This document shows, one piece after another, positions 1 through 32,000 of a stretch of 32,000 bases of DNA. The translations under genes were made by a program, and so were the position numbers. The stretch is taken from NCBI RefSeq assembly GCF_000175255.2, contig NC_017262.1:960001-992000 (forward strand). Reading direction: 5' to 3'. Every line of letters starts with the position of its first letter. Position 1 is the stretch's first letter. The notes under the pieces are model-generated. The model was not told the origin of the DNA and made no database searches. It was given only the letters and a program-made list of their open reading frames with translations. The DNA comes from Zymomonas mobilis subsp. mobilis ATCC 10988. Lineage in GTDB: Bacteria > Pseudomonadota > Alphaproteobacteria > Sphingomonadales > Sphingomonadaceae.

Positions 1-752
1 CGAAATACGGAAAAGATACTTTCTTAGCGATTGAATATCTCGGCACCGATCGCTTACCGCAGCTTTTCGCCATGAAGGGCTGGTTTGATGGTTTAAACAA
101 CCGTGTCAGTTTCTTGCCGCGTTATTTGAGCGATCGGGTGATGCAATTTGCATCCACTCTGTTCCCGCATCATCTGCCTAAGCGAATGGATGATTTCCGC
201 GACCGCTATGAACATCATCTGATTTTGAAAGTGTCCGAAGAAGGAACTGAAGAAGCGCGTGTTTTTCTGAAAGACTTTTTCGAAAAAGCAAGCGGTGGTT
301 ATTTTGAATGTAGCGATGAAGAAGGGAAAAAGGCTTTTCTGCATCGTTTCGCCGCCGCTGGTGCGGCTATCCGCTATCGTGACGTTCATCAGGATGAAGT
401 CGAAGATATCGTTGCGTTGGATATTGCTTTGCCGCGTAATAACAAGGCGTGGGAAGAGCATCTCCCATCTGAAATTACTGATAAAATCAGCCATATTTTA
501 TATTATGGCCATTTCTTTTGTCAGGTATTCCATCAGGATTATATCGTCAAAAAAGGTGGAAATTGCGCTGATATCGAACATGCTATGTGGAAAATTTTGG
601 ACAGCCGTCATGCCGAATATCCAGCAGAACATAATGTCGGGCATCTCTATTACGCCAAAGACAGCCTGAAGACGCATTATCATGAATTAGACCCGACGAA
701 TTCTTTTAATCCGGGAATTGGTCATACCAGCAAGGCCGCTTATTGGAGATAG
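1..752 (+). CDS. dld: FAD-linked D-lactate dehydrogenase (Dld type), C-terminal ~250 codons; the 5' end lies outside the window
   Basis: Frame 3 is open from base 3 (KYGKDTFLAIEYLGTDRLPQLF precedes the first Met at 72) to TAG at 750-752. The motifs FLHRFAAAGAAIRY, LYYGHFFCQVFHQDYIVKKG, YPAEHNVGHLY and DPTNSFNPGIGHTSK match my recollection of the C-terminal third of E. coli Dld almost residue for residue. Confidence 0.85.
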   Translation, partial: KYGKDTFLAIEYLGTDRLPQLFAMKGWFDGLNNRVSFLPRYLSDRVMQFASTLFPHHLPKRMDDFRDRYEHHLILKVSEEGTEEARVFLKDFFEKASGGYFECSDEEGKKAFLHRFAAAGAAIRYRDVHQDEVEDIVALDIALPRNNKAWEEHLPSEITDKISHILYYGHFFCQVFHQDYIVKKGGNCADIEHAMWKILDSRHAEYPAEHNVGHLYYAKDSLKTHYHELDPTNSFNPGIGHTSKAAYWR

Positions 753-852
753 TTAAGCTGCTATAAATATTATATTTTACAAAATAATGCTTTCTGATTG
801 ATTTCGGGGAAAAAGGTTATTCCGACCTTTCTTTTCTTTTGCAGTGTTCTGT

Positions 853-889
853 CAGCCTGAAAATATCTATAATAGCTGTTTTCAGGTTG
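853..889 (+). terminator. Candidate stem-loop terminator downstream of dld
   Basis: The inverted repeat cagcctgaaaa (853-863) / ttttcaggttg (879-889) has a 15-nt loop and one G-U pair. The downstream T-run is weak (ccttttcc), so the call is tentative. Confidence 0.3.
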
Positions 890-974
890 CCTTTTCCTAA
901 CGCATGCAACCGAAAACGAGGCTTGGGGTTTAGCCTTGCAAGAATAAAAAGAAGGAAGCGAGAAAGAGAACGGT

Positions 975-1652
975 ATGCGCGTTTTAATCGTTGAGGATGA
1001 GCCGACGCTTTCCCGTCAGTTGCGAACAACTTTGGAAGGGGCTGGCTATGCTGTCGATCTGGCGACAGATGGCGAAGATGGCCATTTTCTAGGCTCGAGC
1101 GAAAATTATGATGCCGTCGTCCTTGATCTCGGTTTGCCCGAAGTCGACGGTCTCACCGTTCTTGATCGTTGGCGCAAAGAAGGCCGCGAAATGCCAGTTC
1201 TGGTTCTGACTGCGCGGGATAGCTGGTCTGATAAAGTTGCTGGTCTTGATGCCGGTGCTGATGATTATCTGACCAAGCCTTTCCAGACCGAAGAATTGAT
1301 TGCCCGTTTGCGGGCTTTGATCCGACGGGCTTCCGGTAATGCGTCTTCTGAATTGACGGCAGGTGATGTCCGGCTTGACACTCGTTCCGGCAAAGTGACT
1401 TTGGCGGGTGAGCCTGTCAAATTGACGGCGCAGGAATATAAGCTGCTTTCCTATCTGATGCATCATAAAGGCAAAGTTGTCAGTCGCACCGAAATGATCG
1501 AGCATATTTACGATCAGGATTTTGATCGTGATTCTAATACGATCGAAGTCTTTGTAACCCGTATTCGTAAGAAACTGGGGCAGGATGTTATTACGACTAT
1601 TCGCGGTTTGGGTTATGCTTTGAACGACCCAGAGGATCGGAATAACGGCTGA
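975..1652 (+). CDS. OmpR/PhoB-family two-component response regulator
   Basis: The ATG at 975 follows the purine-rich gaaagagaacgg. Receiver motifs are present (VEDEP, DAVVLDLGLPEVDG, LVLTAR, TKPF). The winged-helix output domain shows LTAQEYKLLSYLMHH, IEVFVTRIRKKL and IRGLGY. Confidence 0.9.
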   Translation: MRVLIVEDEPTLSRQLRTTLEGAGYAVDLATDGEDGHFLGSSENYDAVVLDLGLPEVDGLTVLDRWRKEGREMPVLVLTARDSWSDKVAGLDAGADDYLTKPFQTEELIARLRALIRRASGNASSELTAGDVRLDTRSGKVTLAGEPVKLTAQEYKLLSYLMHHKGKVVSRTEMIEHIYDQDFDRDSNTIEVFVTRIRKKLGQDVITTIRGLGYALNDPEDRNNG

Positions 1653-1654
1653 TT

Positions 1655-3112
1655 ATGGCTTCCGCTTCTTCCCCTAGCGGTGGCCGAAAGTGTTTTTTTA
1701 GTCGTTTCTTTCGCCGGAAAAAAATCGAAAAAAGCGGAAATCTGGTCGGAGAAAATAATAGTCAGGAGCCGGTAATACGTCCTACCGGTTCTTTGACCCG
1801 CCGGTTAATTGCTATTTCGGCTTTGTGGATATTTATCCTGCTATCGGGCGGCGGCGTAACCTTGGATCGGGTGCTGACCCAAGCCGTCACCGATAATTTT
1901 GACAGCCAGCTTGATTATGTTTTGGCGGCGATGATCGCTTCTTCTGAAATTGATCCCGAAGGGGCGGTTCGACTGAATCGGCCTTTGGGTGACCAGCGTT
2001 TTTTGGAAGCCCATAGCGGCCTTTATTTTCAGGTTAGCGGTAGCGGATATGAAAGATTTCCGTCCCCTTCACTTTGGGATCGCTCGCTACAAGTCAATCC
2101 GATGCCTAAAGGGCAATTGGTGCGGACATATGATAGCGACGAATTTTCTGATGGCACTTTGCGAGTGATGGAACGGGATGTCCGCTTACCCGGTTCGTCT
2201 GTTTTATGGCGATTCCAAGTCGCTGAAATTCGCACTTCTTTAGACAATCAGATTAAAAAATTACGCCATACCCTTGTGAAAGCCTTTTTGATTTTAGGCA
2301 CGGGGTTGATTGTTATTACCGTTTTACAGGTGACGATCGGATTATGGCCGCTGCGGAAATTAAGGCGCGAGATTAGTGCTGTCCGTAATGGTCAGGCTTC
2401 ACGTATTCATGACCGGATGCCGAATGAAGTCGCCCCTTTGATTGAAGAATTGAACGCTTTGTTGTCTCATAACGAGCGGCAAGCCGAAGAGGCTAGGCGA
2501 CATGCTGGTAATCTGGCTCATGCCTTGAAAACGCCGTTAACGGTTGTGACTAATGAGGCGAATGCCAATAGCGATGCCTTGAAAGAAGTTGTTTTGCGGG
2601 AGGTGATGACCATGCGGCGGCATGTCGATCATCATTTGGCGCGAGCGCGGGCTATCGGACGGCGGGGTAATGCCCAAAGCCAAGCAGAGGTATGGCCTGC
2701 TTTACTGGCGGTAGAACGCGCGGTTACTCGGCTTTATCCTCATGCAACGATTGATCTTGCAGGAGTTAAGGACGCTGTTGTCAGAATAGAAAGACAAGAT
2801 CTGGACGAGATTTTGGGAAATCTTATAGAAAATGCTGCTAAATATGGTCAGGGACGCGTTTTTGTTACGGTAGAAAAACAGGGTAAGTCGGTTGAAATCC
2901 TGATTGAAGATGATGGCACGGGTATTCCTGAAAATCTCCGTGGGCAGTTGTTTAAACGCGGGGCGCGTTTGGATACAGATAAACCCGGGACTGGGTTGGG
3001 GTTGGCAATTGTTCGCGATGTGGTCGAAATTTATGGCGGCAGTGTTACTTTGGAAGAAAGTGAAGATTTAGGTGGCCTGTTTGTCCGTCTGGCATTGCCA
3101 TCAGTACATTAA
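1655..3112 (+). CDS. Membrane sensor histidine kinase, partner of the upstream regulator
   Basis: It starts 3 nt after the regulator stop. Two hydrophobic segments (LIAISALWIFILLSGGGV and AFLILGTGLIVITVLQV) flank a ~150-aa putative periplasmic region. The H-box is HAGNLAHALKTPL, the N-box is LGNLIENAAKY, and the G-boxes are EDDGTGIP and GTGLGLAIV. Confidence 0.9.
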   Translation: MASASSPSGGRKCFFSRFFRRKKIEKSGNLVGENNSQEPVIRPTGSLTRRLIAISALWIFILLSGGGVTLDRVLTQAVTDNFDSQLDYVLAAMIASSEIDPEGAVRLNRPLGDQRFLEAHSGLYFQVSGSGYERFPSPSLWDRSLQVNPMPKGQLVRTYDSDEFSDGTLRVMERDVRLPGSSVLWRFQVAEIRTSLDNQIKKLRHTLVKAFLILGTGLIVITVLQVTIGLWPLRKLRREISAVRNGQASRIHDRMPNEVAPLIEELNALLSHNERQAEEARRHAGNLAHALKTPLTVVTNEANANSDALKEVVLREVMTMRRHVDHHLARARAIGRRGNAQSQAEVWPALLAVERAVTRLYPHATIDLAGVKDAVVRIERQDLDEILGNLIENAAKYGQGRVFVTVEKQGKSVEILIEDDGTGIPENLRGQLFKRGARLDTDKPGTGLGLAIVRDVVEIYGGSVTLEESEDLGGLFVRLALPSVH

Positions 3113-3305
3113 ATTCACGATTTGATGGGATCCGCATAAAGGGTTTTGCATAGCCCTGCTATTTGTCTGTTCTGATAGACAAAGTATTATTTTGAAACGG
3201 TATCTTTCTGCTCTCTTGGTTTTTCTGTGGCGTTAAGGTGCTTTAGCTTGGGGTAGTGTCAAGACATAGATTTTTGATATTGTTTTCTATCCCTTTGGCG
3301 GGATC

Positions 3306-3974
3306 TTGTTGGGGAGAAAAAGGCTGTCCGATTTCGGGAATGCAAGGCTGGCGTGTCATGACGTGAGTTGTTTGAGAGGCGACCGCTTACTGTTTACCCA
3401 TTTGTCTTTTGAAGTGAAGGCTGGGGAGGCCGTTTTAATAACGGGGGCAAATGGTATTGGTAAAAGCAGCCTTTTGCGTCTGTTGGCGGGTTTTCTGAAA
3501 CCTTTTTCGGGTCATGTTAAAAAATGGGGTCGGGTGGCTTTTGCGGATGAGGCTTTGGCAATGGATCGGCATTTGCCTTTAGAAAAAGCCTTGGCTTATT
3601 GGGCGGCTTTAGATGGTGTTTTGGGCGCTGAAAAAGAAGCAATGGCGGTGATGGCTCTTGATAGATTGGCGGATTCACCTGTCCGTTTGCTCTCCACTGG
3701 GCAGCGTAAAAGAGCTGTGTTGGCGCGTTTGTTGGCAAGCCAGGCTGCTATCTGGTTGTTGGATGAACCGGCAAACGGGCTTGATGCGGCTTCTGTTAGG
3801 GCTTTGATCGAAATGATAGAGCACCATCGCCAAAAGGGCGGGATTATTTTGGCTGTTAGTCATCAAGGGCTTGATATGGCTGATTATAAAACCTTGTCTT
3901 TAGAAAATTTCGTAGCGAATTCTGGCCAGTCATCAGGTTTCTTTGACCTTTTGGATGAAAGTCATTTCTCTTGA
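3306..3974 (+). CDS. ccmA: Heme exporter ATP-binding protein CcmA (cytochrome c maturation ABC ATPase)
   Basis: Walker A is GANGIGKSS, the ABC signature is LSTGQRKR, and Walker B is IWLLDEP. The size is ~220 aa and the gene overlaps a ccmB-like permease. The start is uncertain: TTG at 3306 or 3309, with no in-frame ATG upstream of the conserved N-terminus. Confidence 0.8.
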   Translation: MLGRKRLSDFGNARLACHDVSCLRGDRLLFTHLSFEVKAGEAVLITGANGIGKSSLLRLLAGFLKPFSGHVKKWGRVAFADEALAMDRHLPLEKALAYWAALDGVLGAEKEAMAVMALDRLADSPVRLLSTGQRKRAVLARLLASQAAIWLLDEPANGLDAASVRALIEMIEHHRQKGGIILAVSHQGLDMADYKTLSLENFVANSGQSSGFFDLLDESHFS

Positions 3975-4618
3975 TCCGGCTTGTTTTATTAATTCGTCGG
4001 GATTGCTCAATTTTGATCGGGGCAGGGGTATTTCTACCTGTCTTGTTTTTTTTATTGGTTGCCGTTCTATACCCTTTCGCGGTGGGCAGTGATCCCATAA
4101 TTTTATCGCGTACTGGTAGCGGAATATTATGGGTTGCCGCTCTGTTAGCTTCTTTGTTACCCATTGACCGTTTGATTATTCCCGATGTCGAAAATGGCTT
4201 TTTCGATCATTATGCGGTGCGCGGGATTAGCGAAGAATGGATAGCTGTGGCGCGTATTATCGCCCATTGGGTGAGTTTTGCTGTCCCTTTAATGGTGGCG
4301 TTGTTACCCGCCTCGGCTTTGCTATCTTTGGATTGGTCTGTTTTCTGGAAATTGGAAGCCGGATTTTTATTGGCTACTCCTGGACTGGCCTCTTTGGGGG
4401 TTATGATTGCCGCTTTGACGGCAAGGATAAAGTCCGGAAGTGGGTTGGCTGCTTTACTTTTATTGCCTTTGGCCGTGCCGCTCCTCATCTTTGGCGCGGG
4501 GGCTGTTGATGGTCATCAGCCTGGGGCCTTCCTATTATTGGCGGCTTGTTCGTTGTTTTTGCTTGCTGTCGCGCCTTTTGTCATCGGTGCCGCTTTGCGC
4601 ATCGGACAAGATGGGTAA
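3971..4618 (+). CDS. ccmB: Heme exporter permease CcmB
   Basis: The TTG start overlaps the ccmA stop (tTTGA). The product is a 215-aa polytopic membrane protein with a CcmB-like N-terminus (LIRRDCSIL, LFFLLVAVLYPFAVG, GILWVAALLASLLPIDRL). Its position directly after ccmA supports the call. Confidence 0.8.
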   Translation: MIRLVLLIRRDCSILIGAGVFLPVLFFLLVAVLYPFAVGSDPIILSRTGSGILWVAALLASLLPIDRLIIPDVENGFFDHYAVRGISEEWIAVARIIAHWVSFAVPLMVALLPASALLSLDWSVFWKLEAGFLLATPGLASLGVMIAALTARIKSGSGLAALLLLPLAVPLLIFGAGAVDGHQPGAFLLLAACSLFLLAVAPFVIGAALRIGQDG

Positions 4619-5522
4619 AAGGCTTACTGTATCGATTTAAGGCAGGCTTTGTGGTTGATAAAATCGAGATAGAGGTCAGCTTTTTCGAGGATGGATGCTC
4701 CGATAGTCATCGTAGGACGCCGTCTAGTATCTTTGAGGACTAATTTTTGTCTTTTTCTATAATTGATCCCATCAATAGATAAATCTGATTCCACGATATA
4801 GGCTGGATCAGTTATTTTATCTTTAGTAATGTCGGTGAATTCATCAATAATTTTCTTTTGTTTTTCAAATAATATTTGTTCTTCTGGCGTAAATTCAGAT
4901 TTGAACTGTAGTAAGTTAAAATCGGTGTTTTCTTCAGAAAGATCTATGGCAACTAGATCGGTTCTACCTTGCCATGTAATGGGGTATTTGAGTGCTTGGT
5001 AATCTCCTTCAAATGTACTTCCAAGATGAATGTCCTGTTGACAGTTACAGTTGATATTTTTGCCAAAGGTCATCTGCTGTTTATTTATTTTGATTTTACC
5101 CAGTTTTTGAAGAACCATCAGCCCCAAATAGGCTTTTTTTGTAGTAGTAAAGAGAACGGGAACGTTTTTTAAAACGGCTGTTCCGATTTTGAGTTCATCA
5201 ACAATACCGAGATCGCCACTAAAAATTTCAGCAGTCCCATTATCTGCATAGTTGATATGTCCAACAATATGGACATGGGGCGAATCTTTTAACTCTATGG
5301 GTAATTTACTAATCGCGGATTCCGTATCCAGAAGAAGAATCGTCTTTTTGCCATTTAAAGAGGCGTTAATATAAGGAATCTTCCAGGTTCTGTTCTTATT
5401 TATATCTTGATATTTTATCGGTAATGATTGTTTATGATCTATTCCGGTAACCGTAAAAGCGGGTATTAAAGAGGGAAATACAGTTAGACTTCCCATTTTT
5501 GTTGCTGAAAGGGAAAAATTTT

Positions 5523-6301
5523 CTAGGTTTTGTTGACAAAGGAAGGTAACCACAATTTTACGGCCGCGAGATGAAGGAAGGCGAGAAAAGATTTTCTGGT
5601 TTTGTCATAGCGTGTGGCAATGCGCCTGAACTGCTTTAGCTTATTAAACATCCGCTCAATACGATTACGATCTTTGTAGTGCTGGAGATTATAAGGAATA
5701 GGCTTTTTTCGATTGGAACGAGGCGGGATAACAGGAAGGATGCCTCGAAAAAGCAGTTTTTCGCGTAACCTATCGCTATCATATCCTTTATCAGCGAGAA
5801 AACAGTGGGGTGTTGTGACAGGGATATCTATCAAGCTATCAGCGCCAGAATAATCAGAGACCTCACCACCGGTTAGTGCGAAAGCTAGAGGGCGGCCTTG
5901 ACCATCGGAACGGGCGTGGATCTTGCTCGTAAAGCCTCCGCGACTGCGACCAAAGCCTTCCTTATACGTCCCCCTTTTGCGCCAGCCGCTTGGCTGTGGG
6001 CGCGAATAATCGTACTATCTATCATATGTTGCCAGTCATCTGTCAGGCCAAGGTCAACGAGAGTTTCAAGAAGAGCGTCCCACACACCCTGTTCTGCCCA
6101 CCTACGAAACCGAACATAGATCGAATTCCATTTCCCATAACGTTCATGCATATCTCGCCACGGGCAGCCTGTTCGAAGCACATAAAGCATACCATTGAGA
6201 AATAACCGATTACTTTTGGCGGGACGCGCGCAGCGGCCTCGTTCGCTTGGAAGAAGACCCTGTATTATCTCCCACTCCGCGTCCGTCAGATCTCCTCGCA
6301 T
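5523..6301 (-). CDS. IS5-family DDE transposase (OrfA 138 aa plus an overlapping OrfB frame; probable -1 frameshift)
   Basis: OrfA contains LTDAEWEIIQGLLP and RTGCPWRDMHERYG. The OrfB frame reads GRSRGGFTSKIHARSDGQGRPLAFALTGGEVSD, then LADKGYDSDRLR, then YKDRNRIERMFNKLKQFRRIATRYDK. The frames overlap at A-AAA-GGG (complement of 5972-5978). The stop TAG (5523-5525) lies just outside the IS end. Confidence 0.85.
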
Positions 6302-6374
6302 CCTATCTACCCTACAAAACTTGTTCTCAAGTTATCTCTAAAAATCTTAAATTATACCCTTTGTCAACAGAACC
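5526..6374 (-). mobile_element. IS5-family insertion sequence (IS427-group-like), copy A, 849 bp
   Basis: The terminal inverted repeats are GGTTTTGTTGACAAAGG (5526-) and GGTTCTGTTGACAAAGG (complement of 6358-6374). A 2-bp TA duplication lies in a CTAG target (tcTA|IS|TAgt). The element differs from copy B at only the few positions I compared. Confidence 0.9.
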
Positions 6375-6884
6375 TAGTCCCTTGAATTTTCGGATGACAG
6401 GATAATAAGTATTGTTGATGTTGTTGAGTTTTTCACCCCAAGCGGGAAGATTACCTTCCAAAAAATAATTACCAGCAGAAATCTGGTCGCAGGTCATCAC
6501 CACATTATTAATCGGAGGAAGTAGAGTAGGCGTGTTTGGGTCTTGGAAGAAGGTTTTTTTACATATTGCTAATTGTCGATTGACCTCTTCATAATTGCCT
6601 TTGACGAGCAACGCTTCAATTTTTGTAAATTTTTTGACGGTATTTGTTGTTTCTGGCTCATTAGCAATCTTTTCAATAAGGAGACTGTCTCCTTCGAAAA
6701 GGGCATCTACAAGCCTTTTATTCCCAGGGTTGAGCTCTACACCCTTTTGTTGTTCTTCTGCTGTTGTATTCCTTAGAAATTCGATTAATCTTTCAGAAAT
6801 GAGAGGCTTGTCAGCTTTCAATGGCGGCAGGAAAAAGCTGTTTAGAAGAAGGGGGTAGAGAAGAAATCGATATTTTTTAGGCAT

Positions 6885-6938
6885 GATAGGCTTCCGATAA
6901 AACAAGTTGTGATGACGCTCTTCCCCCTTCTTTGATAC
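6885..6938 (-). repeat. Conserved 54-bp inter-unit spacer (unit 7 stop to unit 8 start)
   Basis: On the coding strand it reads GTATCAAAGAAGGGGGAAGAGCGTCATCACAACTTGTTTTATCGGAAGCCTATC followed by ATG. It has the same length and about 90 percent of the same bases as the five other spacers. Confidence 0.9.
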
Positions 6939-8362
6939 TTACTGCGGTATGGGCTGTGCGTCCGAGTTGTTAGGCTTGAGGCAGGCTTTGTGATTGATAA
7001 AGTCGAGATAGAGATCAGCTTTTTCGAGGATAGATAATCCGATGATTGTGGCTAATCGAGATCGACTATCTTCTATAACTATTTCTTTTTTTTGCCCATA
7101 ATCCATATTATCCACGAACAAATTGCCTTTATTTGAAATAAACTGAAAACTTCAATTCTTTGTTATTTGGGTCTGGTCTTTCTTCGAAAGATTGTTCTTT
7201 CTCTTGTGGCGTAAATTCTGACTTATAAGTTGTTAAATTATAAACGGTATCATCTTGAGTGAAGTCAACTACCACTAAACGCGTGTGCCCCTGCCATGTA
7301 ATTGGATATTGGACCGATTGGAAATCGCCCCCCAATGCGCTGCCAAGGTGAATATCTTGCTGACAGTTACAATTGATATCCTTGCCAAAGGTCATCTGCT
7401 GTTTATTTATTTTGATTTTACCTAGTTTTTGTAAAATCATGAGTCCCAGATAGGCCTGATTGACATTGGTAAAAAGGAAGGGAACGTTTTTTAAAACGGC
7501 TTTTTCGATTTTGATTTCATCGACAATGCCAATGTCACCACTAAAAAATTCAGAAGCTCCATTCTTTGCCCGATCGAGATGCCCGACGATATGAACATGG
7601 GGAGAATGACGCCATTCTTCTGGCAATTTGCCAATGGCGGCACTGGTTTCCAAAAAGAAAGGAATGTTCTTTCCGTTTAGGGATGCGGTTATGTGGGGAA
7701 CGTAGTTAGCACTCCGCCTATGTTCTTCGTCTATAGCAACATCAAATTGCAGTTGAATGCGTTGCTGGTGATCTATCCCAGTAACCTTGAAGGGGGGTAT
7801 CGAATTCGGAGAGACCGACAATCTACCCATTTCGGCATCCGTAAGAGAGAATTCTTCTAATCCTGAAATTTTTCGGATGGGTGGATAATAGACATTTCTA
7901 ACAAAATTAAGACTTTTACCCCAATCTTTCAGATTACCATCCAAAAAGTAATTACCGACCAATGTTTGTTTGCATATTATCCCTACGCCACTGATGGGTG
8001 GAAATGGGTTGGGGGCATCGGGTTTTTGAAAGAAAGTCTTATCACAGATATCAAGTAATTTATTGGCATTTTGATAATCACCTTTAATGCGAAACTTGTT
8101 TATTTCAGCATATTTTTGGACAAGGTGACTGTTGCTTAGATCTTTAGCGACTTTGTCAATAAGCAGGTCGTCTCCCTCAGATAACCCTTTTCGCATTTCA
8201 TTACCGCCTGATCGCAATTCGATACCGTTTTTTAAATCTTCAGGCGTTTTTTGCTTAAGAAGTTCAATCAGTTTTGGTGAAACAAGGGGCTTGTCCGCTT
8301 TTAATGGTGGCAGGAAAAAGCTGTTTAGAAGAAGGGGATAGAGCAAAAATCGGTATTTCTTA
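6939..8362 (-). pseudogene. Array unit 7, inactivated by an IS insertion after codon 2 and by a 1-nt frameshift near the 3' end
   Basis: The start codon and second codon remain at 9212-9218 on the far side of IS copy B (ATGCC-TA|IS|TA-AGAAATACCG). The body is colinear with units 4-6. The reading frame stops at 7129 (KFSVYFK*) and resumes in another frame (NLFVDNMDYGQKK through ADLYLDFINHKACLKPNNSDAQPIPQ, ending at 6939). The length without IS and TSD is 1429 nt, one more than the 1428 nt of intact units. Confidence 0.85.
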
Positions 8363-9211
8363 GGTTCTGTTGACAAAGGGTATAATTTAAGATTTTTAGA
8401 GATAACTTGAGAACAAGTTTTGTAGGGTAGATAGGATGCGAGGAGATCTGACGGACGCGGAGTGGGAGATAATACAGGGTCTTCTTCCAAGCGAACGAGG
8501 CCGCTGCGCGCGTCCCGCCAAAAGTAATCGGTTATTTCTCAATGGTATGCTTTATGTGCTTCGAACAGGCTGCCCGTGGCGAGATATGCATGAACGTTAT
8601 GGGAAATGGAATTCGGTCTATGTTCGGTTTCGTAGGTGGGCAGAACAGGGTGTGTGGGACGCTCTTCTTGAAACTCTCGTTGACCTTGGCCTGACAGATG
8701 ACTGGCAACATATGATAGATAGTACGATTATTCGCGCCCACAGCCAAGCGGCTGGCGCAAAAGGGGGACGTATAAGGAAGGCTTTGGTCGCAGTCGCGGA
8801 GGCTTTACGAGCAAGATCCACGCCCGTTCCGATGGTCAAGGCCGCCCTCTAGCTTTCGCACTAACCGGTGGTGAGGTCTCTGATTATTCTGGCGCTGATA
8901 GCTTGATAGATATCCCTGTCACAACACCCCACTGTTTTCTCGCTGATAAAGGATATGATAGCGATAGGTTACGCGAAAAACTGCTTTTTCGAGGCATTCT
9001 TCCTGTTATCCCGCCTCGTTCCAATCGAAAAAAGCCTATTCCTTATAATCTCCAGCACTACAAAGATCGTAATCGTATTGAGCGGATGTTTAATAAGCTA
9101 AAGCAGTTCAGGCGCATTGCCACACGCTATGACAAAACCAGAAAATCTTTTCTCGCCTTCCTTCATCTCGCGGCCGTAAAATTGTGGTTACCTTCCTTTG
9201 TCAACAAAACC
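8363..9211 (+). mobile_element. IS5-family insertion sequence, copy B, 849 bp, inverted relative to copy A
   Basis: It has the same inverted repeats as copy A. The TA duplication sits in a CTAG-like site (ttcTTA|IS|TAGgcatg). I noticed only two differences from copy A: I/V in WNS(I/V)YVRF and a silent atc/att change. Confidence 0.9.
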
Positions 9212-9214
9212 TAG
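8436..9214 (+). CDS. IS5-family DDE transposase (OrfA plus OrfB; probable -1 frameshift at A-AAA-GGG, 8759-8765)
   Basis: The frame arithmetic was checked. OrfA codons run gca-aaa-ggg. The OrfB frame, defined by the TAG at 9212-9214, starts codons at 8759, which is a -1 offset. OrfB carries the DDE-region motifs listed for copy A. Confidence 0.85.
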
Positions 9215-9218
9215 GCAT

Positions 9219-9272
9219 GACAGGCTTTCAATAAAACAAGTTGTGATGACGCTCTTCCCCCTTCTTTGATAT
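9219..9272 (-). repeat. Conserved 54-bp inter-unit spacer (unit 6 stop to unit 7 start)
   Basis: On the plus strand it reads gacaggctttcaataaaacaagttgtgatgacgctcttcccccttctttgatat. Confidence 0.9.
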
Positions 9273-10700
9273 TTACTGCGGCATAGGCTGTGTGTCCGAA
9301 ATATTTGGTTTAAGACAGGCCTTATGATTGATGAAGTCGAGATAGAGGCTTGCTTTGTCTAGGATAGATGTACTTATAATTATTACTGGCTTGCGCCTAT
9401 TATCTTCTTCGACAAGTGCCTTTATTTTTCCATAGTTTATTCCATCAATAAATAAATTTTCGTTATTCAAATAACCGACAATTTTAATCATTTTTTTATT
9501 TGAATTTACATCTTCTTCGAAAGATTGTTTTTTTTCTTCAGCTGTAAATTGGAGCTTAAAGGTTAATAAGTTGAATATGGTATTATCTTGAGTAAAGTCG
9601 ACGGCAACTAAATTAGTTTTGCCTTGCCAAGTAATCGGATATTTAAGGGCTTGGAAGTCGCCCGCTAACGCGCTGCCAAGGTGGATATCTTGTTGACAAT
9701 TGCAATTGATATCCTTGCCAAAGATCATCTGCTGTTTATCTATCTTGATTTTACCGAGCTTTTGTAAAATCATGAGTCCCAGATAGGCTTGGCTGACATT
9801 GGTGAAAAGGAAGGGAACGTTTTTTAAAACAGCCTTCCCAATTTTGAGCTCATCAACGATGCCGAGATCGCCGCTATAAAATTCAGATGCAGCATTGGTT
9901 GCTCTCTCAATATGTCCAACGATATGGACATGAGGGGAATGGCTCCATGCTTTGGGTAATTTGCCAATAGCTGCGCTGGTTTCCAAAAAGAAAGGAACTT
10001 CTTTCTCGTTTAGGGAGGCTATTACATAAGGGACATGTTCCGCATTACGCCTAAAGTTTTCTTTTATAGGAATTTGATACTGTAGTGGAATGCTTTGTTG
10101 GTACTCTATGTCTGTAATAGTAAAGGGTTGTATTGGGTTCGGGGAGACAGATAGTCCTCCCATCTTAACATCCGCAAGGGAGAATTGTTGTAATCCTGAG
10201 ATTTTTCGAACGGGTGGGTAATAGATATTTTTAATAAAATCGAGGCTTTTACCCCAATCTTTGAGATTACCGTCCAGAAAATAATTACCGGCTAAAATCT
10301 GTTTGCATACCATGCCTATGGCATTGATAGGCGGTAACGAAGCTGAGGTGTCTGGTTTTTGAAAGAAAGTCTTATCACAGATATCAAGTAATTTATTGGC
10401 GCTTTGATAGTCTCCTTTGATGCGGAGCTTGTTTATTTCAGCATATTGGCTGGCAAGATTATTGCTTTCCAGCGCATTGATGGCTTTGTCGATGAGAAGG
10501 CTGTCGCCCTCCAATACCCCTTCTTGTATTTCATCGCCACCCAGTCGAATTTCAATACCGTTTTTTAACGTTTCAGGTGTTTGTTGCTTGAGAAGTTCGA
10601 TGAGCCTTGGAGAGATAAGAGGCTTGTCAGCTTTCAATGGCGGTAGGCAAAAGCTGTTTAGAAGAAGGGCATAGAGAAGAAATCGGTATTTCTTAGACAT
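9273..10700 (-). CDS. Array unit 6, intact, 475 aa: secreted TPR-like plus double retropepsin-like family protein
   Basis: The signal peptide is MSKKYRFLLYALLLNSFCLPPLKA|DKP. The helical N-domain contains KGDYQSANKLLDICDKTFF and LAGNYFLDGNLKDWGKSL. The lobe-1-like segment reads ASLNEKEVPFFLETSAAIGKLP, then LKIGKAVLKNVPFLFTN and AYLGLMILQKLGKIKIDKQQMIF. The lobe-2-like segment reads YPITWQGKTNLVAVDFTQD, then LFIDGINYG and SILDKASLYLDFINHKACL. Confidence 0.85.
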   Translation of the reverse strand: MSKKYRFLLYALLLNSFCLPPLKADKPLISPRLIELLKQQTPETLKNGIEIRLGGDEIQEGVLEGDSLLIDKAINALESNNLASQYAEINKLRIKGDYQSANKLLDICDKTFFQKPDTSASLPPINAIGMVCKQILAGNYFLDGNLKDWGKSLDFIKNIYYPPVRKISGLQQFSLADVKMGGLSVSPNPIQPFTITDIEYQQSIPLQYQIPIKENFRRNAEHVPYVIASLNEKEVPFFLETSAAIGKLPKAWSHSPHVHIVGHIERATNAASEFYSGDLGIVDELKIGKAVLKNVPFLFTNVSQAYLGLMILQKLGKIKIDKQQMIFGKDINCNCQQDIHLGSALAGDFQALKYPITWQGKTNLVAVDFTQDNTIFNLLTFKLQFTAEEKKQSFEEDVNSNKKMIKIVGYLNNENLFIDGINYGKIKALVEEDNRRKPVIIISTSILDKASLYLDFINHKACLKPNISDTQPMPQ

Positions 10701-10754
10701 GACAGGCTTTCAATAAAACAAGTTGTGATAACGCGCTTCCCCCTTCTTTGATAT
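10701..10754 (-). repeat. Conserved 54-bp inter-unit spacer (unit 5 stop to unit 6 start)
   Basis: On the plus strand it reads gacaggctttcaataaaacaagttgtgataacgcgcttcccccttctttgatat. Confidence 0.9.
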
Positions 10755-12182
10755 TTACTGCGATATAGGCGTAGCATCCGAATTGTTCGGCTTGAGGCAG
10801 GCCTTGTGATTGATGAAGTCGAGATAGAGAGTGACTTTGTTGAGGATAAACAAGCCCATAATGGTAGCTGGATCTTGGATAGTATCTTTTGCAATAAACT
10901 CTTCTCTTACTCCATAATTGATCCCATCAATGGATAAGTCAGATTTTACAATGCGCCCTTGACTTAGAACAGTTTTGTTATTTTCTTTTGTGGGGAATTG
11001 GAATGTGGTTTCTTGTTCTTCTTTTGTGAAATCTGGTTTAAATGTCCATAGCGTAAAGTCGCTATTATCCTCAGTAAGGTCAATTGCGACTAGACTGGTT
11101 TTACCTTGCCACGTAATTGGGTATTTGAGGGTTTGGAAATCGCCCCCCAATGCGCTGCCAAGATGGATATCTTGCTGACAATTACAATTGATATCCTTGC
11201 CAAAGGTCATTTGCTGTTTATCTATTTTGATTTTACCTAATTTTTGTAAAATCATGAGCCCCAGATAGGCTTGGCTGACATCGGTAAAAAGGAAGGGAAC
11301 GTTCTTTAAAACAGCTTTTCCAATTTTGAGCTCATCAACGATGCCGAGATCGCCACTAAAAAATTCAGATGCAGCATTGGTTGATCTATCGAGATGTCCG
11401 ATAATATGGACATGAGGGGAATGACTCCATGCTTTGGGTAGTTTTCCAATAGCGGCACCGGTTTCTAAAAAGAAAGGCACCTCTTTCCCATTCAACGAAA
11501 CCATTGCGGAAGGAACATTTTCAGCAAAACGCCGATGATCTTCATGTATCGGAATTTTATATTGTAGTGGAATGCTTTGCTGGTGATCTATGTCTGTAAT
11601 GGTGAATGGGGGTATAGAATCCGGAGAAACGGACAACCTCCCCATTTCAATATCTGTAAGCGAGAACTGCTCTAATCCTGAAATTTTTCGGATGGGGGGA
11701 TAATAGACATTTCTAACAAAATGAAGAATTTTAGCCCAATCTTTCAGATTACCATCTAAGAAGTAATTACCTGCTAAAATTTGTTGGCATGTCATACCTA
11801 CGCCACTGATGGGTGGAAGTAAGTCGGGATCATAGGGTTTTTGAAAAAAAGTTTTACCGCAGATATCCAGCAGTTTATTGGCGTTTTGATAGTCGCCTTT
11901 GACGCGTAATTTATCTATTTTAGCATATTGGCTGACGAGATTATTGCCTTTTAGTGCATTGGCGGCTTTGTCGATGAGTAGGTCATCTCCCTCTAATACT
12001 CCCCTTTGCATTTCTTCGTCACCCGGTCGAATTTCAATACCATTTTTTAACGTTTCAGGTGTTTGTTGCTTGAGAAGTTCGATCAATTTTGGAGAAACGA
12101 GAGGCTTGTCAGCTTTTAATTCTGACAGAAGGACGCTGTTTAGAAGAAGGGGGTAGAGAAGAAATCGGTATTTCTTAGGCAT
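10755..12182 (-). CDS. Array unit 5, intact, 475 aa: same family
   Basis: It begins MPKKYRFLLYPLLLNSVLLSELKA|DKP. Lobe 1 reads VSLNGKEVPFFLETGAAIGKLP, with the Glu codon at 11463-11465. Lobe 2 reads VAIDLTED, with the Asp codon at 11079-11081. The C-terminus is TLYLDFINHKACLKPNNSDATPISQ. Confidence 0.85.
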   Translation of the reverse strand: MPKKYRFLLYPLLLNSVLLSELKADKPLVSPKLIELLKQQTPETLKNGIEIRPGDEEMQRGVLEGDDLLIDKAANALKGNNLVSQYAKIDKLRVKGDYQNANKLLDICGKTFFQKPYDPDLLPPISGVGMTCQQILAGNYFLDGNLKDWAKILHFVRNVYYPPIRKISGLEQFSLTDIEMGRLSVSPDSIPPFTITDIDHQQSIPLQYKIPIHEDHRRFAENVPSAMVSLNGKEVPFFLETGAAIGKLPKAWSHSPHVHIIGHLDRSTNAASEFFSGDLGIVDELKIGKAVLKNVPFLFTDVSQAYLGLMILQKLGKIKIDKQQMTFGKDINCNCQQDIHLGSALGGDFQTLKYPITWQGKTSLVAIDLTEDNSDFTLWTFKPDFTKEEQETTFQFPTKENNKTVLSQGRIVKSDLSIDGINYGVREEFIAKDTIQDPATIMGLFILNKVTLYLDFINHKACLKPNNSDATPISQ

Positions 12183-12236
12183 GACAGGCTTTCGATAAAA
12201 CGAGTTGTGATGACGCGCTTCCCCCTTCTCTGATAT
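12183..12236 (-). repeat. Conserved 54-bp inter-unit spacer (unit 4 stop to unit 5 start)
   Basis: On the plus strand it reads gacaggctttcgataaaacgagttgtgatgacgcgcttcccccttctctgatat. Confidence 0.9.
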
Positions 12237-13664
12237 TTACTGTGGCATAGGCTGTGTGTCCGATTCATCCGGCATGAGACAGGCCTTGTGATTGATGAAG
12301 TCGAGATAGAGGCTGCCTTTGTCTAGGACAAACGCGCCTATAATCGTTGAAGGATTACGTATCGTATCTTTTATGACTAATTCTTTCTTCTTACCATAAT
12401 CAATCCCGTCGATAGATAAGTTGGACTCTGTGAAATAAGCAGGGTTTTTTATTTTAGTGCCGTCAACATTATTTGTAACATCAAAAAAATGGTTCTGTTG
12501 GTTCTTTAAAAATTTATCTTTGAAGGTGAGTATATCATAATCAATATTATTTTGAGTTAAATCAATTGCAGCAAAATTACGTTTATTTTTCCAATAAAAT
12601 GGATATTTTAATACTTGATGATCCCCTTTAAAGGTGATTCCAAAATGAACATCTTGTTGACAGATACAATTAACGTCTTTGCCAAAAATCATTTTCTGTT
12701 TATCTATTTTAATTTTTCCTAGCTTTTGTAAAATCATGAGTCCCAGATAGGCCTGATTGACATTGGTAAAAAGGAAGGGAACGTTCTTTAGCGTGGCATT
12801 TCCTATTTTTAATTCTTCGACAATACCGAGCTCGCCGCTATAATTTTCAGAAGCGGCATTATCTGCGTTATTAATATGCCCGATGAGGTGGACATTGGAC
12901 GCATGGCTAAATTTAGTTGGTAATTTGCCAATAGCGGCACCAGTTTCTAGAAAGAAGGGAATATCTTCTTTGTTTAATGAGGCAATTATAGACGGCAGTT
13001 TTTCCGCATTCCGCCTATAAATTTCCTCTATCGGAATTTGAAACTGCAACGGAACTGATTGTTGTTGCTCTATTCCTGTAACGGTAAAGGGAGGGATAGA
13101 ATCTGGAGAAATTGTCAAATTCCCCATCTTTGTTACAGCAAGAGAAAATTTTTCAAGTCCTTTAAATTTTTGGATAGCTGGGTAGTAGACATTTTCAATA
13201 AGGTTGAGTTCTATGCCCCAGTTTTTAATATCTCCCTCTAAAAAATAATTCCCTATAAGCATTTGACTGCAAGTCAATAATATACCGTTAATAGGTGATA
13301 ATAGATCCTGTGCATTTTTGTCTTGAAAGAAATTTTTATTGCATATTTCCAGTTGTCTATTGGCTTCTTGAAAAGCACCTTTAGATTGATAGACTTCAAT
13401 CTCAGCAAAATTCTGAACGATATTCGTGCTTTCTTTCGAAGTAGCAATTTTTTGAATTAAGGATGTATCTCCTTCGAATAAGGCTTGTTGAAGCTCTTCG
13501 CCACTAGGACGTAATTCTATGCCTTCTTGAAGCATTTCTGGTTTATATTGCCTGAGAATCTCGATCAATTTTGGAGAGACAAGGGGCTTGTCAGCTTTTA
13601 ATTCTGGCAGAAGAAAACTGTTTAGAAGAAGGGGATAGAGAAGAAATCGGTATTTCTTAGGCAT
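12237..13664 (-). CDS. Array unit 4, intact, 475 aa: the most divergent full-length member
   Basis: It has the same architecture and exactly the same length as units 5 and 6, despite many substitutions. It begins MPKKYRFLLYPLLLNSFLLPELKA|DKP. It contains FFLETGAAIGKLPTKFSHASNVHLIGH, AYLGLMILQKLGKIKIDKQKMIF and AAIDLTQNN, and ends SLYLDFINHKACLMPDESDTQPMPQ. Confidence 0.85.
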   Translation of the reverse strand: MPKKYRFLLYPLLLNSFLLPELKADKPLVSPKLIEILRQYKPEMLQEGIELRPSGEELQQALFEGDTSLIQKIATSKESTNIVQNFAEIEVYQSKGAFQEANRQLEICNKNFFQDKNAQDLLSPINGILLTCSQMLIGNYFLEGDIKNWGIELNLIENVYYPAIQKFKGLEKFSLAVTKMGNLTISPDSIPPFTVTGIEQQQSVPLQFQIPIEEIYRRNAEKLPSIIASLNKEDIPFFLETGAAIGKLPTKFSHASNVHLIGHINNADNAASENYSGELGIVEELKIGNATLKNVPFLFTNVNQAYLGLMILQKLGKIKIDKQKMIFGKDVNCICQQDVHFGITFKGDHQVLKYPFYWKNKRNFAAIDLTQNNIDYDILTFKDKFLKNQQNHFFDVTNNVDGTKIKNPAYFTESNLSIDGIDYGKKKELVIKDTIRNPSTIIGAFVLDKGSLYLDFINHKACLMPDESDTQPMPQ

Positions 13665-13718
13665 GACAGGCTTTCGATAAAATGAGTTGTGATGACGCTC
13701 TTCCTCCTTCTTTGATAT
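13665..13718 (-). repeat. Conserved 54-bp inter-unit spacer (unit 3 remnant stop to unit 4 start)
   Basis: On the plus strand it reads gacaggctttcgataaaatgagttgtgatgacgctcttcctccttctttgatat. Confidence 0.9.
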
Positions 13719-14037
13719 TTACTGCGGTATGGGCTGTTCGTCCGAATTGTTCGGCTTGAGGCAGGCTTTGTGATTGATGAAGTCGAGATAGAGGTCAGCT
13801 TTTTCGAGGATGGATACCCCCATTGATCGAAACGGACGATGAACACTATCCTTTTTAAATAATTCTTTTGTTTTTCCATAATTGATACCATCAATTATGA
13901 GATTAACTTCTTTTTGGTAAATAGATTCCTCCTTTGACTTTGTATTTGGTAAATTTGTAGTAATTTCTCTAGATTTTTTTTCTTCTTCTGGCGTAAAATT
14001 ATGTTGGGAAATAATAATACTGACATCGTCGAGACTA
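13719..14037 (-). pseudogene. Array unit 3, a 3' remnant of ~106 codons; the rest is missing at the IS C junction
   Basis: It reads SLDDVSIIISQHNFTPEEEKKS, then LIIDGINYGKTKELFKKD, then SILEKADLYLDFINHKACLKPNNSDEQPIPQ. This aligns to about residue 370 onward of intact units. The 131-aa track ORF (13719-14114) borrows its N-terminus from IS sequence. Confidence 0.8.
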
Positions 14038-14884
14038 GGCTCAGGACTCATTCTTTGAGATAGAAGATGAAACTTGCTGCGATATGGATTGCTGACATGA
14101 ATGTGTGAGCGCACCGGTCGTATCGTGTTGCGACACGCCGCCAGTCTTTGAGCTTTGCGAACATATTTTCGATGAGGTGACGCTTTTTATACAGATGCCA
14201 GTCGTAAGGCGGCTTTGATTTCCGGTTCTTCTTCGGCGGAATACAGGCGGTGATATTCCGGTCTGCGAGAGACTGTCTGATTTTATTACTGTCGTATCCC
14301 CGGTCCCCGAGAATTTCTTGTGTTTCTTCCGGCAGATTTGCCAGCAGAACATCCGCGCCTTTGAAGTCACTGACCTGACCTGCGGTCAGATGCAGCCGGA
14401 CAGGGCGGCCCTGACTATCGCATACAGCGTGAAGCTTTGAGTTCAGTCCGCCTTTCGTGCGTCCGATATGGCGGGGAAAAGCCCCTTTTTGAGCAGGGAG
14501 GCCGCTGTCCGGTGTGCTTTCAGATGTGTTGCATCGATCATCAGACGCTTCGAACGGCCTGCCTGCTCCGTCAGGGCGACGAAGATCCGGTCAAAGACAC
14601 CCAGGCGGCTCCACCGGATAAACCGGTTGTATAAAGTCTTGTGCGGGCCATACGCTTTCGGGGCGTCTTTCCACTGAAGGCCGTTGCGGATCACGTAAAC
14701 GATCCCGCTCAGGACACGACGGTCATCGACACGCGGCACACCATGCGCCAGTGGAAAAAACGGCTTAATCCGTTCCATCTGGTGCTCAGACAGCAAAAAC
14801 ACGTCACTCACAGCTTCACCTCCATCGGTAAACCTGTGAATCACAACAGCCCGCTCAACTCAAGAAATTAACAGGTCCTGAGCC
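14038..14884 (-). mobile_element. Second IS5-family element (IS C), 847 bp; a different sequence from copies A and B
   Basis: The terminal inverted repeat is GGCTCAGGAC (14038-14047 and complement of 14875-14884). The flanks are gagacTA|IS|TAggttt. It carries OrfA/OrfB transposase frames. Confidence 0.85.
14048..14844 (-). CDS. IS5-family DDE transposase of IS C (OrfA 133 aa plus a -1 frame OrfB)
   Basis: OrfA contains LSEHQMERIKPFFP, IRNGLQWKDAPKAYGPHKTLYNRFIRWSRLGVF and IDATHLKAHRTAASLLKKG. My hand translation of the -1 frame from the A-run at 14482-14490 gives GAFPRHIGRTKGGLNSKLHAVCDSQGRPVRLHLTAGQVSD, then LGDRGYDSNKIRQ, then YKKRHLIENMFAKLKDWRRVATRYDR, ending at TGA (14048-14050). Confidence 0.8.
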
Positions 14885-16277
14885 TAGGTTTAAGACAGGC
14901 CTTGTGATTGATGAAGTCGAGATAGAGGCTGCCTTTGTCTAGGATCGACACGCCTATAACTTTAGCCGGGATATGTAATTCGTCTTTTTCTACAGATTTT
15001 AGTCTTTTGCCGTAGTCGATGCCATCAATGGAAAGATTACCATCCGTTAAATAAATAGAAGAAATTATTTTCTTTCCATTTATTTCGCGATCCATTTCAA
15101 AAGATTGTTTTTCCTCTTCGGGGGTGAAGTCAGGTTGGAAGACCATAAAACTAAGATGGGCATCAGTGAGTCTAAGATTAATGGCAGCCATCTCGGTCTT
15201 TCCTTGCCATGTGATTTGATATCTTAAAGCATGAAAACGGCCGTCAAATATGCTGCCAAGTTGGATGTCTTTCTGGCAGTGACAATCAATATCTTTTCCG
15301 AAAGTGAAATATTGCCGATCTATTTTTATTTTGCCTAATTTTTGAAGAACCATCAGGCTAAGGGACGCTTCATCTGTATTTGTAAACAGGAACGGGACAT
15401 TTTTTAGAATCGCCGTCCCGATTTTTAGCTCATCAACAATACCAAGATCGCCATTATAGGCTTCGCCACGTCCATTGGTCGCTATTTCAATATGTCCGAC
15501 GATATGGACGTGAGGCGAATGGCTTAAGGCTTTGGGTAAGAAACTAATTGCGGTATCTGTTCCTAAGAAAAATGAGAAATCGGTTCCGTTTAAAGATGCG
15601 GTTAAATAAGGGACATTCCAAGTAATACTTTTATTGCCTTCTTGAGTAAATTTTTGGGATTGTAGCGGCAGTGTTTGCTGCTGATCTATTCCGGTAACAG
15701 TGAAGGGGGGGATCTCACTGGGGGGAACTGAAAGGTTGCCCATTTTAATATCGAAAAGAGAAAATTGCTCTAATCCTGCAAATTTTCGGATGGGAGGGTA
15801 GTAAGTATTTTTGATGTCATCAATTTTTTTGCCCCAAGCAGCAAGATTGCCTTCAAGAAAATAATTTCCCGCCAAGAGCTGATCACAGATCATGGCACCC
15901 AGATTTATAGGCGAAAGATGTATCCCGCTGCCCTCCATAAAATAGGTTTTATGGCAAATCTTGAGCTGTCTATCCGCTTCTTTGAAGTCGCCTTTAGTTC
16001 TTAGTAGATCTGTGTTTATAAATTTCTTTTCAAAGTTGGTGCGTTTCGGATCATCGATCATTTTTTGGAGATGAAGGCTATCTCCTTCGTAAAGGGCTAA
16101 AGTACTTTCATCGCCACCAGGGGCGACCTTTAGCCCTTCCTTTAAAGTTTGAGGGCTTTGCTGCTTTAGAAAGTCAACCAATCTGGAAGAGGGAAGGCTC
16201 TTTGTTGCTTTTAATGGTGGCAGGAGAACGCTGTTTAGAAGAAGGGGGTAGAGAAGAGATCGGTATTTTTTGAACAT
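14868..16277 (-). CDS. Array unit 2: a near-copy of unit 1 with a family-type signal peptide; its 3' end is replaced by IS C sequence
   Basis: It begins MFKKYRSLLYPLLLNSVLLPPLKA|TKSLPSS. The start is taken at ATG 16277 by homology, whereas the track ORF starts 7 codons upstream. The interior is almost identical to unit 1. The C-terminus reads FINHKACLKP-RLRTC*, with the last 5 codons and the stop coming from inside IS C (end 14884) instead of NNSDATPIPQ. Confidence 0.7.
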   Translation of the reverse strand: MFKKYRSLLYPLLLNSVLLPPLKATKSLPSSRLVDFLKQQSPQTLKEGLKVAPGGDESTLALYEGDSLHLQKMIDDPKRTNFEKKFINTDLLRTKGDFKEADRQLKICHKTYFMEGSGIHLSPINLGAMICDQLLAGNYFLEGNLAAWGKKIDDIKNTYYPPIRKFAGLEQFSLFDIKMGNLSVPPSEIPPFTVTGIDQQQTLPLQSQKFTQEGNKSITWNVPYLTASLNGTDFSFFLGTDTAISFLPKALSHSPHVHIVGHIEIATNGRGEAYNGDLGIVDELKIGTAILKNVPFLFTNTDEASLSLMVLQKLGKIKIDRQYFTFGKDIDCHCQKDIQLGSIFDGRFHALRYQITWQGKTEMAAINLRLTDAHLSFMVFQPDFTPEEEKQSFEMDREINGKKIISSIYLTDGNLSIDGIDYGKRLKSVEKDELHIPAKVIGVSILDKGSLYLDFINHKACLKPRLRTC

Positions 16278-16331
16278 AAAAGGCTTTCGATAAAACAAGT
16301 TGTGATGACGCTCTTCCCCCTTCTTTGATAT
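16278..16331 (-). repeat. Conserved 54-bp inter-unit spacer (unit 1 stop to unit 2 start)
   Basis: On the plus strand it reads aaaaggctttcgataaaacaagttgtgatgacgctcttcccccttctttgatat. Confidence 0.9.
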
Positions 16332-17756
16332 TTACTGCGGTATAGGTGTAGCGTCCGAATTGTTCGGCTTGAGGCAGGCTTTGTGATTGATGAAGTCGAG
16401 ATAGAGGTCAGCTTTTTCAAGAATTGTAATTGTCATGACTTTAGAAAATATGCGTAGTTTATCTTTTTGTACAGATTTTTGTCTTTTGCCGTAGTCAATG
16501 CCATCAATGGAAAGATTGCCATCTTTTAAATAAATAGAAGCGGTTACTTTCGTTCCGTCAATTTCTTTACTAATTTCAAAAGATTGTTTTTCTTCTTCAG
16601 GGGTAAAATCAGGTTGGAAGAGCATAAAGCTAAAACGGGCATCGCTCTGGCTAAGATCAATAGCCGCCATCTCGGTCTTTCCTTGCCATGTGATCGGATA
16701 TCTTAGGGCATAAAAACGGCCGTCAAATATGCTGCCAAGTTGGATGTCTTTCTGACAGTGACAGTCAATATCTTTTCCGAAAGTGAAATGTTGCCGATCT
16801 ATTTTTATTTTGCCTAATTTTTGAAGAACCATCAGACCAAGAGAAGCTTCATCCGTATTTGTAAACAGGAACGGGACATTTTTTAAAACCGTCGTCCCGA
16901 TTTTTAGCTCATCAACAATACCAAGATCGCCGTTATAGGCTTCGCCACGTCCATTGGTCGCTATTTCAATATGTCCGACGATATGGACGTGAGGCGAATG
17001 GCTTAAGGCTTTGGGTAAGAAACTAATTGCGGTATCTGTTCCTAAGAAAAATGAGAAATCGGTTCCGTTTAAAGATGCGGTTAAATAAGGGACATTCCAA
17101 GTACTGCGCCTATAGCCTTCTTGGGTAAGTTTCTGAGATTGTAGAGGCAGTGTTTGCTGCTGATCTATTCCGGTAACGGTGAAGGGGGGTATCTCACTGG
17201 GGGGAACTGAAAGGTTGCCCATTTTAATATCGAAAAGAGAAAATTGCTCTAATCCTGCAAATTTTCGGATCGGAGGGTAGTAAGTATTTTTGATGTCATC
17301 AATTTTTTTACCCCATGCAGCAAGATTGCCTTCGAGAAAATAATTTCCCGCCAAGAGCTGATCACAGATCATGGCACCCAGATTTATAGGCGAAAGATGT
17401 ATCCCGCTGCCCTCCATGAAATAGGTTTTATGGCAAATCTCGAGCTGCCTATCCGCTTCTTTGAAGTCGCCTTTGGTTCTTAGTAAGTCTGTATTTATAA
17501 ATTTTTTTTCAAAGCTGGTGCGCTTGGGATCATCGATCATTTTTTGGAGATGAAGGCTATCTCCTTCGTAAAGGGCTAAGGTGCTTTCATCGCCACCAGG
17601 GGCGACCTTTAGCCCTTCCTTTAAAGTTTGAGGGCTTTGCTGTTTTAGAAAGTCAACCAGTTTGGAAGAGGGAAGGCTCTCCTCAGCTTTGACTTTAGAA
17701 AAGGCTAAAAGTTCAGAAAAAAGAAATAGAGTAAGAAATAGATATTTTTTTAGCAT
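16332..17756 (-). CDS. Array unit 1 (first unit), intact, 474 aa, with a unique signal peptide
   Basis: The preferred start is ATG 17756 (MLKKYLFLTLFLFSELLAFSKVKA|EE), which gives a classic n-h-c signal peptide. The track ORF extends 14 codons further to 17798. The lobe-1 position reads FFLGTDTAISFLP and lobe 2 reads AAIDLSQSD. The C-terminus is ADLYLDFINHKACLKPNNSDATPIPQ. Confidence 0.85.
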   Translation of the reverse strand: MLKKYLFLTLFLFSELLAFSKVKAEESLPSSKLVDFLKQQSPQTLKEGLKVAPGGDESTLALYEGDSLHLQKMIDDPKRTSFEKKFINTDLLRTKGDFKEADRQLEICHKTYFMEGSGIHLSPINLGAMICDQLLAGNYFLEGNLAAWGKKIDDIKNTYYPPIRKFAGLEQFSLFDIKMGNLSVPPSEIPPFTVTGIDQQQTLPLQSQKLTQEGYRRSTWNVPYLTASLNGTDFSFFLGTDTAISFLPKALSHSPHVHIVGHIEIATNGRGEAYNGDLGIVDELKIGTTVLKNVPFLFTNTDEASLGLMVLQKLGKIKIDRQHFTFGKDIDCHCQKDIQLGSIFDGRFYALRYPITWQGKTEMAAIDLSQSDARFSFMLFQPDFTPEEEKQSFEISKEIDGTKVTASIYLKDGNLSIDGIDYGKRQKSVQKDKLRIFSKVMTITILEKADLYLDFINHKACLKPNNSDATPIPQ

Positions 17757-17799
17757 AAATATTTCCGTTTTTAGAGCAATGAAGCATTCATGCTGCATT

Positions 17800-18216
17800 C
17801 TAGAAAGGTAAAGGTAAACCTATCCCTATTGTACCAGAAGTACCATTTGATGGACTATGGCTAATAGAAGTTGTTAATTGTCCCAAATTAGTTAGCGGAA
17901 TTTTATTCAATTGTAATGATCCTCCCACTCCGGGAGGAGATACCGAAGAATAATTGCCATAAATTTTAGCACCAAGATTATTATTTTTACACTCTAGTAT
18001 CGGTTTTATATTAAGAACATGATGATTAATTTCTCCGCCAATATCTAATGTACAGGCATTATCGTCATTATAGCGATTATCTAAGGGTTTATAACGATAG
18101 CGATCCGATGGATTTTGAGGCTGCGAATTTAAAAAATTTAATAGACTTTGTGCTAATATCGGTTTTTTATCAGAGATCATCAGATCTTTATTATTTTTTT
18201 GTGAATTGTTGTCCAA
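17800..18216 (-). CDS. Hypothetical 138-aa protein directly upstream of the array (Asn/Ser/Gly-rich, ends GTIGIGLPLPF)
   Basis: An open frame of 138 codons in very AT-rich DNA is unlikely to occur by chance. It has a TTG start and no recognisable signal peptide. The stop TAG (17800-17802) abuts unit 1. I recognise no family, so coding status is uncertain. Confidence 0.4.
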   Translation of the reverse strand: MDNNSQKNNKDLMISDKKPILAQSLLNFLNSQPQNPSDRYRYKPLDNRYNDDNACTLDIGGEINHHVLNIKPILECKNNNLGAKIYGNYSSVSPPGVGGSLQLNKIPLTNLGQLTTSISHSPSNGTSGTIGIGLPLPF

Positions 18217-18343
18217 TTTTATACTCCATTCATTAATAAAAGTGATATGGAGTGGTGTATCTGTTTTTATCCAACAATTATTATATGAAATAACATTTTT
18301 ATTTGAGATATTGGTTCGTGCGGTGATGGGTGGCTGAACTGGC

Positions 18344-20131
18344 TTGCCTTTTTCCTATTCTATTGAGATAGCCAATTTTGTGACTTGGATTTTTGCATTT
18401 CTGGCCGGATTTGTCGCGGCCTTGGGATTACAGCCTTATAATCTTTGGGGATGCAGTCTTGTGGCTGTGGCTGGATGGCTGGCCTTATTGCGACAAACCC
18501 AAAAGACTTGGCAGATTTTTGCCCTTAGTTGGCTTTTTGCTTTCGGTTTTTTCTGGTTAGGGCTGGACTGGATTGCGACTTCTTTTACCCATCAGGCTGC
18601 GATGCCGTCATGGTTAGGTTGGGTCGCGGTACCTTTATTATCCTGTTATTTGGCCTGTTATATTTCTCTTTTTACTTTGCCCCTTCGTTTCTTATGTCTT
18701 TCTTTCCGGCGAGGCGAAAAAAGAGTGGATTCTTTTCAGTCGTCTGATGGGATTGGGGATGGTGCGGATTCCGAGGATATCGATGCTATTCCTTCCCGTC
18801 TTTTTCCTGTTGAGAATGACGCGGCGGTAGCGCGTGAAGGGACGATGAAAAGCCGTTTTTTTGTTGGGTCTGCTGCTTTTTGGTCTGTGCCTGTTTTCAG
18901 TATATCTTTGTCGCAAATACCGCTTTGGCGTTTGACGCTGGCCTTGGCGGGATGTTTGACATGGGGCGAATGGATAAAATCATGGGTTTTTACTGGATTC
19001 CCGTGGAGCCCGTTAGGAGCAATCTGGCTGAATATCCTGCCCATAGCGCATATCGCCCGATGGATCGGGAGTTACGGCCTGTCGGCTCTTGTGGTTATTG
19101 CCGCCGGTATCGGATTATCTTGTTATGACGGAATCAAATTAGCCATAGAGAAAAGACAGGCGAGGCAGGCTATCCGGTCGCTCCTTCCTGCGTTTTGGAT
19201 GGCTTTACCTTTTTTAGGATGGGCGTTGGTCGATGGTCATGACATCCATTGGCAAAAATCAGAGCAGCCGCCTGCTCATGTGGTGATTGTCCAGCCGAAT
19301 ATCCCGCAGGATGAAAAATACGATCTCCGTTATAAATCTCGTCATGATGCTATTTTCAAGAAATTGTCAGGGAAGAGTGATCTCCATTATCCCCGCCTGA
19401 TTTTATGGCCAGAAGATGCGGTTCAAAGCTATCTTGAAGAAGAGCCTTTGGCACGGGCAGCTTTGAGCCGTTTATTGGGCAAAAATGATCTGTTGTTGAC
19501 GGGGGGCGATGCTTTGATCCCCGATAATTCCGGTCATATCGCTTCGGTTCGGAATAGTTTATTTGTCCTTGACGCCAAGGGCGATATTTTAGACCGCTAT
19601 GACAAAGCCCATCTGGTGCCTTTCGGGGAATATATGCCTTTTCGGAAATGGGCGGCCTATGTCGGATTAGGGCGGTTGGTCGCTGGTGATATAGAATTCA
19701 CCGAAGGGGCGCAGCCTGAAAGTCTTGATCTGGTGCCTTTTGGTCTGGTCGGGATTCAGATTTGCTATGAAATCGTTTTTTCCGGTCGAGTAGTTGATCG
19801 CGCCCATCGCCCCGATTTCATTTTCAATTTGTCCAATGATAGCTGGTTTGGTCGATCGGGCCCGCCCCAACATTTGGCACAAGCGCGATTGCGGGCGATT
19901 GAAGAGGGGCTGCCTATCGCGCGAGCCACTTCTACCGGTATTTCTGCGGTGATTGATGCAGAAGGGCGTATCCTGCAATTTTTGCCTGAAAATACCGAAG
20001 GACGGCTTTTAGCGGTGATGCCGAAAGCGTTGCAACCGACCTTTTTTGCCCGCTACGGCAACCTGATTAGTGTGCTTTTTGCCACGGCTCTGTTGCTCAT
20101 TGCCCTGTTTGGGCGTATTAAGTTACGCTAG
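18344..20131 (+). CDS. lnt: Apolipoprotein N-acyltransferase
   Basis: The N-terminus is polytopic and includes GFPWSPLG. The C-terminal carbon-nitrogen hydrolase domain shows VVIVQPNIPQDEKY, LILWPEDA, KAHLVPFGEYMPF, ICYEIVF and NLSNDSWFG. A final transmembrane segment follows. The start is TTG. Confidence 0.85.
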   Translation: MPFSYSIEIANFVTWIFAFLAGFVAALGLQPYNLWGCSLVAVAGWLALLRQTQKTWQIFALSWLFAFGFFWLGLDWIATSFTHQAAMPSWLGWVAVPLLSCYLACYISLFTLPLRFLCLSFRRGEKRVDSFQSSDGIGDGADSEDIDAIPSRLFPVENDAAVAREGTMKSRFFVGSAAFWSVPVFSISLSQIPLWRLTLALAGCLTWGEWIKSWVFTGFPWSPLGAIWLNILPIAHIARWIGSYGLSALVVIAAGIGLSCYDGIKLAIEKRQARQAIRSLLPAFWMALPFLGWALVDGHDIHWQKSEQPPAHVVIVQPNIPQDEKYDLRYKSRHDAIFKKLSGKSDLHYPRLILWPEDAVQSYLEEEPLARAALSRLLGKNDLLLTGGDALIPDNSGHIASVRNSLFVLDAKGDILDRYDKAHLVPFGEYMPFRKWAAYVGLGRLVAGDIEFTEGAQPESLDLVPFGLVGIQICYEIVFSGRVVDRAHRPDFIFNLSNDSWFGRSGPPQHLAQARLRAIEEGLPIARATSTGISAVIDAEGRILQFLPENTEGRLLAVMPKALQPTFFARYGNLISVLFATALLLIALFGRIKLR

Positions 20132-20323
20132 TCTTGATATAAGGAAAGATTTATATCTTTATATTCTATCTTTCTATAGCGTGTCACTTTTAGATGGGGA
20201 TTGGCTTTGGGGAAGAAAAATCTGCCTTAAAGGGCGAGATGTTTATTTTTTCCTCTTTCTGATCGGGAAACTGTCAGGCCAGCTTCATTTTTAGGTTTAA
20301 CAGATAAGGAAAATCCTTTTTCT

Positions 20324-21499
20324 ATGCGTAGCAACTACCTGTTTACGTCCGAGAGCGTGTCCGAAGGCCATCCCGATAAGGTTGCTGACCAAATTTCTGA
20401 TGCCATCGTCGATTTGTATCTTTCCCGTGACCCGGAAGCCCGCGTCGCCTGTGAAACGCTGGTTACCACGCAGCGCATCATTATCGGCGGTGAAGTCCGT
20501 TCGGCTGTTCCGGTCAGTGAAGAAGAAATCGAAAAGACGGTTCGTGAAACCGTACGTGAAATTGGTTACGAGCAGACCGGATTTGATTGGAGAACGGCTG
20601 AATTCGCTAACCATCTGCATGCGCAGTCTGCCGATATCGCCCAAGGTGTCGATGCCGGTGAAGATAAAGACGAAGGCGCGGGAGATCAGGGCATTATGTT
20701 CGGTTTTGCTACCGATGAAACGCCTGACTATATGCCAGCGACCCTTTATTATGCCCATCGTATTCTGGAACGTCTGGCTGAAGACCGTCACCAGAAAAAA
20801 GTCGATTTTCTGGAACCTGATGCCAAAAGTCAGGTGACTTTGGTTTATGAAAATGGTGTGCCGGTCAGAGCTTCTGCTTTGGTTCTGTCCACCCAGCATA
20901 GCCCAGCTTTGAGCTCGAAAGAAGGTCAGGCTAAGCTGCGCGACTATGTCAAATCGGTTTATGAAGATGTTCTGCCTAAAGGCTGGATGCCGGATGACAA
21001 AGCCATTTTCGTTAATCCGACCGGCTTGTTTGAAATCGGGGGCCCTGATGGTGATGCCGGTTTAACGGGTCGTAAGATTATCGTTGATACCTATGGCGGT
21101 GCAGCGCCTCATGGTGGTGGTGCTTTCTCCGGTAAAGATCCGACCAAGGTCGATCGTTCTGCCGCTTATGTTGCCCGCTATCTTGCCAAGAACATCGTGG
21201 CCGCCGGTTTGGCCAAGAAAGTGACGATCCAGCTTTCTTATGCCATTGGTGTTTCTGAACCTTTGTCGCTTTATGTCGATACCCATGGCACCGGCACGGT
21301 TGATGAAGCCAAGATTGAAGAAGTCTTGCCGAAGCTGATCCGTTTGACCCCGAAGGGTATTCGCACCCATCTGAAGTTGAACAAGCCGATCTATAAGCCT
21401 TCTGCCGCTTATGGTCATTTCGGTCGTAAAGCCGATGGTGATTTCTTCCCGTGGGAAAAACTCGATCTGGTTGATAAGCTGAAAGCGGCTTTTGCCTGA
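20324..21499 (+). CDS. metK: S-adenosylmethionine synthetase
   Basis: The N-terminus [24 protein letters not shown] and the motifs [56 protein letters not shown] and AYGHFGR are textbook MetK signatures. Confidence 0.97.
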
Positions 21500-21534
21500 T
21501 CTTGGAATTGTCTTTTGACATTATCCTTTGAAAA

Positions 21535-21568
21535 AGCCTGTTTCCTAAAAAAGGAGGCAGGCTTTTTT
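21535..21568. terminator. Bidirectional rho-independent terminator shared by convergent metK and rpoN
   Basis: A 12-bp stem pairs AGCCTGTTTCCT (21535-21546) with AGGAGGCAGGCT (21552-21563), including two G-U pairs. The loop is AAAAA. An A-run lies on the left (21531-21535) and TTTTTT on the right (21563-21568). Confidence 0.8.
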
Positions 21569-21573
21569 GCAGG

Positions 21574-23073
21574 TTAGGCTTTTTGTGAAGCGCTGATCGC
21601 TTTTTGGCGGCGGCGTTGCACCGAGGAGCCTAGGCCGATAGCTTCTCGATATTTGGCGACTGTTCGGCGGGCGATGGCGAAGCCTTTGGCTTTTAGAAGT
21701 TCAACCAGCTTGTCATCGGATAGGATTTCTGCGCCTTCTTGAGCGATGAAGCGGGCAATATGGCTTTTAACGGCTTCGGCTGCGGCACCTTCTTCGGAAC
21801 CGCTGGATTGTATCCCGCTGGAGAAGAGATATTTTAATTCGAATATCCCCTGTTCGCAGGAAAAATATTTGTTGTTGGTAACCCGACTGACCGTTGATTC
21901 ATGCATGTTGATGGTTTCGGCTACCTGCCGTAGCGTCAGCGGTTTGAGCTGTTCGATACCTTTTAGAAAAAAGCCTTCCTGATATTGGACAATGGCTTCT
22001 GTTACCTTGATGATCGTGCGGGCGCGTTGATCCAATGCCCTTACCAGCCAGTTGGCGCTCGCCAATTTTTCATCTAGCCAGCTTTTTTGTTCTGCTTTGT
22101 CGGTTTTCTGGGCTTTTAATTCGGAATAATAAGCACGATTGACCAGCAATTTCGGAAGTGTGGCATTATTGAGTTCGATCGCCCAGCCGTCTTTCATCCG
22201 TTTAATATAAATATCCGGTGTAACCGACTGGATCGGCGCGGAACCAAATTTTAGCCCCGGTTTAGGGTTGTAATTTCGTAATTCCTGAATCATGTCGGCG
22301 AAGTCTTCGTCATCGACCTGACAGAGCTTTTTTAAACGGGGCAATGCTCCGCGTGACAACCATTCGAGATTGGTAATCAGTTTTCGCATCGCCGGATCAA
22401 GCCTGTCGGCTTCTTCCGCTTGAAGCATCAGACATTCTGCCAGATTGCGAGCGCCAACACCGGTCGGGTCAAAGCCCTGAATGACCTTTAAAACCTCCAA
22501 CGTTTCGTCTTCTGTAATATTAAGATGCGAGGCGATGGAAGATAAAGGCTCGGTCAGATATCCGGCTTCGTCAATCAGGTCGATCAGATGACAGGCAATC
22601 GCCAGCTTTTCACCCGTTAGGCATAATCTGGCCTGATGTTCCAGATGATCGGCTAGACTTTCCTGATTCCGATCCGTTAATTCCCGATCAAGGCCGTCAT
22701 AGCCTGAGAGTTGAATACTGTTTAAGCCTAGGCTGCCGTCCAATCCGCTTTCTGAAAAGCTACTTGGGTTATCGGCCGGACTATCGTGATGAAAAACTTC
22801 CTGTGCATAATCGGCATCAAGGCTGTCCGCCGGATCGTTATACTCTGCCGGATTGTTCTCATCACTTTTTAGGTCTTCGGTTGAATCGGAGTGATTTTCT
22901 GTCCCGTTATCATCATTATGACTGGCTTCGAGAAGGGGGTTGCTGTTGAGTTCCTCGGCGATGAAACTTTCGATTTCAAGATTGGAAAGCGCAAGAAGAC
23001 GAATCGCCTGCTGAAGTTGCGGCGTCATAACCAAAGACTGGCTTTGTCGTATATCTAGTCTTGGACTTAGCAA
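21574..23073 (-). CDS. rpoN: RNA polymerase sigma-54 factor
   Basis: The region I motif is LVMTPQLQQAIRLLALSNLE. An acidic region II follows. The C-terminal HTH reads LTLRQVAETINMHESTVSRV and the RpoN box reads ARRTVAKYREAIGL. The start is TTG at 23073. Confidence 0.95.
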   Translation of the reverse strand: MLSPRLDIRQSQSLVMTPQLQQAIRLLALSNLEIESFIAEELNSNPLLEASHNDDNGTENHSDSTEDLKSDENNPAEYNDPADSLDADYAQEVFHHDSPADNPSSFSESGLDGSLGLNSIQLSGYDGLDRELTDRNQESLADHLEHQARLCLTGEKLAIACHLIDLIDEAGYLTEPLSSIASHLNITEDETLEVLKVIQGFDPTGVGARNLAECLMLQAEEADRLDPAMRKLITNLEWLSRGALPRLKKLCQVDDEDFADMIQELRNYNPKPGLKFGSAPIQSVTPDIYIKRMKDGWAIELNNATLPKLLVNRAYYSELKAQKTDKAEQKSWLDEKLASANWLVRALDQRARTIIKVTEAIVQYQEGFFLKGIEQLKPLTLRQVAETINMHESTVSRVTNNKYFSCEQGIFELKYLFSSGIQSSGSEEGAAAEAVKSHIARFIAQEGAEILSDDKLVELLKAKGFAIARRTVAKYREAIGLGSSVQRRRQKAISASQKA

Positions 23074-23120
23074 CCTGTCTTATCACTCCTGCTTATCAGT
23101 CAGTCAGGCGTCGCCGGATT

Positions 23121-23915
23121 TTAAAGGGTGAAATCCTCTCCGAGATAGAGCCGTCGGACATTTTCATCGGCAACCAAGGCCTCTGGCGTGCCTTGGAAAA
23201 GCACCCGACCCCCATAGATAATACAAGCCCGATTAACGATATCAAGCATTTCCCTGACGTTATGATCGGTAATTAGCACCCCGATTCCACGGTTGGAGAG
23301 GTCTTCGATCAAATCGCGGATATCGGATATCGAAATCGGATCAATACCGGCAAAAGGCTCATCGAGCAGCATGATGGACGGATTGGCGGCCAAAGCCCGC
23401 GCAATTTCGCAACGGCGTCTTTCACCACCGGAAAGCGCCATTGCCGGAGAATCATACAGTCTGGTCAGATGAAATTCGGAAAGAAGCTGATCCAGTCTTT
23501 CTTTACGGGCTTTTTTGTCGGGGTAATGAAGTTCAAGGACGGAATCGATATTTTGTGCTACCGATAAGCCGCGGAAAATAGAGGTTTCCTGCGGAAGATA
23601 ACCTAGTCCCAGAATAGCACGGCGATACATCGGCAGGCCGGTAATATCATGGCCGTCGAGCAATATTCGGCCTGCATCCGGTTTGACCAATCCCATGACT
23701 GAATAAAAACAGGTCGTTTTACCTGCCCCGTTGGGCCCCAATAGGCCAACGACTTCACCACGCCCAACATTTAAGGAAACATCTTCCAATACTTGCCGGT
23801 GATCGTAGGATTTCGCGATAGAAATAATGGATAACCCTTGCGATACACCTGAATCATAGGCTTCCGTAGAAAGGCTGTCCTTGGTTTTCCGGGCAGAAGT
23901 CATTCTCAAATCCAT
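23121..23915 (-). CDS. lptB: LPS export ABC transporter ATP-binding protein
   Basis: Walker A is GPNGAGKTT, the signature is LSGGERRRCEIARAL, and Walker B is IMLLDEPFAGIDP. The gene sits between lptA and rpoN, as in the conserved lptCAB-rpoN arrangement. The N-terminal extension makes the exact start uncertain (ATG at 23915 or 23903). Confidence 0.9.
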   Translation of the reverse strand: MDLRMTSARKTKDSLSTEAYDSGVSQGLSIISIAKSYDHRQVLEDVSLNVGRGEVVGLLGPNGAGKTTCFYSVMGLVKPDAGRILLDGHDITGLPMYRRAILGLGYLPQETSIFRGLSVAQNIDSVLELHYPDKKARKERLDQLLSEFHLTRLYDSPAMALSGGERRRCEIARALAANPSIMLLDEPFAGIDPISISDIRDLIEDLSNRGIGVLITDHNVREMLDIVNRACIIYGGRVLFQGTPEALVADENVRRLYLGEDFTL

Positions 23916-24117
23916 ATCGGGGAAAAGGCAGAAAAAAAGAGGCAGCTCGTTTAACCGATTGAAAAACAGGCAACCTTTTGGATGTTATCTTAGCGTATTC
24001 ATAAAGAAAATATGAATGGGGAAAATAAATAACAACATATTTTCCCCGATATATTTTTATTTTGGCCGTTGGATTGGTAACAAGATAGGCTTTTTATCAG
24101 GCTATTTTATCAAAATT

Positions 24118-24714
24118 TTATTGTTTTTTGTTATCCTGATTGGAGGGCGGAACCACGAAATGGCCGGTTACTCGTCCTTTGCCTTGGCTGCCATCGGAGC
24201 CGACAAGGCTGCCATCCATCGTGCCTTTTCCGGTGTTAAGATCGATAATTAACCTTGCCCCATGCACGACAGAATCGCCGCGCACCATTTCGACATGACC
24301 GACCAAGGTGACCAATCTTTTGGGCACGTCATAAATAGCAATTTCGCCTTTGGCCATTTCATCCGGTGTTTGAATGGTAACCCCACCAGAGGCATCCAGT
24401 CTTTGCATCTGGGGAGAGGCTTCACCGGTTTTCGAGTTTTTCGGCATGGTATAGGCAATGCGGACATAAGCCGCCGTGATGGTCATATCGGCCTGTCTTG
24501 CGCGGACATGGCCGGAATAAATGGCTCGATTGTCGTTATAAAGCACTTCGCTGTGATCGGCATCAATATCAATAGGGGCATTGGTATCGTGATGGCGGAA
24601 GCCCTGTGCCGACAAAGCAGATAAAGGAGTCAGGATCAGAGTAAATCCGCAGAGTGACAATGCCGCTGCTTTTAAGAAGGGAAGGGGCTTATATTTTTTC
24701 AGGCCGGAATACAT
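24118..24714 (-). CDS. lptA: Periplasmic LPS transport protein LptA (OstA-like)
   Basis: The signal peptide is AALSLCGFTLILTPLSALSA. OstA-type beta-jellyroll repeats are present (IDIDADHSEVLYNDNRAIYSGHVRARQADMTITAAYVRI and LVGHVEMVRGDSVVHGARLIIDL). Its position between lptC and lptB supports the call. Confidence 0.75.
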   Translation of the reverse strand: MYSGLKKYKPLPFLKAAALSLCGFTLILTPLSALSAQGFRHHDTNAPIDIDADHSEVLYNDNRAIYSGHVRARQADMTITAAYVRIAYTMPKNSKTGEASPQMQRLDASGGVTIQTPDEMAKGEIAIYDVPKRLVTLVGHVEMVRGDSVVHGARLIIDLNTGKGTMDGSLVGSDGSQGKGRVTGHFVVPPSNQDNKKQ

Positions 24715-24719
24715 TGGCT

Positions 24720-25358
24720 TTAATCTCCTGACCGGCGATCAAAATGGGTATGGGTGCGGCCATCCATAACGGCCTTGCCATTGATAAGGTCTACATTGAG
24801 ACTTTGGCCTTGAAAATGGCCATTCGGTGATTGCCCCGAAACAGGACGTTGGCTGGTAATTAGTCGTTTATCAAGATCAAGGACAACATCCTGTCCATTA
24901 ACACGATAACCGTTAGCCATAACCAGTTGGGCTGCCCCGTCGATGGTCAATATATTATTGTCCATATTATAACGCCCATGTGGCGCCGTTACGGTAGCGG
25001 GCCCGCTGTCTAATGTGATTTCGGCAACAAGATCGGTCAACCAAAGTTGCGGATCACTAGAGTCCGGTTGTGTCGCCGATTCTGCTTTGAGTTCAAAAAC
25101 GCGGCCATGATCGTCATGACCGCGATAAATAGCCTTTTTCAGATTCATGCGTTCTTTGGATGTCGATATATGGTCGCGTGACAGCATAAAGCTGAGATCA
25201 CGCCGCCCGATGAGGGGCGTAATCGCCATCATGGCAACGACAATAATAATAGCGACAGGAAGAATAATCCGAAGAATGTGGATTATTCTGTCATGGCTAC
25301 CTCCAGCCAGTGCCCAGCGGCGTTGGATAAATGCATTAGAAGGAGCCATGACCGGCAT
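24720..25358 (-). CDS. lptC: LPS export system anchor protein LptC
   Basis: It has a single N-terminal transmembrane segment (ILRIILPVAIIIVVAMMAITPLI) and a ~170-aa beta-rich periplasmic domain. It ends 5 nt upstream of lptA. The call rests mainly on architecture and synteny. Confidence 0.65.
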   Translation of the reverse strand: MPVMAPSNAFIQRRWALAGGSHDRIIHILRIILPVAIIIVVAMMAITPLIGRRDLSFMLSRDHISTSKERMNLKKAIYRGHDDHGRVFELKAESATQPDSSDPQLWLTDLVAEITLDSGPATVTAPHGRYNMDNNILTIDGAAQLVMANGYRVNGQDVVLDLDKRLITSQRPVSGQSPNGHFQGQSLNVDLINGKAVMDGRTHTHFDRRSGD

Positions 25359-25390
25359 GAGAGAATCAATCCTGAAAACGGCGTTATATT

Positions 25391-26044
25391 TTACATATGG
25401 GCGAAAATATCGGTTTCAGACCAACCCGCGATATCCAATTTGGCGCGCGTCGGGAGAAAGTCAAAGCAAGCCTGTGCCAATTCTTCCCGTTTTTCACGTT
25501 TAAGACGGATATCCAGTTTTTCTTTCAAGCCATGCAAGAAGCGAACATCAGAAGCCGCATATTCCCGCTGTGCATCGGATAATTTTTCTCCGCCCCAGTC
25601 AGAGCATTGCTGTTGTTTCGAGATGTCTTGTCCCAGCAATTCGCGAACCAGTTCTTTCAGACCGTGGCGGTCGGTATAGGTTCTGACGAGTTTTGAGGCG
25701 ATCTTGGTGCAATAGACAGGTGCCGCCATGACCCCGAGATAATAGAGAATCGCTGCAATATCGAAGCGGCCAAAGTGATAAATCTTGAGTCGATTCGGGT
25801 CGGACAGCACCGCTTTCAAATTGGGCGCGCTGTAATCGCTATCCGGTGCGAATCGCACCAGATGTTGATCGCCTTTACCGTCAGAAATTTGAACAACACA
25901 CAGCCGATCACGATGGGTAATTAGTCCCATTGTTTCGGTATCAACGGCTACAGCCCCCTCAGAAAGCGCATCTTTGGGTAAATCTTCTTCGTGAAAATAA
26001 ACAGTCATGGCAAGCGGCATAGAACTAAGCGGCGCTTGTCTCAA
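25391..26044 (-). CDS. DEDD-family 3'-5' exonuclease (short RNase D-like protein)
   Basis: ExoI is AVDTETMGL, ExoII is KIYHFGRFDIAAIL, and ExoIII is REYAASDVRFLHGL. The true start is probably internal (ATG 26020 or ATG 26008, MTVYFHEEDLP). Position 26044 is a TTG. Confidence 0.8.
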   Translation of the reverse strand: MRQAPLSSMPLAMTVYFHEEDLPKDALSEGAVAVDTETMGLITHRDRLCVVQISDGKGDQHLVRFAPDSDYSAPNLKAVLSDPNRLKIYHFGRFDIAAILYYLGVMAAPVYCTKIASKLVRTYTDRHGLKELVRELLGQDISKQQQCSDWGGEKLSDAQREYAASDVRFLHGLKEKLDIRLKREKREELAQACFDFLPTRAKLDIAGWSETDIFAHM

Positions 26045-26291
26045 GCCATATCCGCCGTTTTTAGACTGTTTTCGACTATCATTCGGCCTATTTTCACCTG
26101 TTTAATAACTCATTTCATCTGAATTATTAATATATTTGTTAGTTTGGTGTGGAAACTACTCGCAGTTATCGCGTTTTAACGGTAAAGAAGATATGTGTTG
26201 TGCCGAGCGGTCGGCGCAGCAGGGTATATGTCTCTCGTTCGATGTATACCCAGAATTTGAAGTTGGACGAACCAAGAAAGTATTTAAGGGC

Positions 26292-27065
26292 ATGAGTTTC
26301 GATAGAGGCAGACGTGGCCAGCGTGGCGGCCGAGATAAACGTGATGGTTTTGGCGGCGACGACTATAGTTTTGGCGGCGGTGATCGTTTCGGTGGTGGTT
26401 TTGGCGGTGGTGACCGCTTTGGTGGTAATGATCGTTTCGGTGGCGGCGATCGCTTCGGCGGTGGTGACCGCTTCGGTGGCGGCAACGGCGGCGGCGGTTT
26501 CCGCGGTGGCCGCGGCGGCGGTGGCGGTGGCGGTATGCCTCCCCAGGTTGTCGGTGAAGGCACCGGCGTTGTAAAATTCTTTAATTCCCAAAAAGGGTTC
26601 GGCTTCGTCGTTCGCGATGATGGCGGTGAAGATGTTTTTGTTCACATTTCTGCCGTTGAACAGGCAGGATTGACCGGTCTTGCTGAAGGTCAGCCTTTAA
26701 GCTTTACCTTGGTCGATCGTGGTGGTCGCGTTTCTGCTACCAACCTCGGTATCGAAGGTGAACCTTTGCCCATTACAGAATCTGCCCCTGCTCCGCGCGG
26801 TGGTGAATTCGGTGGTAGCCGTGGTGGCCCGCAGCGTCAGTTGACGGGTGAAAAATCCAGCGGCACCGTTAAATTTTTCAATGCAATGAAAGGCTTTGGC
26901 TTCATCCAGCGTGATGATGGTCAGCCCGACGCTTTTGTTCATATTTCCGCCGTTGAACGTGCAGGTCTGCCGAGCTTGAACGAAGGGGATCGTCTCTCCT
27001 TTGAACTCGAAGTAGATCGCCGTGGTAAATATGCTGCCGTTAATCTTGCTCAGTTGGACGACTAA
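26292..27065 (+). CDS. Cold-shock-domain protein with two CSDs and an N-terminal Arg/Gly-rich repeat region
   Basis: The preferred start is ATG 26292, preceded by aaggg (the track ORF starts at 26136). The N-terminus reads MSFDRGRRGQRGGRDKRDGFGGDDYSFGG, followed by five (G/N)DRFGG repeats and a poly-Gly FRGGRGG stretch. The two CSDs are GVVKFFNSQKGFGFVVRDDGGEDVFVHISAVE and GTVKFFNAMKGFGFIQRDDGQPDAFVHISAVE, each with RNP1 and RNP2 motifs. Confidence 0.9.
   Translation: MSFDRGRRGQRGGRDKRDGFGGDDYSFGGGDRFGGGFGGGDRFGGNDRFGGGDRFGGGDRFGGGNGGGGFRGGRGGGGGGGMPPQVVGEGTGVVKFFNSQKGFGFVVRDDGGEDVFVHISAVEQAGLTGLAEGQPLSFTLVDRGGRVSATNLGIEGEPLPITESAPAPRGGEFGGSRGGPQRQLTGEKSSGTVKFFNAMKGFGFIQRDDGQPDAFVHISAVERAGLPSLNEGDRLSFELEVDRRGKYAAVNLAQLDD
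26374..26534 (+). repeat. Imperfect 18-nt coding tandem repeat (GDRFGG units) plus a GGN-rich tract
   Basis: The units are ggtgatcgtttcggtggt, ggtgaccgctttggtggt, aatgatcgtttcggtggc, ggcgatcgcttcggcggt and ggtgaccgcttcggtggc. A run of ggc/ggt codons follows. Confidence 0.85.
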
Positions 27066-27088
27066 GTCTTTCTGACTTTCTAACAAAA

Positions 27089-27121
27089 AGACCGGTTGGT
27101 TTCTCCAGCCGGTCTTTTTTT
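27089..27121 (+). terminator. Rho-independent terminator of the CSD gene
   Basis: An 11-bp stem pairs AGACCGGTTGG with CCAGCCGGTCT (one G-U pair). The loop is TTTCT and seven T residues follow. It lies 24 nt after the stop. Confidence 0.85.
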
Positions 27122-27457
27122 GTCCTGTTTCATTTTTTGTTATCTGTTTGATAGCGCCTGAAAAAGATCGCTTCATCCTTGGCAATAAGAGCAGAAGAAA
27201 TAGCGATAAGAATATATTGCCTATCCCATTATCGCTGAACAGCCAGAATTGATCGCTGTTGCTAAAGTCAGATTTTAATTTTTGGGAGATGAATCATTTT
27301 TGTTTAGGGGCATAACGCCTGCTTGATGTTTGCTTTTTCAAAAGCAGAAGCGAGCTGTTTTTATAAAATGCACTATTATTAGAAATAGGACGAAAAACGC
27401 CTGAGGACTCGCCTGCATCAAGATAATAACTTTTTAATCCCCTGATAAAAATCAGTT

Positions 27458-28105
27458 TTATTCATTTTCAGGATTGATACGGATACCCCGTAAAAAAATT
27501 GAAATGGCATCTCGAAAATTGTCTTCAACAGGGCGTTTTTCTAAACCGAAAAGTCGATCGAGCAACAGGCTGCCTACGGTCATATTAAAAATGATATCCG
27601 CATATTTTATGGGGTCGGATATATGGTAGCGACCTTTGTCTTGTTGTTCGGAGAACCAGCGCGTCAAATTGTCTTCAGTATGTCCTTGTAAAATATCACT
27701 AAAAATATGCCGCATTTCTTCTGATTTATGTTCGACGGTTAAAATGCGAAGCAGGCAGACCCGATCCGGCCTTAGAATAGTTTGAGCAATGGCGATCAAT
27801 AGAGAGTAGAGATGTTCTTCGGGGTCTTCGCAGATTTTTTCTTCTGGCCATTCAATCGAGAAAAGCCGATCTTCGAGTAATTTGGTGAATAATATCTTTT
27901 TTGACGGGAACATTTGATACACCGTCTTTTTTGACATGCCTGCCTGACTGGCAACCCGATCCATACTGGAACCATCATAGCCATGCGTTTGCAGCACCGT
28001 TGCGGCGGCTTTTAAGATAAGAGCACAGCGTTTTTTTTCATCAAGCTGTGGAGGCCGCCCTACATGGCGTTTTGAGGCGCTTTTATCGGATTGATCGGGT
28101 GTCAT
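27458..28105 (-). CDS. TetR/AcrR-family transcriptional repressor
   Basis: The N-terminal HTH reads ILKAAATVLQTHGYDGSSMDRVASQAGMSKKTVYQMFPSKKILF. A ~150-aa helical ligand domain follows. The gene is divergent from an RND efflux operon. Confidence 0.9.
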   Translation of the reverse strand: MTPDQSDKSASKRHVGRPPQLDEKKRCALILKAAATVLQTHGYDGSSMDRVASQAGMSKKTVYQMFPSKKILFTKLLEDRLFSIEWPEEKICEDPEEHLYSLLIAIAQTILRPDRVCLLRILTVEHKSEEMRHIFSDILQGHTEDNLTRWFSEQQDKGRYHISDPIKYADIIFNMTVGSLLLDRLFGLEKRPVEDNFRDAISIFLRGIRINPENE

Positions 28106-28222
28106 AGTATTTGAATAATGTCCTTTTAATAGGATGATGGTTCAAATCATGCAGGAAAATTCTTTTCATCAAATGAAAGAATTTTGGGTCTTGACCTCTT
28201 TATAGGAGCCAGATACTTTTCA

Positions 28223-28248
28223 AATAAGAAACTTAAGAGTTTCTTATT
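28223..28248. promoter_or_regulatory. Perfect 26-bp palindrome, a candidate TetR operator in the divergent promoter region
   Basis: The sequence is AATAAGAAACT-TAAG-AGTTTCTTATT, with 11-bp perfect arms. It lies between the tetR-type gene (start 28105) and the adaptor gene (start 28330). Confidence 0.6.
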
Positions 28249-28329
28249 ACCAGATTCGATGTAGTCTTTTTAAAAAAATTTTCAAAACGTTTTAATCCAA
28301 TAGCACAAGATCAGGATAGGGGTTTCCGG

Positions 28330-29499
28330 TTGAAACGAAAAATTGCTCCAATATCTGTTTTTGCCGGATCAGTCTTGATGATGCTGACGGCCTGTCACCA
28401 TCAATCCCAAGAAGCCGAACCGGCATTGCAAGATGTTAGTTTTGTTACCGTAAAAACGCAGCCTTTGACCGTTCATAGCACCTTACCCGGTCGCACTTCG
28501 GCTTATGAGGTGGCGGAAGTAAGACCTCAGGTAAATGGGGTCGTTTTGGCGCGCTATTTTAACGAAGGCACGGATGTTAAAAAAGGGCAGCCGCTATTCC
28601 TTATCAATCCGGCTCCTTATCAAGCGACTTATGACGTTAATAAAGCGCAATTAGCTCATGCTGAAGCGCAAGAGAAAACGGCTGCTGCTAAATTAGAACG
28701 CTATAAGGCTTTGGCTCCGGCGCAGGCGATTAGTCGTCAGGATTATGATGATGCTTTGGCCACCGATCGCGCGGCCAAGGCAGATATTGCCCAAGCCAAA
28801 GCGAATATTGAATTATCGGCTGTTAATTTGGGATACACCCGTGTGACCGCGCCTATTACTGGCCGGATCGGGCGCGTTTTGACAACGGTCGGTGCCTTGG
28901 TAACGTCGGGGCAAAGTTCGAATATGGCGATTGTGACCCGCCTTGACCCGATTTATGTCGATGTGAATTTGCCAACCGTCGATTTTTTACGGTTGCGGCG
29001 CGAGTTAAAAGCGGGAACTTTGAAACGGAACGGCAATGATGCCGAAGTCTCCCTTATTCTCGACGATAATTCGACCTATAATCAAAAAGGGCGGCTGGCT
29101 TTAAGCGAAGTCAGTGCCGACACCCAGACATCGACCATTGTTGTTCGTGCGGTTTTCCCAAATCCTGAACATTTGTTGCTGCCCGGAATGTTTGTTTATG
29201 GTCGGATAGAAGAGGGTATTGATCCGAACGCCTTGTTGGTTCCGCAAGAATCCGTTTTCCGAAATAATCACGGTGATCCGATGTTATATGTCGTCAATAA
29301 AGACGACGTTATTGAAGCACGCCCGATAAAAACCGGTGAAGCTATCGGAACGCAATGGGCTGTGACATCCGGTTTGCAAAAAGGCGAACGCGTTTTGGTC
29401 TCCGGTCTTCAAAAAGTGAATATCGGCGACAAAGTTCATCCGACAGAGGCTTCTCTTACCAAAGACGCCTCGCCAGAAAAGAAGGGCGGCAAGGCGTAA
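28330..29499 (+). CDS. RND efflux periplasmic adaptor (membrane fusion lipoprotein, AcrA/MexA-like)
   Basis: The lipobox is VLMMLTAC. Family motifs include VRPQVNGVV, KGQPLFLINP, the coiled-coil segment AQLAHAEAQEKTAAAKLERYKAL, GYTRVTAPITGRIGR and LLPGMFV. The start is TTG. Confidence 0.9.
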   Translation: MKRKIAPISVFAGSVLMMLTACHHQSQEAEPALQDVSFVTVKTQPLTVHSTLPGRTSAYEVAEVRPQVNGVVLARYFNEGTDVKKGQPLFLINPAPYQATYDVNKAQLAHAEAQEKTAAAKLERYKALAPAQAISRQDYDDALATDRAAKADIAQAKANIELSAVNLGYTRVTAPITGRIGRVLTTVGALVTSGQSSNMAIVTRLDPIYVDVNLPTVDFLRLRRELKAGTLKRNGNDAEVSLILDDNSTYNQKGRLALSEVSADTQTSTIVVRAVFPNPEHLLLPGMFVYGRIEEGIDPNALLVPQESVFRNNHGDPMLYVVNKDDVIEARPIKTGEAIGTQWAVTSGLQKGERVLVSGLQKVNIGDKVHPTEASLTKDASPEKKGGKA

Positions 29500-29502
29500 A
29501 TT

Positions 29503-32000
29503 ATGGCTCGCTATTTTATTGACCGCCCTGTTTTTGCTTGGGTTATCGGTCTTATCATCATGTTATTGGGTGCCTTGGCAATTGTTAAAATGCCTATTGC
29601 CCAATATCCGAATGTTGCCCCTCCGCAGATTGAGATCAGTGTGTCTTATCCGGGGGCGTCGGCAGAAACGATCAATAATACCGTTGTTCGGCCTATCTTA
29701 CAGCAGATGCATGGCATCGATAATCTGGAATATATTTCGGCTTCTTCCTTTGCCTCGGGTCAGATGACGATTGATTTGACCTTTGCACAAGGTACCGATG
29801 CCGATATCGCACAGGTGCAAGTCCAGAATAAATTACAATTAGCACAGCCTCGTTTGCCGTCGGATGTGGTCAATCAGGGTATTACGGTTAACCGTTCTGC
29901 CAAAAGTTTTATGATGATTATGTCCTTCATCTCGACCGATGGCAGTATGTCCTATCAGGACATCAACGATTATGTGGCATCGAATATTGCTGATCCGTTG
30001 AGCCGTGTTTCCGGTGTCGGCGATTACACTCTGTTCGGTTTTGAATATGCAATGCGGGTCTGGTTAGATCCAGCAAAGCTCTACAAATATAATTTGACTG
30101 TAGCGGATGTCCAATCAGCTATTTCTACCCAGAATATTCAGCTTTCATCCGGTGAATTGGGCGGATTGCCTGCGGTTCAGGGTATTCGTTTGGATGCGAC
30201 CATTATTGGCCCGACCCGTTTGACCTCGCCTGAAGAATTTAAAAATATTCTGGTCAAGGCTTTGCCGGATGGCGCCCAAATCAAATTGGGTGACATCGCT
30301 AAAGTAGAGTTGGGCGCGCAAAGCTATAACTTTGACGTGCGCTATAATAACCAGCCGGCTTCGGGTATTGCGATCAAATTGGCACCGGGGGCGAACCAGC
30401 TTCAAACTGAAAAGTTGATCCGTCAGCGTTTGGCCGATTTGGAACCTTTCTTCCCTCATGGTTTGAAGGTCGAATATCCGGTTGATACCAAGCCATTTGT
30501 GACGGCTTCTATCCATGAGGTTATTGAAACCTTGGTGGAAGCTATTGCGCTTGTTTTCTTGGTGATGCTGATCTTCTTGCAGAATTTCCGTGCTACCTTG
30601 ATCCCGACGATTGCTGTGCCGGTGGTGTTGTTAGGCACCTTTGGTGTGCTTTCTGTCCTTGGTTTTTCAATCAATACTCTGACGATGTTGGCAATGGTCT
30701 TGGCTGTTGGCTTGTTGGTCGATGATGCCATCGTCGTTGTTGAAAATGTCGAACGTTTGATGCGAGATGAAAAGCTGCCCCCGAAAGAGGCAGCGAAGCG
30801 CTCGATGGATGAAATTTCTGGTGCTTTGATCGGTATCGTCTTGGTCTTGTCGGCCGTGTTCTTGCCTATGGCGGCCTTTTCAGGGTCAACGGGCGTTATC
30901 TATCGCCAATTCTCGATTACGATTGTGGTGGCGATGGGGCTGTCTGTCCTTGTGGCGATGATTATGACGCCAGCCCTTTGCGCAACGATGTTAAAGCCGA
31001 TTGACCATGACCAAGCCGATAAGAAGCCGGGTATCTTTGGTCGCTTGGCTAATGGCTTTAACCGCGCTTTTGACCGATTGAATAATGGTTATTTGGGTGG
31101 TGTGTCTTGGTTGTTAGGACGTTCCGTCAAAGGCGGCATTGCCTTTTTGATCATTGTTTTCGCCGTTGGTTATTTATTCACCCGCTTGCCAACCGGATTT
31201 TTGCCGGATGAAGATCAGGGTGAATTTATTGGTCAGGTGACCTTACCCCCGGGAGCGACCCAAGAACAAACGTCGGAAGCGGTGCGCAAGGTTAATGATT
31301 ATCTTCTGTCCGCAGAGAAAGACAGTGTCATCTCTGTGATGACGGTTAGCGGTTTTAACTTTGGTGGTCAGGGACAAAATGCCGGTTCTTTCTTCGTTCG
31401 TTTGAAACCTTGGGATCAGCGTCCGAAAGCCTCGCAAAGTGCTTCGGCCTTGGCAATGCGGACGATGATGCATTTTTGGGGTGATCCGTCATCGATGACT
31501 TTTGCCTTTAATATGCCTGCTGTCCGCGACTTGGGTAATGCTACCGGTTTTGACCTTGAACTGGAAGATCGCGGTCATATCGGTCATGCAAAATTCCTTG
31601 AAGCCCGTAACATGTTATTGGCTTTGGCCTCGAAAGATCCCCGCTTAAGTGGTGTCCGTCCGAATGGTATGGAAGATGCCCCTCAATATCATTTGACCGT
31701 TGATTACGGCAAAGCTGTTATGATGGGATTGACCCCAAATGATGTGAATGTGGCCTTGCAGGGGTCTTTGGGGTCGATTTACGTCAATCAGTTTATGCGG
31801 GATGACCGTGTGAAGCAGGTCTATTTAATGGGGGCACCGGAAGCGCGTATGCTGCCTTCCGATTTTTCCAAATGGTATCTGCGGAATAATGTCGGCACGA
31901 TGGTTCCCTTTAGCGCCTTTATGACAGGAACATGGCAAACGGGCCCTCAGAAAGTCGAAAATTATAACGGCTATAATTCTTTCGAAATTATGGGTGCGCC
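29503..32000 (+). CDS. RND multidrug efflux pump, inner-membrane subunit (AcrB/MexB-like), first ~832 codons; the 3' end lies outside the window
   Basis: This gene is absent from the ORF track because it has no stop in the window. The ATG at 29503 lies 4 nt after the adaptor stop. My hand translation gives MARYFIDRPVFAWVIGLIIMLLGALAIVKMPIAQYPNVAPPQIEISVSYPGASAET. Further on, in the same frame 1, it gives FLQNFRATLIPTIAVPVVLLGTF. Both are hallmark AcrB sequences. Confidence 0.92.
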   Translation, partial: MARYFIDRPVFAWVIGLIIMLLGALAIVKMPIAQYPNVAPPQIEISVSYPGASAETINNTVVRPILQQMHGIDNLEYISASSFASGQMTIDLTFAQGTDADIAQVQVQNKLQLAQPRLPSDVVNQGITVNRSAKSFMMIMSFISTDGSMSYQDINDYVASNIADPLSRVSGVGDYTLFGFEYAMRVWLDPAKLYKYNLTVADVQSAISTQNIQLSSGELGGLPAVQGIRLDATIIGPTRLTSPEEFKNILVKALPDGAQIKLGDIAKVELGAQSYNFDVRYNNQPASGIAIKLAPGANQLQTEKLIRQRLADLEPFFPHGLKVEYPVDTKPFVTASIHEVIETLVEAIALVFLVMLIFLQNFRATLIPTIAVPVVLLGTFGVLSVLGFSINTLTMLAMVLAVGLLVDDAIVVVENVERLMRDEKLPPKEAAKRSMDEISGALIGIVLVLSAVFLPMAAFSGSTGVIYRQFSITIVVAMGLSVLVAMIMTPALCATMLKPIDHDQADKKPGIFGRLANGFNRAFDRLNNGYLGGVSWLLGRSVKGGIAFLIIVFAVGYLFTRLPTGFLPDEDQGEFIGQVTLPPGATQEQTSEAVRKVNDYLLSAEKDSVISVMTVSGFNFGGQGQNAGSFFVRLKPWDQRPKASQSASALAMRTMMHFWGDPSSMTFAFNMPAVRDLGNATGFDLELEDRGHIGHAKFLEARNMLLALASKDPRLSGVRPNGMEDAPQYHLTVDYGKAVMMGLTPNDVNVALQGSLGSIYVNQFMRDDRVKQVYLMGAPEARMLPSDFSKWYLRNNVGTMVPFSAFMTGTWQTGPQKVENYNGYNSFEIMGA

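Follow-up and report, generated by a model that had tools for sequence, protein, structure and literature searches.

The tandem array of paralogous genes lying between ccmB and lnt in the 32,000-nucleotide stretch of Zymomonas mobilis DNA analysed here (the window) probably encodes, in our moderately confident assessment, a repertoire of exported two-lobe pseudoproteases with a binding role, the array being reshuffled by recombination. The locus would represent an operon-like, Zymomonas-specific tandem array in which a small leader ORF is followed by up to eight paralogs, each with a signal peptide of ~24 residues, an all-helical domain of ~165 residues and a retropepsin fold (clan AA, pepsin-like) with both lobes in a single chain. 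With the catalytic D-T/S-G lost in both lobes, the proteins probably operate as cleft-containing binding modules in the periplasm or cell envelope. As far as the literature was searched, a bacterial radiation of two-lobe retropepsin-fold proteins devoid of catalysis would apparently be described here for the first time.

Organization of the array

A repeat search and the ORF listing agree on eight minus-strand paralogs of a single family that fill positions 4624-17798, the gap between ccmB and lnt, with the 1482-bp period reported in the first-pass annotation. The period corresponds to a 1428-nt gene and a 54-nt spacer, and is followed exactly by the start codons at 13664, 12182, 10700 and 9218; protein identity among the three intact units of this strict-period stretch is 58-72%. 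Spacers of 54 nt also separate units 8 and 7, 6 and 5, and 2 and 1. They are ~90% identical, consist of 18 in-frame sense codons and all contain AAGAAGGGGGAAGAG. The equivalent locus of strain ZM4 is ZMO0263-0270. The flanking and non-unit features are:

3971-4618, plus strand: ccmB, flanking the array (Pfam CcmB)
18344-20131, plus strand: lnt, flanking the array (Pfam LNT_N/CN_hydrolase)
18217-18343, minus strand: lnt-array intergenic region, presumed promoter of the array operon (from alignment)
17800-18216, minus strand: leader ORF, 138 aa from TTG or 126 aa from ATG at 18180, abutting unit 8
16278-16331, 13665-13718, 12183-12236, 10701-10754, 9219-9272 and 6885-6938, minus strand: 54-nt inter-unit spacers, of a total of seven

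The intergenic region is conserved in an alignment of four Zymomonas strains (the window strain, ZM4, AN0101 and W26) and may harbor a single promoter for the entire array; a promoter scan of this region gave no signal above chance. The leader ORF occupies the same array position in all strains examined, with a hypervariable 3' half and a pN/pS of 0.027/0.114 over its first 95 codons versus ZM4. It has no match in Pfam or PADLOC.

Unit structure and damage in the window strain

Only units 8, 5, 4 and 3 are intact in the window strain, while the other four have been damaged by a 1-nt frameshift and by insertion of IS5-family elements at three sites. With four of eight units affected, the array can at least in part be dispensed with. 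In the order of transcription, and with lobe-1 and lobe-2 motifs separated by a slash, the units and insertions are:

16332-17756, minus strand: unit 8, 474 aa, intact; first array gene, with its own distinct predicted signal peptide; PF13650 at 25.2 bits
14868-16277, minus strand: unit 7, 469 aa; native down to 14885, final codons (RLRTC and stop) from IS-B
14038-14884, minus strand: IS-B, 847-bp IS5-family element; DUF4096 transposase N-terminus
13719-14037, minus strand: unit 6 remnant of P0012 type, 106 codons from the C-terminal end
12237-13664, minus strand: unit 5, 475 aa, intact; ETGA / DLTQ
10755-12182, minus strand: unit 4, 475 aa, intact; ETGA / DLTE; the protein modelled
9273-10700, minus strand: unit 3, 475 aa, intact; ETSA / DFTQ
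9212-9218, minus strand: orphaned start of unit 2, an ATGCCTA stub severed from its body by IS-A
8363-9211, plus strand: IS-A copy 2, 849-bp IS5-family element; two ORFs (138 and 103 aa; DUF4096, DDE_Tnp_1_2)
6939-8362, minus strand: body of unit 2, ZMO0265 type; ETSA / DFTQ
6375-6884, minus strand: N-terminal part of unit 1, predicted signal peptide and helical domain
5526-6374, minus strand: IS-A copy 1, splitting unit 1
4624-5525, minus strand: C-terminal part of unit 1, both lobes; DTES / DLSE

The true starts of the first two genes are ATG 17756 for unit 8 (not 17798) and ATG 16277 for unit 7 (not 16298). IS-B, where the GC content is locally raised, replaces the last 11 codons of unit 7 and joins its 3' end to codon ~375 of unit 6, implying an IS-associated deletion. 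Unit 2 is doubly disabled, having lost its start and acquired a frameshift (+1 A) at ~7132-7134. The two IS-A copies are in opposite orientation and identical at 847 of 849 positions, copy 2 being associated with a TA target duplication within a CTAG site. Unit 1 lacks the junction tail; it ends in HKACLKSIQ and a stop codon, separated by 5 nt from the stop of ccmB.

Predicted export and fold

A signal peptide had initially been assigned to every unit. Signal-peptide features are indeed present at the available N-termini, but unit 6 is a C-terminal remnant lacking this region, and for unit 2, with its start severed, the question is moot. According to a heuristic script, the unit N-termini combine, in this order, KK(Y)R, a hydrophobic stretch and LKA followed by D, with a charge of +2 or +3, a conserved site at residue 24 between L-K-A and D, and an unusually weak h-region (KD10 1.4-2.3). 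The leader of unit 8 differs from those of the other units, reading MLKKYLFLTLFLFSELLAFSKVKA followed by EES. No lipobox cysteine was found in the unit N-termini, and 37 of 43 relatives have signal-peptide-like N-termini by a crude rule. Moreover, ~90 residues are invariant among the units, including five cysteines, which together with the N-terminal features fit export. Thus, the units are likely exported by a Sec-type route, judging from sequence features.

Pfam detects PF13650 (Asp_protease_2, clan AA) in the units with E-values between 1e-4 and 3e-10, one match per protein, located in lobe 1. Units 4, 2, 3 and 5 score 41.3, 28.0, 27.8 and 26.2 bits and are, as unit 8, above the gathering cut-off of 24.3, with units 7 and 1 just under it at 22.6 and 22.4. 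The AlphaFold2 model of unit 4 (pLDDT 77.8, pTM 0.78) is composed of helices at residues 31-165 and two beta lobes, the second of which is modelled at moderate confidence only (pLDDT about 60-80). Its best Foldseek match is 9IY9 (E 1e-14, 456 aligned columns, TM 0.65), with further matches to pepsin, SAPs, plasmepsins, renin, the inactive Bla g 2 and tethered HIV protease dimers. The units are accordingly predicted by modelling to contain a retropepsin beta-barrel fold, and the two-lobe architecture proposed in the first-pass annotation holds, as the model matches 9IY9 over its full length, pepsin-like proteases and the tethered dimers. Distant full-length relatives carry two D-T/S-G motifs ~130 residues apart, further supporting a second lobe. 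The expected second Pfam domain was on the other hand not recovered: in lobe 2 of the units no retropepsin domain is detected at a threshold as loose as E<=10. An hhalign comparison found no similarity between the two lobes (probability 0.2%), and PF13975 matches residues 349-442 of the intact paralog P0099, in its lobe 2, which is homologous to that of the units.

For the N-terminal domain, described earlier as TPR-like, the helical nature is congruent with the model; TPR and Sel1 families in Pfam however gave no match on isolated N-domains at E<=10 or on full proteins at E<=1. Similarly, PF00026 (pepsin family A1) does not match the units, the resemblance being at the level of fold only.

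Loss of the catalytic motifs

The motif FLxDTGAS, proposed when the units were first annotated, is not what they contain: the lobe-1 motif of the window units is FFLETGAA, FFLETSAA, FFLGTDTA or LLLDTESA. D[TS]G is absent at the aligned position of lobe 1 and of lobe 2 in 25 of 25 Zymomonas array-type proteins, compared with its presence in 40/43 (lobe 1) and 41/43 (lobe 2) relatives. The variants among these 25 proteins are ETGA, ETSA, GTDT, ETDT, DTES and ATDT in lobe 1, and D[LF][TS][QE], NLRL, NLNQ and SLSQ in lobe 2. With the motif missing from both lobes, the array units are most likely non-catalytic pseudoproteases that bind rather than cut. The closest intact relative (DTGT and DSGS) is a singleton at a different locus of subsp. 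pomaceae, offering a natural control.

Every lobe-1 variant nevertheless keeps one acidic residue, at one of the three motif positions, and the lobe-2 Asp is kept in 20/25 proteins, so that a non-canonical catalytic pair is conceivable. The units would then be active, acid-adapted aspartic/glutamic endopeptidases pairing the lobe-1 Glu or +2 Asp with the lobe-2 Asp, and covering eight substrate specificities. Such activity would be in line with a Thr that is nearly invariant in the second place of the lobe-1 motif and corresponds to that of D-T-G, with the retained fold and purifying selection, and with the low-pH habitat of Zymomonas; histo-aspartic protease (HAP), in which one catalytic Asp is replaced and which is known to be active, is moreover among the fold matches. 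We nonetheless consider it unlikely, since the acidic residue lies at position 0 in some paralogs and at +2 in others, the lobe-2 Asp is missing in 5/25, and the lobe-2 Gly of D-T-G is lost, with an apparent one-residue insertion (by eye) relative to D-T-G-D-N of Acetobacteraceae relatives. In addition, the conserved ILGxD helix motif is LGLM in the units, and a D-to-E change of the catalytic Asp inactivates pepsin and HIV protease.

Relation to known proteins

A family profile searched against 1.84 billion proteins returned 73 matches, mostly 400-490 aa long and aligned along the greater part of the chain, the profile matches being near full-length (e.g. query 56-467 and 5-466). Intact family members, named 'retropepsin-like aspartic protease', occur in Z. 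mobilis subsp. pomaceae (AEI37885/WP_013934281), Stenotrophomonas, Dyella, Asaia and Tannerellaceae. They have in common with the units the predicted signal peptide, the helical motifs (R..G and AGN..L.G....W), two lobes, a Cys pair and the C-terminal LDF....CL, but differ in having D[TS]G in both lobes, at 17-31% identity to the units. The two loci of intact members that were inspected are single genes amid housekeeping genes.

A broad-family profile matches 9IY9 also by sequence (E 5e-21, two DTG domains). This Bacteroides fragilis 'exported protein / putative endopeptidase', released in 2025 and for which no describing paper was found, has a helical N-region and two retropepsin-like lobes in one ~420-470-aa chain, as do the units, but maintains DTG in both lobes (FIFDTGAG, HFDTGNS), found in none of the Zymomonas units, and is only ~13% identical. 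The earlier label 'uncharacterised' stands in so far as no functional study of the array proteins was found in the literature, but not in the sense of a family without name, homologous structure or record, considering the NCBI designation of members as 'retropepsin-like aspartic protease', the crystal structure 9IY9 and the presence of the ZM4 cluster in omics papers.

Single-domain retropepsins of the RloA/ApRick type act as homodimers. Rickettsia APRc/ApRick (PDB 5C9B; PDB chains of 134-139 residues) is matched by the family profile at E 1e-8, and P. aeruginosa RloA is a secreted/periplasmic single-domain bacterial retropepsin (PMC12239564). Both are exported proteins of clan AA, as is probably true of the units; unlike these they are single-domain, catalytically active with DTG/DSG, without helical N-domain and not arrayed.

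Pepsin family A1, including the inactive Bla g 2, shares the bilobal pseudo-dimeric fold with the units (Foldseek E ~1e-7), whereas the latter have retropepsin-sized lobes and an extra N-terminal helical domain, and are bacterial and tandemly arrayed. The inactive A1 members provide a precedent for this fold outliving catalytic activity and serving anew in secreted proteins that bind or inhibit. The plant inhibitors TAXI-I/XEGIP and the pregnancy-associated glycoproteins are likewise inactive members of the pepsin fold. By analogy, the units could bind and neutralise foreign lytic enzymes, proteases or toxins of yeasts, plants or bacteria in sugar-rich saps, as a bacterial counterpart of the TAXI/XEGIP inhibitors that gains new specificities through cassette recombination at the junction modules, a proposal that we regard as quite doubtful. 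The genomic context offers no hint of a binding partner.

Selection, recombination and expression

The paralogs were at first suspected to evolve rapidly. Instead, dS between them is saturated and dN/dS is 0.10-0.36 in all computable pairs, with no 20-codon window above 0.69; the array paralogs are ancient and under purifying selection, not fast-evolving. Sequence entropy peaks in lobe 2 (372-380, 392-412 and 430-443) and at 208-225, and is lowest at 280-317 and 449-462. The paralogs would hence differ in the second lobe and in loop or hairpin segments, which we provisionally, from secondary structure only, equate with retropepsin flaps lining the cleft.

Units are mosaic between strains, and repertoire and copy number vary, from eight in ZM4 to one in AN0101. 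Unit 8 joins the 5' end of ZM4 unit 1 to the 3' part of ZM4 unit 3, and unit 7 combines a ZM4 unit-4-type 5' boundary with a unit-1-type body. Unit 3 is 99% identical to ZM4 unit 5 and unit 4 is the ZMO0267 ortholog (96% identity); unit 5 shares no more than 59% identity with any unit of ZM4, and the unit 6 remnant is of a type without ZM4 counterpart. At both ends of the genes pS falls, and recombination at the conserved unit boundaries reshuffles the units. Homologous recombination may both maintain and reshuffle the array via a near-identical junction module, made up of the 3' tail of the gene, the 54-nt spacer and the codons for the signal peptide. Conserved gene boundaries can in this manner keep a tandem family recombining while the gene bodies diverge to saturation.

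Expression of the units is borne out by published proteomics, where all eight ZM4 array proteins were quantified in 24/24 samples, the first unit being the most abundant. All eight transcripts are co-regulated, and lnt is not. Eight co-expressed paralogs in an industrial ethanologen represent a tractable case of a protease fold re-purposed after loss of catalysis, and the binding role provides a candidate function class for the 'hypothetical' cluster ZMO0263-0270, recurrent in stress transcriptomes.

The conserved junction modules and divergent bodies, the mosaic units, the strain-to-strain differences in repertoire and copy number, and a promoter-proximal first unit with its own leader and the highest protein abundance could alternatively reflect a variation system, in which unit cassettes are shuffled to change the envelope variants on display, for instance in escape from phages, bacteriocins or host factors. 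This is very unlikely: each unit forms a full gene with a start codon and a predicted signal peptide of its own, the eight ZM4 proteins are present simultaneously, which excludes silent cassettes, no dedicated recombinase or invertible promoter was seen within the window, and the mosaics are fixed strain differences. Expression-site/silent-cassette systems of the pilS or vls type are ruled out by the individual ATG and predicted signal peptide of each unit and by quantification of all eight ZM4 proteins.

Finally, that a duplicated, inactivated protease family is decaying here without present function is highly improbable, for despite the lost catalytic motifs, the destruction of units 1, 2 and 6 and alteration of unit 7 in the window strain, the single unit kept in AN0101 and an array truncation through IS-mediated rearrangement in a sister assembly, the low dN/dS extends across anciently diverged paralogs, the ~90 residues including five cysteines remain invariant, the eight proteins accumulate from co-regulated transcripts, and ZM4 retains eight intact ORFs at exact 54-nt spacing.

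Architecture of the array

Consistent with the first-pass annotation, a repeat search together with an ORF listing returned eight minus-strand units of a single family, at 4624-17798. The proposed 1482-bp periodicity was likewise recovered, as the starts at 13664, 12182, 10700 and 9218 are located exactly 1482 bp apart, each period in the window being composed of a 1428-nt gene and a 54-nt spacer, and the protein identity among the three intact units of this run is only 58-72%. Four units only are intact in the window, and the VFOH01 assembly displays the same arrangement.

Features of the array and its flanks
3971-4618: ccmB, one flank of the array
4624-5525 and 6375-6884, minus strand: unit 1, in two parts on either side of IS-A copy 1
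5526-6374: IS-A copy 1 (IS5 family, 849 bp), inside unit 1
6939-8362, minus strand: unit 2 body, frameshifted by +1 A near 7132
8363-9211: IS-A copy 2 (IS5 family, 849 bp), between the start and body of unit 2
9212-9218, minus strand: orphaned unit 2 start (ATGCCTA), cut from the body by IS-A copy 2
between units 2 and 6, minus strand: units 3, 4 and 5, intact
13719-14037, minus strand: unit 6, a 106-codon remnant
14038-14884: IS-B (IS5 family, 847 bp), between unit 7 and the unit 6 remnant
14868-16277, minus strand: unit 7, last codons replaced by IS sequence
16332-17756, minus strand: unit 8, true start the ATG at 17756
17800-18216, minus strand: leader ORF, first in the array, 5' to unit 8
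18344-20131: lnt, the other flank
6885-6938, 9219-9272, 10701-10754, 12183-12236, 13665-13718 and 16278-16331: inter-unit spacers

The two IS-A copies are identical at 847/849 positions and of opposite orientation, while IS-B is a different element. All three are inserted at CTAG sites with a TA duplication, being flanked by CTA and TAG. In the sister assembly VFOI01 (L008, 14451-15229), the array ends at IS-A and runs on into hfq/hflX. Considering the insertions at CTAG and this break, rearrangement mediated by IS elements has a hotspot in the array.

At the corresponding locus of strain ZM4, lnt is followed by a leader ORF of 155 aa, by eight units, all intact and 467-477 aa long, and by ccmB, the units being ZMO0270 down to ZMO0263 (based on P0001 = ZMO0267, P0009 = ZMO0265 and lnt = ZMO0271). 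In strain AN0101 this locus holds one unit only. Compared to ZM4, unit 8 is a mosaic, with a 5' end of ZM4 unit 1 and a 3' end of ZM4 unit 3 (99-100%), and unit 7 combines a ZM4 unit-4 boundary with a unit-1 body. Unit 5 and the unit 6 remnant lack ZM4 counterparts.

Fold, family and export

The anticipated retropepsin domain was detected by Pfam as one Asp_protease_2 match per unit (residues ~228-309, E 2e-4 to 3e-10), without a second protease domain being detected. An AlphaFold2 model of unit 4, built from 25 family members (pLDDT 77.8, pTM 0.78), displays helices within residues 31-165, followed by two beta-rich lobes at ~194-330 and ~340-465. Using Foldseek against the PDB, the best match is 9IY9, a B. 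fragilis exported protein/putative endopeptidase (E 1e-14, 456 aligned columns, TM 0.65). Two-lobe proteases of the pepsin-like type follow in their hundreds at E ~1e-7, including pepsin and renin, plasmepsins, Candida SAPs, histo-aspartic protease and the inactive allergen Bla g 2, and tethered HIV protease dimers are also matched.

When 1.84 billion representative proteins were searched with a profile, 73 relatives were recovered, mostly of 400-490 aa and many matched over nearly the full length. The named ones belong to acetic acid bacteria (Gluconobacter, Asaia, Swingsia, Lichenicola), Stenotrophomonas, Dyella and Tannerellaceae, and are annotated as 'retropepsin-like' or 'predicted aspartyl protease'. 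The resulting broad-family profile matches the 9IY9 sequence (E 5e-21, two DTG-containing domains), as well as a Rickettsia retropepsin, HIV protease and DDI1; the array-family profile had no match among PDB sequences. Thus, because of the Foldseek matches and the profile match to 9IY9, the earlier proposal of a two-lobe, pseudo-dimeric retropepsin is supported by predicted structure and homology, but not by similarity between the lobes, as hhalign of lobe 1 against lobe 2 gave no internal-repeat signal (probability 0.2%). The TPR repeats proposed for the N-terminal domain were not confirmed: no TPR profile matched, and TPR positions fit one segment by eye only. This domain is all-helical with paired helices in the unit 4 model, and AlphaFold2 runs of the isolated domain (six sequences) reached a pLDDT of 49, too poor to search with; 'TPR-like' is hence a description rather than a finding.

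All close homologues (26/26) originate from Zymomonas, as do all three loci found in a genome scan with the array alignment. Zymomonas sequences also dominated a homologue search with the broad-family alignment, which yielded nothing further. Outside Zymomonas no arrays were seen in the two loci of intact relatives inspected, both being singletons with housekeeping neighbors only, a context without functional hint. PADLOC returned no defence-system match for the units.

Export of the units is well supported as a prediction from their N-termini, which read MPKKYRFLLYPLLLNS.LLP.LKA↓DKP. By a crude rule, the n-region carries a charge of +2/+3 and the L-K-A↓D site is conserved at residue 24, and the h-region (FLLYPLLLNS.LL, within residues 1-24) is weakly hydrophobic, with a KD10 of 1.4-2.3 versus 2-3.5 in most relatives. 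By the same rule, 37/43 relatives resemble signal-peptide-bearing proteins. A lipobox is absent from the unit N-termini. Five cysteines are invariant in the array, two of which are conserved family-wide.

Loss of the catalytic motifs

At the aligned catalytic positions, the non-array relatives maintain D[TS]G in 40/43 cases in lobe 1 and 41/43 in lobe 2, and the Zymomonas array-type proteins in 0/25 in either lobe. Lobe 1 instead displays ETGA, ETSA, GTDT, ETDT, EIGA, DTES or ATDT, and lobe 2 D[LF][TS][QE], or NLRL, NLNQ or SLSQ in five proteins. Moreover, LGLM stands in place of the conserved ILGxD helix motif. The one unit of AN0101 is degenerate too (ETSA/DFTQ), and no intact motif was seen at the array locus in any strain. 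Proteases of families A1 and A2 are inactive once one of the two catalytic Asp residues is lost. Consequently, as D[TS]G is lost, the units are most likely pseudoproteases, judging from their sequences. The first-pass annotation is supported on the fold and overlooked the loss of the motif in both lobes. It is unlikely, yet conceivable, that the units are active proteases of a non-canonical kind: every lobe-1 variant keeps an acidic residue within the three motif positions, and the lobe-2 Asp is kept in 20/25 array-type proteins. With the predicted fold and the profile matches of clan AA, but without its defining catalytic signature, the units are classed as an offshoot of clan AA that is catalytically degenerate and has been amplified in tandem.

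The closest intact relative is a singleton of subsp. pomaceae (AEI37885/WP_013934281; DTGT and DSGS), 28-31% identical to the units and placed elsewhere in the genome, at an unrelated locus flanked by ahcY and the gene of an ABC-F ATPase (L004, 10001-11296). A homologue search with this paralog returned only itself, and the pomaceae chromosome showed no cluster of the array type. Between the subspecies, the intact gene and the degenerate array may thus be mutually exclusive. Half-degenerate motifs are found in relatives from acetic acid bacteria, namely Gluconobacter (P0100, GTAT/DTGD), Swingsia (P0112, DTGT/NTGD) and Lichenicola (P0113, DTNS/GSGD). As these have also lost the motif, the sequences suggest repeated, independent drift to pseudoproteases within the family. 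In these three proteins one lobe or both have lost the motif, and their hosts, like Zymomonas, live in sugar-rich niches.

Aggregated, we lean towards an operon-like set of proteins with a two-lobe retropepsin fold, Sec-exported and non-catalytic, which would bind rather than cleave. Each paralog would present a different lobe 2 and loop surface, and the diversity of the family would be kept by recombination at conserved junctions. The nearest functional analogues are inactive pepsin-fold proteins such as Bla g 2; the plant inhibitors TAXI-I and XEGIP are further examples. The closest relatives are 9IY9 and the family with intact catalytic motifs annotated as 'retropepsin-like aspartic protease', and include no characterized member; the closest characterized exported bacterial retropepsins, P. 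aeruginosa RloA (PMC12239564) and Rickettsia APRc, are in contrast small, single-domain and catalytically active.

Expression and divergence of the paralogs

No published study devoted to the array family was found. In a ZM4 omics study, the eight array transcripts fall together (log2FC -0.5 to -1.6) with lnt unchanged (Table S1), and all eight proteins were quantified in 24/24 samples (LFQ 2e7-8e8), the promoter-proximal ZMO0270 being the highest (Table S2). Furthermore, ZMO0265 is up 2.3-fold under ethanol stress (PMC3495753), and ZMO0268 and ZMO0270 are up with phenolic aldehydes (PMC4578398). Since all eight transcripts and proteins are detected in ZM4, the units are genuine proteins expressed at the same time, rather than silent cassettes. 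A cassette-shuffling variation system, which the mosaic units 7 and 8 may bring to mind, is accordingly improbable, as the eight proteins are present at once.

All computable pairs have whole-gene dN/dS values of 0.10-0.36, and dS is saturated between paralog types; the family thus consists of old paralogs under purifying selection rather than being rapidly evolving, as first thought. With this selection and the expression, functionless decay of the array, in spite of its disrupted units, has very little to commend it. Positive selection was not detected, the highest 20-codon pN/pS being 0.69 (none >1) by a crude method with saturated dS. The lowest pN/pS (0.11-0.20) is found at residues 281-340 and the C-terminus, and sequence entropy peaks in lobe 2 (372-380, 392-412 and 430-443) and at 208-225; judged by secondary-structure analogy with retropepsins, part of this variable sequence may represent flap and active-site loops.

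Junctions and the leader ORF

All inter-unit spacers of ZM4 are exactly 54 nt, and the spacer is ~90% identical across junctions. Synonymous divergence falls at both gene ends (pS 0.39 and 0.36-0.49 versus 0.6-0.9 in the body). Together with the spacer identity, this indicates, at the sequence level, homogenization of a junction module comprising the C-terminal tail, the spacer and the signal-peptide codons. At every internal junction, AAGAAGGGGGAAGAG of the spacer is complementary to CTCTACCCCCTTCTT, located in codons 8-13 (LLYPLLL) of the unit that follows. The pairing thus involves the six spacers and the first ~45 nt of each following unit, with the start codon placed within a predicted ~65-nt loop. 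Neither arm is present in the first unit. A junction RNA hairpin is nevertheless not established, as z-scores are -1.1 to -1.9, and no compensatory changes or covariation were found in the arms. Scanning for sigma-70 promoters and terminators yielded nothing beyond what shuffled sequence gives, and unit boundaries were free of terminators.

In every strain seen, the small leader ORF immediately precedes the first unit, encoding 138, 155, 133 and 230 aa (window 17800-18216, minus strand; L001 5056-5523; L006 9431-9832; L005 9289-9981). It is Asn/Ser/Gln-rich, with a hypervariable 3' half with many indels and a C-terminal Phe in 3/4 strains, and has no signal peptide, Pfam match or PADLOC match. 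As pN/pS is 0.027/0.114 over the first 95 codons between the window and ZM4, the comparison suggests that it is translated.

Several minor observations concern the junctions. The 54-nt spacer (e.g. 12183-12236) represents 18 sense codons in frame with both adjoining genes, so that readthrough would fuse units, consecutive ORFs being separated by a single TAA only. The divergent junction spacer of MAG W26 is 55 nt and of other sequence (L007, 1351-1405). The h-region codons are conserved at synonymous sites, possibly due to the junction-pairing arm. Antisense ORFs of 69-87 aa lie opposite the 5' parts of units (plus strand; 6595-6858, 8132-8341, 10417-10674 and 11899-12156) and out-of-frame sense ORFs cross junctions (10658-10894, 13622-13894 and 16235-16420), both probably by-products of the conserved junction sequence.

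Follow-up and report, generated by a model that had tools for sequence, protein, structure and literature searches.

Animals and plants have pseudoenzymes built on the pepsin fold. Pseudoproteases of this kind, among them Bla g 2, the xylanase inhibitor TAXI-I and the pregnancy-associated glycoproteins, act as binders or inhibitors, and Plasmodium histo-aspartic protease (HAP) is active with one Asp replaced. Among bacteria, PDB entry 9IY9 from Bacteroides fragilis, which was released in 2025 and is called "Exported protein" by its depositors or a putative endopeptidase, belongs by profile and fold to the same wider family as the proteins described here; our literature search found no paper on it. 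Other bacterial relatives, namely APRc (PDB 5C9B), the secreted retropepsin-like peptidases of Pseudomonas aeruginosa (PMC12239564) and the TIGR02281 proteins, are one-domain proteins that homodimerise and carry a D-T/S-G-A motif.

Here we analyze eight tandem paralogs of about 475 amino acids, flanked by ccmB and lnt, in a 32,000-nucleotide stretch of the Zymomonas mobilis subsp. mobilis ATCC 10988 chromosome (the window). Their counterpart in strain ZM4 is ZMO0263-0270, a co-regulated gene cluster (PMC6853872) that includes the ethanol-induced ZMO0265 (PMC3495753); the literature we found on the Zymomonas array genes consisted of such transcriptome lists alone. No bacterial, exported, eightfold tandem set of pepsin-fold pseudoenzymes was found described in our literature search. 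We consider the array units to be, with fair probability, exported pseudoproteases that would not cut, i.e., binding modules built on a protease fold.

Organization of the array and its units

Five of the eight units are intact in the window and three are disrupted through IS5 elements or a frameshift (Table 1), which indicates that single units are dispensable in ATCC 10988; all eight are intact in ZM4. In unit 3, an IS5-family remnant now stands where the N-terminal three quarters would be, as judged by tblastn with P0012, residues 358-477 of which align to 14084-13722 at 88% identity. When ZM4 unit 6 is used as a tblastn query, unit 7 falls into two frames, and the two parts of unit 8 match residues 1-170 and 168-465 of ZM4 unit 7 at 97-98% identity. 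The two complete IS5 copies are 99.8% identical, with a PF13340 match on the copy-B open reading frame. Unit 5, the reference for residue numbering below, is 96% identical to ZM4 protein ZMO0267 (P0001). We found no tandem arrays in Gluconobacter and Asaia, whose homologs are single genes.

Table 1. Features of the array and of unit 5 in the window.
Feature	Positions	Strand	Description
Unit 8	4624..6905	-	DTESA / DLSEE; IS copy B splits N-part 6375-6905 from C-part 4624-5532
IS5-family copy B	5523..6376	-	Inside unit 8 at about codon 169
Unit 7	6939..8367	-	ETSAA / DFTQD; IS element cuts off upstream sequence; frameshift near codon 410 (7135-7148)
IS5-family copy A, 854 bp	8361..9214	+	At unit 7 5' end; DDE_Tnp_1
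Unit 6	9273..10700	-	Intact; psi-loops ETSAA / DFTQD; 98.5% identity to ZM4 unit 5
54-nt inter-unit spacer	10701..10754	-	Recurs nearly identically at 12183-12236 and other junctions
Unit 5	10755..12182	-	Intact; psi-loops ETGAA / DLTED; PF13650 match
Unit 5 lobe 2, retropepsin-like, residues ~350-466	10785..11135	-	Homologous to lobe 1 by hhalign; aligns to pepsins (Foldseek)
Unit 5 lobe-2 psi-loop DLTED	11067..11081	-	D368 kept; Thr/Ser and Gly of D-T/S-G replaced
Unit 5 lobe 1, retropepsin-like, residues ~222-332	11187..11519	-	PF13650 over 227-309; beta-strand pattern (AF2)
Unit 5 lobe-1 psi-loop ETGAA	11451..11465	-	E240 replaces catalytic Asp
Unit 5 all-helical N-terminal domain, residues ~27-190	11613..12104	-	Helices H31-165 in AF2 model
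Unit 5 predicted signal peptide, residues 1-25	12108..12182	-	MPKKYRFLLYPLLLNSVLLSELKA, followed by DKP; read from sequence
Unit 4	12237..13664	-	Intact; psi-loops ETGAA / DLTQN; PF13650 E 1.3e-5
Unit 3 remnant, P0012 type	13719..14084	-	C-terminal ~120 codons only
IS5-family transposase remnant (DUF4096)	14443..14844	-	Pfam PF13340, E 1.5e-22
Unit 2	14868..16298	-	Intact; psi-loops GTDTA / NLRLT; lobe-2 Asp replaced by Asn
Unit 1	16332..17798	-	Intact ORF; psi-loops GTDTA / DLSQS; 94.5% identity to ZM4 unit 3 (tblastn); true start likely near 17756

Judged from sequence, each paralog begins with a signal peptide, followed by a helical N-domain and then by two retropepsin-like lobes that are homologous to each other. 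The first 25 residues of unit 5 combine a basic n-region, a hydrophobic core and an LKA cleavage-type site, as expected of a signal peptide, and the array proteins would thus be exported; the depositors' name for the homolog 9IY9 and the Cys pairs conserved in the family agree with this. The N-domain is probably derived from TPR repeats: Pfam TPR repeats occur at the matching place in the distant family members P0087 and P0111, and the Zymomonas N-domain alone had no Pfam match. Two cysteines and a tryptophan (C330, C456 and W144 in P0097 numbering; C335, C462 and W149 in unit 5) each show conservation of 90% or more among 68 family sequences, and the array units carry the corresponding family mark, i.e., a Cys after lobe 1, a C-terminal Cys and an AGN..L.G....W motif in the N-domain. 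The conserved Cys pair probably forms a disulfide.

Homology of the psi-loop residues to catalytic aspartates

The preliminary description had taken two psi-loop residues of unit 5 as the aligned catalytic positions of putative protease lobes. Both lie exactly where it had put them on the minus strand, with GAA at 11463-11465 encoding E240 (PFFLETGAA) and GAC at 11079-11081 encoding D368 (LVAIDLTED), and its proposed alignment to retropepsins, DDI1 and HIV-1 protease bears out the assignment: MAFFT and hhalign place E240 and D368 at catalytic-Asp positions, and profile searches and Foldseek support the homology.

Lobe 1 of unit 5 matched the Pfam model PF13650 (Asp_protease_2) over residues 227-309 and reached 41.3 bits (E 2.6e-10; cut-off 24.3), while units 1, 4 and 6 scored 25-28 bits and the unit 8 fragment, at 22.4 bits, fell below the cut-off of 24.3. 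Lobe 2 was below detection with Pfam. Direct comparison of the two lobes with hhalign nonetheless gave 94.8% probability (E 5.3e-8 over 99 columns) and brought the two psi-loops into the same columns, pairing ETG with DLT and, in the consensus, DTG with DTG. In a MAFFT alignment of 73 sequences, the columns of E240 and D368 correspond to DTG and to DTG or DSG, respectively, in relatives.

An exhaustive profile search yielded 71 representative clusters, most of them 400-490 amino acids long and about half matching over both lobes; a word-indexed search for homologs, run with the broad alignment, gave three proteins and added nothing. Neither a single sequence nor a Zymomonas-only profile matched any PDB sequence, and the broad family profile (array units included) alone reached 9IY9 (E 7.7e-24, over FIFDTGAG and LHFDTGNS) and the retropepsins, with matches to Rickettsia APRc (1e-9), DDI1 and both halves of tethered HIV-1 protease dimers over their DTG regions. 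The AF2 model of unit 5 (pLDDT 73.6, pTM 0.74; one of five models confident) aligned by Foldseek with 9IY9 over 451 columns (E 1.2e-15, TM 0.59/0.65), and bilobal pepsins came next. The structural reading, drawn from sequence comparison and a predicted model, thus holds along four independent lines, i.e., Pfam, hhalign, the family profile and AF2/Foldseek.

Loss of the catalytic motif in both lobes

All lobe-1 and lobe-2 motifs listed in the preliminary description were recovered, those of lobe 1 in the units named there. Across 32 Zymomonas family sequences, position 240 is Glu in 20, Gly in 9, Asp in 2 and Ala in 1, and position 242 is Asp in 13, Gly and Ser in 8 each, Glu in 2 and Cys in 1, so that the lobe-1 Gly is replaced in 24 of 32, while T241, A244 and I245 are invariant or nearly so. 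At the lobe-2 psi-loop, position 368 is Asp in 26, Asn in 5 and Ser in 1, position 369 is Leu, Phe or Pro, and position 370 is Thr, Ser, Arg or Asn; both the Thr/Ser and the Gly of the standard motif are replaced in every paralog. D-T/S-G is found in neither lobe of any array-family sequence (0/32), whereas non-array relatives have it in lobe 1 (54/65), lobe 2 (55/65) or both lobes (51/65); 9IY9 and a single-copy paralog of Z. mobilis subsp. pomaceae are among those with both. Some acidic residue is still present at 240 or 242 in all 32 sequences, and every sequence with Gly or Ala at 240 has D242. In a related Acetobacteraceae clade the motif has been lost repeatedly, in some cases with no carboxylate left (GTA, NTA), which suggests that non-catalytic life is common in this subfamily.

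Selection on the array and DNA-level homogenization

Estimates of dN/dS were 0.18-0.36 among orthologs (0.28 for unit 2 against its ZM4 ortholog) and 0.13-0.21 among paralogs with saturated dS. As synonymous sites are saturated, the paralogs are old. In the core blocks, pS of 0.6-0.9 is accompanied by pN of 0.01-0.1, which points to constraint at the protein level; gene conversion can be ruled out as the source of this conservation, since synonymous divergence there is saturated. It is very improbable, then, that the array is decaying junk whose active-site variation reflects neutral drift in pseudogenes. The three disrupted units of the window fit such a decay, but the eight intact units of ZM4, the low dN/dS, the constrained core blocks and the transcription and co-regulation of the cluster all contradict it.

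The scaffold is, as had been noted from the sequence, far less variable than the psi-loop site (pN 0.01 for LKNVPFLFT and 0.06 for LGLMILQKLGKIKID). The accompanying statement that variation is concentrated exactly at the active site is overstated: among mature positions, 240 and 242 lie at the 65th and 86th entropy percentiles. Lobe 2 is more variable overall, especially at residues 386-445, and its hairpins vary most among paralogs. A further segment cited as conserved scaffold, LYLDFINHKACL, is indeed conserved, but lies in a DNA block of about 200 nucleotides that is nearly identical at every junction, and its conservation is thus partly homogenization at the DNA level. When the inter-unit spacers of 12 junctions are aligned, column identity averages 86% and most columns do not vary at all; the conserved block reaches into both adjoining genes, and gene conversion would in part explain the likeness of gene ends and spacers. 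The spacer was also considered as a structured RNA and rejected: no Rfam family matched beyond one sub-threshold chance hit, and its folding was worse than that of shuffled sequences (z +2.2).

Binding or catalysis

Since the standard motif is lost in both lobes of every copy and the copies are nevertheless kept by selection, we infer that the units most likely bind rather than cut. The preliminary description had left the choice open between pseudoproteases and enzymes with an atypical Glu/Asp dyad. The evidence favors the former, given that paralogs under purifying selection, intact in two strains, exist with Gly or Ala at 240 and with Asn or Ser at 368, and that the lobe-2 Thr and Gly are gone, although a carboxylate stays at 240 or 242.

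This retained carboxylate, together with D368 in 26 of 32 sequences, suggests that an acidic group in the cleft is wanted, which could fit residual or atypical catalysis too. The units would then be active acid proteases with a carboxylate pair formed by E240 or D242 and D368, operating in an acidic periplasm or medium, and we regard this as unlikely. It agrees with the loss of E240 on a D242 background alone, the near invariance of T241, the strong conservation of the fold and the cleft-forming blocks, the low-pH lifestyle of Zymomonas and the precedent of histo-aspartic protease. However, Asp-to-Glu replacement at the catalytic site is reported to be inactivating in retropepsins, no unit keeps the lobe-2 Thr/Ser and Gly, three quarters (24/32) have also lost the lobe-1 Gly, and intact selected units exist with N368 or S368 (unit 2 type, P0012, P0017, P0004) or without an acid at 240, whereas catalytic residues in active families stay constant among paralogs under purifying selection. 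Less probable again is a new variant of clan AA in which a lobe-1 Glu at the canonical place, or an Asp two residues on (G/A-T-D), is partnered by the lobe-2 Asp, whose psi-loop lacks the "fireman's grip"; if it were true, each paralog would be an acid-active protease with its own chemistry or specificity.

There is a modest chance that the units are non-catalytic regulators, inhibitors or decoys. They would be directed at an active protease that shares their fold or, in the manner of TAXI-type pepsin-fold inhibitors, at a foreign enzyme of yeasts or plants from sugar-rich habitats. All evidence for a lack of catalysis applies equally here, the paralogs differ most in the lobe-2 hairpins, a canonical DTG/DSG paralog exists at a separate locus in Z. 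mobilis subsp. pomaceae, and the nearest relatives are Acetobacteraceae (Gluconobacter, Asaia, Swingsia, Acetobacter) of the same sugar-rich acidic niche. On the other hand, the P0097 query gave no confirmed locus in species-representative genomes, the pomaceae chromosome is the longest listed contig of none of the array clusters, so that co-occurrence of this paralog with an array is putative, and dN/dS never exceeded 1 in the tested windows.

Under the favored reading of pseudoprotease binding modules, the ancestor would have come from a bacterial family with two fused retropepsin-like domains behind a helical, TPR-like N-domain, its chain forming a cleft like that of pepsin, to which each lobe gave the Asp of a D-T/S-G motif. 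On the way to the Zymomonas array, this motif may have been destroyed once in lobe 2, from D-T/S-G to D-L/F-T/S, which would have freed the lobe-1 Asp from constraint and allowed it to drift by single bases from GAT (D) through GAA (E) to GGA (G). Fold and cleft would have been retained to bind periplasmic or extracellular peptides or proteins, and differences between paralogs in cleft-lining residues and lobe-2 hairpins could provide a small repertoire of specificities. Such a function would give a role to the stress-responsive "hypothetical proteins" ZMO0263-0270 of an industrial ethanol producer.

Comparison with known systems

The closest non-array relative is P0097 (AEI37885.1, WP_013934281.1) of Z. 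mobilis subsp. pomaceae (E 3.7e-75, 28-31% identity to the units), which is the sister of the array in a neighbor-joining tree and matches it in length and domain order. It differs in its motifs, DTG for lobe 1 and DSG for lobe 2, and in standing alone, as one gene between ABC-F ATPase and AdoHcyase genes at an unrelated locus. Array and sister gene together form a natural series of active-site states on one well-conserved scaffold, with DTG/DSG in the sister and DTE, ETG, ETS, ETD, GTD and ATD in the array.

With 9IY9, the array units share full-length homology, the same domain order, one psi-loop per homologous lobe and an architecture of exported protein, helical N-domain and two retropepsin-like lobes. 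Both lobes of 9IY9, unlike those of the array, carry canonical DTG, and its sequence is about 15% identical to that of unit 5. Together with the series of active-site states, this solved canonical homolog makes the array a tractable system for studying the role of a protease fold once catalysis is lost and the possible rescue of catalysis by Glu or a shifted Asp.

Each array lobe is homologous to the one-domain APRc, P. aeruginosa and TIGR02281 proteins, but the array has two lobes in one chain and has lost the motif. Unit 5 scored 18.1 bits against the TIGR02281 model (clan AA aspartic protease, DTGA; cut-off 57.95) and unit 1 did not match it. The units match the clan AA retropepsin-like domain by the PF13650 model but lack its catalytic D-T/S-G-A/S/T motif.

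Finally, Foldseek relates the array to the pepsin family A1, which has the same bilobal fold with one psi-loop per lobe; matches to Sap5, plasmepsins, renin, pepsin, HAP and Bla g 2 reached E of about 1e-8, with TM of about 0.35/0.47 to A1 proteins. PF00026 (pepsin A1) gave no match at E up to 1, so the likeness to A1 is one of fold alone. Non-catalytic and atypical A1 members set a precedent for a lost or altered D-T/S-G on a fold that is kept and serves for binding. The array is further set apart from A1 in being bacterial, exported, extended by a helical N-domain and present as an eightfold tandem, and its two-lobe fusion looks either independent of the A1 family or much older. Two retropepsin-like lobes fused in one bacterial chain, as in the parent family, bear on the origin of pepsin-like proteases from retropepsin-like ancestors.

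Homology of the lobe motifs to the retropepsin active site

The preliminary description had read E240 and D368 of unit 5 as the catalytic positions of two retropepsin-like lobes, and four independent grounds, namely Pfam, the family alignment, PDB profile matches and a lobe-to-lobe comparison, confirm that they are. Both codons (GAA for E240 in PFFLETGAA, GAC for D368 in LVAIDLTED) had been placed exactly, and all the lobe motifs listed were found in their units. Residues 227-309 of unit 5 match PF13650 (Asp_protease_2; 41.3 bits vs. a cut-off of 24.3). Searched exhaustively with a profile, 1.84 billion representative proteins yielded 71 clusters, most of 400-490 aa and about half matching over both lobes; among the 65 non-array representatives, the E240 column reads D-T/S-G in 54, the D368 column in 55, and both in 51. 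Against the PDB, the broad-family profile matches 9IY9_A, a B. fragilis "Exported protein" whose lobes 1 and 2 carry FIFDTGAG and LHFDTGNS (E 7.7e-24), as well as Rickettsia APRc (1e-9), DDI1 and HIV-1 protease, with tethered HIV protease dimers matching both lobe regions. Aligned to each other by hhalign (94.8% probability, E 5.3e-8), the lobes pair FFLETGAA with VAIDLTED, and the consensus DTG of one with that of the other. The best AF2 model of unit 5 (pLDDT 73.6, pTM 0.74; the other four only 52-57) has two beta lobes behind a helical N-domain, and its top structural match is 9IY9 (E 1.2e-15, TM 0.59/0.65, 451 columns).

In the parent family (P0029-P0096 and 9IY9), which is bacterial, retropepsin domains are fused in a pepsin-like manner: an exported helical/TPR-like N-domain precedes two lobes in one chain of ~420-480 aa. 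This fusion may bear on the origin of bilobal aspartic proteases. Acetobacteraceae and Stenotrophomonas supply the named members and Bacteroides supplies 9IY9; metagenome sequences make up most of the representatives, and Pfam usually detects only lobe 1. A literature search found no paper on this family.

Loss of both motifs in the Zymomonas array

Across 32 aligned sequences of the Zymomonas family, residue 240 is E20/G9/D2/A1 and residue 242 is D13/G8/S8/E2/C1, with T241, A244 and I245 (nearly) invariant; in lobe 2, residue 368 is D26/N5/S1, followed by L/F at 369 and T/S/R at 370. An acidic residue is nonetheless kept at 240 or 242 in 32/32 sequences, and G or A appears at 240 only together with D242. 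With D368 kept in most sequences, this pattern keeps alive the alternative that an atypical carboxylate pair (240 or 242 with 368) is still catalytic, although the kept acidic residues may instead serve ligand binding. Catalysis is harder to reconcile with the absence of the lobe-2 Thr/Ser and Gly from all units, the absence of the lobe-1 Gly in 24/32, the presence of N368 or S368 in intact units, and a would-be catalytic position that varies among paralogs under purifying selection.

All 26 close protein clusters of unit 5 are from Zymomonas. Outside the array the nearest relative (E 3.7e-75) is P0097/P0027, present as a single copy in Z. mobilis subsp. pomaceae at an unrelated locus; its lobes 1 and 2 read DTG and DSG. 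The pomaceae chromosome is the longest contig of none of the 26 array-family clusters, so this subspecies may have the canonical gene but lack the array. In a neighbour-joining tree the pomaceae paralog and the array are sisters, and the sister group of this pair is an Acetobacteraceae clade of single genes (Gluconobacter, Asaia, Swingsia, Lichenicola, Acetobacter). Since D-L/F-T/S is common to all array units, lobe 2 lost its motif once, before amplification; lobe 1 changed later by single-base steps, from GAT (D, unit-8 type) to GAA (E) to GGA (G). D-T/S-G was also lost several independent times within the Acetobacteraceae clade, in one or both lobes (P0031, P0033, P0036, P0038, P0040, P0045, P0053), giving lobe 1/lobe 2 pairs such as GTA/DTG (Gluconobacter), GTA/GTE and NTA/ATG (Asaia), and STD/TSG, some without any carboxylate. 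These homologs are single-copy and conserved across species, and such losses are rare in the rest of the family.

Selection on the array proteins

Orthologous units show dN/dS of 0.18-0.36 between strains; comparisons of paralog types give 0.13-0.21, with saturated dS (pS 0.53-0.77). In both strains, units that carry G240 or N368 are intact, hence the proteins are kept by selection while their would-be catalytic residues differ, and this is the main argument for a function that needs no catalysis.

The conserved blocks, among them the scaffold described as better conserved than the active site, are of two kinds. LKNVPFLFT (pS 0.72, pN 0.01), the LGLMILQKLGKIKID block (pS 0.60, pN 0.06) and the inter-lobe linker (pS 0.91, pN 0.10) are held at the protein level, values that rule out gene conversion as the source of core-block conservation. 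The LYLDFINHKACL block, in contrast, falls within ~200 nt of DNA that show 90-97% identity across all junctions; this stretch runs from the closing ~75 nt of one unit through the 54-nt spacer into the opening ~60 nt of the following unit. The lowered synonymous divergence there (pS 0.39 and 0.34) indicates that conservation of this motif is partly DNA-level homogenisation. Nor is variation concentrated exactly at the active site, as had been proposed: entropy at 240 and 242 ranks at the 65th and 86th percentiles of mature positions, and the most variable part is lobe 2 (mean entropy 1.26 vs. 0.72 for lobe 1), especially residues 386-445.

Array layout, turnover and junctions

The window comes from Zymomonas mobilis, and its array runs head to tail between ccmA/ccmB and lnt, metK and rpoN (see table). 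At the same locus ZM4, whose ZMO0267 (NCBI name) is 96% identical to unit 5, carries eight intact units of 467-493 aa with 54-nt spacers and no IS element, whereas units 7, 8 and 3 of the window are disrupted by two IS5-family copies and a third IS5-like remnant, so the window strain is losing array members. Unit order also differs between the two. In other strains P0013 resembles unit 4 as far as the LGLMILQKLGKIKI block and unit 7 beyond it, P0004 resembles first unit 5 and then unit 7, and in ZM4 a unit-5-like sequence occurs a second time, as unit 8, with another C-terminus. These chimera-like sequences and the changed order indicate recombination between units.

Table: Coordinates of the array, its flanks and related loci (window positions unless a locus is named)
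Feature	Position	Strand	Description
ccmA/ccmB	3306-4618		array flank
lnt, metK, rpoN	18344-23073		array flank
Units 1, 2, 4, 5, 6		-	intact, 475-488 aa
Unit 5	10755-12182	-	ORF with E240 and D368
E240 codon	11463-11465	-	unit 5, lobe 1
D368 codon	11079-11081	-	unit 5, lobe 2
Unit 3		-	only last ~120 codons left; adjoins IS5-like remnant
Unit 7		-	854-bp IS5-family element at 5' end; frameshift near codon 410
Unit 8		-	split by second copy of the 854-bp element
IS5-family element, 854 bp	8361-9214	+	DUF4096 and DDE ORFs; copies 99.8% identical
IS5-family element, 854 bp	5523-6376	-	as above
IS5-like remnant	14443-14844	-	third element
138-aa ORF	17800-18216	-	abuts unit 1 directly upstream
Spacers	10701-10754, 12183-12236, 13665-13718, 16299-16331, 6906-6938	-	also at ZM4 (L001) junctions
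S4-Flavobacteria leader match	13448-13482	-	inside unit 4 CDS
ZM4 unit 8	L001 15938-17341
Canonical pomaceae paralog	L004 10001-11386 (CP002865.1)		between ABC-F ATPase and AdoHcyase genes

The 54-nt spacer (TAAATATCAAAGAAGGGGGAAGAGCGTCATCACAACTTGTTTTATCGAAAGCCTGTC-ATG) is near-identical at every junction in two strains, despite saturated synonymous divergence in the coding regions. It showed no folding (z +2.2) and no Rfam family match, and is either a concerted-evolution or recombination hotspot or an unstructured element acting in regulation or translation. No terminators above chance were seen in the array. Together with the unstructured spacers and the published co-regulation of the ZMO0263-0270 cluster (PMC6853872), this suggests joint transcription of the units. 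ZMO0265 is induced by ethanol (PMC3495753; PMC7064620). The 138-aa ORF, without a Pfam or NCBIfam match and called in ZM4 as a 155-aa gene overlapping the first unit, may open the transcription unit of the array. The S4-Flavobacteria ribosomal leader model of Rfam gives a sub-threshold match (29.1 bits vs. gathering 35.2, E 0.047) that is almost certainly due to chance.

Possible function

Most members are already annotated at NCBI as "retropepsin-like aspartic protease" or "aspartyl protease family protein" and the rest as "hypothetical protein", so the fold assignment is not new; our literature search turned up no paper describing the architecture of two lobes, how both catalytic motifs were lost, the eightfold array or where that array came from in evolution. 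From its sequences, we rate the array as a putative bacterial, tandemly amplified pepsin-fold pseudoprotease. Its proteins are probably exported, given a Sec-type signal peptide recognised in the sequence, family-wide conserved Cys pairs and the naming of 9IY9. Non-catalytic units would bind peptides or proteins through the kept pepsin-like cleft; the helical N-domain, a region detectable as TPR in distant family members, may add to binding, and eight diverged paralogs could form a repertoire of specificities. Next after 9IY9 among the structural matches of the AF2 model come bilobal enzymes of the pepsin family, among them histo-aspartic protease and Bla g 2, an inactive allergen. Inhibitors of the TAXI type have a pepsin fold, and by analogy a sub-hypothesis is that the units might act as inhibitors or decoys against foreign or own enzymes.
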